Below are positions 1 through 52,658 of a stretch of 52,658 nt of DNA, in pieces; positions within the stretch are counted from its first letter, which is position 1, and each line of letters starts with the position of its first letter. The position numbers were made by a program, and so were the translations under genes. The stretch is taken from assembly GCA_011170325.1 (NCBI GenBank), contig DUEX01000015.1:1-52658 (forward strand). Direction: 5' to 3'. The DNA is from Dehalococcoidia bacterium. GTDB lineage: Bacteria; Chloroflexota; Dehalococcoidia; GIF9; UBA5629. The notes under the pieces were generated by a model. The model was not told the origin of the DNA. It saw only the letters and a list, made by a program, of their open reading frames with translations, and searched no databases.

Positions 1-19
1 TGGTGGTGCAGCTTCTGTC
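1..19. repeat. Left copy of a 19-bp inverted repeat (tggtggtgcagcttctgtc). It touches the window edge, so it may extend further left.
   Basis: The reverse complement gacagaagctgcaccacca is found exactly at 269..287. Confidence 0.85.
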
Positions 20-270
20 TGGAAGCTGAAGGTAGCACCCCAGTCGCTGGGCGCTGGCTCGAGAGCCATTACACGCCAGAAGTAATTGGTGCTGTAATCC
101 AGCGTGCCGTCATACTCGTAGGCGGTGGTGCCCACCTCTGCCTCGGCAACGACATCGGTCAGCTGGGAATCCTTAGCCAGCACGAACTTGTATTTCTCGG
201 TCTCCTTGAATGGCGACCAGGAGAAGGATGCTGGTTTCACTGGGCAGCCCAAGCAGCCGTTGTCTGGTGA
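1..270 (-). pseudogene. Fragment of a cell-surface protein gene (C-terminal beta-rich domain). It runs off the left edge and has no credible N-terminus.
   Basis: Manual minus-strand translation (plus-strand triplets 1-3, 4-6, ...) gives PDNGCLGCPVKPASFSWSPFKETEKYKFVLAKDSQLTDVVAEAEVGTTAYEYDGTLDYSTNYFWRVMALEPAPSDWGATFSFQTEAAPP. It shares the F.WS ... Y(F/Y)WRV.A ... SDW pattern with residues ~498-575 of the 4659..6494 ORF. The in-frame upstream part (271..339) is antisense of a Pro/Ala linker, has no ATG and no signal peptide, and is closed by TGA at 340..342. Confidence 0.55.
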
Positions 271-407
271 CAGAAGCTGCACCACCAGCACCTGAAGAAG
301 CGCCACCAGCACCAAAGACTCCGCTGTGGGTCTGGGTGGTCATTGGTATAGGCGCTGTCCTGGTGATTGTCACTCTGGTCCTCATCTTCAAGACACGCCG
401 GGTGTAG
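210..407 (+). CDS. Small ORF encoding a Pro/Ala-rich linker plus a C-terminal transmembrane anchor. It is probably the detached 3' module of a surface-protein gene.
   Basis: The ORF ends ...TEAAPPAPEEAPPAPKTPLWVWVVIGIGAVLVIVTLVLIFKTRRV. This is the same architecture as the C-terminus of the 4659..6494 protein (hydrophobic helix then basic tail). A strong terminator follows. The N-terminal 20 aa look like non-coding read-through. Confidence 0.4.
   Translation: MATRRRMLVSLGSPSSRCLVTEAAPPAPEEAPPAPKTPLWVWVVIGIGAVLVIVTLVLIFKTRRV
269..287. repeat. Right copy of the 19-bp inverted repeat.
   Basis: gacagaagctgcaccacca is the exact reverse complement of 1..19. Confidence 0.85.
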
Positions 408-427
408 TATATCCCGCCTGAGAAGGG

Positions 428-460
428 CAAAAGGGGGTGGCAAATGCCACCCCCTTTTCT
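428..460 (+). terminator. Rho-independent terminator, with A-tract and T-tract on both sides so possibly bidirectional.
   Basis: aaaa-GGGGGTGGC-aaat-GCCACCCCC-tttt: a perfect 9-bp GC-rich stem (433..441 / 446..454) followed by a T run. Confidence 0.65.
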
Positions 461-533
461 ATTTCCTCTGATTTCACTCAGCGAGGCCAGAAGTCTGACA
501 GGCAATCGAGACACCAATAGAATATAGGCTAGG

Positions 534-714
534 ATGGGTTTTACCTATATAAAAGTCAAAGCCTTTAATCCTGACCAATTTGGATAACGGCGACACAGTT
601 GAGCTTTTAGTGGACAGCGGCGCGCCATTCACCTCGATACCCAGGGCTCTGCTTCAAGATTTAGGGCTGAAACTGACCCACTACCGACGAGTACAAGAAC
701 TTGACAACTCTTAA
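534..714 (+). pseudogene. Retropepsin-like (clan AA) aspartyl protease relic, frameshifted and truncated.
   Basis: ATG 534 gives MGFTYIKVKAFNPDQFG then stops at 585..587. The next frame continues LDNGDTVELLVDSGAPFTSIPRALLQDLGLKLTHYRRVQELDNS and stops at 712..714. The LVDSGA active-site motif and the typical N-terminal strand are present, but the C-terminal half of the fold is missing. Confidence 0.4.
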
Positions 715-946
715 CCAAGTCATTATAATAGGGGAAAACCGCTTTCTTCTACATGCAAGCCTAATTGTTTCGTTTGAGTTTCTCCTACAATGAACTTAGT
801 AAGGTATACCCCTATAGCTACTACTAAAACAAGACGATGGCGGAATGTACATTTACCAGGCCTGAAAAGCTTCGTCTGTTAATGGAAGCTTCGTTTCAGC
901 ATCAGTTGGAGAACGAGTTTTCAGCGAACAAGCATCGGTTCTGCTT

Positions 947-2578
947 ATGAGCAAGTATATCTTCGTTACCGGTGGTGTGGTCAGCTCAGTGGGCAAAGGT
1001 ATCAGCGTCGCTTCCATCGGCAGAATCCTGAAAAGCCGCGCTATCTCGGTCTCAGTTCAGAAGCTCGACCCGTATCTTAATGTTGACCCGGGAACCATGT
1101 CCCCATACCAACACGGCGAGGTCTTCGTCACCCAGGATGGCGCTGAAACCGACCTCGACCTGGGGCACTACGAGAGATTCATCAATGTTGATCTGACCTC
1201 TGCTTCCAATGTTACTTCGGGGCAGATTTACTCAGCAGTTATTGCCGGAGAAAGACGAGGAGATTTTCTCGGCGGCACTATCCAAGTGGTTCCCCATGTC
1301 ACCAACGAGATAAAACGGAGGATAAGGGAAGTAGCTCAGCTCTCTGGGGCCTCGGTAGTTATTGTTGAGGTTGGCGGCACCGTCGGCGATATCGAAGGCC
1401 AACCATTTCTGGAAGCCATCCGCCAGATGAGAAACGAGGAGGGCAGGGATAATGTCCTTTACATCCATGTCACCTTCTTGCCTCACATTGCCACCACCAA
1501 CGAGCTCAAGACCAAGCCTACTCAGCACAGCGTTAACGAGCTAAGACGCATTGGAATCCAGCCAGATATCATTCTATGCCGCTCAGACCATGAAATCTCT
1601 CAAGGCATAAAGGATAAAATCTGTCTATTCTGCGATGTGGACAGACAAGCAGTGATCCCCTTGGTCACTGCTGACACCATCTACGAGGTGCCGCTAATGC
1701 TTGAGGAGGCTGGCTTGGGTGATTTGATTGTTGACCGACTCGGTCTTGAAGCTGTGGAAGCTGACCTTAATGAGTGGCGACAGATGGTTGACAAACTCAA
1801 AACTCCAAAGGAGCCAGTAACCATAGCTCTGGTGGGCAAATATGTGGAGCTTCAAGATGCCTACTATTCAGTGCGTGAAGCTTTATGCCATGCCGGGCTC
1901 TATCACGACCGACAGATAGATATCCTATGGGTGCATTCCGAAGACGTAGAAACCAATGGCACTGAGAGCCCATTGAAGTCAGCTCAAGGCATTATCGTTC
2001 CCGGTGGTTTTGGCTACCGCGGCATAGAAGGCATGATAGCTGCCACTACCTATGCCAGACAAAACAAAATTCCTTACCTCGGTTTATGCCTGGGCATGCA
2101 GGTGATGGTTATTGAATTTGGTCGCTATGCCTTAGGCAGTAAGCTAGTCAACTCCACCGAATTCGACCCCGATACCCCGTATCCAGTAATTGACCTGCTT
2201 CCAGAACAGCACCAGGTCAGTGATATCGGTGGCACTATGAGACTGGGCACCTACCCCTGCCACCTGGTTCCTAGGACACAAGTAGCTCAGGCTTATGATG
2301 AAACCGTGGTTTATGAACGCCATCGCCACCGCTTTGAATTCAACAACCACTTCCGTGAGCCACTGGAGCAAAAAGGGCTTATCCCCAGTGGGGTATCGCC
2401 GGATAACCGGCTGGTAGAGATCGCTGAAGTCAAAGACCATCCGTGGATGGTGGCCTGCCAGTTTCACCCCGAGTTTAGGTCACGCCCCAACCACCCCCAC
2501 CCCCTATTTGTCAGATTCATCGGGGCTGCCAAGGAAACCCTGGTTGAGGGCACTCAAGTAACATTGCCATTATCATAA
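947..2578 (+). CDS. pyrG: CTP synthase
   Basis: 543 aa. The N-terminus is [19 protein letters not shown], followed by a C-terminal glutamine amidotransferase domain (GLCLGMQ, HRHRFE). Confidence 0.97.
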
Positions 2579-2597
2579 TGCTGGTATAGGAAAACAA

Positions 2598-3266
2598 GTG
2601 CGCCTATTTCTAGATACGGCCAATATTGACCATATCCGCCACGGAGTTAAGCTGGGGGTAATCACCGGGGTGACCACTAATCCCAGCCTAGTCTCCAAAG
2701 AGGGCAAAGTGGATTATAAACACCTTGTCCAGGAAATCTGTTCCATTGTCCCTGGTCCGGTATCAACTGAGGTACTAAGTCAGGACGTCTCAGGGATGGT
2801 TGCTGAGGCCAGGCAAATTGCCACTTGGGCAGAAAATGTGGTGGTAAAAATTCCGGCTAGCCTTGAAGGTGTTGAAGCTACCCATCAACTGGCTAAGGAA
2901 AACATAAAAGTGAACTTTACCCTATGTTTCTCTCTAAACCAAGCTCTCCTCGGGGCTCTAGCCGGGGCTGCCTTTGTCAGCCCCTTTGTTGGCAGGCTGG
3001 ATGATATCGGCGAACATGGCATGAGGCTGGTAAAAGAGATTGTCGAGGTATTCAAGAAATACCCCGACTCTATAAAAACACAACTAATCGCCGCCAGTAT
3101 CAGGCATCCGCAGCATTGTATTGAGGCGGCTGAAGCTGGTGCCCAAATTGCCACCGTTCCCTACCAAGTGTTGATGCAGATGATACGACATCCACTTACT
3201 GACATTGGTATCAGCCGCTTTCTGGAGGACTGGCACAAAGTAATGGGTGAAGGCAAGAGCATATGA
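2598..3266 (+). CDS. Transaldolase-family fructose-6-phosphate aldolase / short transaldolase
   Basis: 222 aa with a GTG start. [13 protein letters not shown]...GVTTNPSL is typical of the Fsa/TalC subfamily. Confidence 0.9.
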
Positions 3267-3353
3267 CCGAGGTAGTTTACTGGCAGTAAATTGTCACTCT
3301 GATTCTATGACGAGGGATGTCTTTCTTCATAAAATATGTGAGAGGTTTAGAAA

Positions 3354-4616
3354 ATGAATATTTCTGAATTGGAAACCAAAACTCGGGATGAATTGATCGA
3401 GCTAGCCAAACAGCAAGGAGTCGACGGCTATAGTGGGCTGAAAAAGCCGGAGCTCATTCTGCGCCTCATTCAAGCTCAAGCTGAACAGCAGGGCTACTCG
3501 TTCCTTGGCGGTGTCTTAGATATTATGGATGAGGGCTATGGCTTCTTACGCCAGGATAATCTTCTTCCTGGACAGAACGACATCTACATTTCCAACTCAC
3601 AGATTCGCCGCTTCGGCTTAAAATCCGGAGACACTGTCTCCGGACAAGTCAGACCACCTAAAGACGGTGAAAAGTACTGCAGCCTGGTACGTGTCGAATC
3701 AGTAAATGAGCTCGATCCAGAGCAAGCTAAGAATCGAATTCATTTCAACTCCTTGACACCTACCTTTCCCGATAAGCTGTTCAACTTAGAGACTAACCAC
3801 CATAACTTATCAACACGGCTCATCAACTTGGTAGCTCCTATCGGCCGCGGTCAACGTGGGCTCATTGTATCACCGCCCAAGGCCGGCAAGACTGTGCTGC
3901 TAAAGCATATCGCCAATGCCATCACCAGTAACTACACTGAGCCTCATCTCATGGTCTGTCTCATTGGCGAAAGACCTGAAGAGGTTACTGACATGAAGCG
4001 CTCAGTGAAAGCCGAAGTCATCGCTGCTACCTTCGATGAGCCAGTAGAGAATCACACTCGAGTAGCTGAATTAGCTCTGGAGAGAGCCAAAAGACTGGTA
4101 GAAGTAGGCAAGGATGTAGTCATTCTGCTTGATGGTATTACCCGGCTAACTCGCTCTTATAACCTGGCGATGCCTCCCAGCGGGCGCACTCTATCTGGTG
4201 GTATCGATTCAGTAGCCCTTTATCCACCAAAACGCTTCTTCGGAGCAGCTCGTAATACTGAAGAAGGCGGTAGTCTAACCATTATTGCTACTTGCCTTGT
4301 TGACACCGGTAGCCGCATGGACGAGCTTATCTACGAGGAATTTAAGGGCACCGGCAATATGGAATTACATCTCAACCGTCATCTGGCTGAAAAAAGAGTC
4401 TTCCCAGCTATAGACATCCTGCACAGCGGCACTCGCCGTGAGGAGCTATTACTCGATGAGGCTACAGTAAAACAGATTTGGCTGCTGCGGCGCATAGTTA
4501 ACATGCTAGCCGAAGACTCAACAAACCACACTGAAGCCACGGAAAGGCTTCTTGACCGACTAGCCAAAACCCAGACTAATGCTGAATTTCTGGCAACCTT
4601 ATCCAAGGAAATGTAA
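3354..4616 (+). CDS. rho: Transcription termination factor Rho
   Basis: 420 aa with an N-terminal Rho_N domain ([15 protein letters not shown]), a CSD-like RNA-binding domain and the P-loop PPKAGKT. Confidence 0.97.
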
Positions 4617-4706
4617 GAAATTGCGTCCAAACTACCTGATTAACTCTCCTATACACTTTTGTCGATTTTGTGCTATGATAATGAGCAATATATCTCGGAG
4701 GCATTG

Positions 4707-6494
4707 GTGAAGGTAAAGGCTTCAGTTACAGTATTAGCGCTATTATCGCTGGCTATGTGCCTGATGCCAAGGCCAATCGATGCCTCCAGCCTAACGCTAA
4801 CCCCATCACAAGGAATCATCGGCACAGAGGTCACCATACTTTCTAGCTGCAGCTATGGCACTGGCGATTACCACCTTTATTGGGGGGAAGCTGACAAGCT
4901 TCTCAGCCAGGGTGTAATCGATGAGACCTGTATTTCTATAACTTTCATCGTCCCTGAGGCCGCCAGAGGCAAACACAAAGTCACCCTGAAGATAGGCGAC
5001 GATTCCTTCAATGGTGAATTTACGGTTATGCCATCTATCAGCCTCAGCACCAACCAAGGTACTGTAGACTCAAATCTGACGGTTACCGGGAACGGCTTCG
5101 ATAGTAATGAGTCAAACATTGAGATAAAATATGATAATAGTCCAGTCGAAACTGGGATTGAAGCCAGCAGCAAAGGAAGCTGGCAAAGCACCTTCAAAGT
5201 CCCGGCCAGCACTCGGGGCGAGCATATTATTGATGCTGAAGGCACCACCCCAGCCAGTGAAGTCGACGACCAGACCTTCGCCATAGTTCCTCAAATCAAT
5301 ATTAGCCCAACCTCAGGATATGTGGGTACTATGGTAAGTATAGCCGGCACTGGCTTCGGCAGTGGGGAAACTAACATCACAGTAACCTATGATGGTCTAG
5401 CAGCAAAAACTGGAATTGCTTCTAATGCCATAGGCTCATGGCAATCTAGTTTCACCGTCCCTACGTCCACCAAAGGCAGCCATAAGGTAGATGCCCACGG
5501 AGCGGTTACTCCCGAAGCTGATGTCGCTGAAGCTACCTTTATCGTGTCTCCGGGGATAAAACTGGAACTGGCCTCCGGTCACCTTGGCGATAACATTTAC
5601 ATCGGCGGCAGTCTTTGGGTCAGCGGCATTGGCTTTAAAGAGAATGAGGCTGGAATTCAAGTCACTTTTGACGGCACTTTGGTTGCCAGCGGCATCAGCG
5701 CCGATGCCAAAGGCTCCTGGGTAACTCAATTCGAAGTGCCTCTAAGCACCAAGGGTGAGCACACTGTTGACGCTTCAGGAGATACCACTAAAGCTGGCGA
5801 TGTCGCTGACTCTACCTTAGTCATCTCACCAAGAATAGAAATCAATCCCACCTCTGGAGCCATAGGTGATGACATAGTCATCAACGGCAATGGTTTTGGA
5901 GGAAGCCAAGCCATAACCATCAGCTATGGTGGAAGCCAGATAGCCACCGGCTCAACTACCAATGCCAAAGGTAGTTTCACAGCCAGCTTCAAAACCCCAA
6001 AAAGCCAAGCTGGTGACCATACTATAACAGTCACCGATGCTACTGCGGCTGTAGCCTCAGCCAGCTTCACCATGGAGTCGACACCACCGTCAACGCCCCA
6101 ACTTGTATCCCCTGAAGCTGGCAGCAAGGTCGGTTTTATCGGCAAAACCATTGTTACTTTCGATTGGTCTGATATTGATGACCCCAGTGGCATCTGTTAC
6201 CTGCTAGAAATAAGTCAAGGCACTGATTTCTCCGGCACTATGGTTCGTAAGGAAGCCTTAGCCCAATCCCAGTACACCTTGGCTGATGACGAGGCTCTAG
6301 CCAGAGGAGAATATTACTGGAGGGTGAAAGCTATAGATGGGGCTGGAAATCAGAGTGACTGGGCAACTGGGCAGCTACTTAAGGTTGGTATCATAGAGTT
6401 CTGGCTGTTAACAGTTATTATCCTAGTCGGCATTGGTATAATCACCATCATCTGGCGAATTATATCTATCAGTCGGCGAGGCGGCTGGAAATAA
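4707..6494 (+). CDS. Cell-surface (S-layer-like) protein: signal peptide, five tandem Ig-like (IPT/TIG-like) repeats, a distal beta domain and a C-terminal TM anchor.
   Basis: The ORF is open from 4659, but GTG 4707 is preceded by GGAGG (4696..4700) and begins with the signal peptide VKVKASVTVLALLSLAMCL. The repeat consensus is G.GF......I.V.YDG......G.....GSW...F.VP.S..G.H.VDA.G. The C-terminus is IIEFWLLTVIILVGIGIITIIWRIISISRRGGWK. Confidence 0.8.
   Translation: MKVKASVTVLALLSLAMCLMPRPIDASSLTLTPSQGIIGTEVTILSSCSYGTGDYHLYWGEADKLLSQGVIDETCISITFIVPEAARGKHKVTLKIGDDSFNGEFTVMPSISLSTNQGTVDSNLTVTGNGFDSNESNIEIKYDNSPVETGIEASSKGSWQSTFKVPASTRGEHIIDAEGTTPASEVDDQTFAIVPQINISPTSGYVGTMVSIAGTGFGSGETNITVTYDGLAAKTGIASNAIGSWQSSFTVPTSTKGSHKVDAHGAVTPEADVAEATFIVSPGIKLELASGHLGDNIYIGGSLWVSGIGFKENEAGIQVTFDGTLVASGISADAKGSWVTQFEVPLSTKGEHTVDASGDTTKAGDVADSTLVISPRIEINPTSGAIGDDIVINGNGFGGSQAITISYGGSQIATGSTTNAKGSFTASFKTPKSQAGDHTITVTDATAAVASASFTMESTPPSTPQLVSPEAGSKVGFIGKTIVTFDWSDIDDPSGICYLLEISQGTDFSGTMVRKEALAQSQYTLADDEALARGEYYWRVKAIDGAGNQSDWATGQLLKVGIIEFWLLTVIILVGIGIITIIWRIISISRRGGWK
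4791..6077 (+). repeat. Five tandem ~85-90 aa protein-level repeats inside the surface-protein gene.
   Basis: The repeats are visible in translation (TVTGNGFDSNESNIEIKYDN..., SIAGTGFGSGETNITVTYDG..., VSGIGFKENEAGIQVTFDG..., VINGNGFGGSQAITISYGG...). The DNA copies have diverged. Confidence 0.6.
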
Positions 6495-6504
6495 AGAAGC
6501 AGAC

Positions 6505-6532
6505 TTGACAAACAGAAAAGCGTAGCTATAAT
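6505..6532 (+). promoter_or_regulatory. Near-consensus sigma70-type promoter for the CetZ-like gene.
   Basis: TTGACA (6505..6510), a 16-nt spacer, then TATAAT (6527..6532). A GAGGG Shine-Dalgarno sequence lies just before ATG 6571. Confidence 0.5.
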
Positions 6533-6570
6533 ATTGAGTTAATTTATAAGACAGAAAGCGAGGGAATGAT

Positions 6571-7752
6571 ATGAAATTAATGATTATCGGGTTAGGACAA
6601 TGCGGTTCTCGGATTGCTGATGAGCTTGTTCGCCTAAATCGGCAGGCAGAGTCACATCGGCACACCAGTATAATTACTGGAGCCTTTGCCGTGAATACTG
6701 ACCAGGCTGACCTCACTGGCCTATCTTATATTGGTTCCGACTACATGCATCGTATACTTATCGGGGGGCGTAAGACCTGGGGACATGGTGTGGGCAAGGT
6801 AAACGAGATGGGTGCTGAACTGGCCAGAGAAGATGGTGATAAAGTGATCGATGCTATCAGGACTGCACCCGATTTCTACCACACCCATGCCTTCCTGCTC
6901 ATCGCCGGCAGTGCTGGCGGTACTGGGTCTGGCGCTATATCGATAATTTCCCAGATGCTCAAGGAGCGTTACATAGGCAAGCCAGTTTACGCCCTTGTCG
7001 TCCTCCCCTTTGAACACGAAGAGGTGGCTGAACTGAGAAGCGTCTACAACACGGCTACCTGTCTCAAGTCCATCCATCCGATAGCTGATGGTGTCTTCTT
7101 AGCTGATAATCAGCGCTATGTTAGAAAAGACGCCAGCATGGCAATGAACCTGCAGAAAATAAACAGACAAATCATCGAGCCCTTCTACGACCTGATGTGC
7201 GCCGGAGAGGTGACCAAATACAAGTATGTTGGTGCCAAGACGCTGGATGCTGGCGACATCATTCAATCCATCGATGGCTGGACGGCCCTCGGTGTTGGCA
7301 GAGCTGCAATATCGCGTGGTTTCCGCTCCCCCTGGGAACTGGCCAAGACCAGTTTTCGGGAAAAGAGTGGGGAAACTCTAAGAGCCATGCAAGCTATGGA
7401 CGCTGCTGTAAGTGAGCTTTCTATTGGCGTTAGTCCTGAAGATGCTGGTAGAGCTTTATATCTCGTATCGGCCCCGGCTAGGGAAATGAGTATGGATATT
7501 GCCAAAGGTCTGGGCGATTACCTCCGAGAGATGGCAGAAAACGCCGTAATCAGAGCCGGTGACTTCCCCGGAGACGGAGGTACTGTTGATGTCACCATAA
7601 TGTTTTCTCAGTTAGCCTTTGTCCAGAAGATAATGGACTACTATGACCGGGCTTCGGCCTTTGCCGTCAGCCAGAAGGAGCGGATAAAGGAAACTACCGG
7701 CCGACTCCGTGACATGGAGGATGCAGCTAAGGGGTTGCCCAGCTTAATCTAA
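6571..7752 (+). CDS. Tubulin/FtsZ-superfamily GTPase, CetZ-like (paralog 1, canonical motifs).
   Basis: 393 aa. T1 loop IGLGQCGSR. GHGVGKVNEMGAELA. Tubulin signature AGGTGSG at 6913..6933. LKERYIGKPVYALVVLPFE. FLADNQ. AGEV. T7-like LDAGDIIQSI. C-terminal IRAGDFPG. The overall order matches my recollection of haloarchaeal CetZ1. Confidence 0.85.
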   Translation: MKLMIIGLGQCGSRIADELVRLNRQAESHRHTSIITGAFAVNTDQADLTGLSYIGSDYMHRILIGGRKTWGHGVGKVNEMGAELAREDGDKVIDAIRTAPDFYHTHAFLLIAGSAGGTGSGAISIISQMLKERYIGKPVYALVVLPFEHEEVAELRSVYNTATCLKSIHPIADGVFLADNQRYVRKDASMAMNLQKINRQIIEPFYDLMCAGEVTKYKYVGAKTLDAGDIIQSIDGWTALGVGRAAISRGFRSPWELAKTSFREKSGETLRAMQAMDAAVSELSIGVSPEDAGRALYLVSAPAREMSMDIAKGLGDYLREMAENAVIRAGDFPGDGGTVDVTIMFSQLAFVQKIMDYYDRASAFAVSQKERIKETTGRLRDMEDAAKGLPSLI

Positions 7753-7788
7753 CCGCTCTAAGTCTTTCGTCCTGATGGAAACAAATAC

Positions 7789-9150
7789 TCACTGCCCTTT
7801 AGCCTTTCGTGGCACATATTTGGCAGCAGCCTGAACGACCAGAGCTAGGCTCGTCAAGTAATCATCGTGTCCATCACTGGGGTCAACGAAGAAGTTAAGT
7901 GTCTGGTTGGGACGATAGACGCTCTTAGCTTTCTCTAGCTCAAACATAAGTTCCCTGTAATCCTGAGAGCCATCCTGTTTATACAGTTTTAGCCTGCCTG
8001 AATTGATGGCAGCCAGTAGGTCAAAACCTGCTTCTGACTTAGAGCTCTGAGTGAACTTAAACGGGATAACTTTGCTGCCCAGAGCCTGTCTCAAAAACGA
8101 GGTCACTGATTCACCAACGGCAGTAGCGTCAACTACAATCCGACTGCAACCCCAGACGTTCTTCAGGATATCCACCAACTGGGGGCAAAGGTCCGAGTGC
8201 CTCCTTCCCACCCAGACGTAGTGTTCAACGATGTTGATATGCGGGTCTTTAGTTATTGAGTCGCCTGCTGGGCTTATGACCTCAGCAATGGTGATGACGG
8301 TAGCGTCCCTACCCGGTCTAGCTAAGATTTGCTCCTCGACCACCTCGGACTCGCCAGCCAAGTCGATGCCGGCGGCATAGACTTTCGATGCTTGATGACG
8401 CCGATGAGCTCGTGCATGCTCACCAAGCATCTGAGCTATCTGTTGGCTGGATAGAAAGCCACCGCCGCCACGGATAGGTAGCAAGGCGTATTGAGTTCTG
8501 AAAAGTGGGTGGCTCTCGCCCAGCCTGTCCCGCTCAGCTTCAACAAAAGCACAATATTCAGGATTATGCTTGGCCACTTCCTGCCAATCATATCTGAAAT
8601 GCCTTTTTATACCATCCTTCCTCTCTAGTTCAAGGTTGGTCTGCTTTATCTCCTCAAGCAGGGTGTTATCGTCCCAGGTAGTCCCGTAGTGGACAGTAGT
8701 CACGTTGAAGGCTGAGCCCATAGGTCTGAACTCTTTAGTGTATTTTTCTTTGGCTACATCTTGGGACTCGTCGATCTCCAAGAGGATGTCGGCGGTATGC
8801 CCGACCACCGAAGATGACTCCTCAGCCGATAGAAAAACCTGACGGGCCGCCCCCAGCTTGACGATATAGCCCATCTCAGTTGACCAGATGCCGGCGAAAC
8901 CAAAATCGTCAAGTCTTTCCTTCAGCCTCATAATCGATATCACCGTCTGAGGTTTGAAGGTTGGAGAGCACTTAACAGCACTGCCACCCTTGGCCATGAA
9001 CATTGTTAACAGTAGTACCTCAAGCTGCGCTGATAGCTCATTCTTGCCTCCCTGGCGGGCTATCTCTACAGAAAAAGTCAAGCCTTTCTTTTCTTGAATG
9101 CTCTCTAGGATGGCTTTGGCGACTTCTTGCTGGTACGGTCTTAGTTTCAT
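7789..9150 (-). CDS. Phage terminase large subunit-like protein (ATPase plus RNase H-like nuclease).
   Basis: 453 aa. Walker A-like ARQGGKNE, Walker B LLEIDESQD, and nuclease acidic motifs AAGIDLAG, VVDATAVG and GHDDYLTS. Confidence 0.75.
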   Translation of the reverse strand: MKLRPYQQEVAKAILESIQEKKGLTFSVEIARQGGKNELSAQLEVLLLTMFMAKGGSAVKCSPTFKPQTVISIMRLKERLDDFGFAGIWSTEMGYIVKLGAARQVFLSAEESSSVVGHTADILLEIDESQDVAKEKYTKEFRPMGSAFNVTTVHYGTTWDDNTLLEEIKQTNLELERKDGIKRHFRYDWQEVAKHNPEYCAFVEAERDRLGESHPLFRTQYALLPIRGGGGFLSSQQIAQMLGEHARAHRRHQASKVYAAGIDLAGESEVVEEQILARPGRDATVITIAEVISPAGDSITKDPHINIVEHYVWVGRRHSDLCPQLVDILKNVWGCSRIVVDATAVGESVTSFLRQALGSKVIPFKFTQSSKSEAGFDLLAAINSGRLKLYKQDGSQDYRELMFELEKAKSVYRPNQTLNFFVDPSDGHDDYLTSLALVVQAAAKYVPRKAKGQ

Positions 9151-9485
9151 CTAATTAGCGACTTGACTCCGAGGGGTATGGCTATCTCAGTCAACACCTT
9201 AGTGATAGCTTCCTTAAGAGATTTCTTCTGTTCTTTACTGATGTTGTAGCGGGTCTTGACAAGCCGGGCAATGGTGTTGGCAGCCTCGAGGTGGAGGTCA
9301 AGCCTGTCTGGCTCTTTGCCAATGAGTTCGCAGAGCTTGACTCTTAAGATGGCGATCTCCTCATCAATGCCTTCTATGCCCCAGGCCTGCTCAAGCTGGA
9401 GCTTCTCAGCCTCGTCAAGAACCTGACTGTAGAAGCCGTGCTTCCTTGCGTTCTGATTGCCTTTTGGTGCGCCTCTTTTTGCCAT
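9147..9485 (-). CDS. Putative terminase small subunit-like protein.
   Basis: ATG 9485 gives MAKRGAPKGNQNARKHGFYS..., an N-terminal GNxNAxKHG motif common in phage small-terminase-like proteins. Its stop overlaps the terL ATG (ATGA at 9147..9150). The ORF is open from TTG 9515. Confidence 0.5.
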   Translation of the reverse strand: MAKRGAPKGNQNARKHGFYSQVLDEAEKLQLEQAWGIEGIDEEIAILRVKLCELIGKEPDRLDLHLEAANTIARLVKTRYNISKEQKKSLKEAITKVLTEIAIPLGVKSLIR

Positions 9486-9663
9486 TCTGCTTTGCCTTGA
9501 TGAGCCCAAAGACAAGGATGTGGGCAGCTAGGTCATACCTCTCCTCTTCCAAAGCTATTTTCAACAACTTCACCATAATCAAATATAATTCTAGCACTAA
9601 TGTTCTATTAAGACAAGCCGATATTGTCGTTCCAGCCTTGAGTTAGGAAGTCGTAGCGCCACC

Positions 9664-10656
9664 TCAAAAGGCAATCTTCAGAAGTAAGGCGATAAACCAG
9701 CCGAGGATACCGCAGGCTGGGAAGGTCAGTATCCAGGTCAACACAATATCCCCGGCTATCCCCCAGCGCACTGCAGAAAGGCGACTTGTGGCACCAACAC
9801 CCATGACCGAAGTGCTGATACAGTGTGTGGTGCTTACTGGAATACCAAAGTGTGAGGCAACCTCGATAACAGTAGCCGCCGATGCCTCTGCAGCGAATCC
9901 ATGGACGGGGCGCAAAGTAGTTATCTTCAATCCCAGTGTCCGGATAACCCGCCACCCGCCAATAGCGGTACCAAGGCTAATCGAGGCTGCTGAAACTGCA
10001 ACAACCCAAAAGGGAATCTGGAACTCGCCCCATCCATAATAGACCATCAAAGCCATACAGATTAAACCAATGGGCATCTGGCCATCGTTCTTGCCATGGC
10101 TATAAGCCATAAAGGCTGCCGAAATGACCTGTAGGTTTCCGAAGATGCCTCGTACTTTGTCAGGTGCACTTCTTCGGAAAAGCCACATTATGACCACCAT
10201 TAGCAAAAAACCACCGGCAAAGCCCATGAGAGGGGCAACGCCAACCGCAGAAATCACTTTGGTGAGAACGCCCCAAACGATGGTTTCACTACCGGAGATG
10301 GCGATACCAGCTCCCACCAGCCCCGCCACCAATCCATGGGTCAAGCTTATGGGCATGCCATAGTGTGTTAATACAACCGCCCAGATAATAATCGCTCCAG
10401 CTCCGGCGACCACAGTGCTCAAGGTCAAGGCTTCAGGAGCAACAATCCCTTTGCCGATGGTCATAGCCACTGCAGTGCCTGTGGCTGCCCCGGCGAAATT
10501 ACAAAAGGCTGCCATAATAATGGCAGCCCGGGGGGAAAGGGTACGAGTCCCAACTACTGTGGCGATAGCATTAGCGGCATCGTTAAAACCATTTGCAATA
10601 CCGAAACCGATGGCCGCTATAACTACCAGAATTAACAGAGCCAGGGATTCAGGCAT
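9664..10656 (-). CDS. Inorganic phosphate transporter, PiT family
   Basis: 330 aa polytopic membrane protein with the PHO4 motif GFNDAANAIATVVGTR and its second-half counterpart GKNDGQ. Confidence 0.93.
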   Translation of the reverse strand: MPESLALLILVVIAAIGFGIANGFNDAANAIATVVGTRTLSPRAAIIMAAFCNFAGAATGTAVAMTIGKGIVAPEALTLSTVVAGAGAIIIWAVVLTHYGMPISLTHGLVAGLVGAGIAISGSETIVWGVLTKVISAVGVAPLMGFAGGFLLMVVIMWLFRRSAPDKVRGIFGNLQVISAAFMAYSHGKNDGQMPIGLICMALMVYYGWGEFQIPFWVVAVSAASISLGTAIGGWRVIRTLGLKITTLRPVHGFAAEASAATVIEVASHFGIPVSTTHCISTSVMGVGATSRLSAVRWGIAGDIVLTWILTFPACGILGWFIALLLKIAF

Positions 10657-11278
10657 GCTTCAATACTACAGCTTCGAGGGCATTGGCTACATCCTCCCCA
10701 CGGTCAGTAGCGCTTTCCAAGTGTTCATAGATTTCGCGCCATTTGATGATATCACGCACATCCCTTGTGTTATCGAACAGCTCAGCCAAGGCAGCGTGAT
10801 GCACATCATCAGCCTCGTTTTCCAGACTATTGATCTCCACACATTGTTCCAGAATCTGCTTGAACTGTTCACGGTGACGCAAGAGAGGCATTACTTCGTT
10901 GAGCTTATGGGTTACCTTAACCACGATCAAGGCTAGCTCTCGGGCCCTTTCCGTGGGTTTGGTAATATGATAAAGGAAGGCGGTCCTGCCGGCAGCCTCG
11001 ATGAAATCCATCACATCATCTAGGCTATTGGCCAGGTGAGCGATATCCTCTCTATCGATGGGGGTCACAAAGGTGCGATGCAAGCTCTGCATTATCCGGT
11101 GAGTTATGATATCACCTTCGTGTTCCAGATCCTTGATTCGCTTTACCTTCACTTCAACATCTTCATAATTGTCGAAGAGATTGGCCAGCTTTCCTGCCGC
11201 CATGACTAGATTAGCGGCGCTTTGTTCAAACAAATCATAAAACTTCGTCTCTCTGGGAATCATTAGGAACCTAGCCAA
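10649..11278 (-). CDS. DUF47 family (PhoU-like) protein, the usual partner of PiT transporters.
   Basis: 209 aa helical protein. TTG start preceded by AGGAGGTG. It overlaps the pit start by 8 nt. Confidence 0.85.
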   Translation of the reverse strand: MARFLMIPRETKFYDLFEQSAANLVMAAGKLANLFDNYEDVEVKVKRIKDLEHEGDIITHRIMQSLHRTFVTPIDREDIAHLANSLDDVMDFIEAAGRTAFLYHITKPTERARELALIVVKVTHKLNEVMPLLRHREQFKQILEQCVEINSLENEADDVHHAALAELFDNTRDVRDIIKWREIYEHLESATDRGEDVANALEAVVLKHA

Positions 11279-11578
11279 AATGCACCTCCTAAGCGCCTAG
11301 AATAACATAATAGACAAATCTCTGGCTTGCCCAGCTCAGGCAGCCTCAACTCACGCGTATTATAACACAAGTTATAGCAGGTTTTGACCAGCAAGCGAAG
11401 AATTCTTTATAGACTCTTCCCCTTCACTTCGTTTAGGGTCAGGGCAGCAATTTGCTGCTGATAAACAGACTTCACTAGATTGCACGACTTGATGAATTGC
11501 TTGCCCTGTACACAGCAGCCAGATGGAATAGACCCATTTATGACAATCAGCAGCCAAGGGGCTGAATGTTTCTAAGCA

Positions 11579-12223
11579 TCAAACCTGTCTGAACAAGGTG
11601 CCAAAGAAAGCGACTATTTTCTCCGCCATGGCTACCTCATATCCCCACCAGAAATGGTCAGCCCCGGAGACAAGCTCAAATTGCTTCGGTTCAGCCGCCT
11701 CTCGATTAATTAGCTCCGCTTTCTGAAGCGAAACCACAAAATCCCCAGCCCCACAGATTATGAGCTTAGGCTTAGCACAGTCCTTTAGCTGGGATACTTG
11801 TGATAGTTCAAGCGGCGGAGAAACAAGTGCCACCGCCTTAACCCGGTCATCACTACAGGCAACCGCCGAAGCCACAGTGGCGCCAAAAGAATAGCCTAAT
11901 AATCCCACTTTATCTACACCCACTTCAGGCTGGGAAATTAGCCAACTTATAGCTGCCGCCACATCCTCTTGCTCATCAACACCGCCGCCAAAACTGCCTC
12001 CGCTGCCTCCTACTCCACGGAAGTTAAACATGAAGGCAATTATAGACCTGTTAACCAGAGTCGAACCCACCGCTAGTATAACATTGTTATCCATTGAGCC
12101 ACCATAAAGAGGATGAGGATGGCACAGGACTACCGCTGGAAAAACTCCGTCGCCCTCAGGGAAATAGCAAGCCCCTTCCAGAGTAAGATTGCCACAAGGG
12201 AAGGATATGTCGCTCCGTCTCAG
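11579..12223 (-). CDS. Alpha/beta hydrolase (HPHPxxGG...GxSxG type) with a probable non-canonical CTG start.
   Basis: The listed ORF starts at ATG 12094, but the conserved N-terminus LTLEGACYFPEGDGVFPAVVLCHPHPLYGGSMDNNV continues in frame upstream. The nucleophile elbow is GYSFG. Between the TAA at 12239..12241 and 12094 there is no in-frame ATG, GTG or TTG. CTG 12223 overlaps the rarA stop. Confidence 0.8.
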   Translation of the reverse strand: MRRSDISFPCGNLTLEGACYFPEGDGVFPAVVLCHPHPLYGGSMDNNVILAVGSTLVNRSIIAFMFNFRGVGGSGGSFGGGVDEQEDVAAAISWLISQPEVGVDKVGLLGYSFGATVASAVACSDDRVKAVALVSPPLELSQVSQLKDCAKPKLIICGAGDFVVSLQKAELINREAAEPKQFELVSGADHFWWGYEVAMAEKIVAFFGTLFRQV

Positions 12224-13590
12224 CCTTTCTTCTCCCTTTTATTCCCCCACCAGGCTTTAAGTCTAGTATTTACTTCCTTTTCATAGCCCTGTTCACTGGG
12301 GAAATAATAACGCTTCTCCCGGAGCGAATTCGGCAGGTTCTGTTGCTCTACAAAATGTCCGGGGTAGTTGTGAGCATATTTGTAGCCTTTCCCATATTCC
12401 AGCTCACGCATCAATCGGGTAACTGGATTGCGCAGGTGAAGTGGTACCGGCTCATTTCGACTTCGCTCAACATCTTGCTGCACCCGAGAGTAGGCGTCAT
12501 ATAAGGAATTGCTTTTCGGAGCCGTAGCCAGATAGGTCACCGCCTCAGCCAGAGCCAGATTGCCCTCAGGCATACCAACAAAATGTGCTGCTTGTTGAGC
12601 TGCTACAGCCACCATCAACGCTTGAGGATCAGCCATACCTACATCTTCAGAAGCAAAGCGCACCAGACGTCGGGCAATATAAAGAGGGTCCTCTCCAGCC
12701 TCAAGCATTCGCCCTAGCCAATATAAAGCTGCGTCGGGGGCTGAACCACGCAGCGACTTATGAAGCGCTGAGATAAAGTCATAATGCTGGTCACCGCTTT
12801 TATCATAAAGCAAAGCCCGTTGCTGTAGCGCTTCCTCAATACTTGTCAGGCTGAGCCGACGATACCCATCAGCCTCAGGCGAACTAGCCAAAGTTGCCAT
12901 CTCCAAGGCATTGAGTGCTACCCGAGCATCACCATTAGACATAACAACCAAATGCCTTAGAGCCTCTCCGGCTAGCTCCACCTTCAATTTCCCTATCCCC
13001 CTCCCCCTATCTTCGATAGCTCGTTCAACGATAGAACGAATCTCTATATCAGTTAACGAATTCAAAGTAAATACTCGGCACCGCGAGAGCAAAGGAGAGA
13101 TAACCTCAAAGGAAGGATTCTCTGTGGTAGCGCCGATGAGAATTACCACGCCATTTTCCACAAAGGGCAATATCGCATCCTGTTGAGCTTTATTAAATCG
13201 ATGGATCTCATCAATAAACAGGATAGTTCGTTGCCCAGATAGCTTGAGCCTATGCTTAGCTTCATCAACGATGCGACGCAGGTCAGCCACACCGGCACTA
13301 ACTGCACTCAGTGGACTAAAATGTGACTTGGTGATGCTAGCAATAACATAAGCCAGAGTTGTTTTGCCACTACCAGGCGGGCCCCAAAAAATCAGCGACG
13401 GCAACTGGTCTGCCTCGATACATTTTCTGAGCACCCGCCCCTCGCCTACCAGATGCTCCTGCCCCATAAACTCAGCAAAATTTAGCGGCCGTATTCTGGC
13501 AGCTAAAGGCATATCACCGGGCAGCTCAGAGTCTACCCTAGATATTGCTTTGCCCTTCGATTCCAGCTGATTTAAATCGAAAAGAGTCAT
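12220..13590 (-). CDS. rarA: Replication-associated recombination protein A (AAA+ ATPase MgsA/RarA)
   Basis: 456 aa. Walker A FWGPPGSGKTTLA, Walker B LFIDEIHRFNK and a C-terminal MgsA_C region (HYDFISALHKSLRGS). Confidence 0.95.
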   Translation of the reverse strand: MTLFDLNQLESKGKAISRVDSELPGDMPLAARIRPLNFAEFMGQEHLVGEGRVLRKCIEADQLPSLIFWGPPGSGKTTLAYVIASITKSHFSPLSAVSAGVADLRRIVDEAKHRLKLSGQRTILFIDEIHRFNKAQQDAILPFVENGVVILIGATTENPSFEVISPLLSRCRVFTLNSLTDIEIRSIVERAIEDRGRGIGKLKVELAGEALRHLVVMSNGDARVALNALEMATLASSPEADGYRRLSLTSIEEALQQRALLYDKSGDQHYDFISALHKSLRGSAPDAALYWLGRMLEAGEDPLYIARRLVRFASEDVGMADPQALMVAVAAQQAAHFVGMPEGNLALAEAVTYLATAPKSNSLYDAYSRVQQDVERSRNEPVPLHLRNPVTRLMRELEYGKGYKYAHNYPGHFVEQQNLPNSLREKRYYFPSEQGYEKEVNTRLKAWWGNKREKKG

Positions 13591-14690
13591 GTTACCTCTC
13601 TCTTTAACGTTTGAGCTACCCTAACCGCTTTATCATAATAATTCTTAACCTCTTCCACATAGGTCAGTGCTGATGCGACCACGGTAACTTGGGCAAAATC
13701 TCTAGCTCCGTAGAAATCACCACCTCTTATTTCAGCATTATGTGCTAACTCCCGCAGGCGATTTCCCAAAGCTTTGGTCATATCAACATTGGCTTCCTTA
13801 GCTGGGACTGAGAGAAGATATAGGGCTTTGCCAGCATCCTCCAATTTGCAATCAATCGAGAACCGGCCCAAAGCTGCACTCATTGCCTCCATGGCTTTAA
13901 GTGTTTCCGAGCCCTTCTCCTGAAAGCCCTGCATCTTTCTCCAAGGAAATCTTGACACCGAAAATTGTGTCTTCCCAACGCCTATCGCTGTCCAGCTTGC
14001 TAAAGTTTGTACCATGTCACCAACGCCTAGTGCCCACACCCCAACATATCCTGAGCCAACCACTTCGCTAGCACAAAGAAGGTCATAGAATGGAAGGGCT
14101 ATCTCTTTATTCAAACTGCCCATATTATCAATTGATGTCGCATTTCCTCCCACTCTGAACCTCTCATTATCCACCAAGAACACAGCGTCAGCTACCTTAT
14201 GAATAGACTTGAGGCAGATAGCCGTATTATAAACACATTGCGGCTCGGTTGCCTCAGGCTCAAAGGGGAGAATGATGAGTGCATAGACCGGTTTGCCTAC
14301 ATAACGCTCCTTAAGTTGTTGAGCCATTACCGGAACTCCGCCAGAACCAAGGCTTCCAGCAGCACCAGCGATAAATAAGAAAGCGTCTGTCTCAAAAAAC
14401 TCACCCGGTCTCATAGCTGCTATTACCCGGTCACCTTCCTCACTCATAAGTGCAGCGCCAGCTTCAGTAGACTTGCCGTCACCTCCAAGGGAACCACGAA
14501 TAAAGATAGGCTGTAGCCACTCAGGCCCAGACTTAGTCAATACTGCTAAACTAGCCTGGTCATTATTAACCGCATAGGCACGGGTAACTATGCTGACATG
14601 TCGTTCAACTTTTGCTCTTTTATTTAACCGAGCAAATTCACTAGCCAGCCTGCAGCCACAATCACCAAGACCAATAACTAGCAACTTCAT
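13587..14690 (-). CDS. Tubulin/FtsZ-superfamily protein, CetZ-like (paralog 2, degenerate nucleotide-binding motifs).
   Basis: 367 aa, collinear with the 6571..7752 product: MKLLVIGLGDCGCR, LKERYVGKPVYALIILPFE, VYNTAICLKSIH, FLVDNERF, PFYDLLCASEV, GSETLKAMEAMSAA, EDAGKALYLLSVPA, IRGGDF. The signature is AGSLGSG (14340..14360) instead of AGGTGSG. Confidence 0.8.
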   Translation of the reverse strand: MKLLVIGLGDCGCRLASEFARLNKRAKVERHVSIVTRAYAVNNDQASLAVLTKSGPEWLQPIFIRGSLGGDGKSTEAGAALMSEEGDRVIAAMRPGEFFETDAFLFIAGAAGSLGSGGVPVMAQQLKERYVGKPVYALIILPFEPEATEPQCVYNTAICLKSIHKVADAVFLVDNERFRVGGNATSIDNMGSLNKEIALPFYDLLCASEVVGSGYVGVWALGVGDMVQTLASWTAIGVGKTQFSVSRFPWRKMQGFQEKGSETLKAMEAMSAALGRFSIDCKLEDAGKALYLLSVPAKEANVDMTKALGNRLRELAHNAEIRGGDFYGARDFAQVTVVASALTYVEEVKNYYDKAVRVAQTLKREVT

Positions 14691-14693
14691 ATG

Positions 14694-15209
14694 CTACTTA
14701 TATCTCCTCACCTGAAAACGGTATAGCTTAATCGGTTCGTCGCCTGATATGCCAGCTTTAGCTCGGCAGATATCAATCTGCTCGTCTACAGTATCCACGC
14801 CTTCAAGGCCAGGCAGCAAAAGTCCTCGCCTAAACCCACACTCTACAATCACGCCATACTTCTTAGGGTCAAGCCGGTCAATGCTATCCACCGGCTCAGG
14901 CTTGGTGAGTATATCTATGCTATATTCCAAATTATCTAACTCAGAAGCCGCAACCGGCGTAAAGCGAGGGTCCTCAGTAGCCGAACTAATAGCATTGGCA
15001 ACGATTTCCTCGGCTACATTCGCCCTAGTTGGCTCAAAGGTGCCAATACAGCCCCTTAGTTCACCATGTTTCTTAATGGACACAAAGACACCAGCTCTTT
15101 CCTTCATTTCAGCAGTAAGCTCCTCTGCTTTGAGCACCCTGCCCTCGCCAATATAACTTTCCACCGCCTCTTTAGCTAACTTTACTATTGGGTGAAGCTC
15201 CTTTTCCAT
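14694..15209 (-). CDS. AMMECR1 domain protein (AmmeMemoRadiSam system protein A)
   Basis: 171 aa with the [19 protein letters not shown] motif typical of AMMECR1. Confidence 0.9.
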
Positions 15210-15210
15210 G

Positions 15211-16029
15211 TCACTGCCTCCTTCCCCCCTTTATTATTATACCAGCGTAGCCGACTACGCTGGTATAATCACCCGATGTGTCACCACTTGTCTGATATCT
15301 AACTAGTTCTGCCTCTCTCCCTCCTAACTCCTTAGAGGCAGAAATAAGGCTAACCGCTGGTGCATAGCCACACATCGATATATCCAACTCCTCAACTCGC
15401 TTCAAGAGCTCATCCTCATTTAAATCCAGTATGGCTTCGATAGCCTGAGCATCTTTCCTCTGAGCAGTTTCCTGCGGTTCATAGTGGGTCATGTCACTGC
15501 TGGCTATGATTACAGTCCCCCGACCTAATCCCTTAATAGCCCTGGCTATTCCCTTGCCGATTTCTTTATAGGCAGCACCGGCCGAGTGGGAGAGAACGAT
15601 AGGCACTATCTCGATGTCTGGCTTGAAATACTGTAAAAATGGAACCTGAACCTCAATGGAGTGCTCATATTGATGTGCCATATAGTCTTCTTCTAAGTAG
15701 CTAGATATAGCTAAAATCTGCTTTCCAAGTTCCGAGTCAATTTCTACCTCACCCAAAGGTGTTTTCCATCTGCCTTTCGTCATGATACTAAAAGGTTTTC
15801 CTCTCCCAGTGTGATTAGGACCTAAGATGACAAAGGTGTCCCTAAATTTGATTCTAGATATAACAGCCCCAGCTACTGGCCCTGAGTAGATATATCCAGC
15901 ATGAGGCGAAACCAGTCCGACTACCTCGACTTTCTCTGCCTTCTCATCAACCAATTCTCTAATCTGTGCCCTAAGCTGGTCGGGTAAGCCCGGGTAAAAT
16001 TGGCCAGCGACAACTGGATTCCTAATCAT
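15211..16029 (-). CDS. MEMO1-family protein (AmmeMemoRadiSam system protein B)
   Basis: 272 aa. N-terminus [14 protein letters not shown], with [10 protein letters not shown] and the DMTHY His/Asp metal site pattern. Confidence 0.9.
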
Positions 16030-16064
16030 AATACCTCCCTTAGCAGAGCTAAAACCCCGCGACG

Positions 16065-17090
16065 TTAACCAACCGTCTTAATATTAAGTTCAGCTCCGCA
16101 AAACTTACACTTTGAACCGCCAATGCCCACCACTTGAGCATCGTAGCCAAATCTTCTAATGACCACTTTGCCACAAGAATAACAAACAGTATTCTCTCCG
16201 TCATGACCAGGGATATTGCCCAAATAGACAAAGCGCAACCCTGCTCTTTTGCCAATATCATAAGCCTTCTCCAGGCTAGCTATTGGGGTCGGCGGCAAGT
16301 GAGTCAGGTAATGATGAGGATAAAACCGGGTCACATGCCAAGGAGTCAGCTCACCCAGTTCATCCCGAATCCAAATAGCAATACCCTCCAGCTGCTCCTC
16401 ATCATCATTCATCGTCGGAATCACATTGGTCACCACCTCGACATGCATCCCCCATTTCACTTGAGCCCGTTTAGCCACCTCGAGAATTCCTCGCCACCGG
16501 GAAATTTTGGCTAAGTCGCGATATAAAGCATCAGAAAAACCTTTGATATCAACCCGCCAAGCATCGAGATAAGGCCCGATAGTATCCAAGGCCTCCGATG
16601 TAAGATAGCCATTAGTAACATAAACACTGTAGAGCCCATCTTTCTTAGCCAGCTTCGCTGAATCCAGGGTATATTCAAACCAGATACTTGGCTCATTATA
16701 AGTCCAGGCAATGCCACCACAATTATGCTGCTTGGTTAATTTCACAGCTTCCTGAGGCGAAATTCTTCGTGAACCCCTCACCATTTCGGCTGGCTCCTCA
16801 ACACAAGAGATCTCCCAATTCTGGCAATGCTTACAATGAAAATTGCACCCCCAAGTACCTAAAGAGAAAACCAAGCTCCCTGGAAAGAAGTGGAACAGGG
16901 GTTTCTTCTCGATAGGGTCAACCGCTACTGACGAGGCCTCAGCATAGTTAAGGATACGAAGAATGCCATCATTATTTCGACGCACTCGACAAACACCAAA
17001 TTTGCCCGGATTAATAACACAACGCCACTGGCAAACATTGCAACGTACTCTAGACCCAGGAAGCTTGTCGTAAAGTATCGCCTCAGACAT
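16065..17090 (-). CDS. AmmeMemoRadiSam system radical SAM enzyme
   Basis: 341 aa. N-terminal Cys cluster CNVCQWRC...CRVR, radical SAM CNFHCKHCQNW, and a C-terminal zinc-ribbon-like CYSCG...CKFCG. Confidence 0.9.
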   Translation of the reverse strand: MSEAILYDKLPGSRVRCNVCQWRCVINPGKFGVCRVRRNNDGILRILNYAEASSVAVDPIEKKPLFHFFPGSLVFSLGTWGCNFHCKHCQNWEISCVEEPAEMVRGSRRISPQEAVKLTKQHNCGGIAWTYNEPSIWFEYTLDSAKLAKKDGLYSVYVTNGYLTSEALDTIGPYLDAWRVDIKGFSDALYRDLAKISRWRGILEVAKRAQVKWGMHVEVVTNVIPTMNDDEEQLEGIAIWIRDELGELTPWHVTRFYPHHYLTHLPPTPIASLEKAYDIGKRAGLRFVYLGNIPGHDGENTVCYSCGKVVIRRFGYDAQVVGIGGSKCKFCGAELNIKTVG

Positions 17091-17135
17091 TAGTCAACCG
17101 CCACCCCAACCAATTATACCACTTCACTCTAACCC

Positions 17136-17164
17136 ATTATAGTCAGTCACTAGACAACGCTCAA
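17136..17164 (-). promoter_or_regulatory. Candidate promoter for the radical SAM-to-hydrolase operon.
   Basis: The minus strand reads TTGAGC, 17 nt, TATAAT. A second candidate is an extended -10 TGgTATAAT (reverse complement of 17113..17121). Confidence 0.3.
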
Positions 17165-17210
17165 GACTTAATCTAGAATAGCCTCCAAGAGAACCTAAAA
17201 AGGAAGGAAA

Positions 17211-17368
17211 ATGATTCCAGAACTTAATGAAGAGCAGAAAAAATACTAAAGAGAAGCGTCAGAGAATTTATGGAACGAGAAATAATTCCCATTGCCGATG
17301 ACTATGACCGCAAATATCACCCTCTCGCCAAAGACATGGCTATAGACCTCTTAATGATAGGCATATAA
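17211..17368 (+). pseudogene. Acyl-CoA dehydrogenase N-terminal relic (frameshifted, about 50 codons only).
   Basis: ATG 17211 (SD AGGAAGG) gives MIPELNEEQKKY then stops at 17247. Shifting frame within the A-run gives ...KKILKRSVREFMEREIIPIADDYDRKYHPLAKDMAIDLLMIGI, stopping at 17366..17368. This matches the usual ACAD start (LtEEQ...vReFae.EiaPiA.e.D...fP.....lGlmGi). Confidence 0.45.
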
Positions 17369-17396
17369 GCTTTTACTTAAGCCGACTAAAGAAAAC

Positions 17397-18005
17397 ATGA
17401 TGGTTATTGGCTTGACTGGCAACTTCGGCACTGGCAAAACTACAGTATCTGGAATCCTAGCTGAGCTCGGTGCCGTCATAATCGAGGCTGATAAGCTGGG
17501 GCACGAACTTCTCCAACCTAATAGCCAAGCCTATCAGGAAGTGGTGGCTGCTTTTGGCAAAGCTATTTTAAAGCCTAACCAGGAAATAGAACGCCACAAG
17601 CTAGGTCAACTAGTCTTCACCAACGCTACAGCCTTAGCTCAACTCAACCATATAATGCACCCTGAAATGTATAAAATGGCACAGGAAAGAATCGAGCTAT
17701 ATCGGAAGCAAGGAAACAAGGGCGTAGTTCTCGAAGCTGCTCTGCTAATCGAAGCTGGCTGGGCACCACTGGTAGACCAGATCTGGGTTACCGTGGCTCC
17801 AGAAGCGGTGATAGTCAATCGGCTGAAAAGCCAGAGAGGGCTTGATAAAGGACAAGTCTTAGCTCGTCTTTACTCCCAGATGCCATCAGAGGAAAAGATA
17901 AAACAGGCTGATGTAATTATTGATACCGATTGCCAACTTGCCGAGCTGAAAACAAAAGTGGCCAAGCTATGGCAAGAGCTACAAGCCAAGCTGGAGAACA
18001 TGTAG
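17397..18005 (+). CDS. coaE: Dephospho-CoA kinase
   Basis: 202 aa with the P-loop GLTGNFGTGKTT and the typical CoaE length and layout. Confidence 0.93.
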   Translation: MMVIGLTGNFGTGKTTVSGILAELGAVIIEADKLGHELLQPNSQAYQEVVAAFGKAILKPNQEIERHKLGQLVFTNATALAQLNHIMHPEMYKMAQERIELYRKQGNKGVVLEAALLIEAGWAPLVDQIWVTVAPEAVIVNRLKSQRGLDKGQVLARLYSQMPSEEKIKQADVIIDTDCQLAELKTKVAKLWQELQAKLENM

Positions 18006-18067
18006 CCCCGTCCTTCAAGGTCGCTTTTGGTAAGGCTAGGGTTGATAAACAACCCAAAAGCCTAAAC

Positions 18068-18097
18068 TTGACATTCGGCTACCCAATCTGGTAAATT
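18068..18097 (+). promoter_or_regulatory. Candidate sigma70-type promoter of rplU-rpmA-rpmE.
   Basis: TTGACA (18068..18073), an 18-nt spacer, then TAAATT (18092..18097). Confidence 0.45.
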
Positions 18098-18114
18098 TAG
18101 CTTCGCTTTTGAAT

Positions 18115-18495
18115 ATGAAAGGAACTTACGCTATCGTTGAGACTGGTGGCAAGCAATATAAAGTAGCCACAGGACAAAAAATAGACGTCGACCGCCTAAG
18201 CGTTGCTGAAGGCAAAGACATCGAGCTTTCCAAGGTGCTATTTATTGCCGATGGTGAAGATACAATTATAGGCAATCCAACTATTGACGGTGCTAAGGTA
18301 ATTGCTACTTGCCTCGACGAAAGAAAAGGTGATAAAATCATTGTCTTCAAATATAAGCCTAAGGCGCGCTATCGCCGAAAGAAAGGACATCGTCAGCTTT
18401 ATACTAGATTAGAGATTAAGGAAATCGTCAAACCCGGCGAGAAAGTGGCAAAAGCAGTCCGAAAGAAGAAGATAGCAGTTGGAGATGAAGGCTAA
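18115..18495 (+). CDS. rplU: 50S ribosomal protein L21, with a Lys-rich C-terminal extension.
   Basis: [17 protein letters not shown] is the typical L21 start. The ORF is also open from TTG 18109. Confidence 0.93.
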
Positions 18496-18749
18496 TGGCA
18501 CATAAGAAGAGTGGAGGTAGCACACGCGGTGGTCGCGATAGCCAGCCTAAGCGACTGGGTGTAAAAAGGTACGATGGCCAACAGGTTCATGCCGGAACTA
18601 TTTTAGTCAGGCAACGAGGAACTCGCATCCATCCCGGTAACAATGTCGGCGTAGGCAAAGACCACACTCTTTTTGCCCTTATTGACGGCGTAGTCAAGTT
18701 CGAACCAGCCACTAAAGATAGAAAAAAAGTTAGCATTTATACCGAGTAA
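18495..18749 (+). CDS. rpmA: 50S ribosomal protein L27
   Basis: [24 protein letters not shown] is the canonical L27 N-terminus. Confidence 0.97.
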
Positions 18750-18755
18750 AGAAAA

Positions 18756-18962
18756 ATGAAGGATAAAATTCATCCTGAATATTATACTGATGCCAAAGTA
18801 ATCTGCTCCTGTGGCAATACTTTCACTACTGGCTCCACCAAGAAGGTGCTCAAAGTTGAACTATGCAGCAAATGCCACCCATTCTTCACTGGCGAACAGA
18901 AGATAGTGGACACCGCCGGCAGAGTAGAACGCTTTAAACGCCGCTATAAACTGACCGATTAA
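18756..18962 (+). CDS. rpmE: 50S ribosomal protein L31 (Zn-ribbon type)
   Basis: [14 protein letters not shown]...[10 protein letters not shown]. Confidence 0.95.
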
Positions 18963-18993
18963 GTAGGTAAATTGCAGTCTATCTACTAGCTTC

Positions 18994-19068
18994 GTATAGG
19001 TCTAAAGACCTGTCCCTACTTTCATTCTTCAATTATAATTGTTGTAGGGACAGACCTTTAAGTCTATT
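18994..19068. repeat. Imperfect 24-bp inverted repeat with an AT-rich 24-nt spacer. It may be a terminator or a REP-like element downstream of rpmE.
   Basis: ataggtctaaagacctgtccctac ... gtagggacagacctttaagtctat. The inner 10 bp (ctgtccctac/gtagggacag) are perfect. Confidence 0.5.
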
Positions 19069-19112
19069 CGCTCAAAAAGCGATGTCTTAGCTGCTCCTTT
19101 TTATTTGCAAAA

Positions 19113-20024
19113 ATGGCAATGTCGAAACCTTTCTATTACGGTGGACAAGCAGTAATCGAAGGCGTGATGATGCGGGGGCGAGAGAATGTAGCTATTGCCG
19201 TTCGCCGCCCCAATGGCGAACTAGATGTAACTAGCCAGCCTCTTGCCAGCATATATAAAGGTTGCTTCAGGGATATACCTTTGATAAGAGGCATAATTAT
19301 CCTTATCGAGACCTTAGTCCTCGGTATTCAAGCCTTGCTTCATTCCGCCCAAATTGCCTCAGCCGAGGAGGAAGAGGAGGACATATCTCCAACATTGTTG
19401 TGGGGAAGCCTGGCTATAGGCATCGCCTTTGCTGTAGCTATATTCTTTGTTGCTCCCCTGTTACTCACCCGCTATCTCATTGACCCTTACATTGCCTCGG
19501 CCTTAATCAGCAACCTAATTGAAGGTGTCATGCGTATCGGCATCTTTATCGCCTACCTGAAGTTGATAAACTTGATACCTGACATAAGAACAATTTTTGC
19601 CTATCACGGCGCCGAGCATAAGGTAGTCAATGCCTACGAATCTGGAATGTCCTTGGAACTAGAACATATTAAAAATTACTCCACCACCCATGCTCGCTGC
19701 GGCACCAGCTTCCTTCTGGTTGTTCTAGTTGTCGCCATAATTGTTTTTGCCCTGCTCGGTCGCCCTCCAATGTGGCTGAGCATCTTATCCCGCGTCGTTC
19801 TCATCCCTGTTATCGCCGCTATCAGCTACGAATTTGTCCGCTTTGGGTCAGCCCATAGTGAAAACCGTGTGGTGCACAGCCTTCTCGCTCCCGGGCTTAT
19901 CTTACAATCTATGACCACCAGAGAGCCAAACAACAGTCAACTGGAAGCAGCCTTATCAGCCTTAAGGAAAGTCATCGAAACTGATAGCTCGGAGAACAGC
20001 CAACTGACCCATAATGAGGCCTAA
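19113..20024 (+). CDS. DUF1385 domain membrane protein
   Basis: 303 aa. YYGGQAVIEGVMMRG and YHGAEHK motifs. Its position downstream of rpmE is common for this family. Confidence 0.85.
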   Translation: MAMSKPFYYGGQAVIEGVMMRGRENVAIAVRRPNGELDVTSQPLASIYKGCFRDIPLIRGIIILIETLVLGIQALLHSAQIASAEEEEEDISPTLLWGSLAIGIAFAVAIFFVAPLLLTRYLIDPYIASALISNLIEGVMRIGIFIAYLKLINLIPDIRTIFAYHGAEHKVVNAYESGMSLELEHIKNYSTTHARCGTSFLLVVLVVAIIVFALLGRPPMWLSILSRVVLIPVIAAISYEFVRFGSAHSENRVVHSLLAPGLILQSMTTREPNNSQLEAALSALRKVIETDSSENSQLTHNEA

Positions 20025-20341
20025 ACGGTATCTTCATCCTCAAGCTGCTGGAAAAAGCAACTCCAGTTGCCAGTATGACATACCGGACCAGTTGGCTCAG
20101 CCCGAATCAGAATAGCATCACTGTCACAGTCCTTAGCGATAGAATGCAGCTTCAGAATGCTGCCTGAGGTAGCTCCCTTATGCCACAACTCCTGCCGACT
20201 CCGACTGTAGAACCAAACCTCACCACTATCTAAAGTCCGCTGCAGAGCTTCCTTATCCGCATAGCCCAACATCAGCACCTCACCACTCGTAGCATCCTGA
20301 ACTACGACCGGGATTAAGCCCTTCTCATCAAATTTCAACAT
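20021..20341 (-). CDS. hisI: Phosphoribosyl-AMP cyclohydrolase
   Basis: 106 aa. GLIPVVVQD...WFYSRSR..LWHKG..SG...C..D..L..V...GP.CHTG. Confidence 0.92.
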   Translation of the reverse strand: MLKFDEKGLIPVVVQDATSGEVLMLGYADKEALQRTLDSGEVWFYSRSRQELWHKGATSGSILKLHSIAKDCDSDAILIRAEPTGPVCHTGNWSCFFQQLEDEDTV

Positions 20342-20430
20342 TCTTGGTCACCCTTGTTTCTTCGGAAAGCTCTAGAGACCTGCCCCTACATTTTTATAGC
20401 CCTGCTCCTTGAGACGCTGGCACCAATACC

Positions 20431-21141
20431 CTACTTGACAGTTAAAGCCTCCTTTAAATCTAGGTCACCAGTATAAAGTGCCTTGCCAACAATAGCCCCT
20501 TCGACCCGCAGCTCCTTAAGCTTCTCCAAATGACTTACTAATGAAATACCACCTGAAGCAATGACTGGCAAATCCACACTGTCAACCAACCCAGCTATCG
20601 CCTCAAAATTGGGCTCGGTTAATGTGCCATCACGCTCTATGTCAGTATAAATAAGACGCCTTACCCCTACGTCCACCATCCTTCGGGCTAGCTCCACAGC
20701 TGTAACTTCACTGCCTTTCCGCCAGCCATGAGTGGCTACATACCCATCCCGAGCGTCAATGCCAACCACTATAGCTCCACTGAACCTGCGGCATAACCTT
20801 TTCACCAGCTCTGCTTGCTCTACCGCCACCGTGCCTAGAACAACACGCTCTATCCCAATTCTCAGTAACTTCTCCACCACCTCTTCCCGCCTAATGCCAC
20901 CGCCAAGTTGGATAGGTAAGTCTACCTGCTTTGCCATCGCCTCAATAATTGCTATATTACCTACCTCTCCGCTGGCTGCTCCGTCTAGATCAACCACATG
21001 AAGCCTGTGGGCTCCCTGAGCTTGCCAGTTTAAAGCAACAGCTACTGGGTCTTCAGAGAAAACCGTCTCCTGGCTATAATCACCCTGATACAAACGGACA
21101 CACTTGCCACCTTTAATGTCAACAGCCGGAATTATCTCCAT
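20431..21141 (-). CDS. hisA: ProFAR isomerase (HisA)
   Basis: MEIIPAVDIKGGKCVRLYQGDY. The ORF is open from GTG 21153. Confidence 0.93.
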   Translation of the reverse strand: MEIIPAVDIKGGKCVRLYQGDYSQETVFSEDPVAVALNWQAQGAHRLHVVDLDGAASGEVGNIAIIEAMAKQVDLPIQLGGGIRREEVVEKLLRIGIERVVLGTVAVEQAELVKRLCRRFSGAIVVGIDARDGYVATHGWRKGSEVTAVELARRMVDVGVRRLIYTDIERDGTLTEPNFEAIAGLVDSVDLPVIASGGISLVSHLEKLKELRVEGAIVGKALYTGDLDLKEALTVK

Positions 21142-21237
21142 GCCATGTACCACCTTCTTTTGCCAATAATACCTTAACGAGAAACTCAGCTCAAGCTAAA
21201 AGAGCATAACCACAGGTATGCGCCAGACAAAGCCTAC

Positions 21238-21265
21238 TTGAAATTCTCAGTATTTGTTATACAAT
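21238..21265 (+). promoter_or_regulatory. Candidate sigma70-type promoter upstream of the carboxyltransferase gene.
   Basis: TTGAAA (21238..21243), a 16-nt spacer, then TACAAT (21260..21265). AAGGAGG lies before ATG 21397. Confidence 0.4.
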
Positions 21266-21396
21266 AGTACAGGTGTACCCACAACTCGAACAACTTGTCG
21301 TCAAATCCCAAGCTAATGCCTTCAAATTAGGCCGAATGGGTATAAAATTAGAAGCCGCTCGTCAGCCAAGAGCCAAACTTTAAAGGAGGTTAGACA

Positions 21397-22950
21397 ATGG
21401 CAACAACTGCCGAACTAATTGAGAAATACAAGGAGAGAAGAGAAAAGATTAAGCAGATGGGAGAGCCCAAGGTTCTCGAAAACCGCCGTAAAGCGGGGCA
21501 ACTGTCAGCCCGCGAAAGAATCGATTACTTTTTCGATCCTGGCACTTTCACTGAGCTAGGATTATTCATCAAGCATAGGACTGCAGCTTTTGGACTGGAT
21601 AAAAGGGAGGTGCCTGCTGAGGGAATTATAACTGGTTATGGCAAGGTAAACGGCAGGCACGTTGTCGCCTCTGCCGAGGATTATAGCAGTATGGCTGGTA
21701 CTTTTGGCGAATATCATGGTAAGAAATTCGCCCATGCTCTTGATTTTGCTAAGGAAGTGGGCTGGCCCTGTATTAGTATGAATGACTCGGGAGGTGCGCG
21801 ACTTCAGGAGGGAATGGACACCCTCGAGTCTTATGGTTGGCTATTCAGAGCTCAAATTCTGGCTTCAGGCATAGTGCCTCAGATATCCTTGCTTATGGGT
21901 CCGTGCTTAGGGGGACAAGCCTATCACCCGGTGATGCAGGACTTCCTTATCCAATGTAGGCATACCGGTTTTATGGGGATCGCCGGTCCCGCCTTCGCCA
22001 AAACTCAGATTGGAGAGGAGATAACCCTTGAGGAACTTTCCGGCTGGAAAGCTCACGCTGTTAGATCAGGGCAAACCCACATTGTAGCCGAAGATGACAA
22101 GGATGCTTTAGATAAGTGCAAGCACCTCTTATCCTTCCTCCCCTCCAATAACAAGCAAAAACCACTTCGCACTGAGACAAAGGATGACCCGGAGAGAACA
22201 GTCCCTGAGCTGGACGCCCTAATTCCCGACCGTCCGACTCACCCCTTCGACATGCTTAAAGTGATTACATCAGTAGTAGATGACAGCCACTTCTTCGAGA
22301 TAATGAAGGATTACGCCCGGAATTGCATAATAGGCTTCGCTCGGTTTAATGGGCGCCCCGCAGGTATAGTAGCTAACCAATCAATGCAGGCTGCCGGAAT
22401 TATAGATGTAAATGCCGCAGATAAAATGGCCAGATTCATAAGGTTCTGTGACTTGTTTAACATCCCACTAATCAGCCTTCAAGACTGCCCTGGATATATG
22501 ATAGGTTCTGAACAAGATTGGAAGGGTATTCTGCGCCACGGCGCCAAGTTGCTTTACTCCTGGGCTGATGCTACCGTGCCTCTAATTTCAATCATAGTAA
22601 GAAAATCCTACGCTGGTGCCCACTACGGAATGTTAGATAAAGCTATTGGTGCTGACCTTGTCTTCGCCTGGCCAACAGCTCGGGTTACCATCGTCGGCGC
22701 TGAGACTGCAGCCAGTGTTATCTTCGCCAAGGAGATAAAAGAGGCAGAAAACCAGCAAGAGGTGAGAGCCAAGCGGATAGAAGAATACGACGAGCTATAC
22801 GAGAACCCCTACCGAGGGGCTGAGCGGGGATATATTGATGATATTATAATGCCTAGCGACACCAGGAAAATGATAAATAGAGCCCTAGATGTTTTAGAAA
22901 ACAAGACCGTGGCTAGACCATGGAAAAAGTATTCCAATATCAATCTATAA
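21397..22950 (+). CDS. Acyl-CoA carboxylase carboxyltransferase subunit (propionyl-CoA carboxylase beta / methylmalonyl-CoA decarboxylase alpha family).
   Basis: 517 aa two-domain crotonase-like carboxyl transferase, with the MGPCLGGQAY and AWPTA motifs. Confidence 0.92.
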   Translation: MATTAELIEKYKERREKIKQMGEPKVLENRRKAGQLSARERIDYFFDPGTFTELGLFIKHRTAAFGLDKREVPAEGIITGYGKVNGRHVVASAEDYSSMAGTFGEYHGKKFAHALDFAKEVGWPCISMNDSGGARLQEGMDTLESYGWLFRAQILASGIVPQISLLMGPCLGGQAYHPVMQDFLIQCRHTGFMGIAGPAFAKTQIGEEITLEELSGWKAHAVRSGQTHIVAEDDKDALDKCKHLLSFLPSNNKQKPLRTETKDDPERTVPELDALIPDRPTHPFDMLKVITSVVDDSHFFEIMKDYARNCIIGFARFNGRPAGIVANQSMQAAGIIDVNAADKMARFIRFCDLFNIPLISLQDCPGYMIGSEQDWKGILRHGAKLLYSWADATVPLISIIVRKSYAGAHYGMLDKAIGADLVFAWPTARVTIVGAETAASVIFAKEIKEAENQQEVRAKRIEEYDELYENPYRGAERGYIDDIIMPSDTRKMINRALDVLENKTVARPWKKYSNINL

Positions 22951-22960
22951 GGAGGCAAAC

Positions 22961-23182
22961 ATGCCATTGGAAATAATGGAGGTACCCTTAGCAGGAAAAG
23001 TGCTCGAGGTCAATGTCAATCCCGGAGACAAAATAGCCGAAGGCAGCCAGGTCTGTACTATCGAGTCCATGAAAATGGAAAACCCTATTCTCGCCCCTGT
23101 TTCCGGGGTAGTTAAAGAAATAAAAGTTTCCCCAGGGCAGGTGATCAAAGCCGGCGAGACTATTGCTGTAATTGAGTATTAG
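22961..23182 (+). CDS. Biotin/lipoyl-attachment domain protein (small biotin carboxyl carrier).
   Basis: 73 aa with the biotinylation motif IESMKMENPI. Confidence 0.85.
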   Translation: MPLEIMEVPLAGKVLEVNVNPGDKIAEGSQVCTIESMKMENPILAPVSGVVKEIKVSPGQVIKAGETIAVIEY

Positions 23183-23194
23183 GTCTAAATATCC

Positions 23195-23725
23195 TTAAGC
23201 TCCGCCCACTTCTTCATAGCGAGCTAAGGTAAATATCAGGTCGGATAGACGATTGAGATATTTCGGTACCTCATCGTTTGTGATTATTTCGGCTTCCTTC
23301 AAACCAATCACTCTCCTTTCCGCCCGCCGAACTATGGTCCTAGCCACATCCAGAGCCGCTGAACCAGCAGAACCTCCCCCAGGAACAACAAAAGCCTCGG
23401 GCATCTTAACCTTAGCTTCAAAGTTGTCTATCAAATTCTCCAACCTTTGCACCATTTCCAAAGTAACTATATTTTGCTTTTTCACTAGCTTCGAATAGTG
23501 CTCAGATGGGGTTGCCAGTTCAGCTCCAACGACAAATAAATCCTGCTGCAAGCCAAAAACAATGTCCTTGACCTCAGGCTGACAAAAGTGACGAGCTAGC
23601 CCTAAAGCTGAAACCGCTTCATCAATAGTGCCATAGGCTTCACATCTGGAATCAGATTTAGCCACTCTGACTCCATAGAGCAGACTGGTTTCCCCTCTAT
23701 CCCCCTTCTTGTTAAAAGTCCTCAT
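23195..23725 (-). CDS. ATP:cob(I)alamin adenosyltransferase, PduO type
   Basis: 176 aa. KKGDRGETSLLYGVRVAKSD and the helical-bundle PduO N-terminal domain pattern. Confidence 0.9.
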   Translation of the reverse strand: MRTFNKKGDRGETSLLYGVRVAKSDSRCEAYGTIDEAVSALGLARHFCQPEVKDIVFGLQQDLFVVGAELATPSEHYSKLVKKQNIVTLEMVQRLENLIDNFEAKVKMPEAFVVPGGGSAGSAALDVARTIVRRAERRVIGLKEAEIITNDEVPKYLNRLSDLIFTLARYEEVGGA

Positions 23726-23767
23726 AAGTCCTCTCTTTGTTCACATTGCAGCAAACGCAAGGCAATT

Positions 23768-24946
23768 CTATGATACGTGCTGTAAAATAACACCTTTCTT
23801 GGCAAGCCGGTCAATTTCTGCCTCGCTATACCCCAGCTCTCTCAAGATTTCACCGGTATGCTCACCAAGCAAAGGAGCCTGAAATCTAATTTGAGGCACC
23901 ATTTCCGAAAACCTAATGGGAGCCCGTACCAGCTTGACCTCCCCTACTCCAGGATAATCCGCATCGATAATCATTTCCCTAGCTATCACCTGAGGATCCT
24001 CAATTACTTCGTCCACATTAAGAAGAGGCCCGCAAGGAACATCAACAGCTGCTAGTTTTGCCACCAATTCATCACTACTATACTGCTTAAAGAGTTGGTT
24101 CAGCGTTTTCACCAACTCTTCCCGATTCTGGCATCTCTTATCATTCGTAGCATAACGGGGGTCTCCAGCCAAGTTGTCTAAACCTAAGGCTCGACAAAAA
24201 TTCTTCCAAGACTTCTCACTAAAAACCCCCACAAAAATAGGGCTATCTTTAGTCTGGAAAACCTGATATGGCACAAACGTCGAATTACCTGAACCCATCC
24301 GAGCCGGTAGCTGACCTGTCAAGAAGTAATGGGTTATAAAATGGCTCATATAAAAAACTGCGGTATCAAACAAGTCAACATCAATTTTCTGCCCTTTGCC
24401 ACTTTTCCCTCGCTCTAGCAAAGCCAGAGCAATCCCATAAGCCCCCAGAATCCCCGCGCCATGATCAACCACCGAAGGGCCTATCCTTATCGGTGGTCGA
24501 CCAGCTTCACCAGTTGCCAACATAATGCCTGACATAGCCTGAGCTACTGGGTCAAAAGCCGGACGCTTACGGTAAGGCCCAGTCTGTCCAAAACCGGAAA
24601 TGGAACAATATATTATCAATGGATTTACCCGGCTAACAGCCTCATACCCTAACCCAAGCCTGTCCACAGTGCCCGGGGTAAAGCTCTCTACAAGAACATC
24701 GACTCTACCCGCCAATTTCAGAGCTATATCTCGACCTTCTTCACTATCCAAGTCTAAAGCCATACCTCGCTTATTGCGACTAAGGTTCATGAGGAAAGCT
24801 CCGCTCAGTGCATGACGAAAGGATTCGCCACCCAAGGGCTCAATCTTAATTACCTCAGCACCCATATCTGCCAATAGCATAGTGCAACAGGGCCCAGCAG
24901 CAGCCTGGGTTAGATCCAGCACTTTCACTTTATCTAAAGGTACCAT
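23768..24946 (-). CDS. Family III CoA-transferase (CaiB/BaiF)
   Basis: ATG 24946 gives MVPLDKVKVLDLTQAAAGPCCTMLLADMGAEVIKIE, the typical family III start. The ORF is open to 25003. Confidence 0.9.
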   Translation of the reverse strand: MVPLDKVKVLDLTQAAAGPCCTMLLADMGAEVIKIEPLGGESFRHALSGAFLMNLSRNKRGMALDLDSEEGRDIALKLAGRVDVLVESFTPGTVDRLGLGYEAVSRVNPLIIYCSISGFGQTGPYRKRPAFDPVAQAMSGIMLATGEAGRPPIRIGPSVVDHGAGILGAYGIALALLERGKSGKGQKIDVDLFDTAVFYMSHFITHYFLTGQLPARMGSGNSTFVPYQVFQTKDSPIFVGVFSEKSWKNFCRALGLDNLAGDPRYATNDKRCQNREELVKTLNQLFKQYSSDELVAKLAAVDVPCGPLLNVDEVIEDPQVIAREMIIDADYPGVGEVKLVRAPIRFSEMVPQIRFQAPLLGEHTGEILRELGYSEAEIDRLAKKGVILQHVS

Positions 24947-25087
24947 GTTACCCCCAATCCAGACAGTACATCTATGTATACCAGAATTCGCTTGCGTTAT
25001 CAAAATTTTCAGCCATTCTAGCGGCTTTCCGAATTCTAAATTGGTCCATTTGACACTCTATCCGCCTGTTTGCTAAACTGGCATGAA

Positions 25088-25648
25088 ATGGCAAAGGAAT
25101 TAGCCAAAACCTCACCTAATGAAACTTCAACCAAAGGTCTAGTGGAGGTTTTTACTGGCGATGGCAAAGGTAAGACATCAGCAGCTCTAGGTATAGCCCT
25201 CCGTGCCTTAGGACATGGGCTTCGTGTCCACATTGTTTATTTTATGAAAGGTGACTTCCCTTACGGAGAACAAAAAATCCTATCCGAACTGCCCAATGTT
25301 ACCTTCGCTAGATTTGGATATGAAACTTTTGTTGATCCGGCTAATGTTAAACAGGAGGAAAAGGAGGAAGCCAAAAAAGCTTTAGAGGCTGCCCGAAAAG
25401 CTATGTGCAGCCTGGAATATGACATAATAGTCCTTGATGAAATAAATGTGGCTGTAGCTTGGAACTTGGTCGATATTGACCAGGTAATAAAGCTGATAGG
25501 TGACAAACCAGAAAGGGTAGAACTTATCCTTACCGGTCGCTATGCTGATTCTAGGTTAATTGAGTTGGCTGACCTAGTCACCGATATGGTCAAGGTGAAA
25601 CATCCTTATGATAAGGGGACACTATCCCGCAAAGGGATCGACTACTAA
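25088..25648 (+). CDS. Cob(I)yrinic acid a,c-diamide adenosyltransferase, CobA/CobO/BtuR type
   Basis: VEVFTGDGKGKTSAALGIALRALGHG...DE. Alternative TTG start at 25070. Confidence 0.9.
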   Translation: MAKELAKTSPNETSTKGLVEVFTGDGKGKTSAALGIALRALGHGLRVHIVYFMKGDFPYGEQKILSELPNVTFARFGYETFVDPANVKQEEKEEAKKALEAARKAMCSLEYDIIVLDEINVAVAWNLVDIDQVIKLIGDKPERVELILTGRYADSRLIELADLVTDMVKVKHPYDKGTLSRKGIDY

Positions 25649-25825
25649 AGGCTAGGAATATGATAGAGCAACGAAAATCGGAGGGATTGGAAACAAAGGC
25701 TAGTAGGTGAGGTTTGTGGCGTACTACGTAAGGTCTTCGGAGAATATCGATTGCCAGCTCTGGTATAAAAATACAGCTAATAATACTGGCTAACCATATA
25801 GCGAAACAAAACGGGGAAGGATACA

Positions 25826-26920
25826 ATGATTGTAACTTTAAGCGTAATCAAGGCTGATGTCGGTGGTTATGTTGGTCATTCCAGTTCGCATCCGGAACTG
25901 CTAAACAAAGCTGAAGAAGGTATGGCACGGGCTAAGAAGGCAGGGCTGCTCATTGATTACCACGTTACCAGATGCGGTGATGACCTCCAACTAATAATGA
26001 CTCACCAGCAAGGAGAAGATAACGACCAAATTCACAAACTGGCCTGGGATATCTTCATCGACTGTACCAAGATAGCTAAAAAGCTAAAGCTGCACGGTGC
26101 TGGTCAAGACCTGCTGGCCGATGCCTTCTCCGGCAATGTCAAAGGTATGGGCCCTGGAGTCGCTGAAATGCGATTCGATGAGCGCGAAGCCGAAACCATC
26201 GTCATCTTTATGGCAGACAAGACTGCCTCCGGTGCCTGGAACCTGCCTCTATATAAGATCTTTGCCGACCCCTTTAACACCATCGGCCTAGTCATCGCTT
26301 CCAACATGCACGGCGGCTTCTCCTTTGAGGTTCACGATGTCAAAGAGAGTAAAAAGATAATTTTCAATGCTCCTGAGGAAATCTACGATATGCTGGTTTT
26401 CCTGGGCGCACCCGGCCGCTATGCTGTCAAAGCTGTCTACCACCGGCAAAGTGGTGAGATAGCCGCTGTTTCTTCCACTCAGCGCCTGTCATTGATGGCT
26501 GGTAGGTATGTGGGTAAAGATGACCCGGTGTGTATTGTCCGGTCTCAGGGACAGTTCCCGGCTGTGGGCGAGGTTCTTGAACCTTTTGCCTCCCCCAACA
26601 TAGTGGAAGGCTGGATGAGAGGCTCCCACCATGGTCCGCTGATGCCAGTAGCCGTCAGCGATAGCAACCCCTCCCGCTTTGATGGGCCACCTAGAGTGAT
26701 TGCTGCCGGCTTTCAACTCTCCGGAGGCAAGCTAATCGGCCCCCGTGATATGTTCGATGACCCAGCTTTCAACAACGCCCGGCAACAAGCAAACGATATT
26801 GCTGACATGCTGCGTCGTCTCGGCCCCTTCGAGCCGCACCGTCTGCCTCTAGAGGAGATGGAATATACCACCATGCCCCAGGTAATGGAAAAGCTTGAGG
26901 GAAGATTCGAAGGTATTTAA
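25826..26920 (+). CDS. fbp: Bifunctional fructose-1,6-bisphosphate aldolase/phosphatase (class V, archaeal type).
   Basis: 364 aa. TLSVIKADVGGYVGHSSSHPEL is the hallmark N-terminus of this family. Confidence 0.93.
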   Translation: MIVTLSVIKADVGGYVGHSSSHPELLNKAEEGMARAKKAGLLIDYHVTRCGDDLQLIMTHQQGEDNDQIHKLAWDIFIDCTKIAKKLKLHGAGQDLLADAFSGNVKGMGPGVAEMRFDEREAETIVIFMADKTASGAWNLPLYKIFADPFNTIGLVIASNMHGGFSFEVHDVKESKKIIFNAPEEIYDMLVFLGAPGRYAVKAVYHRQSGEIAAVSSTQRLSLMAGRYVGKDDPVCIVRSQGQFPAVGEVLEPFASPNIVEGWMRGSHHGPLMPVAVSDSNPSRFDGPPRVIAAGFQLSGGKLIGPRDMFDDPAFNNARQQANDIADMLRRLGPFEPHRLPLEEMEYTTMPQVMEKLEGRFEGI

Positions 26921-26933
26921 GCAGCGAAGAGAA

Positions 26934-27542
26934 ATGCCCAAGCTTCTCCTGGCCACTACTAACCAGGGCAAAGCCCGCGAATATCGTCATCTCCTTAAAG
27001 GGCTCCCGTTTGAACTGGTGACCCTGCTCGAGGAAGGTATAGACATGGTTGTGGACGAGAAGAACACCAGCCTGGAGGAGAACGCCCAGCTAAAGGCTAC
27101 CTCTTATACCAGCTTGAGCCACCTTATCACCTTAGCTGACGATTCTGGGCTTGAAGTCGACGCCCTTAGCGGTGAGCCTGGTATCCGCTCAGCTCGCTTC
27201 GCTGGAGACAGCGCCAGTGACAAGGACAAGGTTCAACACCTTCTAGGCAGACTAAGAGAAGTTCCCTGGGAAAAACGAACTGCTCGCTTCAGGTGCGTTA
27301 TCGCTATAGCTACCCCGGAAGGAAGAATGGAATTATGCCACGGTGAGTGCCATGGCTTAATTGCCTTTGAAGCCAAAGGCGACAATGGCTTCGGCTATGA
27401 CCCTATCTTTTACCTCACTGAATTTGATAGAACCATGGCTGAGCTCCCTCTAGAAATAAAGAATCAAACTAGCCACCGTGGCAGGGCTGCCCAAAAGGCA
27501 CACCAAATACTGGAGCAACTTGCGGAGAAAGTCAAAACATGA
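26934..27542 (+). CDS. rdgB: dITP/XTP pyrophosphatase (Ham1/RdgB)
   Basis: MPKLLLATTNQGKAREY...DDSGLEVDAL.G.PG..SAR. The ORF is open from 26895. Confidence 0.9.
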   Translation: MPKLLLATTNQGKAREYRHLLKGLPFELVTLLEEGIDMVVDEKNTSLEENAQLKATSYTSLSHLITLADDSGLEVDALSGEPGIRSARFAGDSASDKDKVQHLLGRLREVPWEKRTARFRCVIAIATPEGRMELCHGECHGLIAFEAKGDNGFGYDPIFYLTEFDRTMAELPLEIKNQTSHRGRAAQKAHQILEQLAEKVKT

Positions 27543-28555
27543 CCGGACTTTCTGACTCCTTTAACCGCCCCATAAACTATCTCCGTATCTCAGTCACCGA
27601 CCGCTGCAACCTTCGCTGTATCTATTGCCTGCCAGCCGAAGGCGCTCGCCTCCGGCCCCACAGCGAAATCCTCACTTACGAGGAAATTACCACTATTGCC
27701 AGACTAGCTGCCGAACTGGGTATTGACAAACTCAGGCTCACCGGTGGTGAGCCGTTGGTCAGAGCCAAACTGACCGAGCTAGTAGCTATGCTAACCAAAA
27801 TAGACACAATCGACGACATATCGATAACCACTAATGGTGCTCTCCTCAAGCACTATGCTCATGAACTCAAACAAGCTGGCTTGCGCCGAGTTAATATTAG
27901 CCTAGATTCTCTAAAGCAAGATAAGTTTGAGCTTATTACCCGCCGCGACATGCTCAAGGAGGTGCTCCAAGGCATCGATGCGGCTAAGGCTGCTGGGCTG
28001 GATCCAGTTAAGATAAACATGGTAGTTATGCATGGCATAAATGATGATGAGATCGTAGATTTCGCTAATTTGACCATCGCTGAAGGCTGGCATGTGCGCT
28101 TTATCGAGTTAATGCCATTCACCACAGATAATCCTCCTGAGGGACATTCAACATGGGGTAAGGCTAGTACCCACTCTCGATTCATGTCTGTTTATGAAAT
28201 AAAGGAACGTCTCAGCAGGTTAGGAAAGCTGAAGCCTTGCCCACCCATTACTGGCAACGGCCCTGCCAAATACTTTCGCTTGCCCCAAGCTACTGGCACC
28301 ATCGGCTTCATCAACCCAATTAGCCAGCACTTCTGTTTCAATTGCAATCGCCTCCGCCTTACTGCTGAAGGTAAACTCCGCCCTTGCCTTCTCAGCGACA
28401 AGGAAACTGACCTCCGCCAGCCGCTACGTGATGGCGCTACGCCTGAAAAACTAAGGCAAATAATAACAGAGGCTGTTCGGACCAAGCCCAAGCAGCACCA
28501 TCTATTCCAAGGGTCTATCCCAAAAAAACGCCTCATGTCCCAAGTAGGAGGTTAA
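27539..28555 (+). CDS. moaA: GTP 3',8-cyclase (molybdenum cofactor biosynthesis radical SAM enzyme)
   Basis: LRISVTDRCNLRCIYC. The C-terminus has the CFNCNRLRLT auxiliary cluster region. ATGA overlap with rdgB. Confidence 0.95.
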   Translation: MTGLSDSFNRPINYLRISVTDRCNLRCIYCLPAEGARLRPHSEILTYEEITTIARLAAELGIDKLRLTGGEPLVRAKLTELVAMLTKIDTIDDISITTNGALLKHYAHELKQAGLRRVNISLDSLKQDKFELITRRDMLKEVLQGIDAAKAAGLDPVKINMVVMHGINDDEIVDFANLTIAEGWHVRFIELMPFTTDNPPEGHSTWGKASTHSRFMSVYEIKERLSRLGKLKPCPPITGNGPAKYFRLPQATGTIGFINPISQHFCFNCNRLRLTAEGKLRPCLLSDKETDLRQPLRDGATPEKLRQIITEAVRTKPKQHHLFQGSIPKKRLMSQVGG

Positions 28556-28557
28556 AG

Positions 28558-29016
28558 ATGAGTTCATCCCCAGATATCCGCATGGTAGACCTTACCGAAA
28601 AACCGGTTACCACTAGACAAGCTGTAGCCAAAGGCAGGGTAGCCATGCAAGCCTCAACTTTAAGCCTGCTCAAAGACGGCAAATTACCTAAAGGAGATGC
28701 CTTAGCCGCCGCTCGTCTAGCTGGCATCATGGCAGCTAAGGAAACCCACCGCCTCATCCCCCTATGCCACCCACTGCTCATTGACAGCATCAGCATTGAA
28801 TTCTCTCTGGATGAACAGACCTCAGCAGCAGAAATCACGGCTACAGTTAAAGGCAGCGGCAAAACTGGCTTTGAGATGGAGGCGTTAACTGCTGTAGCTA
28901 TAAGCGGCCTGACTATTTACGACATGTGCAAAACTGTAGATTCATCACTACGCCTGGAAAATATCCATCTCACAAAGAAAAGCGGTGGCAAAAGCGGTAC
29001 TGTCGTTCTTGAGTAG
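28558..29016 (+). CDS. moaC: Cyclic pyranopterin monophosphate synthase
   Basis: 152 aa. IPLCHPL and GFEMEALTAVA..LTIYDMCK motifs. Confidence 0.95.
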   Translation: MSSSPDIRMVDLTEKPVTTRQAVAKGRVAMQASTLSLLKDGKLPKGDALAAARLAGIMAAKETHRLIPLCHPLLIDSISIEFSLDEQTSAAEITATVKGSGKTGFEMEALTAVAISGLTIYDMCKTVDSSLRLENIHLTKKSGGKSGTVVLE

Positions 29017-29178
29017 CCATCAGAAAAAGCTTGAGGTTCCCCAAAGGAGTATTTACTAACGGTAGATTATCACTCCGGCCCTGTACTCACTGAAGGAAAA
29101 ACCTATAGGCGTATTCTTCTCACTCACAGGGCTCAAGATGGCAAAAACGAAGTTGCTAAACGCTCTGCCTAAAATTGA

Positions 29179-29207
29179 TTGACTTGCTCCAGCAGGCAGG
29201 GTATACT
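29179..29207 (+). promoter_or_regulatory. Near-consensus sigma70-type promoter of dnaN.
   Basis: TTGACT (29179..29184), a 17-nt spacer, then TATACT (29202..29207). GGAGG lies before ATG 29237. Confidence 0.5.
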
Positions 29208-29236
29208 CTTGACACCACAACTGTTGGAGGTATCCA

Positions 29237-30364
29237 ATGAAGCTATCCTGTCTTCAAGAGAACCTTAGTAAAGGATTAAGTATCGTTGGCCGGGCTGTGG
29301 CCACGAGAACCACCTTACCCATAACTCAGAATGTCCTGATAGCCACCGACCAATCCCGCCTCAAGTTATCTGCCACCAACCTAGAGCTGGCAATTAGCTG
29401 CTGGATTGGTGCTAGAGTAGAGGAAGAAGGTGCCATTACCATTCCCGCTCGACTTCTCACTGAATTCATCAGTTCCCTCCCCAACGACCATATTGACATG
29501 GCCCTTACTCAGCATATCCTCCAACTCAAATGCGCCCGCTTTGAAGCGCGAATCAACGGTCTCGATGCTGAAGATTTTCCACCAATCCCTCAGGTTGGCG
29601 ACGGTATAGCTGCCAAGATTGAGGTTGAAGCCCTAAGACAAGGAATCAGTCAAGTCACCTTTGTCGCAGCTACTGAAGAGTCCCGCCCTGTGCTCACTGG
29701 TGTCCAAGTTGAATTTGATGGAGATAAACTCACTCTGGCTGCTGCCGATGGCTTCAGGCTAGCTGTCCATAGTACCGCTCTACTGTCACCAGTTAATGAA
29801 AAGAGTGCCATAATCATCCCGGCACGAGCCCTGAACGAACTAAATCGCTTCCTCACTGACCAAGAAGAACCAGTTGAAATCACCCTAAATGAGCAAAAGA
29901 GCCAGGTCCTATTTCGCCTCAAGAATATAGAAATGGTCTCCCAGCTTATTCAAGGCGCTTTCCCCAGCTACTCCCAGCTCATCCCCCAAAGTTATGTCAC
30001 TCGCGCTGTTGTTGATGTCGCTGAGTTCTTACGAGCCACCAGAATGGCTTCTATCTTCGCCCGCGATGGCAGCGGCATTGTCCGCCTAGCAATCACCCCT
30101 GGCGCTGAGCTTACCCCGGGTAAAATGAATATCTCAGCCCGAGCTGAAGAAATCGGTGATAATGTTGGCGAAATCGATGCTTTAATTGATGGCGAGCCAG
30201 CCAAGATTGCCTTCAATGCCAAATACCTCTCGGATGTCCTGGCTGTTCTTCGTCAAACTCAAGTGGCTCTGGAAACCACTACCCCATCCAGCCCAGGTGT
30301 CATCCGCCCTGTCGGCGTCGACAACTACGTCCACGTCATCATGCCGATGTTCGTGCAATGGTGA
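29237..30364 (+). CDS. dnaN: DNA polymerase III beta sliding clamp
   Basis: 375 aa. MKLSCLQENLSKGLSIVGRAV...TLPI, with the three-domain length and a C-terminal MPMFV. Confidence 0.95.
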   Translation: MKLSCLQENLSKGLSIVGRAVATRTTLPITQNVLIATDQSRLKLSATNLELAISCWIGARVEEEGAITIPARLLTEFISSLPNDHIDMALTQHILQLKCARFEARINGLDAEDFPPIPQVGDGIAAKIEVEALRQGISQVTFVAATEESRPVLTGVQVEFDGDKLTLAAADGFRLAVHSTALLSPVNEKSAIIIPARALNELNRFLTDQEEPVEITLNEQKSQVLFRLKNIEMVSQLIQGAFPSYSQLIPQSYVTRAVVDVAEFLRATRMASIFARDGSGIVRLAITPGAELTPGKMNISARAEEIGDNVGEIDALIDGEPAKIAFNAKYLSDVLAVLRQTQVALETTTPSSPGVIRPVGVDNYVHVIMPMFVQW

Positions 30365-30365
30365 C

Positions 30366-32144
30366 TCAGAATGCCCATAGCCTTGGTATAAGAAGTACCG
30401 CCAGCCCTAAAAATATCAAATTCAGTGGCCCACCAATACGAGTAAAATCAGTAAACCGGTAACCTCCGGGTGCATATACCATAGTATTTGTTTGATAACC
30501 TACTGGCGTTGCAAAACTGGTCGATGCAGCAAACGTTATCGCGACTAAAAATGGTCTAGGGTTTACGTTCATTACTGCTGCTACAGATATCACAATAGGT
30601 GCAAGTATTATGGCAGCGGCATTATTGGACATGACCTCAGTCAGTACGGCAGTCATTAAATACACCAAAGCCAGAACTACAACAGGGTCAAGGCCCATAA
30701 AAGGCGTCAATATTGTGTTTGACAACCATAGAGCAGTCCCACTTTGCTCTAAGGCAAGTCCCAAAGGGATGATACCGCCCAGTAAGAAAATAACTCGCCA
30801 ATCTATGGCGCGATAGGCTTCCTCGATCGTAAGACATCGGCCTAACACCATCCCAATTGCACCTATTAATGCGGCAATTAAAATCGGGACAACATTTAAC
30901 GCAGCCAACGTGACTACTACGCCAAGTATAAGAAATGCAGTGATCGCTCGGTCTCTACGCAGATAAAGTTCGGTCAATTCGTTCGTCACGATTAAATCAC
31001 TAGACTTCATAAGACGAGATAAGTTGTTCTTGTCAACCTGTAATAGCAGTGTATCGCCGCCTTCCAGTTTTATGTCCCTCAAACGATCCCGAATGGTTTT
31101 ACCACGCCTTTGCAGCGCAAGGACTATAGACCTATAACGGCGGTAAAAATTGGCAGTCTCCAAAGTACTACTTATCAGAATCGACCTTGGTGGGATGAGG
31201 GCTTCAACGAGCTGTAACCCATGGGAGCTGATTTTATTGTCATTCATAACAACGTTTGCCTGAGATTCCAGTCCGTATTTATGTTCTAGCTCAATAAGCC
31301 TATCACAATTACCGTGGATCAACAGAATATCGCCTCCTCTAATTTTGGTCCTTGAGGGTCGAGAAGTTGCTTTGTCATCTCGTATTAGGTTTGTAAGGTT
31401 TACATCAGATTCACTACTTGCCTTGCTCCCCTCCCAACTTTTACCGATCAATGAAGAATTCTTGGCAACTCGTACTTCTGCCAAATAGTCTGCAAGACGA
31501 TATCTATCTATCTGTTGAAATTCTCCTTTGTGCTTTGGAAGCATCCATCGAGTCACAAACATTAGATAGATAATCCCAACGGTAGCCATTGCTAGTCCTA
31601 AAGGCGCAAATTCAAATAGGCCAAAGGCATCCATGCCACTTGTTACCGCAATTGAGTTAACCAGGATATTAGTAGAGGTGCCAATCAGGGTGCATACTCC
31701 CCCGAACTGACTTGCAAATGACAGCGGCATTAAGACACGAGAACTAGAGATTTTACGTGATCTAGCAAGCATAACTGCGACTGGAATGAAAATGGCTACT
31801 GTTGCAGTATTTACTACAAATGCTGATAGAGCAGCAATAGAAATGCACAGAACAAAAATAAGCTGTGATTCAGCCTTTCCTGCTAGTTTATCAATTTGGC
31901 GTGCCAGCCAGTCTACTAAACCTGTCCGCACCAATCCTGCACTCAAGATGAACATAGCAGCTACAATCGCCGTTGCCTGATTTGCAAAACCAAAAAGTAC
32001 CTGGTTTGGGCTGATTAATCCTAGTATTACTAATACTAAAAGTATACACAGCGCAATCAAGTCAACCCGAAGTTTAGCGAATATAAAAAGACCCATTGCA
32101 ACGGCGAGCACGGCAAGGGCCATAATAATAGATGTGTCAGGCAT
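30366..32144 (-). CDS. SLC13/DASS-type anion permease with two central TrkA-C (RCK_C) domains.
   Basis: 592 aa. Polytopic halves flank about 200 aa of soluble repeat (GKSWEGS...GDILLIHG and ...GGDTLLLQV). Confidence 0.85.
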
Positions 32145-32466
32145 ATCTAGCTTGCTATACGGAAGATGATTTTGATCCTACTCATAGTTCGAAAGAAATC
32201 GACTACACTAATCTTAACTATGATATCATAACAACAGTTTTTTGAGGTATATAAGAAAACGAATTGATGGTTTTCCATATTGTGGCATAATATATTAAAT
32301 CCATCCTTTACGGAATATCAACTAGAAAGCATTACTCGAGTTAGCAATTAAATTCTACCTAATGTTTTGTCCTGCCTAGAGGATGCTATTCTCACCTGGT
32401 GGTGTAGGCTCAGTTTAGCGTGATGAGCACGCCTTTAATTTGATGCCCCATTGAAATCCCCCAGGC

Positions 32467-33753
32467 CTATATCTCTCCCTCGAGGCGGTTGATGACCAGG
32501 CCGGTGGGCAATTTGGGATAAAAGTAAGTTGACTTCCCTGGCATTCTGTCATTGACATCGGCGATTGCCTTAATAGCCGTCACCGGGATGGGGTTCAGCA
32601 AAAAAGCCAGCTGATACTGGCCACTTTCTACCATCTGTCGGGCTTGCTCAGCATCAGGGGTGTAGGCAACGCCGTCAGCCTCACCCGAACAGCCAAGCAA
32701 ATTCTCCATAATAAGATGCTGGACAATACTAACATCCAGTTTTTTGTAAACTTCGGAGTGGTGCTCAGGCATTATTTCCTCAAGGGACACGGACTGGCGA
32801 AGCGTCAAGGCCACAACACTGCCTAACTTCAACCCCAAGACCTTTATAGCTGTTCCTGCCACATCAGGCAATCCAGTTTCACCCAAGGGAAAGGACTTCA
32901 TCTCAAAAAAGGTTTCTAGCCGGTCTCTGAACTCAGTCAGGGCTTGAGGAGATATACCACGCACTAGGCGGTGGATAGGCAAAACAATAAGCCACGGTTC
33001 AGAGAAAGGTACCAACGTCATCATTACAAAATTGAAAGACTCATTGCCAGTTATTGATGAGAGCCCACATTGTCTTTGCCGCTGGTAGGCTAATGCTGTC
33101 TCGTAGCGGTGATGCCCATCGGCGATGTAAATGGGCTTTGGAGCTAGGAAATGGCTAACTCTTTGAACAAATTCAGGTTCGCTAGCCATCCAAAGCTGAT
33201 GCGTCTCACCAGCCTCGGTAAAATCAACCAGTGGCTTGCGCTTCGTCTGCAAAACCAATAACTGGGTGACTTTCTGCCCCGGGTCTTCATAAAGGCCAAA
33301 GAGTGGACTAAAGTTAGCGGCACAAGCTTGCATCAACTCCAAACGGTCACTTTTAATCCCGGACACCGTATTTTCATGAGGAAATACAACCTTGCTCTCC
33401 CATGACTCCAACTTAACACAAGCCATTAGCCCCCTACGCCTTTTCCTGATATTTTGATAGCTGAAGGTATGCTCGTGAATGTAAAAAACGGGTACAGTGT
33501 CAGCATGCAGAATACCATCTTTTAGCCACCGGTTGAAGGTGGCATTGGCTCGGCTATGTTTGGCATTCATCTTCGTATCTTCAGGCAGCTCCATCCCGTG
33601 CTCAAGGCGAATGACATTGTAATCACTTTTCTGGTAATAATATCTTTGTTCTTCAGGAGAAATGACATCATAAGGTGGGCAGATAACTGCTGCCAAATCC
33701 TCAATTATCTTCTGATTGTAGCGTATACCTCGAAAAGGATGAACTTCAGCCAA
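32467..33753 (-). CDS. DUF1015 domain protein
   Basis: 428 aa. MAEVHPFRGIRYN and IADGHHRYETA motifs. Confidence 0.85.
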   Translation of the reverse strand: MAEVHPFRGIRYNQKIIEDLAAVICPPYDVISPEEQRYYYQKSDYNVIRLEHGMELPEDTKMNAKHSRANATFNRWLKDGILHADTVPVFYIHEHTFSYQNIRKRRRGLMACVKLESWESKVVFPHENTVSGIKSDRLELMQACAANFSPLFGLYEDPGQKVTQLLVLQTKRKPLVDFTEAGETHQLWMASEPEFVQRVSHFLAPKPIYIADGHHRYETALAYQRQRQCGLSSITGNESFNFVMMTLVPFSEPWLIVLPIHRLVRGISPQALTEFRDRLETFFEMKSFPLGETGLPDVAGTAIKVLGLKLGSVVALTLRQSVSLEEIMPEHHSEVYKKLDVSIVQHLIMENLLGCSGEADGVAYTPDAEQARQMVESGQYQLAFLLNPIPVTAIKAIADVNDRMPGKSTYFYPKLPTGLVINRLEGEI

Positions 33754-33774
33754 ATCGCTTCCTTCTAAAATTAT

Positions 33775-35982
33775 TTACTGATACTTTTCGAGTCCTCCCC
33801 ACCAAACCTCTCTCGCCTCCTCCAAGGACAGGTCTATATAGCCTTCTATTATGAAACGCCCACCACCCACCACGCCTAATTTCCTCACCGGCACCTGCCA
33901 CTTAGATGCAATCGCCTCTAATTTTGCCGCCAACTTTGGAGCCACTGAGACCACAATCCGCGACTGCGCCTCTCCAAAAAGAGCCGCATCAAGCCTTCCT
34001 TCCAAGTTCCAGCTTCGGCTATTGAAGCCAAGGCCACCAAGCAGGCAGCTCTCGGCTAGACTAACTGCCAGCCCACCTTCAGAGCAATCATGAGCTGAGT
34101 TGATGATACCCCTCTTTATTGCCTCAAGACAGCAACGGTGTAACCGTTTTTCCAGATCCAAATCAATAGAAGGGCTTCCCTTTACCAAGCTATGGACTAG
34201 TTCCAGATATTCGCTGCCACCGAGGCTGGAATCAACTGTCCTGTTATCCCCAAGCAAGAATACCAAGTCGCCTTCTTCCTTGAACCCCGAAGCGCAATGC
34301 CTGGTTACATCCTCAATAAGCCCTACCATTCCCACTACCGGGGTCGGATATATGGCTTCATCTCTAGTCTCATTATAAAGGCTGACATTACCGCTGATGA
34401 CTGGAATCCTTAGCTTACGGCAGGCTCGAGCCATACCGGCAATGCATTCCTTCAACTGATAATAGATGTCATCCCTTTCGGGATTGCCCAGGTTAAGGCA
34501 GTCGGTAATAGCTAAAGGCTGAGCGCCACTGCAGGCCGAGTTTCTGGCAGCTTCAGCTACAGTAATAGCACCACTAACATAGGGATTAAGATAGCAATAA
34601 CGTCCATTACCATCAGTGGTCAATGAAATAGCCTTCTTTGTCCCTTTAAGGCGTAATACCGCAGCGTCATTGCCAGGCAGGACTACAGCATTATCTCCTA
34701 CCTGGTGGTCATACTGACGATACACGCTGTGCCTACTGGCGATGTTAGGCGATGCTAGTAGACGGAGAAGAACAGGACCGACTTCCCTTGGTGATAAATC
34801 AGGGACAGAAGTCACGTTGAAGGACTGCAATTCGTCAAGCCAGCGTGGCTTTTTGACCCGCCGCCGGTAAAGAGGTGGTGAGGTCAGCAGATTCATCGGC
34901 ACCTCAGCCACCACCTTTTCCCCTTCCTTAATCCTGGCCAAGCCATCCACAGTTACCTGCCCAATTACATCCGAGTGTAGCTCCCAATGGTCGAAGACCG
35001 CCCTTACCTTATCCTGATAACCCTTTTTTACAATCACCAACATCCTTTCCTGGGACTCTGACAGCATAACCTCATAAGGAGTCATGCCTTTCTCACGGCG
35101 AGGTACCTTGAGGACATCGATTTCAATGCCACCCTTACCTCTAGCTGCTGATTCCACAGCAGCGCTAGTCAAGCCAGCAGCGCCTAAATCCTGCATGCCA
35201 GCAATCCAATCGGTCTCAGCCAACTCAAGGCAAGCCTCGATAAGCAGTTTCTCCAAGAAGGGATTGCCGACCTGGACTGTTGGCCTTAACTCCCGTTCCT
35301 CCTCGAATGTCCTCGATGCCAGACCGGAAGCTCCGTGAAGTCCATCACGGCCGGTATCAGCTCCAACTAGCATCAGTAGGTTGCCTTCTCCATAAGCTCG
35401 TGCCTTCACTAGGTTCTTACCTTCAGCAACACCCAGACATAAAGCGTTGACCAGTGGGTTAGCCGAATAGCAATCGGCAAAAAAGACCTCACCACCCATG
35501 TCTGGTATCCCTAGACAATTGCCATAGCTAGCAATACCACCAACCACTCCACCGAAAAGATATCGATTGTGAAGGTCGCTCAAAGGACCGAAGCGAAGGG
35601 AATTAAGCAAGGCAATCGGTCGAGCTCCCATAGTAAAAATGTCCCGCACGATACCCCCCACCCCAGTAGCTGCTCCCTGATACGGCTCGATTGCTGAGGG
35701 ATGATTATGAGACTCTATCTTCATCACTAATACCAGCCCATCGCCAATGTCCACTACCCCGGCATTTTCTTCCCCTGGCCTAACCATCACTCGCTGCCCA
35801 CCCAATGGCAAGTGTTTGAGCAAGGCTTTGGAGTGCTTGTAGCCGCAATGCTCACTCCACAGCGAACCAAACATCCCTAACTCCACCTCACTTGGCTCTC
35901 TGCCAAGCCTTTCCACTATAAGCTGGTACTCACGCCGGCTTAGAGCGATTTTATCAAGGATTTCTTTAGAGATGGACAACAA
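33775..35982 (-). CDS. purL: Phosphoribosylformylglycinamidine synthase subunit PurL
   Basis: 735 aa with a TTG start. [11 protein letters not shown] and the duplicated AIR-synthase-like domains. Confidence 0.96.
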
Positions 35983-36652
35983 TCGACTCCCAGATTAGGT
36001 TACCATCGTTGCTACCGAGGATTGGCTCACAGGCACGCTCAGGATGGGGCATCATACCCAGGACATTGCCCTTTTTATTGATAATACCGGCGATATTGTG
36101 CAAAGAGCCGTTAGGGTTAGCCGCCTCGGTTATATCACCTGTTGAGGTTGAGTAGCGGAAAACAACGCAGTTATTGGCTTCTAGCTCGGCCAGAGTGACA
36201 TCATCGGCGTAATACCTACCTTCATAATGAGAAATAGGCATCCTTAGCACCTGCTCCCCTTTACATTGTGAGGTGAAAGGCGATGAATTATTCTCCACCT
36301 TAAGCTGAACGCGTTGACACCGGTATTGGAGGTGGTCATTGCGTAACAACGCCCCGGGAAGGAGTCCAGCTTCGCACAAGACCTGAAAGCCGTTGCAAAT
36401 GCCGATGACCAACCTGTCTTGGCAGACAAAACGTTCAATTGATGCCATTACAGGAGAAAAGCGAGCGATGGCTCCAGGTCGCAGATAATCACCGTAGGAA
36501 AAGCCACCGGGTAGAATAATGCAATCATACTTAGAAAGGTCAGTCTCCTTATGCCAGATGTAGTCAACTTCCTGCCCCAGAACATCGTTAAGGGCATAAT
36601 AACAATCCCTATCACTCCAAGTACCGGGAAAAACGACTATACCGAATTTCAC
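35966..36652 (-). CDS. purQ: Phosphoribosylformylglycinamidine synthase glutaminase subunit PurQ
   Basis: 228 aa with a GTG start. [32 protein letters not shown]. Confidence 0.95.
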
Positions 36653-36663
36653 AATTACTACTC

Positions 36664-36694
36664 TAAATAAAAATAGCGGCGGTCTTTGCCGCCG
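36664..36694 (-). terminator. Rho-independent terminator after rpsU-yqeY.
   Basis: The minus strand reads CGGCGG-caaaga-CCGCCG followed by ctatttttattta. Confidence 0.5.
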
Positions 36695-36732
36695 AATACT
36701 CTTTTAACTGGGTAGAGGGTAACATCCCATAC

Positions 36733-37182
36733 TCAGGTACTACTCAAAAGCTCTGAGACTACAGCACTCACTTCTTGTCCTTCAGCTCTCCCCTTCAATT
36801 GAGGCATAAGCTGAGACATAACTTTACCTTTCTCGCTTGTGCTTGTTGCCCCTAGTTCATCGATAACCCTACGAGCTGCAGTTACAATATCCTCATGGCT
36901 CATCTGCTCAGGGAGATACTCCAAAAGGATAGCCAACTCTGCCTTCTCTTGTGCCACTAAGTCCTGGCGGTTCCCCTGCTCGAAAGCCTTAATGCTCTCA
37001 TGTCGCTGCTTGGCTTCCTTCCCTATAACACCTAATATGCCAGCCTCATCTAAAGTCCTCTGTTGGGCAATCTCGGCATTCTTTATACTGGCTAGAACCA
37101 GACGGAGCACTAAACACCGCACTTTGTCCTCTTGCCTGATTGCCTGTTCGAGGTCGTTTCTAATTCTTTGAGCCAGAGTCAC
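36733..37182 (-). CDS. GatB/YqeY domain protein
   Basis: 149 aa. ...RLVLASIKNAEI...AELAILLEYLPEQMS... This family is commonly paired with rpsU. Confidence 0.85.
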   Translation of the reverse strand: MTLAQRIRNDLEQAIRQEDKVRCLVLRLVLASIKNAEIAQQRTLDEAGILGVIGKEAKQRHESIKAFEQGNRQDLVAQEKAELAILLEYLPEQMSHEDIVTAARRVIDELGATSTSEKGKVMSQLMPQLKGRAEGQEVSAVVSELLSST

Positions 37183-37185
37183 TTT

Positions 37186-37368
37186 CTACCCACCCCTAGC
37201 GCTTTTGCGTCGCTTTACCGCTTCCTTCCGCTTCCGCTTTACGCTAGGCTTCTCATAAGATCCGCGGCGACGGACTTCGCTAAGTATGCCTTCTTGCTGT
37301 ACCTTCCTGCTAAACCGCCGCAGCAAACTCTCAAAATTCTCCCCTTCACCAAGCCTCACTTCAAGCAC
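37186..37368 (-). CDS. rpsU: 30S ribosomal protein S21
   Basis: 60 aa. GTG start after AAGGAG. NFESLLRRFSRKVQQEGILSEVRRR..YEKPS.KRK. Confidence 0.93.
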   Translation of the reverse strand: MLEVRLGEGENFESLLRRFSRKVQQEGILSEVRRRGSYEKPSVKRKRKEAVKRRKSARGG

Positions 37369-37524
37369 ATAGCATCACTCCTTCCTTATAACTTCCTAAT
37401 TCAGTTAGTTGCCTGGATTGTAAACCAAATTAATTGATAAATTTTAGCCTGTCTACCTAGCGGTGTCAAATCGAGCGTTAAGCCCGTTGCTCAGAACCCA
37501 CCCTATCAAGTATACTAATCTTGC

Positions 37525-37599
37525 GCCAGCGTAGCTCAGGGGTAGAGCAGCGGTTTCGTAAACCGCCGGTCGTCAGTTCGAATCTGACCGCTGGCTCCA
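37525..37599 (+). tRNA. tRNA-Thr (anticodon CGT), CCA encoded.
   Basis: Manual cloverleaf. Acceptor gccagcg/cgctggc. D arm gctc-agggg-taga-gc. Anticodon stem gcggt/accgc with loop ttCGTaa. T arm gtcag-ttcgaat-ctgac. Discriminator t followed by cca. Confidence 0.93.
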
Positions 37600-37741
37600 A
37601 GCACACACGAGTATATCAGGCTGGTTATGGCAGATTTCGCCGGAGCGCAGGCTCAACGTAGGGATAGGGAATTGTGAAAACTAGTGAGCAACTGCGTCCA
37701 ATACTAGCGTGATAAAAACGTGAAGCGAGAGGGATAAAACG

Positions 37742-38872
37742 TTGCTAAGCGAGGATATAAAAGATTTCGGCCTTGACCTGGGATACAGCAGGGTCGGTAT
37801 TACCACAGCCGATAGCTTCCCCAGCTACATCGAAGAGCTTAAGGCCAGATATGAAATGTATGCCTGGTATATTGAAGGTTCCTTTCAACCGCTCAAGGGG
37901 GCCGAGCCCAGGATCATTATGCCATCGGCCAAGTCAATTATCGTAGCTGTCTATGATGGCTCCAAGGAATCCTTTCCTGAAAAGCTTGTTGGCAAGATAG
38001 GAAGATTATACCAGTCAAGATGTTATCTGGCACCCCGCCACCGCATTAACGGAGCCCGCCGTCAACTCATGCGAGACTTCCTAGAGAGAAATGGGTGTGA
38101 AGTGGCCCAACGTCTTGTTGTTCCCGAGCGGTTGACAGCAGCCAGAGCTGGTATCGTGACTTATGGTAAAAATACTTTCGCCTTCGCCGATGGCATAGGA
38201 TCGTTCATCCTAATGACAGCTTTCATCGTTGATGCTAAACTTAAATACGATGAGCCCACAATTGACGTAGAGTGCCCACCCAAATGCACGGCCTGCATTG
38301 ATGCCTGTCCCACCGGAGCCCTCTATGAACCTCTGAAGATGAACCCACGCCGCTGCATAGCTTATAACTCCTTCATGACTCAGGACAGCCTCCCAGCAGG
38401 AACCACAACCGACATACCACCGGAAATCAGAGACAAGATGGGTACCTGGATTCATGGCTGCGATATTTGTCAAGAGGTGTGCCCTAGAAACCAGAAAAGG
38501 CTAAAGGCAAAGCTACCCGAGAACGAGTTCCTAGCCAAAGTAGCGAAGGATTTTGAGCTTACCAAGCTTCTGAACCTCACCGATGAGTTCTATACAAAGA
38601 GGGTACAGCCGCTGATGTATAACTATATCAGAGAAAAAAAGTACTTCCAGAGAAACGCAGCCATCGCGCTTGGCAATACAGGAGACCCGACATATATCAC
38701 CGACTTGGCCAAGGCAATGCAGGATCCAGATGAGTTGGTGCGTGGCTACTCTGCCTGGGCTCTAGGCAAGATTGGGGGCAGCCAAGCAAAGCGAATTCTT
38801 GAAGCCAGTTTGGCACGTGAAACAGCGGAATCAGCCAGAAAGGAAATTGAGGCTGCTCTGCTCACTGCCTAA
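37742..38872 (+). CDS. queG: Epoxyqueuosine reductase (B12/4Fe-4S) with C-terminal HEAT repeats
   Basis: 376 aa with a TTG start. CTACIDACPTGAL and HGCDICQEVCPRN ferredoxin motifs. The C-terminus is NAAIALGNTGDP...DPDELVRGYSAWALGKIG. Confidence 0.85.
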   Translation: MLSEDIKDFGLDLGYSRVGITTADSFPSYIEELKARYEMYAWYIEGSFQPLKGAEPRIIMPSAKSIIVAVYDGSKESFPEKLVGKIGRLYQSRCYLAPRHRINGARRQLMRDFLERNGCEVAQRLVVPERLTAARAGIVTYGKNTFAFADGIGSFILMTAFIVDAKLKYDEPTIDVECPPKCTACIDACPTGALYEPLKMNPRRCIAYNSFMTQDSLPAGTTTDIPPEIRDKMGTWIHGCDICQEVCPRNQKRLKAKLPENEFLAKVAKDFELTKLLNLTDEFYTKRVQPLMYNYIREKKYFQRNAAIALGNTGDPTYITDLAKAMQDPDELVRGYSAWALGKIGGSQAKRILEASLARETAESARKEIEAALLTA

Positions 38873-39458
38873 GCTGTAGCCTGAGCCAGCTTACTATCAG
38901 ATAACTACTCCGAGTACACAGAGATGTATATTACAAACTTTACCATAATTGTATGGCGGTCTCTTATCGAAACAATGCTAAGACAGTGCTATCTTCTTAT
39001 GCGTGTTCATACACTATTACCACACCCATTTGCGGCATCCATTTAGACGAAAAGAGGATGGTAGACCCATGAACAAAAGTCCAAAATGTGCAGCTTGGGG
39101 CCGCAAAAGGTATATCTTGCTACTTAGCCAAGGCTCGCCACAAGAGTAAATAGCACTTCTTTGTGTGTCTTGGTTAATGTATAACACCAAGCAGTATGCT
39201 AACATTGCCGGAATTGAGTTTTGATGTAATAGGGTGATGGCTAAATTGGTGCGTATTCCATTTTGCTTTAGCTAAATGTATAATCAGGCCAAGTATCGCC
39301 CACCCAGGCAGACTTGGACAGGGCACAACTTAACAGTGTTTTAAGGTAGACTCGCCTCGAGGCCACATTCTGTTAAACTCCTATAGAATACAGTCCGATG
39401 ATACAAGTAGAGCCAGTCTCGGTTATGTGTTACCTTCATCAACTTTAACGGAGAAATA

Positions 39459-40118
39459 ATGAAACCGACGTCTAAATTATCCTTCAAGATCGCCGCAGTG
39501 TTATTTAAAGGCCTCTTTAGAATTATGATCCGCTACGAAATTGGAGGCAGGGAAAATTTGCCGGCAAATGGTCCGGTTATTGCCGTTTGCAACCACCTTC
39601 ATCACATAGACCCGGTGTTACACATAATTAGCATCCTTCCCCGTGATAGCATCTTCATGGCAAAGGAGGGGCTCTTTCATTACTGGCCCTTCCCCCTCAC
39701 CCGCATCTTGATGGACATCGCTGAAGCTTTTCCAGTGAACTATCGTGGAACCCCCGAAGAAATAAAGCGGGCAATACGGCAAGCAGAAAAAGTATTGGCT
39801 GAAGGTCTTGTCTTCGGTATATATCCGGAAGGGACACGCAGCCGCACAAGCCAGCTTAAAGAAGCTTATCACGGTACAGCGATCATTGCTTGCCGCAGCC
39901 GAGCTCCTCTTATCCCCGTTGGTATCTGGGGAACGGAGAAGCTCAAAGGAATCGGCTGGCTAAGTCGCCCAAAGATAACCATAAGTTTCGGCCAGCCTTT
40001 TACACTTCCACCCACCGAGGGTGAGCCAACCAACGACCAACTGAAACCGCTAACCAACTTCATAATGAAACAACTTGCTGCTGTCCTCCCACCCGAGTAT
40101 CGAGGGAAATACAAATAG
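39459..40118 (+). CDS. plsC: 1-acyl-sn-glycerol-3-phosphate acyltransferase family protein
   Basis: 219 aa. HxxxxD motif NHLHHIDP and the FPEG-type motif IYPEGTRS. Confidence 0.88.
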   Translation: MKPTSKLSFKIAAVLFKGLFRIMIRYEIGGRENLPANGPVIAVCNHLHHIDPVLHIISILPRDSIFMAKEGLFHYWPFPLTRILMDIAEAFPVNYRGTPEEIKRAIRQAEKVLAEGLVFGIYPEGTRSRTSQLKEAYHGTAIIACRSRAPLIPVGIWGTEKLKGIGWLSRPKITISFGQPFTLPPTEGEPTNDQLKPLTNFIMKQLAAVLPPEYRGKYK

Positions 40119-40431
40119 GTAGCTAAGTCATCTGTCGGACCCAAATCATATGGCAAAAGTTGAGTAAAGGATAGAGACTGATTATACAATTCGGCAGCTT
40201 GTGCAGTCTAGTTGTCAGAGTCATGTAAACTCAAACCTTTTAGCAGGCACGTATTATGGCCTCTATAACCATTGTGCTATACTAGTGACCAGAGCGAGGC
40301 CGAATTCCAACCAGCAAAGCAGCCCACCTTCTCATGTACAGGGCAGCATTGAATGCTGCCACAAGGAAATAAGTAGCATATAAGAACAAGAAAGAACAAT
40401 CAAGAAAAGACCAAAAACAAAGGAGGACAAT

Positions 40432-40980
40432 GTGACTAAGAAGGAAAGAATAGTCGCCAAAGCTAAAGAACTTGGAAAAGAGAATGAGACGAAGTATATT
40501 GGGTGCTCCCAGTCATCTTTTGCTGCTGTCGTCGATGCGTTCAGGTCAGAAGGTATCGAGTTACTGACACCGGAAGAACAAGAAAAGATTTTTAAGGGGA
40601 TGGTGGGACTTCAAGGGGGAACCGGGGGAACAAGCTTGGGGACTTGCGGGGCTGTGATTGCACCTAGTTTTCTTGTGTCTATGGCCTCAGGCATTGGAAC
40701 CAAAGAGCAATTGGAGGACAAATATAAGGGCTCCGTATCTTGTGCCAATGTTATCAATGGTGTTACCAGTAGATTCATAAAGGAATTTGGCTCCATTGTT
40801 TGCCGGGATATATGCTTCAGACGCTGGGGTAGAGTCCTAGATTTTTGTAGGTCAGATACTATGCGTGAATTCCTTGCCAAATCGAAGGAGCGCCCAGAAT
40901 GTCAGGACACAAGATGCACGATTTCGATAGGGTCTGGCTGGGGTGCTGAGCAGATATGCGACATGATGGGAATCAAGTAG
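40432..40980 (+). CDS. C_GCAxxG_C_C family putative redox protein
   Basis: 182 aa. GTG start after AAAGGAGG. Motifs GCSQSSF, LGTCGAV and CRDIC. Confidence 0.75.
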   Translation: MTKKERIVAKAKELGKENETKYIGCSQSSFAAVVDAFRSEGIELLTPEEQEKIFKGMVGLQGGTGGTSLGTCGAVIAPSFLVSMASGIGTKEQLEDKYKGSVSCANVINGVTSRFIKEFGSIVCRDICFRRWGRVLDFCRSDTMREFLAKSKERPECQDTRCTISIGSGWGAEQICDMMGIK

Positions 40981-41092
40981 CAGGACAGGCCAAAATAAAG
41001 GCTGGAGGAGGCAATACATGCCACCGACCAGTAACAAAGAAAAAGCAATCCCAAAAGCTAGCGAGCTTGCGGAAAATACAGAGCTAGGTTGT

Positions 41093-41263
41093 CTAAGGAG
41101 AAGAGGCTAACTTGTACTGGTTTAGCTTCTTCAGCTCCAATAGTATTTCTCTGAGCAGTAGAAGCTCCAGGCGGCGCCAGTTTACCTCGCTGGCTAATCT
41201 TGCCCACCTCGTCGGATCCTCAGACAGATATTCCTCTACTATCTTCTCTACACTTTTAGCCAT
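41093..41263 (-). CDS. Small helical hypothetical ORF (56 aa, below the ORF-track cutoff).
   Basis: Manual translation gives MAKSVEKIVEEYLSEDPTRWARLASEVNWRRLELLLLREILLELKKLNQYKLASSP. It lies 20 nt downstream of the DUF2284 gene. The SD is weak. Confidence 0.25.
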   Translation of the reverse strand: MAKSVEKIVEEYLSEDPTRWARLASEVNWRRLELLLLREILLELKKLNQYKLASSP

Positions 41264-41282
41264 CTTTTTGCTGCCTTGCTAT

Positions 41283-41885
41283 TTAGTATACTAAAACCAG
41301 CCCCACTGAAATGGCGCATGGAACTTGGCTAAGTTCGTCCAGTAATGGGTAGGCTTCCCAGCCTACTTTACCGATAAGGTCAAAGACATCAATCCCCATA
41401 GCTTCCATAGCTGGTCTAGCCCGGTGTGGGAAGCGGCATCTGCCACTATCCAGGAACTGGCAGATTAAGCCGTGGCACAGATAATCCTTACAGGAACCAC
41501 CACCAAAACCCATAGCTAGATGATAGCCATGCTTGTAAGCCAAGCGTTCTATTTGATAGACGATTTCGCCGGTCTTTTGGTGAAAAAGGAGGGTTTGCCG
41601 CTGTTCGGCCTTGCTCTTTCCACTTCTTGGCGTGTAGGCTTCCAGAGGCTCCACATGGGTCTTGAGCAATATTGCCCAAGCGAATTTGGCAAAAGCTTTG
41701 CGAATGACGTCTAACTCAGGAGTATAGGGAGGGCAGTTGGGCGTCTCTCCAGCACGAAGGCAACGCGGTACTATGCACTTCAGTCTTACCCGTTCGTCTA
41801 CAGTAATCTGGGTTGCTGGTATGATCTCAGCCGTGCCAGCTCCCAACTCCAGCGCCTTCTGGCGAAAGCTTTCTAAATCTACCAT
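41283..41885 (-). CDS. DUF2284-like predicted metal-binding protein
   Basis: Cys pattern RLKCIVPRC...CPPY...GGGSCKDYLCHGLIC...GRC. ATG 41885 is preceded by GGAGGG. The ORF is open to 41966. Confidence 0.65.
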   Translation of the reverse strand: MVDLESFRQKALELGAGTAEIIPATQITVDERVRLKCIVPRCLRAGETPNCPPYTPELDVIRKAFAKFAWAILLKTHVEPLEAYTPRSGKSKAEQRQTLLFHQKTGEIVYQIERLAYKHGYHLAMGFGGGSCKDYLCHGLICQFLDSGRCRFPHRARPAMEAMGIDVFDLIGKVGWEAYPLLDELSQVPCAISVGLVLVY

Positions 41886-42032
41886 TAGGGTTCCCTCCGA
41901 CACCTTAGTAAGAAACGGCCTTATGGCTGCTCTCTCAGTTGTCATTGTTTTACTTCTCCGTTTCATAAACAGCCTTTCAACTATATTGTCTCACTTCCGC
42001 CCCCACCCTATTATATTCTCCTCAAGACAACT

Positions 42033-42173
42033 TTAGCTCTTCCCTATCCTGAACACCTTAGTCCCACATACGGGGCACACACCTTGAGTTGCTGGTCTAC
42101 CATTCTTCATGGTTATGCTCTTAGCATCTTTCATCTCCCTCTTGGTACGGCATTTCATACAGTATGCTTGCAT
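42033..42173 (-). CDS. DUF5679-like zinc-ribbon protein
   Basis: ATG 42173 follows AAGGAGG. The product is MQAYCMKCRTKREMKDAKSITMKNGRPATQGVCPVCGTKVFRIGKS. The ORF is open to 42221. Confidence 0.7.
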   Translation of the reverse strand: MQAYCMKCRTKREMKDAKSITMKNGRPATQGVCPVCGTKVFRIGKS

Positions 42174-42279
42174 TAGTCTACCTCCTTTTTTAGATATGAA
42201 CCATAAACCATCTACTCCCACAATGTCAATAGTCCAATGGCTGTATGCAACCAGAAGGTGTCAAATTTATTGGGCGAAG

Positions 42280-42753
42280 TCAATAGTTGAAGCCAAAAAC
42301 CTGAATGCTCTTATACAGCCTTTTTATGCCATGTACCTGTGCGCCAAGGTACTGGGCCTTGCCCAGGTTAAACTTCCCGTTTGGCGACTGATGCTGGACC
42401 ATGTACTCCAGTGCTTTCAGGCTCTTTGGTGTTCTATGGTCCATCGCATAATGCTCCAATATGCGTCCAGTGGCACAAGTTTCGCCTTTGAATCCCCAGT
42501 ATTCATCATCAACCATTATTGACTCATAAAAGGCAAACACCTCCTCCAGAGCACTTTGACATCCATATTCGGAGAATTCTTCAGGATATTTTTGCTTGAA
42601 TACGATCAAGGAGGGAGCCAGATGTAACAACAAATCTTTCGGAATATCGCCAGGGCTCAGATTCTCGATATCCCTTTCCCTTCTCCACTCTTCAATGGCA
42701 TTATCCATTAAGGACCTTATCGAAACCTGCCTGTTATCTGCGGTCTTCCACAT
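42280..42753 (-). CDS. Hypothetical protein (157 aa, no recognisable family).
   Basis: A long ORF with coding-like composition. No motif recognised by eye. Confidence 0.55.
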   Translation of the reverse strand: MWKTADNRQVSIRSLMDNAIEEWRRERDIENLSPGDIPKDLLLHLAPSLIVFKQKYPEEFSEYGCQSALEEVFAFYESIMVDDEYWGFKGETCATGRILEHYAMDHRTPKSLKALEYMVQHQSPNGKFNLGKAQYLGAQVHGIKRLYKSIQVFGFNY

Positions 42754-42813
42754 TTCACTTGTTGATACTCCGCCACAAAGCAGGGTTTGAATCCTGATCC
42801 CAATGCTATAAAT

Positions 42814-42863
42814 GAAAATAGAAAGGAGCCTTCCTAAAATCAGGAGACTCCTCTAATTGCTAT
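42814..42863 (-). repeat. Copy A of a 50-nt intergenic repeat (terminator-like).
   Basis: gaaaatagaaaggaGccttcc...cagga...taattgctat. It shares identical 14-nt and 10-nt end blocks with 43671..43720. Confidence 0.6.
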
Positions 42864-42968
42864 CGTATCCGTTAGGACTACACGCCGTTGATGCTAACGC
42901 TCATCCCTCGCCAGAATGGACGTCACAATGGGAATTCCCGGTTATTGCTCTCCGAGCCCAGATGGACG

Positions 42969-43058
42969 TTACGGCAATAACAAAACAGCAAAGCAAAAAA
43001 CCAGAAACACGAGCAAGCAACCACCAACTATAGCCATAAGCTCTCTGTTCATTTTCAT
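42969..43058 (-). CDS. Candidate 29-aa hydrophobic peptide (alternative frame to the listed ORF 42901..43086).
   Basis: Manual translation gives MKMNRELMAIVGGCLLVFLVFCFAVLLLP. The R.LMAIVGG core resembles RRLLAMFGG of the 43276..43461 product. AGGAAGG lies 14 nt upstream. Confidence 0.35.
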   Translation of the reverse strand: MKMNRELMAIVGGCLLVFLVFCFAVLLLP

Positions 43059-43275
43059 AACTTGTTACGACCTTCCTGGTTTTCAAAATATATAACGAAC
43101 AAGGTTAAACGTTTGTTTAGGCCTCAGTGCCTTATTAACCGAAATGCAGTTGCCTCACCCAGATATGCCCTATCACATTACGGGGATACGTCTTGCCGGC
43201 GACGGCCTGCCAAAAAAGAGACAAGCTGGTAATGGTCGCTTTGTGAAAAGATGTAACTAGGAGAAACAGGAATTA

Positions 43276-43461
43276 TCACAAATACCATATGCCAGCAGTG
43301 ATTACCAGGCCGATAAGAATAACAGCGTCAAGAACAAGACCACCGAACATGGCTAAGAGTCTTCTATCACTCTTGAGGATAGCTGGGAACTTGTTAACGT
43401 TGTTCATTTTGATTCCTCCTGTCATCTGTTTTCTATCGTTTCCAACCAGTTGTACGTCCAT
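43276..43461 (-). CDS. Small single-pass membrane protein (61 aa, or 43 aa from the internal ATG 43407).
   Basis: AAGGAGG lies 8 nt before ATG 43461, and a second GGAGG lies before the internal MNNVNKF start. TM helix LLAMFGGLVLDAVILIGLVITAGIWYL. Confidence 0.55.
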   Translation of the reverse strand: MDVQLVGNDRKQMTGGIKMNNVNKFPAILKSDRRLLAMFGGLVLDAVILIGLVITAGIWYL

Positions 43462-43670
43462 TTCGCCGACCTCCTTTCCTGCTGCAATAAACGTTGAGCA
43501 CGGGACGCCCTCCTGTGTTCGGCTCCGCCAGTAAGCCCGCCAAGCCCTAGCAGAGTTTTTTTATTCTATTTTGAGTATACTGCGCTCAACTCACAGCCAC
43601 GTCACAACAGCAGCCTCTACCGTAACAAATAAATCACAAATGCGGCGCGGCTTCACGTACTCCTATGAAG

Positions 43671-43720
43671 GAAAATAGAAAGGAACCTTCCGATTTCAGG
43701 AAGGATCTTTTAATTGCTAT
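43671..43720 (-). terminator. Copy B of the 50-nt repeat. It forms a rho-independent terminator after the OmpR-type regulator gene.
   Basis: The minus strand reads CCTTCC-tgaaatc-GGAAGG followed by ttcctttctattttcc. Confidence 0.55.
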
Positions 43721-43724
43721 ATGG

Positions 43725-44423
43725 TTATGCTTGCTTCACCATCGTGTACCCTATGCCAGGCCTGGTCAGGATATATCTGGGGTTCTTGGCATCATCGCTT
43801 AACTTCCGCCTGAGCCTAGCTATATTGACCTGAAGGAGGTGGGTCTCGCCAAGGTACTCCTCGCCCCATACCTTCTCCAGTATCTGGTCAGGGATGACCA
43901 CCCGGTCGCTATTGCGCGCCATATAGGATAACAGTCTGTACTCTGTGGCGGTCAGATTTACCTTCTGGCTGTCCAGCATGACACTGCGGTGGGCAAAGTC
44001 AATTATAAGGTCATGGGAATGAAACGCCGGCTCAGGACTCTCATCCCAGAGTACAGTGCGGCGTAGCACCGCCCTGACCCTGGCGGCTAACTCCTTGGTA
44101 GAAAATGGCTTGGTCACATAATCATCAGCACCGGCATCCAACCCTTGTACCTTCTCTACCTCATCACCCTTGGCGGTAACCATAATTATCGGTACCTGTG
44201 AGAACTCGCGGATGCGTTGACACGCAGTATATCCATCCATGCCAGGCATCTTAATATCCAGCAACACCAAGTCTGGGGACTCCTCAGCGAATACATCAAG
44301 AGCGGACTCACCGTTACTAGCAGTAACCACTCGGTATCCCTCCAGCTCAAGGACATGCTGCATCATGCGCAAAATGTGAACATCATCATCAACCACCAGC
44401 ACAGACACTTTCCTAGACGGCAT
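43725..44423 (-). CDS. OmpR-family response regulator (REC plus winged helix).
   Basis: ATG 44423 after GAGGTGG. VLVVDDD, LVLLDIKMPGMDG, ADDYVTKPF, and C-terminal LTATEYRLL...RPGIGY. Confidence 0.92.
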   Translation of the reverse strand: MPSRKVSVLVVDDDVHILRMMQHVLELEGYRVVTASNGESALDVFAEESPDLVLLDIKMPGMDGYTACQRIREFSQVPIIMVTAKGDEVEKVQGLDAGADDYVTKPFSTKELAARVRAVLRRTVLWDESPEPAFHSHDLIIDFAHRSVMLDSQKVNLTATEYRLLSYMARNSDRVVIPDQILEKVWGEEYLGETHLLQVNIARLRRKLSDDAKNPRYILTRPGIGYTMVKQA

Positions 44424-44631
44424 ACCAGCACCACCTCTTTCGGTAGAGGACACGGTCAACGGCTTTCTTGAGGTCTGCAGCGATAGGCATCTTGATCAGA
44501 TAGTCGGCGATGCCCGTGCTGAAGGCCCTGTCCCAGTGTGATACTGCAACCGGGGCGGGCGTGGCCGCCCACAAGCTGGCAGATGATTCGCTATCGGCTG
44601 TAAGTGTTCCCCTGTTATTAAACTGCCTCAC
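44413..44631 (-). pseudogene. Possible relic of a receiver domain (C-terminal half only).
   Basis: The ORF translation contains PVAVSHWDRAFSTGIADYLIKMPIAADLKKAVDRVL, resembling beta4-alpha4-beta5-alpha5 of REC (PVimlTa....a...GAdDYl.KPf...L...v..vL). The phospho-acceptor half is missing. It overlaps the next gene's start. Confidence 0.35.
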
Positions 44632-44643
44632 TTCTATATACCT

Positions 44644-45687
44644 CTACTTACGCAACCCGGAAACTTCAGGCTTCTGCCTTAGTACCTCAGCCACGGGCAT
44701 TTTGAGAAAGGCGGCAACTACCACAGGGTCAAACTGGGTGCCAGTGCAGCGCTTTATCTCCTCGCAAGCAGCTTCAGTCCCCATTGCCTCCCGATACGGC
44801 CGCTCAGATGTCATAGCGTCATAGGCATCAGCCACCGCCATAATTCTGGCACCCAGTGGTATCTGCTCACCCCCTAGCCCATCAGGATAGCCTCTACCGT
44901 CGTAGCGCTCGTGGTGATGCCTGACCATCCCCAGAATCTCTTTATCCTCCACGATTGGTGCCAGGATATGCTCTCCTAGCTCAGGATGAGATTTTATATG
45001 CCCATACTCATCATCGGTAAGGCTGCCTGGCTTGTTTAGAACGGACTCCCTTATTCCTATCTTGCCGATATCATGGATTAATCCGGCAAGTCTTATCTTC
45101 TCAACCTTGCCTCGGGGCATTTTCAGCTCCCGGGCAATAGCAACGGACATCTCAGTTACCCTCTGCGAATGGCCGCTGGTGTACCTGTCTTTGGCTTCCA
45201 AGGCATAGGCCAATGCAGTTATGGCATTGAGGAAAGATTTACGAATTCTCTTAGCTTGCTCCTCAACCTTCTGCTCCAGGTGCTGCTGGTAATCTCTATT
45301 CTCAAGCTCCAGCCTCCTTTTCTCCAGAGCCCTGTCTACGCTCAAGACGACCTCAGCCAGGTTAAATGGCTTGGTTACATAATCGTAGGCGCCTTCTTTC
45401 ATACATTGGATGGCAGTGCTGGTATCGGTTATGGCAGTAGCCATGACCACCGCCGTATCGGGGTACCTAGCTCTTATTTCGGGAAGAACCTCCGTTCCCG
45501 ATTTCCCCGGCATCTTAATATCCAGAAGGATTAGGGCAGATGGAGCAGTCTCCATTCTATCCAGCGCTTGGTCACCGTCACCAGCTTCCTGGCACTGGTA
45601 GCCCTCCTTTGCCAGCCTCCGATGCAGGAGTTCCCTGACCCCTGGCTCATCGTCGACAATCAGTATTCTTCCTTGGTTTTGGGTCAT
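44644..45687 (-). CDS. Response regulator with HD-GYP output domain (putative c-di-GMP phosphodiesterase).
   Basis: ATG 45687 (ATGA overlap with the upstream gene). ILIVDDEP, LILLDIKMPGKSG, HSQRV, GLIHDIGK, HHERYDGRGYPDGL. Confidence 0.92.
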   Translation of the reverse strand: MTQNQGRILIVDDEPGVRELLHRRLAKEGYQCQEAGDGDQALDRMETAPSALILLDIKMPGKSGTEVLPEIRARYPDTAVVMATAITDTSTAIQCMKEGAYDYVTKPFNLAEVVLSVDRALEKRRLELENRDYQQHLEQKVEEQAKRIRKSFLNAITALAYALEAKDRYTSGHSQRVTEMSVAIARELKMPRGKVEKIRLAGLIHDIGKIGIRESVLNKPGSLTDDEYGHIKSHPELGEHILAPIVEDKEILGMVRHHHERYDGRGYPDGLGGEQIPLGARIMAVADAYDAMTSERPYREAMGTEAACEEIKRCTGTQFDPVVVAAFLKMPVAEVLRQKPEVSGLRK

Positions 45688-46085
45688 TTTTCTGCCTGCT
45701 GCAAAGCCTCTTTGACCACAGTTTTCAGCCAATCTATATCAAATGGTTTTGACAGAAATGGTCTGCCAGATGCCTCCAAAAGGCTCTCGGTATCTCCGCT
45801 CATCACATCTCCAGTAATGAATATCACCCTGTTTGCCATCTCTGGATGCTTCTGTTTAAGCCATTGATGGAACTCACTACCATCTACCAGCGGCATCCTG
45901 ACATCTAACAGGCAAAGGTCATAGTCCTTCCCCTTTCTCCACAGTCTGTCCTGAGCATCCTTCCCATCAACAGCGATATCCACCTCAAATCCTTCGCCGG
46001 TAAGGACTCTCACACAGACGTTGCAAATCCCTGGTTCATCATCGACTACCAGGATTCTCTTTGAGGTGCTAGCAGTAGTTTTCAT
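45684..46085 (-). CDS. Single-domain CheY-like response regulator
   Basis: 133 aa. ILVVDDEP, LCLLDVRMPLVDG, LSKPF. Confidence 0.9.
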   Translation of the reverse strand: MKTTASTSKRILVVDDEPGICNVCVRVLTGEGFEVDIAVDGKDAQDRLWRKGKDYDLCLLDVRMPLVDGSEFHQWLKQKHPEMANRVIFITGDVMSGDTESLLEASGRPFLSKPFDIDWLKTVVKEALQQAEK

Positions 46086-48817
46086 TTAGTTACCCCCTTA
46101 TCAGCGGTTGATATGGGCAGCTCCACATAAAAGGTGGCTCCTTTGCCCAGTTCACTTTCAGCATATATCCTGCCGCCGTGCTCGGTTACTATCCCGTAAC
46201 ACATGCTTAGCCCCAGTCCCGTGCCTTTGCCTACATCCTTGGTGGTGAAGAAGGGGTCGAATATGCACCTCAGGTTTTCCTTGGATATCCCAACGCCATC
46301 ATCAGCGAAGGAAACCCTGACAATATCGCCTGCCTTTTCGGTATTAATGGTCAGCCTGCCTCTGTTGTACGCCTCAATCATAGACTGTTCAGCATTGAGA
46401 ACGATGTTAAGAAACACCTGCTGCAGCTGAAAATGGTCACCCATGACCTCTGGCAGGTCAGGGGCAAATTTGTTGACGACCTGGATATTGCTTACCTTGT
46501 GCTCGTAGGCACGCAGCTCCAGCACATTATCTACAAGGCTATTTACATTCACCGGCTGCTTTGCTGATGGGTGCTTCCGGGCGAAGGTAAGCAGATTCTT
46601 TACCACCTGGGCAGCACGCTCAGCTTCACTACACACAACTCTCAGGTCTTCTCTGACATCATTGGAGACATTTCTTTCCATAAGCAGCTGGGAGAATCCA
46701 ATAACGCTGGTCAGCGGGTTGTTCAGTTCATGGGCGATTCCTGATGCCAGCTCGCCAACTGAAGCCAACCGCCCGGTGACTATAAGCTGCTGCTGCATAT
46801 GCTTGCGTTCAGTGATGTCCCTGGTCACAGCGATGAATCCTACAGGACTGCCAGAAGCATCTCTAAGGGTAGCGGCACTCAGCTCGGCATCAAATTCCGT
46901 CCTGTCCCTTCTCAAAAATGTATACTCTATCGTGCCACTATGCCCCTCTTCCAATGTCTTTCTCAAGTTTTCCATCGCCCTGACACGGTCTTTCTCGGCC
47001 ATCAACTCAAAGGCACTTCGCCCAATGAGCTCCTCCTTGCTATCATAGCCATGCATGCGCACCGCGGCTTCGTTCGTCTGCGCGATATTCCCTGCCAGAT
47101 CACTAACCGTAATTCCCTCAGTCACCGACTCAAACATGAGACGTAGTTTTTCCTCAGACTGCCGCAGCTGCTCCTCCGTCCGGCTCTTCTCAGTGATGTC
47201 CCTGACGAAAACAGACAGGCCATCTCCTGAGGGATAGGCAGTGATATCAAAGACAAAGTTCTTGCCTCCGAGTTGGTACTCGTTAATGAGATGCTGCACC
47301 CGCTTCGTTCTTAACGCTTTTACATACGCTCTTTCTGCCTCTCTCGTCGCTTCTGTGTTCGGGAAAATATCATAAAGGTGTTTCCCCACAGCATCTCTAG
47401 CTGGGACTCCCGTGATCTCTTCAGATGTTCTGTTCCAGTAGGTATATCTCAAGTCTGCGTCAAATGCGAAGAAAACATCGGTGATGCTGTCGGCAAGTTC
47501 CCTGTAATTTTTCTCATTCTTTCGCAGCTCTTCCTCCATCCGCTTGTGCTCGGTTACGTCTCGCATTATGCCCTGGTATCCGATAATGGTCCCGTCATCA
47601 GCCTGGCGCAGGATTGACGTGACCAGACAGTCCATCTCTGCCCCATCTCTCTTGCAAAATTTCAACTCATAATCTATTAGCCACCCTTCTCGCTCTATCT
47701 TCTCCTGAAATCTACTTCTGTCAGTGGGATCAGCATAAATCTTTCTGATGTCCATCCCAATCATCTCTTCTCTCGTGTAGCCGAAGAGGTCCAGTCCAGC
47801 CTGGTTAATATTAATCAACTCACCCTCTCGGCTAGTAATATATATAACATCTCTGGACTGCTCAAAAATGGCACGGTACTTCTCCTCACTCCACTGCAAT
47901 GCTATCTCTGCCATTTTTCTATCTTCCTCTAGTCGAATGGTACCCAGGCCAAGGGCAATGTCTCTGGCAAGCTCGTGAAACAACCCCATCTCCTCATCGC
48001 CCATCAGATAGGCCGGTATAGAGACAGATAGCACCCCGTAGAGTCTTCCATCATGTTCCAGTCGGGCGGCCAGCCCATTCTGGTCACCATAGCATGACGA
48101 CAGAGGACAACCAGTGCAAGTCAATGCGGGGTCTTGGGTCACCACAACCTCCGATTGCTTTAGCGCCTTACGAACGCAGTTACACAACTGGCCACGCTTC
48201 AGTAGCTCGACCATTGGCAAGAAATATTTGCCCAGACCGGCTTCAGCATATGTCAAGAGTTTCTCCGATTCATCAAGGAGCACAATCCAAGCACCGTAAT
48301 AGCTGCGATTCTTGACGAGGCTGTCACAGACGCCTTTGATCAGCCTTTCGCTGTCCCTTTCCACAGTTACAAGCTGGTTGACGCTGCGGATGGCATATAG
48401 CACCAGGTTTAGATGCTTTAACCCCTCCCTTACCTTCCTGCGCTCTATGGCATACCGCACGACACGCCATAACGGTCCTGCACACACTTCAGATTTCAGG
48501 AGATAGTCCTGTGCACCACGACGCACCGCCTCAACACCGACTGTCTCATCCTCAAGGCCAGTCAGCACCACAATCGGCGGCGGTGATGTCTCAAGCACCC
48601 TCTCAAGTGTGTCAATCCCCTGGCTATCGGGCAGCTCCAAGCCCAGCAGCACTACGTCAACGCTACCATTGGCAATGCGCTCCAACCCTGTTGACAGCCG
48701 GTCAGTAGACTCCAAATCGTACCCAGTATCCATCGCCTCTTTCAGCATCTCCTGTATGAGACGAATGTCTCCAGGGTTGTCTTCTATCAGCAGTATTTTG
48801 ATACCCTTGCGGCTCAC
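46082..48817 (-). CDS. Hybrid sensor histidine kinase: N-terminal pseudo-receiver, GAF-like region, multiple PAS domains, HisKA and HATPase_c.
   Basis: 911 aa. GTG start after AGGAG. H-box GIAHELNNPL. N, G1 and G2 boxes (NAEQSM, DDGVGI, GTGLGL). Repeated PAS blocks (E.YR..FE..). Confidence 0.92.
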   Translation of the reverse strand: MSRKGIKILLIEDNPGDIRLIQEMLKEAMDTGYDLESTDRLSTGLERIANGSVDVVLLGLELPDSQGIDTLERVLETSPPPIVVLTGLEDETVGVEAVRRGAQDYLLKSEVCAGPLWRVVRYAIERRKVREGLKHLNLVLYAIRSVNQLVTVERDSERLIKGVCDSLVKNRSYYGAWIVLLDESEKLLTYAEAGLGKYFLPMVELLKRGQLCNCVRKALKQSEVVVTQDPALTCTGCPLSSCYGDQNGLAARLEHDGRLYGVLSVSIPAYLMGDEEMGLFHELARDIALGLGTIRLEEDRKMAEIALQWSEEKYRAIFEQSRDVIYITSREGELININQAGLDLFGYTREEMIGMDIRKIYADPTDRSRFQEKIEREGWLIDYELKFCKRDGAEMDCLVTSILRQADDGTIIGYQGIMRDVTEHKRMEEELRKNEKNYRELADSITDVFFAFDADLRYTYWNRTSEEITGVPARDAVGKHLYDIFPNTEATREAERAYVKALRTKRVQHLINEYQLGGKNFVFDITAYPSGDGLSVFVRDITEKSRTEEQLRQSEEKLRLMFESVTEGITVSDLAGNIAQTNEAAVRMHGYDSKEELIGRSAFELMAEKDRVRAMENLRKTLEEGHSGTIEYTFLRRDRTEFDAELSAATLRDASGSPVGFIAVTRDITERKHMQQQLIVTGRLASVGELASGIAHELNNPLTSVIGFSQLLMERNVSNDVREDLRVVCSEAERAAQVVKNLLTFARKHPSAKQPVNVNSLVDNVLELRAYEHKVSNIQVVNKFAPDLPEVMGDHFQLQQVFLNIVLNAEQSMIEAYNRGRLTINTEKAGDIVRVSFADDGVGISKENLRCIFDPFFTTKDVGKGTGLGLSMCYGIVTEHGGRIYAESELGKGATFYVELPISTADKGVTK

Positions 48818-48824
48818 TTTGCTC

Positions 48825-49277
48825 CTATTCCCCTCGCGGCGGCAGTTTCACGATAGCCAGCCAGAAATCTTCAACTGCCTTTATCACCTCCATGAACCGG
48901 TCGAGGTCAACCGGCTTGGTGATGTAGCAGTTGGCGTGAAGGTCGTAGGTCCTGATGATGTCCTCATCGACCTTAGAGATGGTCAGGATGACCACCGGGA
49001 TACGTCTCAGGTTGACATCACTCTTGATTTCCGCCAGCACTTCCCGCCCATCCTTCCTCGGCAAGTTCAAATCAAGCAGGATGAGGTCTGGCCGAACGGC
49101 ACGGGTATGCTTGCCTTGCTGCCTGAGAAAGTCTAAGGCCTCTACGCCGTCCTCAACCACATGCAGTTCGTTGAGCACCTTGGCATCTTTCAAGGCCTCC
49201 TGTGTCAGCCGCGCATCACCAGGGTTGTCCTCTACCAAGAGAATCTCGATAGGCCTACTGGTCTCCTTATTGGTCAT
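48825..49277 (-). CDS. Single-domain response regulator (Rcp1-like).
   Basis: 150 aa. [36 protein letters not shown] overlap with the upstream kinase gene. Confidence 0.9.
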
Positions 49278-51499
49278 GACTGCTTTCCTCCTTTCACTGG
49301 AATTGCGAACCAGACTGTGCTACCCTTACCGGCCTGGGATTCTAGCCAGATTCGGCCGCCATGGCGTTCAACAATCCTTTTACAAATGGACAGGCCGGTG
49401 CCGGTGCCGGGGTAGCCAGAATGCAGACGCTGGAAGATAATGAAGACACGCTCGAAGTACTGCGGTTCAATGCCTACCCCATTGTCACGCACCGAGAAGA
49501 CCCATTCATTTCCCCTTTGTTCCGCCGAGACGTGGACACGAGGAAGCTCCTCACCGCGGAACTTGATGGCATTGTCGATTAAGTTTTGGAAGAGCTGCAC
49601 CAACTGGCCTTCGTCTGCCATAACCACTGGTAGGGCATCATGGGTCACCTCGGCGCCACTGTTCCGAATAGCCACCTTCAGATTGGCAACTGCTGCATCA
49701 AAAACAGCAGCGCAGTCCGTAGGTTCTAAGGGCTTGCCTCTGGTGCCAACTCTAGAATAAGCTAGCAGGTCATTGAGCAAGTCCTGCATCCGTTTGGCCC
49801 CGCCCACAGCATAGCTGATGAACTCATCAGCATCGGCATCCAGCCTGTCTTTGTAGCGCCTTTCCAGCAGCTGCGTGTAGCTCGACACCATGCGCAGCGG
49901 TTCCTGAAGGTCATGTGAGGCGACATAGGCAAACAGCTCCAGCTCGGCATTGGAACGCTTAAGCTCCGCCATGATTTGCTTCAGCTCCTCCTCTGCCCGC
50001 TTGCGCTCGGTGATGTCACGCTCGGTTGTCGCAATGGCGATGGGTAGGCCGGCATCGTCCGAGAGCTTTGTTACAGTAATCCAAACATCCAGCGTGCGCC
50101 TATCCTTGGTAACACGCTGCATCTCAAATGACTCTAGCAGTTCACCTCGCTGCAACTGGCGCATCAAGGCTAACTCCTCATCACGTTTTTCCTTCGGGAC
50201 AATGTCAACAATGTTCATCGCGAGCGCTTCCGCCTCGCTCCAGCCATATATACATTCCGCTCCACGATTCCACGCAAGGAAACGCCCCTCGAAGTCCCGC
50301 ACCGTAACAGCATCGTTGGAATCCTTCACCACGACAGCCATGCGCCGGAGATCCCCCTCGACCCGCTTGTGCTCTGCGACCTCTTCAACCAGTTCATCGC
50401 GGGAAACGGTGACCGCTTTGAGATCCTCCACCATTTGATCAAATGCCCTCGACAGTTGACCGATTTCGTCCTTCGCTGTTGTGCTTGCCCGGTATTCGAG
50501 GTTGCCCCGGCTGATCTCCTCAGTACCTTTAACCAGCCGTCGCAGCGGCCAGGTGAGAGTGCGGTTGAAGAACACACCAAGCAGTGCCACGATCAAGGCA
50601 ATGGCAACACCGATGCCGAATACAGTATTGCGTAAGGTGATGATGGGAGCAAAGGCCTCGGCCTGTTCCACCTCAGTCAGGATGCCTAGCTCCCACTCTG
50701 GCATCCATCGGTAGGCACCGATGACAGGCACGCCTCGATAATCATCATAGAAGCCAAAGCCATCATTGTGCTCCAAGCATGCTTCCACGCCATCAGTATG
50801 CAGGGCTTTCTCTAGGTCATAGCCATCGCTGAACCACGGCTCAGTAACGAAGAAGCCGAACTTATTGACTAGGTAGGTCTGCTCAGTCTGGCTCAGGCCG
50901 CTAGCCTGCATTATAATCTCCGACATTCCAATCAGATCCACATGGCCGGCTAGCACAGCGATCGGGTTGTCCTCCTCATCCTTAATCGGGGTGCTGATGG
51001 TTATGGCTGATTTCCCAAGGGTCGGGGAATAGTAGACGTTCTGGATATAGGTACAGCTCTTCCCCTCCACAAAGTATGGCCTGCTCTCCCTATAGTTCCT
51101 CTCCTGCTTCTCATCTGTGGAAACGAGCATCAACCCATCGCTACCGCGCAGGATGAACAGAGCGAGGAATCCCCCTTCCTCAACGTTAGGGGTGAGGTCC
51201 TCCTCGAGGATGCTTCTATGGACTGTGTGGTACTCTGGGTCAGCCTGGTCTAGCAAGGCCAACACAGCGGTATATTCTATGAGAGAAGGGCGCATGGCCA
51301 GCTGCTCGAGCCTCTGTCCATTGTCATGCACCCATACGTTGAGCATACCCTCTTTGAGGATGTTAGTAGAGATCAGGTGGTTGAGCGTGTCCCGTTCTAT
51401 CGTCTGCCGGCCATTGTCATAGGCCAAGTAGCCCACAATGGCTAGTGGGATGACCGAAACCAACAGGAAGAATATCATCAGCTTGGTAGCCAGTTTCAT
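49274..51499 (-). CDS. Membrane sensor histidine kinase: Cache-like periplasmic domain, HAMP, PAS, HisKA and HATPase_c.
   Basis: 741 aa. Two TM segments flank about 270 aa. H-box [10 protein letters not shown], followed by [21 protein letters not shown]. Confidence 0.92.
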
Positions 51500-51599
51500 C
51501 TCACTTCACCTCTAACGAGTATGAATATCGCCTTTTTCATTTCCAATATTCCCCCCAGCCTCTTAAATTCGGCTATAGTCTTTGTGTACATGCTAGACC

Positions 51600-51803
51600 T
51601 CAAGGTCTATAGTTATGAACCTTCTCCCCCGACAGCCACTCATCGATCATATCTCTACGGAAACGTAGCTGTCGCCCCACCCTACTTGCTGGTATGTCCT
51701 TCATCCTAACCAAGCGGTAAACGCTTGCCTCTGAAATCCGCAGGTACAGGGCAACCTCAGCGGTAGTCATCAGTGTAGACCTCTCTTCATTTGGTATTTT
51801 CAT
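51600..51803 (-). CDS. Excisionase-family / MerR-like helix-turn-helix DNA-binding protein
   Basis: 67 aa. LMTTAEVALYLRISEASVYRLVRMKDIPASRVGRQLRFRRDMIDEWL. Confidence 0.75.
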   Translation of the reverse strand: MKIPNEERSTLMTTAEVALYLRISEASVYRLVRMKDIPASRVGRQLRFRRDMIDEWLSGEKVHNYRP

Positions 51804-52099
51804 TCCTTATGATTGCCCTCCAGTTAACAGTATTGCACTCAAACCAAACTAAATAACCAGTCCTAGTGACCGCTATACATAGCTTAACAAGAGTAGACAG
51901 AAGTTGGAAAGACCAATTTGTACTATTTCCCAAAGTACTTTAGTCACGTACTAGACGCCATTCTATCCTTGGAGGATGCGACACCACTGCCCTCATCCAG
52001 ATAGATTAGATTGTGTAAGGTCGTCTACGCTATATCCCAGCCTTACGTGTGGGCAAGAGCCACTGATTCGCCTCAAAGCTACAACCTTGAGACATCCAG

Positions 52100-52129
52100 T
52101 TGACTCGAGCCAATCTTAAACAGTAGAAT
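52100..52129 (+). promoter_or_regulatory. Candidate sigma70-type promoter of the MFS transporter gene.
   Basis: TTGACT (52100..52105), an 18-nt spacer, then TAGAAT (52124..52129). Confidence 0.4.
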
Positions 52130-52145
52130 CAAACGTTGAGTAAAC

Positions 52146-52658
52146 ATGAAGAAAGACCAGCTAATCTTCTATGGCTGGCTCATAGTGGCTACCGGCCTAC
52201 TAGTGGAGGCCTTGGGCTACGGGGCCCGGTACTCCTTCTCCATCATCTTCCCTTCGCTGCTTGATGATTTCCAATGGCCCAGAGACATTACGGCCGCCAT
52301 GCTATCTGTGCATCTTCTTATCTATGGTCTGGTTGCCCCAGTGGCTGGCGACTTGGTAGACAGAGTAGGTCCACGCAAGACCATGGCCTTCGGAACAACG
52401 CTGCTAGCGCTGGGATTAGTTGTGTCGAGATGGGGAAGCGAGCCTTGGCATTTCTATCTCAGTTTCGGAGTCCTGACCGGTGCTGGCCTCTGTCTCACAG
52501 GTTCAGTGCCATTCACCACGGTACTGAGGAATTGGTTTGAAAGAAGGCGAGGCCTGGCCTTCTCGCTGATGTTCTCAGGTGTTGGAGGCGCCCACGCCTT
52601 CTATCCAGCTATAGCTTTCCTGATAGTTAGCATAGGTTGGCGCAATACTTTTGTGGCA
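52146..52658 (+). CDS. MFS transporter (oxalate/formate antiporter-like), 5' partial that runs off the right edge.
   Basis: Manual translation from ATG 52146 gives MKKDQLIFYGWLIVATGLLVEALGYGARYSFSIIFPSLLDDFQWPRDITAAMLSVHLLIYGLVAPVAGDLVDRVGPRKT..., with the MFS motif A-like G.L.DR.GPRK. It stays open to the window end. Confidence 0.85.
   Translation, partial: MKKDQLIFYGWLIVATGLLVEALGYGARYSFSIIFPSLLDDFQWPRDITAAMLSVHLLIYGLVAPVAGDLVDRVGPRKTMAFGTTLLALGLVVSRWGSEPWHFYLSFGVLTGAGLCLTGSVPFTTVLRNWFERRRGLAFSLMFSGVGGAHAFYPAIAFLIVSIGWRNTFVA

Follow-up and report, generated by a model that had tools for sequence, protein, structure and literature searches.

The analysed window, the 52,658-nt contig DUEX01000015.1 of a Dehalococcoidia bacterium, carries two genes for CetZ-like proteins of the tubulin superfamily, here called P1 and P2, and the features of both loci are collected in Table 1. 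The open reading frame of P1 and all motifs that the first-pass annotation quoted for it were recovered from the ORF list and the translation; besides those in the table, these include FLADNQ, AGEV and IRAGDFPG. The nucleotide-binding loops are kept almost without exception among 118 P1 orthologs, in which the GQCG core of T1 (residues 9–12) is 100% conserved and GGTGSG of T4 is 99–100% conserved. The T4 stretch AGGTGSG fits [SAG]GGTG[SA]G, which we take to be the tubulin signature pattern. T1 reads GQCG in P1, whereas it reads GQAG in CetZ1 of Haloferax volcanii. In T7, residue D229 of P1 aligns with E218 of CetZ1 (alignment to 4b46), and the mutation E218A stops both the GTPase-dependent turnover and the rod formation of CetZ1 (de Silva 2024).

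Table 1. Features of the P1 and P2 loci in the window
Feature	Coordinates	Strand	Description
P1, CetZ-like tubulin-superfamily GTPase, paralog 1	6571..7752	+	ATG start; 393 aa
P1 T1 region MKLMIIGLGQCGSR			residues 1–14; read from the translation
P1 T1 loop GLGQCGSR	6589..6612	+	residues 7–14
P1 T3 stretch GHGVGKVNEMGAELA			from residue 71; read from the translation
P1 T3 loop GHGVGK	6781..6798	+	residues 71–76; 100% kept in the P1 orthogroup
P1 T4 tubulin signature AGGTGSG	6913..6933	+	residues 115–121; same position as in the first-pass annotation
P1 T7 loop DAGD within LDAGDIIQSI	7246..7257	+	residues 226–229; 100% kept in the P1 orthogroup
P1 M-loop region	7309..7356	+	residues 247–262; low-pLDDT loop in the AF2 model; hydrophobic F-x-F-P-W tip
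P1 extreme C-terminal motif LPSLI	7735..7749	+	residues 389–393
P1 sigma-70-type promoter TTGACA-16-TATAAT	6505..6532	+	12/12 consensus match
P1 Shine-Dalgarno region AAAGCGAGGG	6555..6564	+	7 nt ahead of the ATG; read from the sequence
Ig-repeat (TIG/Big_13) single-pass membrane protein, upstream of P1	4659..6494	+	Pfam TIG, Big_13
Terminase-large-like and terminase-small-like pair, convergent to P1	7789..9515 (7789..9150 and 9147..9515)	-	Pfam Terminase_6C; phrog_5909, phrog_1889
MgsA/RarA AAA+ ATPase	12220..13590	-	Pfam MgsA_C; start codon overlaps the P2 stop codon (ATGA)
P2, CetZ-like paralog 2, degenerate nucleotide pocket	13587..14690	-	367 aa; Pfam Tubulin and CetZ_C (31.2 bits)
P2 degenerate T4 signature AGSLGSG	14340..14360	-	residues 111–117; from the alignment with P1
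AmmeMemoRadiSam trio (AMMECR1, Memo, radical SAM), operon-like string upstream of P2	14694..17090	-	NCBIfam TIGR04335, TIGR04336, TIGR04337

The domain content of P1 is that of a CetZ protein. Pfam Tubulin (PF00091) matched with 104.4 bits (cutoff 33; E=1.2e-29) and CetZ_C (PF21011) with 51.6 bits (cutoff 21.6; E=1e-13), the latter over residues 189–361 and profile positions 3–178 of 180, and this Tubulin plus CetZ_C architecture is shared with H. volcanii CetZ1 (4b46) and CetZ2 (4b45); the Pfam search gave no match to Tubulin_C, and none to FtsZ_C at E<=1. By phmmer, P1 matched CetZ1 at 1.2e-37 over residues 1–359 and CetZ2 at 3e-22. The family profile searched against the PDB retrieved three CetZ entries at 2e-47, 7e-33 and 3e-17 and every other family at 1e-8 or weaker, with the matches to BtubB (1.6e-8), gamma-tubulin (6e-7) and AtubA (3e-6) each limited to the GTPase domain. 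Both paralogs fell far below the cutoff of the FtsZ equivalog TIGR00065 (55.8 bits for P1 and 21.5 bits for P2 against 295.2), and an E. coli FtsZ query in tblastn at 1e-3 did not match P1; across the window and 1.24 Mb of related loci, it brought up no canonical FtsZ. The AF2 model of P1 (pLDDT 84, pTM 0.84) was closest to CetZ1 in a Foldseek search (TM 0.92, rmsd 2.5 Å), followed by CetZ2 (0.91), with FtsZ proteins at ~0.80–0.83; a comparison of this kind had been proposed in the first-pass annotation. Its view of P1 as CetZ-like, preferred there over FtsZ, TubZ and BtubA/B, is thus backed by family HMMs, PDB searches and the fold search of the model, and by its absence from the phage and bacterial plasmid collections described below. 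Judged from sequence and model, P1 is a two-domain CetZ fold in which the T1, T3 and T4 loops and the acidic T7 residue are intact, and the retention of these motifs in 118 orthologs suggests that P1 would be competent to polymerise.

The window had been taken as bacterial, and Rho, bL21, bL27, DnaN and PyrG were all found above NCBIfam cutoffs. Genes for rpmE (18756..18962) and rpsU (37186..37368, minus strand) were also recognised by eye. P1 has 293 relatives in GTDB species genomes, and locus comparisons were made on the best 79 of these 293; 78 of the 79 loci come from Dehalococcoidia/Chloroflexota MAGs, and the remaining one lies on an 11-kb contig binned as Thiorhodovibrio. With these 78 loci and the bacterial markers on its own contig, P1 lacks the archaeal host that the field's reviews ascribe to CetZ. 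The contig with the 'Thiorhodovibrio' label (L072) has a GC content of 53.5%, which suits the Dehalococcoidia loci, and its flanking genes are different. If the contig were archaeal or chimeric, the bacterial context of P1 would be an assembly artefact, and the first-pass annotation had named this as an outcome that would overturn its reading. However, Rho, bL21, bL27 and DnaN share the contig with P1, the gene order pyrG-tal-rho-TIG-CetZL1 is found again in assemblies made independently, among them contigs of Mb scale and a chromosome of 2.46 Mb, and the same bacterial neighbourhood surrounds P1 across dozens of independent MAGs. Moreover, GC and codon usage of both P1 and P2 lie inside the range of the window. 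We found no point in support of an archaeal or chimeric contig, and with markers, synteny and composition against it, it can for practical purposes be dismissed. The median identity of P1 across the 79 loci is 82.7%, compared with 80.9% for Rho and 82.2% for PyrG in the same loci, and by this measure P1 is under purifying selection at the level of housekeeping genes. At E<=1e-5, P1 matched 5,809 database proteins; for members of the bacterial clade, cluster look-ups and a profile search of the subclades other than P1 and P2 gave names of MAGs only and no cultured organism.

In an NJ tree, P1 and P2 fell into a 32-sequence clade with 88% bootstrap that did not include CetZ1 or CetZ2, the deeper nodes having 9–36% with a single FtsZ outgroup. 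Because this bacterial clade appears to stand beside, and not inside, archaeal CetZ, we call its members CetZ-like. The boundary of the canonical CetZ clade has been set at Thermococcales CetZ (Brown & Duggin 2023). 'CetZ-like' sequences of Chloroflexota-Dehalococcoidia were already listed, in one sentence, by Santana-Molina et al. 2023, whose ML analysis placed them outside the supported canonical node as 'sparse paraphyletic groups' (PMC9871819). That group, whose C-termini match the CetZ_C HMM at ~1e-10 (PMC9871819), is almost certainly the same as ours. Hence the occurrence of such a protein in bacteria, which the first-pass annotation had singled out, is real, but its novelty is lessened by the earlier listing. 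To that listing we add the 293 GTDB relatives, the conservation at core-gene level, the separation into two orthogroups (canonical and pocket-degenerate), the promoter and the surface-protein neighbour; functional work on Dehalococcoidia CetZ-like proteins was not found in the literature.

The promoter of P1, described earlier as near-consensus and as suggesting strong independent expression, matches the consensus completely, and a TTGACA -35 element with a good -10 element (score >=10/12) is present upstream of 65 of the 78 P1 orthologous loci, which supports that description at the sequence level. P1 thus has its own conserved promoter, a strong one as judged by consensus and conservation. 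Most P1 orthologs are also preceded by AAAGCGAGG or AAAGTGAGG. In 54 of 65 loci, the gene of the TIG protein is the immediate upstream neighbour of P1 and shares its strand, with a median gap of 109 nt, and the TIG product has a C-terminal TM helix followed by a short conserved cytoplasmic tail, W-R-I-x-x-I-S-[KR]-[KR]-G-G-W. This adjacency suggests that the surface protein may be functionally linked to P1, but because gene order is highly conserved overall, it may instead be inherited synteny. The TIG neighbour is absent beside the nearest archaeal relatives and beside more distant members of the bacterial clade; with the Nitrososphaerales-labelled archaeal relatives P1 has no neighbourhood in common, their flanking genes being unrelated. 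A glycosylation neighbourhood of P1 was considered and dropped as too weak, because STT3/AglB precedes P1 in no more than 10 of 29 loci, and glycosyltransferase genes form a cluster downstream of it in 6 of 46.

On the other side of P1, 45 of 55 loci have the terminase-like pair downstream in convergent orientation, 36 of them in direct adjacency, and a search by sequence gave no solved-structure relative of the terminase-like neighbour. A reading of P1 as a tubulin of the TubZ/PhuZ type, serving a mobile element or DNA segregation and perhaps connected with the terminase-like genes, could appeal to the conservation of this small/large-like pair and to the resolvase and IS genes around one distant subgroup within the bacterial clade. 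TubZ/RepX and phage PhuZ are, like P1, tubulin-superfamily proteins in bacteria, but they are plasmid- or phage-borne segregation motors, whereas P1 has a native composition and holds a fixed chromosomal site amid housekeeping genes in dozens of species, with other phage genes absent around it. Moreover, a search of 50,697 phage records gave nothing similar to P1, which matched no PHROG family either, the only plasmid matches were haloarchaeal CetZ paralogs, and TubZ/RepX scored just 6.5e-8 to 4.5e-6 against the P1 family profile. We therefore consider a segregation role of this type very unlikely.

P2 is 49% identical to P1, and its AF2 model (pLDDT 86) has CetZ2 and CetZ1 as top folds. In the 120 P2 orthologs, T4 reads G-S-[LV]-GSG, with Gly replaced by Ser in 75% and Thr by Leu or Val in 83%, and T3 has a 3-residue deletion in 99% of orthologs and is otherwise variable, its conservation being 0.37 compared with 0.70 for the whole protein. 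The T7/H8 region, on the other hand, keeps LDAGDIVQTL, and the T7 aspartate (D229) is present in 98% of P2 orthologs. FPW at the M-loop tip is in the consensus of both orthogroups; a C-terminus of the form L-x-[ST]-L-hydrophobic ends 108 of 118 P1 orthologs and none of the 120 P2 orthologs. P2 evolves much faster than P1 (median identity 60.8% against 82.7%), and its database matches are several-fold fewer (1,227 against 5,809). The two genes are ~6 kb apart both in the window and in distant relatives (L006), and they lie within 10 kb of each other in 17 of 39 loci. MgsA/RarA adjoins P2 in 17 of 19 loci and AMMECR1 in 16 of 19, and at four loci (L080, L082, L083 and L085) P1 and the MgsA/AMMECR1 string are kept while P2 is missing there. 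Because the string thus occurs without P2, the AmmeMemoRadiSam genes are context and probably not functional partners of P2.

The first-pass annotation had suggested that P1 and P2 form a two-component filament. The second paralog is indeed present at the position given for it; a symmetric form of such a filament is unlikely, since the pocket of P2 is degenerate, its sequence evolves fast, the C-terminal motif is absent and the gene is missing in some lineages. An asymmetric form would be a polymer that requires both subunits, as with alpha/beta-tubulin or BtubA/B, in which P1 would hold the exchangeable, hydrolysed nucleotide and P2 would provide just a T7 face. In those systems, too, there are two paralogous subunits, one of which has a nonfunctional or non-catalysed nucleotide site yet keeps its T7 face, and the short distance between the two genes, the asymmetric decay of P2, in which T3 was lost and T7/H8 kept, and the confident CetZ fold of the P2 model all agree with such an arrangement. 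However, the sequence relation to these tubulins is weak (1e-8, in the GTPase domain), and P2 is dispensable in some lineages, as the four loci with P1 and no P2 indicate. Together with the faster evolution of P2, its smaller number of database matches and its lack of the C-terminal motif, this makes an obligate polymer of P1 and P2 improbable. Having lost its own nucleotide pocket and kept the T7 face, P2 would most likely be a non-hydrolysing accessory subunit to P1, with a capping, regulating or pairing role, and not an equal co-polymer.

Our reading of the function of P1 rests on homology to CetZ1 and on gene context; identity to CetZ1 and CetZ2 is ~29–30%, and P1 differs from both in its bacterial host, its separate clade and its neighbourhood. 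CetZ functions vary even among archaea, and the characterised members have roles in shape and motility, not in division. Rod formation by CetZ1 needs the terminal LESLF, and CetZ1 function needs the M-loop. P1 ends in LPSLI, and its M-loop region aligns with the LLSRL region of the CetZ1 M-loop, a hydrophobic tip being common to both; these are likenesses of pattern, from which we infer equivalence. Because the M-loop tip and LPSLI have counterparts in the two features that CetZ1 requires to form rods, a role of P1 at the membrane may be proposed. Dehalococcoidales and SAR202 have been described as keeping mraZ-mraW-ftsA-ftsZ, lacking dcw genes and peptidoglycan and having an S-layer-like wall (PMC10608941, PMC11994032). 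On this order-level literature, the host of P1 would have lost peptidoglycan, would have a separate ftsZ and would share with CetZ hosts an envelope of the S-layer type. On balance, we lean towards the reading that P1 is the GTPase of a cytoskeleton which, in bacteria devoid of peptidoglycan, associates with the membrane and serves the shape of the cell or its envelope. P1 would polymerise head to tail in a GTP-dependent manner, as CetZ1 does, and would act on the cytoplasmic side of the membrane via its hydrophobic M-loop tip and terminal LPSLI. In Dehalococcoidia, it would then organise the shape of the cell or structures of its envelope, with FtsZ and FtsA serving separately for division, and the TIG surface protein, with its conserved cytoplasmic tail, would be the leading candidate for a link to the envelope.

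P1 could also be a second division tubulin, that is, a CetZ-like protein recruited to membrane constriction together with FtsZ after the loss of peptidoglycan, for which the FtsZ1/FtsZ2 pair of archaea without a pseudomurein wall offers a parallel. Bacterial FtsZ and P1 share the superfamily fold (TM ~0.8), and in both a linker leads to a short, hydrophobic peptide at the C-terminus. The terminal motif of the P1 clade, [DEG]-[IL]-P-x-L-[LIF] across the bacterial clade, presumably resembles the C-terminal peptide with which FtsZ binds FtsA or SepF. As a sequence motif, it would fit a division role equally well as a shape role. A wall-less state could plausibly need extra constriction machinery (PMC11994032), and in co-cultures of D. 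mccartyi BTF08, the 'FtsZ/Tubulin GTPase' btf_0551, a candidate member of the P1 clade, falls together with FtsZ btf_0595 as cell shape changes from disc to barrel (PMC8163811); if btf_0551 does belong to the clade, the proteomics of that study would already tie it to this change. Yet the family closest to P1 is CetZ, in which the members characterised so far serve shape and motility, and P1, with a promoter of its own, adjoins a surface-protein gene and in the 79 loci has no linkage to ftsA, ftsZ or mraZ. A division role is hence a possibility that we regard as rather doubtful.

Starting from the preferred reading of a shape or envelope cytoskeleton, a wider proposal can be sketched, which in its full extent we think unlikely. 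Dehalococcoidia without peptidoglycan and with an archaeal-style S-layer envelope would run an archaeal-style CetZ cytoskeleton, derived either by acquisition from archaea or from common stock. This cytoskeleton would replace MreB and the wall and would be anchored to the envelope via the Ig-repeat protein, and in some lineages a split of labour as in tubulin would have arisen independently, with the hydrolysable nucleotide in P1 and a nucleotide-dead T7 face in P2.

CetZ is the third major lineage of the tubulin superfamily and has been called archaea-specific by the laboratories working on it and in the field's reviews, and a bacterial clade conserved at the level of Rho breaks that rule. 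The class hosting the P1 clade is abundant in the environment and includes organohalide-respiring relatives of Dehalococcoides, and P1 is a concrete candidate for shape maintenance in bacteria whose studied orders reportedly lack peptidoglycan. Cells of D. mccartyi are disc-shaped. The P1 clade is one more observation that bears on gene flow between archaea and the Chloroflexota, a phylum in which STT3/AglB-type oligosaccharyltransferases and the reported S-layer wall are found as well, and P2 is a natural experiment on the evolution of non-catalytic partners among tubulin-like proteins. In NCBI and JGI, these proteins are often labelled 'cell division protein FtsZ', and for P1-type proteins such labels can be misleading when the division genes of Chloroflexota are surveyed.

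The first-pass annotation had judged P1, the CetZ-like protein of the window, closer to CetZ than to FtsZ, TubZ or BtubA/B, and its ORF and all quoted motifs are present as described (see table). In Pfam, P1 matched Tubulin (1.2e-29) and the CetZ-specific C-terminal domain CetZ_C (1e-13; 51.6 bits, cutoff 21.6) and neither FtsZ_C nor Tubulin_C, and the NCBIfam FtsZ equivalog model failed at 55.8 bits (cutoff 295.2). Among all PDB sequences, the top three matches were the three CetZ entries, namely Haloferax volcanii CetZ1 (4b46, 1.2e-37, full length), CetZ2 (4b45, 3e-22) and 3zid (6e-13), and FtsZ and tubulins first appeared at ∼5e-8. The gap widened with a family profile, for which the CetZ entries reached 2e-47, 7e-33 and 3e-17, and the matches to BtubB (1.6e-8), FtsZ (3.6e-8), RepX/TubZ (6.5e-8), gamma-tubulin (6e-7) and Asgard AtubA (3e-6) were confined to the GTPase domain. 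Moreover, the AlphaFold2 model of P1 (pLDDT 84.2, pTM 0.84) superposed best on CetZ1 (TM 0.92, rmsd 2.5 Å), followed by CetZ2 (TM 0.91), with FtsZs near 0.80–0.83. Searches of phage records and PHROG families gave no match to P1, and plasmid matches were only haloarchaeal megaplasmid CetZ paralogs at ∼30% identity; a mobile-element or segregation role of P1 is largely excluded. Hence Pfam, PDB searches and predicted fold agree with the original call, and the contrary identities that the annotation itself had named, ordinary FtsZ or TubZ, are excluded by the domain, sequence, fold and phage/plasmid searches. P1 is CetZ-like in domain, sequence and fold, in a host that is not archaeal.

Features of the window discussed in the text
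Feature	Position	Strand	Details
TIG protein	4659..6494	+	611 aa, TIG/Big_13 Ig-like repeats
P1 promoter TTGACA-16-TATAAT	6505..6532		12/12 match, 38 nt 5′ of ATG
P1 ORF	6571..7752	+	ATG start, 393 aa
P1 T1 loop GLGQCGSR			read from sequence
P1 T3 GHGVGK			read from sequence
P1 tubulin signature AGGTGSG	6913..6933		read from sequence
P1 T7 LDAGDIIQSI			read from sequence
P1 IRAGDFPG	close to C-terminus		read from sequence
Terminase-large-like	7789..9150	−	Pfam Terminase_6C, phrog_5909
Terminase-small-like	9147..9515	−	phrog_1889
Operon-like string with P2	12220..17090	−	radical SAM, Memo, AMMECR1, P2, MgsA/RarA
P2	13587..14690	−	367 aa, 49% identical to P1
Fructose-1,6-bisphosphate aldolase/phosphatase	25826..26920	+	bifunctional; NF041126, 587 bits
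Response-regulator and sensor-kinase-like ORFs	43725..51499	−	series; receiver-domain-type N-termini

The bacterial context proposed for P1 is borne out by Rho, bL21, bL27, the DnaN beta-clamp and PyrG, all above NCBIfam cutoffs (L31 and S21 were identified by eye), and by GC and codon usage of P1 and its paralog P2 that fall within the range of the window. A chimeric contig, which would have undone this reading, is largely excluded by these markers and the native composition. Scanning GTDB with one genome for each species yielded 293 stretches coding for relatives, and the best 79 of these, bar one, come from Dehalococcoidia, Dehalococcoidales or Chloroflexota MAGs, a 2.46-Mb chromosome among them. 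The odd one out, L072, is a contig of 11 kb assigned to a Thiorhodovibrio bin. Its P1 ortholog (4582..5760) is 72% identical and has non-syntenic flanks, and its GC of 53.5% is in keeping with the Dehalococcoidia loci; mis-binning or transfer may lie behind its label.

Across the 79 loci, median identity to the window protein was 82.7% for P1, and identities were 80.9% for Rho, 82.2% for PyrG, 50% for the upstream Ig-repeat (TIG) protein and 60.8% for P2. The T1 GQCG core, T3 GHGVGK, T4 GGTGSG and T7 DAGD were 99–100% conserved in 118 P1 orthologs, and P1 is under strong purifying selection. The near-consensus promoter that had been predicted for P1 likewise recurs: 65 of 78 orthologs are preceded by a TTGACA −35 box and a well-matching −10, scoring at least 10/12, and a strong Shine-Dalgarno sequence comes next.

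When 1.84 billion cluster representatives were searched exhaustively with HMMER, the family proved compact, with 61 of them at E≤1e-30 and 778 at E≤1e-3. Eighty full-length sequences were placed on a neighbour-joining tree, which has E. coli FtsZ as its root and little resolution at its deeper nodes. In this tree P1 and P2 fell inside a 32-sequence clade (88% bootstrap) that leaves out CetZ1 and CetZ2, with orthogroup support of 100% for P2 and 74% for P1. Its named members are Dehalococcoidia, and the closest named archaeal representatives are labelled Nitrososphaerales. Built from distances and with a single outgroup, the tree supports no more than a bacterial clade of its own, apparently next to archaeal CetZ. 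In a large protein database, >5,800 proteins matched P1 at E≤1e-5, under source names such as ‘cell division protein FtsZ’, ‘tubulin/FtsZ family protein’ and JGI ‘tubulin-like protein CetZ’. Many CetZ-like homologs carry the NCBI/JGI label ‘cell division protein FtsZ’ or ‘cell division GTPase FtsZ’, and because the FtsZ equivalog model failed by a wide margin, such labels look like systematic misannotation. A 418-aa subgroup of the clade (P0265/P0396; L089 and L090, 8001..9257) lies in 61%-GC DNA amid resolvase, IS605 TnpB and IS66 genes, with a conserved 327-aa gene of unknown kind downstream, and may belong to a mobile element of another host.

CetZ-like proteins in Dehalococcoidia are already mentioned in passing in a passage of Santana-Molina et al. 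(PMC9871819), and the rest of the CetZ literature terms the family archaea-specific; a literature search found no later paper treating bacterial CetZ-like proteins. Earlier work seems not to have described their abundance, their core-gene-level conservation, the conserved promoter and surface-protein neighbour, or the paralog with its degenerate pocket.

The gene 3′ of P1 is convergent, and the widespread gene order is pyrG, tal, rho, TIG protein, P1 and a convergent terminase-like pair. In 54 of 65 loci the TIG protein is encoded immediately 5′ of P1 in the same orientation (median gap 109 nt), and this adjacency is kept in lineages with 57–62% P1 identity from which pyrG, tal and rho are gone. 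The TIG protein is a type I membrane protein that ends, after a single C-terminal TM helix, in a short cytoplasmic tail of conserved sequence (W-R-I-x-x-I-S-[KR]-[KR]-G-G-W). It might sit at the cell surface or associate with an S-layer, and have a partner in the cytoplasm. The terminase-like pair follows P1 in 45 of 55 loci (64–82% identity), is an orphan with other phage genes absent around it, and matched no solved structure by sequence; its constant chromosomal position suggests a domesticated terminase conserved throughout the class. The linkage is limited to the P1 orthogroup: remoter clade members adjoin the nuo operon or sit amid IS elements, and archaeal relatives have unrelated neighbours. 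STT3/AglB and glycosyltransferase clusters are only occasional near P1. In one related locus (L001, 1..4054), as in 10 of 29 related loci, pyrG is preceded by a tandem pair of STT3/AglB-type oligosaccharyltransferase genes, which encode N-glycosylation enzymes of archaeal/eukaryotic style in Dehalococcoidia; the window starts downstream of that region.

The first-pass annotation had also suggested that P1 and P2 may form a two-component filament. The paralog exists, and its model (pLDDT 86.1, pTM 0.88) is closest to CetZ2 and CetZ1. It lies in a string whose codons abut or overlap and which includes the AmmeMemoRadiSam trio (radical SAM, Memo and AMMECR1); AMMECR1 neighbours P2 in 16 of 19 loci, as MgsA does in 17 of 19. 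The string occurs without P2 in L080, L082, L083 and L085, thus P2 was either gained there by insertion or has been lost. Among 120 P2 orthologs, 90% have Asp in place of the T1 Gln and 99% have a 3-residue deletion in T3, a loop that otherwise varies (conservation 0.37 vs 0.70 over the full protein). The T4 sequence is G-S-[LV]-G-S-G, and T5 and T6 are changed. The T7/H8 consensus LDAGDIVQTL is retained, an aspartate aligning to CetZ1 E218 is present in 98%, and the tail is short, variable, often Lys-rich and without the terminal motif of P1. The nucleotide face of P2 has thus degenerated, but P2 retains the face with which it would enter the pocket of a neighbour. This combination would suit an accessory, capping or regulatory role of P2 better than equal co-polymerization with P1, and an obligate P1/P2 heteropolymer is improbable.

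P1 itself has the CetZ fold with intact catalytic and nucleotide-binding elements. CetZ1 makes GTP-dependent polymers, its E218A mutation hyperstabilises them and blocks rod formation, and its function is lost when either the hydrophobic tip of the M-loop (LLSRL) or the extreme C-terminus (LESLF) is mutated (de Silva et al. 2024). Where CetZ1 has these two elements, P1 has a conserved F-P-W in the M-loop and ends in LPSLI, the pattern L-x-[ST]-L-hydrophobic being found in 108 of 118 orthologs. Dehalococcoidales and SAR202 have neither dcw genes nor peptidoglycan; their wall is S-layer-like, ‘resembling Archaea’, and they retain mraZ-mraW-ftsA-ftsZ (PMC10608941; PMC11994032). We infer that P1 is most likely a membrane-proximal, GTP-driven filament that would shape or organise the envelope apart from FtsZ division, with the co-encoded TIG surface protein as a candidate link to the envelope. 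Cultured D. mccartyi BTF08 expresses an ‘FtsZ/Tubulin GTPase’ (btf_0551) distinct from its FtsZ (btf_0595), and both are less abundant in co-cultures, where cells go from disc to barrel-like (PMC8163811). As an unverified lead, btf_0551 might belong to the P1/P2 clade. A division role for P1 is unlikely, and we keep it at a low though appreciable probability because the terminal motif also resembles the FtsZ C-terminal peptide.

Elsewhere in the window lie a series of response-regulator and sensor-kinase-like ORFs and the gene for a fructose-1,6-bisphosphate aldolase/phosphatase, a bifunctional enzyme of gluconeogenesis typically seen in archaea and deep-branching bacteria.

Follow-up and report, generated by a model that had tools for sequence, protein, structure and literature searches.

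A divergent CetZ-like paralogue encoded beside the AmmeMemoRadiSam genes of Dehalococcoidia

The AmmeMemoRadiSam trio (TIGR04335-7) occurs across archaea, bacteria and eukaryotes. Of 524 archaeal genomes, 429 are listed as having one of its members, AMMECR1 (PMC6393860), and the eukaryotic Memo-family protein MEMO1 is involved in microtubule capture, which runs via RhoA-mDia1 signalling, APC/CLASP2 and ACF7 (PMC7694686). Interplay between the archaeal tubulin-superfamily paralogues CetZ1 and CetZ2 has been described (PMC13556191), and the genes reported around archaeal cetZ are those for type IV pili, cofactors and sugar epimerases rather than AMMECR1 or Memo (PMC9856176). In bacteria, 'CetZ-like' sequences with C-termini matching the CetZ_C model have been recorded in Chloroflexota-Dehalococcoidia (Santana-Molina et al. 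2023, PMC9871819), and proteomic data for D. mccartyi list FtsZ and an 'FtsZ/Tubulin GTPase' as separate proteins (PMC8163811). A literature search found no paper linking AMMECR1 or Memo to CetZ or FtsZ, in agreement with an earlier sequence-only reading of the locus analysed here, which knew of no prokaryotic link between the trio and a cytoskeletal protein. The conserved operon membership of the CetZ-like gene that we report, tub1, appears to be undescribed.

Organisation of the six-gene block

The window (the whole 52,658-nt stretch of Dehalococcoidia DNA that was analysed) carries six minus-strand genes between positions 11579 and 17090, and an ORF check confirmed each of them exactly where the sequence-only reading had put it (Table 1). 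The five junctions likewise proved to be as first described: gaps of 35 nt (rSAM/Memo), 1 nt (Memo/AMMECR1) and 3 nt (AMMECR1/Tub1), followed by an ATGA overlap of the Tub1 stop with the RarA start and a CTGA overlap of the rarA stop with the hydrolase start. With a single orientation, tight junctions and stop/start overlaps, the operon-like packing is real, and a Shine-Dalgarno-like purine run precedes every one of the six starts.

Table 1. Features of the window discussed in the text
Feature	Position	Strand	Length	Profile or remark
rSAM, AmmeMemoRadiSam radical SAM enzyme	16065..17090	-	341 aa	PF04055; TIGR04337
Memo, AmmeMemoRadiSam protein B (Memo/MEMO1 family)	15211..16029	-	272 aa	PF01875; TIGR04336
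AMMECR1, AmmeMemoRadiSam protein A	14694..15209	-	171 aa	PF01871; TIGR04335
Tub1, CetZ-like tubulin-superfamily paralogue	13587..14690	-	367 aa	PF00091 + PF21011
RarA/MgsA AAA+ ATPase	12220..13590	-	456 aa	profile search
Alpha/beta hydrolase	11579..12223	-	214 aa	CTG start; Pfam match
Tub2, conserved CetZ-like paralogue	6571..7752	+	393 aa	
Promoter-like site	17136..17164	-		TTGAGC-17-TATAAT; 46 nt upstream of rSAM start

In a consensus scan of the operon region, the top score went to the putative promoter listed in Table 1 (10/12 matches to the consensus), and no good promoter-like site was seen other than upstream of rSAM; the AMMECR1 gene of the window has no minus-strand promoter-like site. 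A second TGGTATAAT is present further downstream of the promoter-like site. No convincing internal terminator was found in the sequence of the six-gene block, and the layout as a whole suggests that the six genes are read as a single transcript.

Profile searches bore out the identities proposed for the trio, RarA and the hydrolase, all three members of the trio scoring above the curated cut-offs: rSAM at 293.9 bits against TIGR04337 (cut-off 220), Memo at 324.4 bits against TIGR04336 (cut-off 26) and 270 bits against PF01875, and AMMECR1 at 142.8 bits against TIGR04335 (cut-off 99) and 168.6 bits against PF01871. The rSAM protein is related to PFL-activase-type enzymes, its next-best profiles being protein-directed glycyl-radical activases. 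RarA has a complete architecture (RuvB_N/AAA, AAA_assoc_2 and MgsA_C). In the hydrolase ORF, ATG, GTG and TTG are all absent upstream of 12094. The Pfam match nevertheless starts as early as residue 19 of the frame opening at 12223. At the homologous position, 18 loci of relatives have CTG, another 18 have ATG and three have GTG, and the codon overlaps the rarA stop as xTGA in every case. The CTG start suggested earlier is thus supported.

Two CetZ-like paralogues

The tubulin/CetZ-like call made from the sequence for 13587..14690 held up, with Tub1 matching both the Tubulin profile PF00091 (74.4 bits, GA 33) and the CetZ_C profile PF21011 (31.2 bits, GA 21.6). Its best PDB sequence match is CetZ1 (4B46, 100 bits). 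For the predicted model (pLDDT 86), the top Foldseek matches are CetZ2 and CetZ1, with TM scores of 0.81/0.89 to CetZ2 4B45, and TubZ comes third; by its profiles and modelled fold, Tub1 is CetZ-like and closer to CetZ than to TubZ. Tub1 is not an FtsZ, and the fold predicted for it agrees with those of Haloferax CetZ2 and CetZ1.

The second CetZ-like protein of the window, the highly conserved Tub2, is encoded ~6 kb from Tub1 and is 49% identical to it. Tub2 possesses canonical T1-T7 loops, a C-terminal linker/tail and a terminal GLPSLI motif, and its best PDB sequence match is again CetZ1 4B46, at 133 bits. The canonical loops were present in 39 of 39 Tub2 proteins in the loop analysis. Tub1 is quite different: the T3 motif GHGVG is missing from all 53 Tub1 proteins, and T4 reads G[SCN..][LVIF]GSG in all 53 (GSLGSG in the window), a hydrophobic residue having replaced the Thr. 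The acidic residue of T7 (GD) is retained in 53/53, and the C-terminal tail is absent. Neither the Tub2 paralogue nor the altered GTPase loops of Tub1 had featured in the sequence-only reading.

Purifying selection acts on Tub1, whose dN/dS is 0.076 (Tub2, 0.049), and all but one of the 53 Tub1 segments are intact. Fixation of the altered T3 and T4 under such selection speaks for a new function and against decay, and the motifs suggest that GTP handling is weakened. Tub1 was less well conserved than Tub2 in every one of 171 comparisons between same-genome pairs, and a neighbour-joining tree, whose topology is rough and may be distorted by the long Tub1 branch, places a single long-branched Tub1 clade beside a short-branched Tub2 clade. 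Tub1 is the derived, faster-evolving copy of the two. A canonical FtsA-FtsZ pair is also found in a Dehalococcoidales genome.

Conservation of the locus and its possible meaning

Neighbourhoods were counted in representatives with one genome per species, all from Dehalococcoidia. AMMECR1 is the immediate upstream neighbour of Tub1 in 50/50 loci, and RarA lies downstream of Tub1 in 42/43, the two genes overlapping or lying 8-60 nt apart. At least 30 further species-level genomes share the colinear arrangement, which is thus more than chance; rSAM, AMMECR1, Tub1, RarA and the hydrolase occur together in 32 loci, the window included. The gene-neighbourhood check proposed from the sequence therefore places Tub1 beside the trio across Dehalococcoidia, including D. 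mccartyi, in which the block has lost rarA and the hydrolase gene. What remains of the operon there is rSAM-LigB-AMMECR1-Tub1, whose last two genes overlap by 4 nt. At the CP070642.1 locus, Tub1 and AMMECR1 are kept and rSAM and most of Memo are apparently lost, and in seven loci of relatives a LigB/class III extradiol dioxygenase-like protein takes the place of Memo in the B slot.

The constancy of the AMMECR1-Tub1 pair, which survives even without rSAM and most of Memo, raises the possibility, to be held tentatively, that the AmmeMemoRadiSam system of Dehalococcoidia has a fourth, dedicated component in Tub1, acting as an AMMECR1-binding scaffold or localisation factor or as a lineage-specific client modified by rSAM. 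The compact D. mccartyi operon, the protein-directed activases among the relatives of rSAM and the clade-wide fixation of the altered T3 and T4 are in keeping with such a role, which the remodelled nucleotide pocket would then reflect. However, the Tub1-trio association arose only once and is limited to a single clade, within one class, and the trio is very widespread without a CetZ-like neighbour, too widespread for Tub1 to be the substrate on which it acts in general. The trio is not near any of five CetZ-like genes whose neighbourhoods lie outside the clade, and Tub1 persists at the CP070642.1 locus, where rSAM is missing. In addition, a toxin-antitoxin pair sits between AMMECR1 and Tub1 in four loci, and the gap between the two reaches 150 nt in many others, such that tight coupling of the pair is not required. 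Partial correlation of distance matrices, a weak test, gave 0.11 for Tub1-AMMECR1 and 0.20 for Tub1-rSAM vs 0.59 for Tub1-RarA, and no signal specific to Tub1 and the trio was found by this means. A direct link between Tub1 and AMMECR1 is possible, though doubtful. The sequence-only reading had taken the coupling as a sign that Tub1 is a partner, or perhaps the substrate, of the trio: the conserved adjacency stands, but the synteny of the whole region, the outgroups without the trio and the lack of a specific correlation speak against a dedicated partnership.

RarA, a DNA-maintenance AAA+ ATPase with the highest of these correlations and a near-constant place after Tub1, could instead form a functional pair with Tub1. 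The two would serve replication or segregation of the chromosome, much as TubZ-type systems partition DNA, and the trio would simply lie upstream. TubZ is third among the structural matches, and a TerS/TerL-like pair is conserved between the operon and Tub2. We regard such a pairing as unlikely, since the D. mccartyi block has the trio and Tub1 without rarA, the correlation, which carries no significance test, has protein length and shared phylogeny as confounders, and CetZ matches Tub1 better than TubZ does.

The entire ~17 kb region (rplU-rpmA-coaE, the six genes, TerS-TerL and Tub2-TIG-rho) is syntenic in ~20 loci. Tub2 is convergent with the block, ~4 kb beyond the hydrolase, and holds this relative position in 19 loci, the window included; several Tub2 loci lack a Tub1 block within 10 kb, and the paralogues are thus not always close. 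Such stability would also be expected had Tub1 simply been trapped in a slowly rearranging core region, with its own promoter and an unrelated role, and the wider AMMECR1-Tub1 gaps, 50-150 nt or ~612 nt in many loci, would have room for a promoter. An adjacency without significance for either function or transcription is nevertheless very improbable: just 3 nt separate the two genes in the window, AMMECR1 contains no minus-strand promoter-like site, the six genes are co-oriented with overlapping stop and start codons, and rearrangements flank the AMMECR1-Tub1 pair on both sides and never split it.

The explanation that we prefer, and to which we give about an even chance, combines one operon, shared transcription with the trio and a Tub1 that co-assembles with, caps or regulates Tub2 filaments. 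The six genes would form one conserved Dehalococcoidia operon with its promoter just upstream of rSAM, and Tub1, a lineage-specific CetZ-like paralogue from the same stock as Tub2, would have become fixed between AMMECR1 and rarA and be transcribed from the promoter of the cassette. It would be a functional protein with a remodelled nucleotide pocket (T3 motif and tail lost, T4 Thr replaced, T7 intact), and the primary filament would be formed by another protein. That protein would be Tub2, a CetZ-type cytoskeletal protein with GTPase competence and a tail, in bacteria that also keep a true FtsA-FtsZ pair. Tub1 probably modulates Tub2, with which it is likely to work as a partner, and co-assembly, capping or regulation through an interaction of the two, as we infer, is the mechanism that we hold most likely. 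The operon link to the AmmeMemoRadiSam cassette and rarA most probably reflects shared transcription, with probably no enzyme-substrate relation behind it, and a direct biochemical link between Tub1 and the trio would then be absent. Counting against this explanation, Tub2 does not always have Tub1 nearby, and a functional AMMECR1-Tub1 link would account for the pair having been kept despite loss of rarA and the hydrolase, apparent loss of rSAM and most of Memo, and the swap of the B component.

Comparison with known systems

The sequences of Santana-Molina et al. are almost certainly the same protein group as Tub1 and Tub2. They receive a one-sentence mention in which the two paralogues are not separated and the altered loops are not described, and Memo, AMMECR1, radical SAM and RarA are not mentioned (PMC9871819). 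Relative to the AmmeMemoRadiSam system as generally known, the locus has all three components side by side and above the curated cut-offs, but here a CetZ-like gene, rarA and a hydrolase gene have been added to the cassette. The parallel drawn earlier with eukaryotic MEMO1 and microtubules is weakened by the LigB-type replacement of Memo. Both cases bring a Memo-family and a tubulin-superfamily protein into one biological context, but the eukaryotic link involves neither an operon nor a direct complex, and it is AMMECR1, not the replaceable Memo, that is always found next to Tub1; the parallel is probably coincidental.

Closest to Tub1 are CetZ1 and CetZ2 of Haloferax volcanii (4B46, 4B45), with which it shares the Tubulin and CetZ_C domains, both above Pfam thresholds, and which provide its best PDB sequence match and best structural matches (TM 0.79-0.89). 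Archaeal CetZ proteins also come as several paralogues per genome with differing behaviour. Tub1 differs in its bacterial host, in the absence of the GHGVG T3 motif, the T4 Thr and the C-terminal tail, and in an identity to CetZ of only 24-25%. In alpha/beta-tubulin, BtubA/BtubB and the FtsZ-like domain of plant ARC3, a divergent paralogue partners or regulates a canonical one. Tub1, which keeps the T7 acidic residue and loses T3, has a pattern identical to none of these, and its pairing with Tub2 is putative, but in each case a copy with a canonical pocket and an altered copy are found in the same genome.

Gene identities and operon architecture

All six minus-strand ORFs that the sequence-only reading had proposed were recovered in an ORF listing, and the junctions it described agree with the sequence: gaps of 35 nt between the genes for the radical SAM protein (rSAM) and Memo, 1 nt between Memo and AMMECR1 and 3 nt between AMMECR1 and the CetZ-like gene Tub1, followed by ATGA (Tub1/rarA) and CTGA (rarA/hydrolase) overlaps. 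The first three genes, adjacent on one strand, have the co-localised arrangement of the AmmeMemoRadiSam trio, and all three products score beyond the cut-offs of the TIGR profiles that the reading had proposed as a check; Tub1 likewise falls within the tubulin/FtsZ superfamily by its PF00091 match. RarA has the complete MgsA architecture, and profile searching identified the product of the last gene as an alpha/beta hydrolase. An Rfam scan of the window returned one tRNA and nothing else. Although these identities were right, the reading had overlooked a second paralog, Tub2, which tblastn of Tub1 against the window revealed on the opposite strand (49% identity).

Features of the window and of related loci (L-numbers), with profile scores in bits and cut-offs or gathering thresholds (GA) in brackets
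Feature	Position	Strand	Profile matches and remarks
rSAM	17090..16065	-	TIGR04337 293.9 (cut-off 220)
Memo	16029..15211	-	TIGR04336 324.4 (cut-off 26); PF01875 270
AMMECR1	15209..14694	-	TIGR04335 142.8 (cut-off 99)
Tub1	13587..14690	-	PF00091 Tubulin 74.4 (GA 33); PF21011 CetZ_C 31.2 (GA 21.6); FtsZ TIGR00065 21.5 (cut-off 295.2)
RarA	13590..12220	-	PF00004/PF05496 core; PF16193 (AAA_assoc_2) 96; PF12002 (MgsA_C) 240
Alpha/beta hydrolase	12223..11579	-	
Best promoter-like site	17164..17136	-	
Apparent CTG start of hydrolase	12220..12223	-	
Tub2	6571..7752	+	393 aa; PF00091 104.4 (GA 33); PF21011 CetZ_C 51.6 (GA 21.6); TIGR00065 55.8 (cut-off 295.2)
IPT/TIG-repeat protein	4659..6494	+	611 aa; N-terminal signal/anchor segment, C-terminal transmembrane helix, short cytoplasmic tail
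Terminase small-subunit-like (122 aa) and large-subunit-like (453 aa) genes	7789..9515	-	
LigB-type protein in Memo slot, L003	2915..3718		
RHH antitoxin and ParE toxin pair, L009	8193..8688		
D. mccartyi locus, L054	11172..20929		
Division cluster with Tub2-type gene, L052	6242..11176		
Third CetZ-like subgroup, L056	10001..14435		
Third CetZ-like subgroup, L060	2326..5291		

Read at the junctions, a purine-rich Shine-Dalgarno-like run precedes each of the six starts. Consensus scanning placed the best promoter-like site just upstream of rSAM and found no convincing terminator within the six-gene block. By the sequence criteria of a shared strand, short or overlapping junctions, an upstream promoter and no internal terminator, the six genes would constitute a single operon. 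The frame of the hydrolase opens at 12223 and contains no ATG, GTG or TTG before 12094, while its Pfam match, counted from that opening, begins at residue 19. The apparent start is instead a CTG overlapping the rarA stop, after a Shine-Dalgarno-like run (GGGAGAAGAAAGG); the homologous codon of relatives, which overlaps the rarA stop every time, reads CTG at 18 loci, ATG at another 18 and GTG at three. Because the Pfam match precedes 12094 and the position of the codon is shared in relatives, initiation at CTG appears credible.

The PDB sequences closest to Tub1 are those of Haloferax volcanii CetZ1 (4B46, 100 bits) and CetZ2 (4B45, 68 bits), with FtsZ and tubulin entries at no more than 24 bits. 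An AlphaFold2 model built with 65 homologs (pLDDT 86.1, pTM 0.88) is predicted to have the two-domain tubulin/FtsZ fold, and a Foldseek search with this model ranked CetZ2 first (TM 0.81/0.89) and CetZ1 second, followed by TubZ and FtsZ, with probability 1.00 to CetZ, TubZ and FtsZ structures. More than 1,200 Tub1 homologs are found in a large protein collection; the best 120 share 56-75% identity, and the named sequences among them belong to Dehalococcoidia or Chloroflexota MAGs, labelled 'FtsZ' or 'CetZ'. Since clustering at 50% leaves only 318 representatives with E<1e-3, the family is compact. A phage origin of Tub1 was rejected, there being no PHROG match and no tblastn match among 50,697 phage records.

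CetZ-like sequences of the Chloroflexota-Dehalococcoidia have been noted already, as a paraphyletic assemblage, in a paper that makes no mention of Memo, AMMECR1, radical SAM or RarA in relation to them (Santana-Molina et al. 2023, PMC9871819), whilst the boundary of the archaeal CetZ clade is set by the Thermococcales CetZ (PMC9856176). Given this reported paraphyly and a tree built here without an archaeal reference set, we file Tub1 and Tub2 provisionally as CetZ-like and not as canonical CetZ.

Conservation of the AMMECR1-Tub1 order

To survey related loci in Dehalococcoidia, one genome per GTDB species was scanned using an alignment of closer relatives as query, a broad alignment of divergent relatives having no conserved stretch. 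Sampling the best 80 of 180 hits returned 71 loci, all of them from Dehalococcoidia or Chloroflexota and including that of D. mccartyi. Within this sample, each of the 50 loci with room for it has AMMECR1 as the immediate upstream neighbour of Tub1, and RarA comes directly after Tub1 in 42 of 43; rSAM, AMMECR1, Tub1, RarA and the hydrolase are colinear in 32 loci, counting the window. On whether the tubulin-like gene travels with the trio, a question raised by the sequence-only reading, the adjacency holds in the Dehalococcoidia loci sampled; outside the clade no trio was found near CetZ-like genes at five contexts, one of them of archaeal type.

The block does vary in composition. The D. mccartyi operon comprises rSAM, a LigB-type protein, AMMECR1 and Tub1 only, with rarA and the hydrolase gene absent from the block and a pstSCAB-phoU operon in place of the window's Pit/DUF47 pair. 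CP070642.1 keeps AMMECR1, Tub1 and RarA but has no rSAM and only 98 aa left of Memo, an apparent loss given that the gap adjoins a masked N run in this MAG. A LigB/class III extradiol dioxygenase-like protein occupies the Memo slot in seven loci (L003, L004, L005, L008, L013, L020 and L054), scoring 161 bits with PF02900 and still passing TIGR04336 at 42 bits; as near-relatives differ (LigB in L008, Memo in L009), its occupant has been exchanged at least twice. In four loci (L007, L008, L009 and L021) an antitoxin-toxin pair in the same orientation is inserted between AMMECR1 and Tub1, giving a gap of ~612 nt.

The sequence-only reading had cast Tub1 as a partner or substrate of the trio. Narrowed to this lineage, with Tub1 as partner or client of the AMMECR1 system, the idea is the main rival to the account that we prefer, and we regard it as a tentative possibility. 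The AMMECR1-Tub1 junction is never broken, and the four-gene operon of D. mccartyi is simply the trio with Tub1; the association has, however, a single origin in one class across the Dehalococcoidia surveyed, and the five contexts outside the clade speak against it, as do the pili, cofactor and sugar genes that reviews place around archaeal cetZ (PMC9856176). The trio is also far commoner than Tub1, which therefore cannot be its general substrate. Moreover, the flanks are syntenic as well: about 20 loci share rplU-rpmA-coaE, the six genes, a TerS/TerL-like pair, Tub2, a TIG-repeat membrane protein and rho, so that conserved adjacency alone is weak evidence of shared function. That the whole arrangement is trapped synteny without meaning strikes us as very improbable. 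Distance-matrix (mirror-tree) partial correlations over 32 loci, for which protein length and shared phylogeny are confounders, were 0.11 for Tub1-AMMECR1, 0.20 for Tub1-rSAM and, the highest, 0.59 for Tub1-RarA, and thus carried no signal specific to Tub1 and the trio. A DNA-related pairing of Tub1 with RarA, whose gene is missing from the D. mccartyi block, is an unlikely reading of the locus.

Two CetZ-like paralogs

Tub2 outscores Tub1 on the Tubulin and CetZ_C profiles and on CetZ1 (133 bits), and it occupies the same position relative to the block in 19 loci, counting the window. Comparison of 53 Tub1 and 39 Tub2 sequences separates the two sharply: the canonical nucleotide loops (T4 of GGGTGSG type, T3 GxG) are present in every Tub2 and in no Tub1.

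Motifs and conservation of the two paralogs
Feature	Tub2	Tub1
T3	GHGVG, 39/39	motif absent, 53/53
T4	GGTGSG, 39/39	G[S/C/N..][L/V/I/F]GSG, no Thr, 53/53
T7	LDAGD, 39/39	final GD kept, 53/53
C-terminus	linker ending LPSLI (conserved GLPSLI tail in window copy)	no tail
Mean pairwise identity	0.81	0.56
Median dN/dS	0.049	0.076

Tub1 was the less conserved of the two in all 171 comparisons of pairs from one genome, and in a neighbour-joining tree its sequences form a single clade on a long branch next to the Tub2 clade, whose branches are short; CetZ-like representatives that diverge further lie outside the two clades. The idea of a decaying pseudogene is rejected, since 52 of 53 Tub1 segments are intact and dN/dS is low; Tub1 is functional. 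One divergent CetZ-like gene (context of P0138, L077/L078) precedes a tandem pair of genes for FtsH-type AAA proteases, and another (context of P0127, L075) adjoins two FAD-dependent oxidoreductase-type genes, possibly geranylgeranyl-reductase-like. A third CetZ-like subgroup, between gap/eno and dnaX-ybaB-recR in L056 and L060, reveals that the family has undergone another duplication in Dehalococcoidales. P0190, an apparent fusion in which part of Tub2 is joined to an N-terminus resembling SecD, looks like an assembly chimera and not a Rosetta-stone fusion.

In a Dehalococcoidales MAG (L052), rsmH-ftsA-ftsZ, with FtsZ_C, is directly followed by a Tub2-type gene and then nrdR; a CetZ-like gene is thus able to sit within a division cluster. 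The true ftsA-ftsZ in this genome and the low TIGR00065 scores exclude Tub1 and Tub2 as the division FtsZ, and neither matches the FtsZ_C domain PF12327. Both an FtsZ and an 'FtsZ/Tubulin GTPase' are listed in a D. mccartyi proteomics study (PMC8163811), which together with L052 indicates that the CetZ-like pair is additional to the division FtsZ.

Our preferred account, held with moderate confidence, is that the six genes form one operon, that Tub1 is a captured CetZ-like paralog dependent on the cassette promoter and that it acts on the Tub2 cytoskeleton. From the motifs and general structural knowledge of tubulin and FtsZ, the intact T7 face of Tub1 could engage and activate the Tub2 nucleotide pocket; its own pocket, without T3 and with an altered T4, would support further growth poorly, making Tub1 a putative capping, co-assembling or regulatory subunit. 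We are more doubtful that Tub1 is a CetZ-derived pseudo-GTPase which Dehalococcoidia recruited to the AMMECR1-Memo/LigB-radical SAM machinery, either to bind it physically or to serve as its protein client. Were this true, Tub1 would be the first identifiable interactor of a near-universal, uncharacterised module, and one available in the cultivable D. mccartyi, whose operon is exactly trio plus Tub1.

The co-oriented TIG-repeat gene ends 76 nt upstream of Tub2, and the rho-TIG-Tub2 order is kept in ~20 loci; its product is a possible partner, at the membrane, for the CetZ-like cytoskeleton. The TerS/TerL-like pair beside Tub2 is syntenic in ~20 Dehalococcoidia species including D. mccartyi. 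Its TerL-like protein aligns with 96% of a terminase from a Bacillus phage at 31% identity, and with no other phage genes nearby the pair looks like a domesticated or orphan one in the core genome.

Relation to known systems

The CetZ-like proteins of Dehalococcoidia and the AmmeMemoRadiSam trio are both known already. Three features appear to be undescribed: that one CetZ-like paralog invariably follows AMMECR1, that a canonical Tub2 is set apart from a Tub1 lacking T3 and the tail and altered in T4, and that Memo and LigB replace one another in the cassette. None of these was found in the searchable literature. Burroughs et al. 2019 (JBC 294:10211), which lies outside that coverage and might show this neighbourhood, reportedly described Memo-AMMECR1-rSAM contexts and is said, in its abstract, to tie Memo to nucleotide-base and isoprenoid modification and not to the cytoskeleton.

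The locus has a real and conserved structure that D. mccartyi makes open to experiment; its functional reading, with Tub1 as partner or client, is a possibility restricted to this lineage. Even if the link is co-transcription only, the locus cleanly documents how a housekeeping operon can capture a paralog of the cytoskeleton. Conservation of AMMECR1 and MEMO1 extends from archaea to humans; both have links to human disease, and we know of no established molecular function for either. An invariant lineage-specific neighbour is thus a rare experimental handle on them, present in an organism, D. mccartyi, that can be grown and for which proteomic data exist. CetZ is usually described as archaea-specific; here a bacterial class keeps a CetZ-like paralog pair beside a true FtsZ, and the pairing of a canonical, tail-bearing paralog with one that has a remodelled pocket under purifying selection amounts to a natural experiment in the specialisation of tubulin-superfamily paralogs.

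Follow-up and report, generated by a model that had tools for sequence, protein, structure and literature searches.

The window analysed here, a stretch of 52,658 nucleotides from a Dehalococcoidia bacterium, encodes two paralogous CetZ-like proteins of the tubulin superfamily, of which one (P1) is canonical and the other (P2) has its nucleotide-binding motifs rewritten. P2 keeps the catalytic T7 finger that could be pushed into a partner subunit and therefore probably serves P1 as a partner or cap without GTPase activity, rather than being a decaying gene. The more specific reading, in which P2 is a pseudo-GTPase maintained by selection whose nucleotide face is dead and whose T7 face is live, and which acts on P1 filaments, has in our estimate about an even chance of being correct. 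Its parts differ in strength: a remodelled, non-canonical pocket is highly likely, and an action of P2 through P1 falls just short of even odds.

Identity and fold of the two paralogs

P2 comprises 367 amino acids (13587..14690, minus strand, from its open reading frame and translation) and has the fold of the Tubulin/FtsZ superfamily, in which a GTPase domain is followed by a C-terminal domain. With 74.4 bits for Pfam Tubulin (PF00091, cut-off 33) and 31.2 bits for CetZ_C (PF21011, cut-off 21.6, residues 191-356) it passes the curated Pfam cut-offs, as does P1, and only 21.5 bits are reached for TIGR00065 ftsZ, for which the cut-off is 295. The AF2 model of P2 (pLDDT 91.3) has its best fold matches in CetZ1 (4b46) and CetZ2 (4b45), at Foldseek ranks 1-2 and with TM values of 0.79-0.87; at least 500 matches to the PDB were obtained, and among the matches listed, all were CetZ, TubZ or FtsZ. 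A phmmer comparison with the PDB likewise gives CetZ1 (1.3e-27) and CetZ2 (6.5e-18), with FtsZ no better than 2.4e-4.

The C-terminal domain is of the CetZ type, and the closest characterised relatives, in solved sequences as well as folds, are the archaeal CetZ proteins (Haloferax volcanii CetZ1 4b46 and CetZ2 4b45, Methanosaeta CetZ 3zid), which also combine Tubulin with CetZ_C. Unlike them, P2, which is known from sequence, belongs to a bacterial host, has its GTP-binding residues in T1, T3 and T4 replaced and lacks a C-terminal tail. The CetZ family has been termed archaea-specific (Brown & Duggin 2023), and P2 has neither an archaeal distribution nor a place within the archaeal CetZ clade: the host genome bears Rho, bacterial FtsZ and bacterial ribosomal genes, and the relatives of P2 come from Dehalococcoidia/Chloroflexota MAGs. 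The label 'CetZ-like' is used because the tree took in no archaeal CetZ. In this tree P2 is nested among Dehalococcoidia CetZ-like proteins, in a 100/100 clade with the P1 genes of its order, and by this placement it belongs to the Dehalococcoidia branch of CetZ-like proteins within the tubulin superfamily. These proteins receive a passing mention in Santana-Molina et al. 2023 (PMC9871819), where neither the degenerate paralog nor its operon is mentioned; no description of the P2 clade was found in the literature searched, and the term pseudo-GTPase (or pseudoGTPase) in combination with FtsZ or the tubulin superfamily was not found among the best-ranked literature matches. Four public runs, each from a different study, yield contigs that reproduce the P2 sequence without indels and with identical motifs, and these matching contigs rule out an assembly artefact.

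P1 (393 amino acids, 6571..7752, plus strand), the presumed partner and parent of P2, has intact T1, T3, T4 and T7 loops and a conserved C-terminal tail. A first, sequence-only reading had judged by eye that the paralogs are collinear and roughly 40-50% identical, which BLASTP bears out (49% identity over 373 columns, E 8e-119). The shared blocks it quoted are real, apart from GSETL, which holds for P2 only (P1 reads SGETL), and the differences it described in the T1, T3, T4 and T7 motifs are all present. Proteins of the P1 type retain GxGQCG, GHGVG, GGTGSG and xDxGD together with the conserved tail and evolve slowly, with dN/dS about 0.04 and, for P1 orthologs, 80-85% identity family-wide. 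P2 shares with these canonical proteins the identity just given and a synteny block, but not the canonical motifs, the tail or the slow evolution.

Remodelling of the nucleotide pocket and retention of T7

Orthologs of P2 were chosen by their clade in the tree (support 100/100) and by synteny, independently of their motifs, and motif states were also counted in the 120 closest 90%-cluster representatives. Both the T1 Gln and the T4 Thr are absent from all 10 orthologs found in the genome search and from 120/120 representatives; among the remaining 70 paralogs in the alignment of the class sample, 68 carry GGTGSG and all have the T1 Gln. The T1 loop of P2 (14655..14672, minus strand) reads GLGDCG, where the canonical form is GxGQ[AC]G and P1 has GLGQCG (6589-6606), and the position of the Gln is held by D in 109 representatives, N in 9, K in 2 and Q in none. 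In T4 (14340..14360, minus strand), AGSLGSG replaces the AGGTGSG of P1 (6913-6933) and departs from the superfamily signature [SAG]GGTG[SAT]G. Throughout the clade GGTGSG has become G[S..][L/V/F/I]GSG, with L (81), V (20), F (11) or I (8) but never T at the Thr position, and with S in 90 representatives and G in only 3 at the position preceding it. The gamma-phosphate loop T3, GHGVG, persists as a shortened and variable remnant (GGDGKSTE, 14463..14486, minus strand; GHGVGKVNE in P1), its GHG being deleted in 119 of the 120 and none of its sites conserved in canonical paralogs (0/5) being kept; T5 is shortened as well. When 107 sites conserved to at least 90% in 56 canonical paralogs are compared, the replacements in P2 cluster in T1, T2, H2, S3, T3, H3, T4 and T5, and T7, S7, H9 and S9 are mostly kept, with the C-terminal domain largely intact.

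Given the Asp in T1, the bulky hydrophobic residue in T4, the excised T3 and the shortened T5, canonical GTP binding and sensing have therefore very probably been lost by P2. Orthologs with a canonical GGTGSG would have indicated strain-specific decay, as the sequence-only reading pointed out; none was seen, and the conservation of the degenerate motifs supports the view that they are a property of the whole orthologous clade.

The T7 loop (14016..14030, minus strand) reads LGVGD in P2 and LDAGD in P1. The first Asp is lost and the second, D225 (D229 in P1), is kept, and in the phmmer alignment to 4b46 the latter aligns with CetZ1 E218, the known T7 catalytic residue (bioRxiv 10.1101/2024.04.08.588506). 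The earlier description of this loop as degenerate is right for the first Asp of this P2, but not for the clade, in which the second acidic residue is present in 120/120 representatives (D 118, E 2) and the first Asp in 86 of 120. As the first Asp is lost in 34 of the 120, including the P2 of the window, the constraint on T7 is weaker than in canonical members, and the second acid may have been kept for structural reasons.

A pocket that has been rewritten, and not decayed, could still accommodate a nucleotide or some other ligand. It is conceivable, if unlikely, that P2 is a divergent active CetZ paralog which still binds nucleotide, possibly as a slow or GDP-locked GTPase with homopolymers of its own; haloarchaea, for instance, carry multiple CetZs. 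The glycine scaffold and Ser of T1 and T4 (G7, G9, G12, G112, G115, S116) as well as N155, D174 and N175, homologous to guanine-contact positions, are invariant or nearly so, and the residues newly acquired in T1 and T4 are conserved in their own right (GxGDCG in 109/120, S-L in most), which suggests that the pocket is in use; the ubiquitous T7 acid and the confidently predicted fold fit as well. However, three phosphate-contacting elements have changed together and non-conservatively, by a negative charge in T1, by the exchange of Thr for L/V/F/I and of Gly for Ser in T4, and by the deletion of T3, and not one of the 120 representatives has reverted to the canonical pocket. A milder single T4 change, G108S, already cripples CetZ1, destabilising its polymers and abolishing its function, for which the C-terminal tail is also needed (bioRxiv 10.1101/2024.04.08.588506). 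Because the pocket is rewritten and P2 ends about 21 residues before the conserved tail of P1, its sequence argues both against a polymerisation that depends on GTP and against a working C-terminal tail.

P2 is confined to the families f1, f3 and f80 of one order, in which its reading frame is full-length and intact (f1 28/28, f3 3/3, f80 1/1). Broken copies occur only at three loci (L101, L109 and L111) where neighbouring genes are broken too, and are read as assembly errors. The tree of P2 mirrors that of P1 with path lengths roughly 6x longer, dN is about 3-4x that of P1 for the same genome pairs, and overall P2 evolves about 3-6x faster. This pace and the loss of hallmark motifs would suit a functionless duplicate that hitch-hikes on operon transcription and is becoming a pseudogene, but dN/dS values of 0.06-0.27, which indicate purifying selection, the intact frames across at least three families and the conservation of the new residue states and of the C-terminal domain leave this reading close to refuted, and it can hardly be upheld. 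A GTPase fold that is kept, nucleotide residues that are lost and continued selection together characterise a pseudoenzyme, with the loss of binding itself being a step that we infer. Among the genomes of the order sample, 32 have a best hit of the P2 type, and in 30 of these a second match, of the P1 type, is also seen; the remaining two are both 87% complete. This co-occurrence, the conserved rewritten motifs and the selection on P2 agree with a pairing of P2, as a pseudo-GTPase, with a canonical subunit.

Operon position and origin of P2

P2 is embedded in an operon, as had been proposed from the sequence. It follows, after a gap of 3 nt, the gene for AMMECR1 (AmmeMemoRadiSam protein A; 14694..15209, minus strand; TIGR04335 142.8 bits, Pfam AMMECR1), and its stop overlaps, in ATGA, with the start of a RarA/MgsA AAA+ ATPase gene (12220..13590, minus strand; Pfam MgsA_C, AAA_assoc_2 and AAA). 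Further upstream lie Memo (AmmeMemoRadiSam protein B; 15211..16029, minus strand; TIGR04336 324 bits) and, as the first gene of the operon, the AmmeMemoRadiSam radical SAM (rSAM) enzyme (16065..17090, minus strand; TIGR04337 293.9 bits), and all three AmmeMemoRadiSam genes pass the NCBIfam cut-offs. The best promoter-like site, a consensus match (TTGAGC-17-TATAAT, 17136..17164, minus strand), is located upstream of the rSAM gene. The six-gene block ends with an alpha/beta hydrolase (11579..12238, minus strand; Pfam Peptidase_S15, DLH and Abhydrolase_1 on an extended frame), which is conserved after RarA in related loci.

The order rSAM-Memo-AMMECR1-P2-RarA-hydrolase is found, as far as the DNA reaches, in 38/38 related loci from named Dehalococcoidia/Chloroflexota MAGs, and also in all sampled genomes with P2. 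With so close a link to AMMECR1 and RarA, P2 could have its true partners among the operon proteins and not in P1, serving as a scaffold for, or target of, the AmmeMemoRadiSam enzymes and/or RarA, and the loss of the tail and of the GTP-loop constraints would fit such a changed job. We nevertheless regard this as quite unlikely. AMMECR1 directly precedes RarA in four P2-less relatives (L115, L138, L141 and L142), it was found in 120 of the 301 genomes sampled from the class, almost all of these 120 lacking P2, and synteny across the order extends over the entire block and takes in P1 at a distance of a few kb, so that the position of P2 is explained by local duplication. P2 is not a regular component of the AmmeMemoRadiSam three-gene system, and its co-variation with Memo is ruled out by family f2, where Memo is absent from the operon and present elsewhere in the genome. 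The earlier idea of P2 as a substrate is not supported either, since the rSAM-AMMECR1-RarA adjacency exists in relatives without P2, which was inserted by local duplication of P1. A glycyl-radical-type substrate of a PFL-activase-like rSAM enzyme was rejected in particular: P2 has no RVxG[FWY]-like site, and its RGGDF segment is family-wide, being common to the canonical paralogs.

From these comparisons, P2 is a local duplicate of P1 that was inserted into an older AMMECR1-RarA junction, and its operon position alone therefore shows no functional link to AmmeMemoRadiSam. The duplication took place before f1 and f3 split; P2, the P1 genes of f1 and f3, and the P1-like genes of f2 form a trichotomy even in a careful tree. 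It is a long shot that P2 physically links the tubulin-like cytoskeleton to the AmmeMemoRadiSam/RarA module, being modified by its enzymes or positioning them on P1 filaments. Eukaryotic MEMO1 has an unexplained connection with microtubule dynamics, of which such a link would be the prokaryotic counterpart, and it would provide a first handle on the targets of Memo, AMMECR1 and the rSAM enzyme. The function of AmmeMemoRadiSam is not addressed in the literature found that names the system; Burroughs and colleagues, in 2019, are said to have linked Memo contexts to nucleotide-base and isoprenoid modification. The operon position of P2 provides a weak lead on this function.

Subunit asymmetry and the meaning of the pair

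The 'top' face of P2 has been remodelled through the replacement of the phosphate-contacting T1 Gln and of the GGTGSG Thr, the excision of T3 and the shortening of T5, and the tail has been lost as well; its 'bottom' face, which comprises the catalytic acid of T7 together with H8 and the C-terminal domain, has been conserved. In the mechanism that we favour, the T7 face could dock at the end of a P1 subunit or filament that carries GTP, and complete the P1 active site, and P2 would present no nucleotide face to the next subunit. In this way P2 might tune the length or the turnover of P1 polymers, either by capping or terminating them at sub-stoichiometric levels or by forming the inert half of a heterodimer. 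The heterodimer is putative, the evidence for it being genomic co-occurrence.

The combination of one canonical and one degenerate subunit had been likened to alpha/beta-tubulin and BtubA/B. The pairing with a pseudo-GTPase fits, but the analogy is loose. Those systems also comprise two unequal subunits from an ancient duplication, in which the T7 of one subunit acts on the nucleotide of the other. Both of their subunits, however, bind GTP, and their asymmetry resides in T7, with beta-tubulin having Lys at the catalytic position, whereas P1 and P2 both keep the T7 acid and only the nucleotide pocket of P2 is rewritten. Engineered FtsZ interface mutants, in work reportedly by Redick in 2005 and Du in 2018, cap filaments: with one longitudinal face working and the other dead, such a subunit poisons or caps the polymers sub-stoichiometrically, as is proposed for P2. 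These are laboratory point mutants, whereas P2 would be their conserved counterpart in nature, encoded by a gene of its own.

P1 and P2 constitute a clean natural experiment, in which the duplication is local and can be dated, the parent is canonical, and the daughter has apparently lost its nucleotide face, kept its catalytic finger and been retained over family-level divergence. The pair is small and soluble-looking, and hence amenable to direct in vitro work. Should P2 prove to be a cap or partner of P1, a tubulin-like polymer would have a naturally evolved regulator, encoded by a separate gene and built from the polymer's own fold, and P2 would represent an independent route to subunit asymmetry, unlike that of alpha/beta-tubulin.

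Two CetZ-like genes in one window

The true ftsZ of the genome lies on a different contig, and besides it the window holds two tubulin-superfamily ORFs: P1 (6571-7752, forward strand, 393 aa), the canonical CetZ-like paralog, and P2 (13587-14690, reverse strand, 367 aa), in which the nucleotide pocket is rewritten. Both exceed the curated cut-offs of the Pfam models Tubulin (104 bits for P1, 74 for P2) and CetZ_C (52 and 31 bits), and both score far below the cut-off of the NCBIfam ftsZ model. The sequence-only reading had described the pair as collinear and roughly 40-50% identical, which agrees with BLASTP (49% identity over 373 collinear columns, E 8e-119), and the differences it reported in the tubulin/FtsZ loops are all present where it placed them: GLGQCG in P1 against GLGDCG in P2 (T1), GHGVGKVNE against G-GDGKSTE (T3), AGGTGSG against AGSLGSG (T4) and LDAGD against LGVGD (T7). 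The P2 gene recurs with 0 indels and 0 motif differences in contigs of four public metagenome runs, one from each of four studies, and an assembly error is therefore ruled out. Where P2 is conserved from S4 to T4 (14356-14394), short high-depth contigs of other organisms stack up; their loose ends read as canonical GGTGSG codons, so these marine sediment and seawater samples are also rich in canonical paralogs from relatives.

P2 resembles the CetZ family in domain content, nearest sequences and fold, but it fails the signature motif of the tubulin superfamily. From an alignment of 60 sequences, AlphaFold2 gives a confident model (pLDDT 91.3, pTM 0.91) that matches Haloferax volcanii CetZ1 and CetZ2 best in the PDB (TM 0.79-0.87), followed by TubZ and FtsZ. 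CetZ as delimited in two specialist accounts (PMC9856176; PMC11621097) does not include the bacterial branch to which P2 belongs. One survey notes CetZ-like sequences in Chloroflexota-Dehalococcoidia in passing; the degenerate paralog and its operon are absent from it (PMC9871819).

Distribution, genomic position and origin of P2

P2 occupies fourth place in a compact gene block on the reverse strand, comprising the radical SAM enzyme rSAM (17090-16065), Memo (16029-15211) and AMMECR1 (15209-14694), which each pass their NCBIfam AmmeMemoRadiSam model, then P2 (14690-13587), RarA/MgsA (13590-12220) and an alpha/beta hydrolase (ending at 11579). A gap of 3 nt separates the AMMECR1 stop from the start of P2, and the P2 stop overlaps the RarA start as ATGA, in keeping with its earlier description as operon-embedded. 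The best promoter-like match, a match to consensus only, lies upstream of the rSAM gene. The Pfam Peptidase_S15 match of the hydrolase begins at residue 24 of a frame extended upstream of the first ATG (12094-12238, reverse strand), and in orthologous loci the hydrolase ORF begins about 30 nt before RarA ends; the true start in the window therefore probably lies upstream of the ATG at 12094, at a non-standard codon.

In a class-level search of 301 genomes, P2-type genes were found in all eight genomes of the window's own family (f1, the window's genome included) and in both genomes of family f3 of the same order, always in the context Memo-AMMECR1-P2-RarA. A denser sample of the order returned P2-type best hits in 28/28 genomes of f1, 3/3 of f3 and 1/1 of f80, and in none of 27 from f2 or 2 from f79. 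A scan of GTDB species genomes yielded 38 loci from named Dehalococcoidia/Chloroflexota MAGs, all with the same six-gene order as far as the DNA extends. In three MAG loci, operon genes are each broken into two or three fragments (L101: rSAM, Memo and RarA; L109: rSAM, P2 and RarA; L111: P2 and RarA), which looks like assembly indels and not real pseudogenes.

The surrounding order-wide syntenic block reads CoaE / rSAM-(Memo)-AMMECR1-[P2]-RarA-(hydrolase)-(PhoU_div-PHO4)-TerS-like-TerL-like-P1-TIG protein. In f2, P2 is missing from the block and RarA comes directly after AMMECR1 (L115, L141, L142), a junction also present in more distant families (L120, L138), and P2, the P1 orthologs of f1 and f3 and the P1-like genes of f2 form one clade with 100/100 support and a three-way polytomy within. 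P2 therefore arose by local duplication of P1 and entered a pre-existing junction 3-7 kb from it.

In many Dehalococcoidia the AMMECR1 match sits inside an open frame of 420-500 aa (e.g. L118, L124, L127, L129, L134, L137), which suggests fusion to another domain, presumed from length and position to be Memo. The TerS-like/TerL-like pair (7789-9515, reverse strand) adjoins P1 in the window, and a pair 65-80% identical adjoins the P1 ortholog in f1, f2 and f3 (L142, L143, L145, L074, L080), usually with the TIG-domain gene on the other side of that ortholog. The pair is no leftover of a stray phage but looks like a neighbor of the CetZ-like gene that is conserved and possibly domesticated.

For genome pairs with unsaturated dS, dN/dS is 0.06-0.27 for P2 and 0.04-0.06 for P1, and within a given pair P2 has about 3-4 times the dN of P1. 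Tree paths within the P2 clade are about six times longer than those of P1, and its topology matches the one seen among P1 orthologs (f3 versus f1, with the same sub-groups). P2 has therefore passed down vertically together with P1 since before the f1/f3 split. Judged by these rates, P2 is a living gene, and its decay is effectively excluded.

Sites lost and kept across the P2 clade

In tubulin and FtsZ, phosphate binding on the "top" face falls to loops T1, T3 and T4, and the T7 loop of the next subunit completes the active site. With clade bounds set independently of motifs, by a maximum-likelihood tree (100/100 support) and synteny, all 10 P2-clade members in a class alignment of 80 paralogs have T1 as GxG[D/R/K]CG, a T3 without GHGVG and T4 as G[S/C/N/T/F][L/I/V/F]GS[G/K/M]; the 70 others keep the T1 Gln in 70 and GGTGSG in 68 cases. 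Among the 120 cluster representatives closest to P2 (90% identity clusters, drawn from 5.8 billion proteins), the T1 Gln position holds D (109), N (9) or K (2). Thr of T4 gives way to L (81), V (20), F (11) or I (8); the residue before it is Ser in 90 representatives and still Gly in just 3, and 119 carry a T3 with GHG deleted. Canonical GGTGSG in orthologs would have implied strain-specific decay; class-sample members and closest representatives are instead degenerate, and the degeneracy is, on these alignments, not strain-specific. Partial erosion of GTP motifs (e.g. GGTAAG, GCGDCG, GLGLCG, GGTGSP/A) also occurs in Dehalococcoidia CetZ-like paralogs outside the clade (L067 2887-4098 in genome G116; L065 204-1373 in genome G150; proteins P0007, P0010, P0011, P0017), so degeneration seems to have happened repeatedly in the bacterial branch.

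We checked 107 columns, each with at least 90% conservation among 56 canonical class paralogs, against 126 P2-clade sequences. Replacements and deletions are concentrated in the N-terminal, nucleotide-binding half: Q10 (T1), T43 (T2) and sites in helices H2 and H3 and strand S3 are changed, as are all conserved sites of T3 (with H72-G73-V74 deleted), G117 and T118 of T4 are replaced, and in T5 E150 is deleted and E154 changed. In CetZ1, a single change in the T4 signature, G108S, destabilizes polymers and abolishes function (bioRxiv 10.1101/2024.04.08.588506). The main rival explanation, that the rewritten pocket still holds nucleotide or another ligand, draws on the same region, where the glycine scaffold is intact and the new states are themselves conserved.

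From T7 onward the conserved sites are mostly kept (S7 5/5, H9 3/4, S9 3/5), with no T7 site of this test replaced. The T7 loop, read earlier as degenerate, is not so clade-wide: among the closest 120 representatives the first Asp is kept in 86 and lost in 34, the window's P2 among them, and the second acidic residue is always present (D in 118, E in 2). This residue, D225 in P2, aligns by phmmer with E218 of CetZ1 (4b46), treated as the catalytic T7 residue in a recent study, where its E218A change yields hyperstable polymers (bioRxiv 10.1101/2024.04.08.588506). P2 ends about 21 residues short of P1 and lacks the tail ..RLRDME.AAKGLPSLI, which in P1 orthologs (..ETTGRLRDME.AAKGLPSLI; 7690-7752, forward strand, at the end of P1) is strongly conserved, and partly so across the class (P390 and L392 at least 90% conserved in the 56 canonical paralogs). 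The P1 tail is similar to the tails through which FtsZ and CetZ1 bind partners, and that of CetZ1 is required (bioRxiv 10.1101/2024.04.08.588506). At the sequence level the pattern of loss is asymmetric: P2 has a rewritten nucleotide face and no tail, with the T7 acid and the C-terminal domain preserved.

A putative pseudo-GTPase partner of P1

Nearly every genome with P2 also has a P1-type match, and together with the asymmetric loss this favors P2 as a pseudo-GTPase partner of P1, for which we infer both the loss of GTP binding and the contact with P1. In a second rival explanation the partners of P2 are the operon proteins. The position of P2 is old and conserved and is predicted to ensure co-expression with the enzymes and RarA, but position alone is no proof that the AmmeMemoRadiSam enzymes or RarA act on P2. 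Against this explanation, AMMECR1 occurs in 120 of the 301 class genomes, nearly all of them without P2, and Memo does not co-vary with P2, since in f2 it has left the operon and is kept elsewhere in the genome.

The sequence-only reading had likened the pair to alpha/beta-tubulin or BtubA/B. The likeness holds only as far as two unequal paralogs, because in those pairs each subunit binds GTP and it is T7 that makes them unequal. A laboratory FtsZ interface mutant caps filaments, and this is the nearest mechanistic analogue of P2. Overall, the observation is confirmed and its interpretation partly supported. As a pseudo-GTPase partner, P2 would dock via its T7 face onto GTP-bearing P1 and would accept no further subunit in a GTP-dependent manner; acting as cap or terminator, or as a heterodimer's inert half, it may tune the length or turnover of the P1 polymer, a mechanism that can be tested in vitro with two small proteins, P1 and P2.
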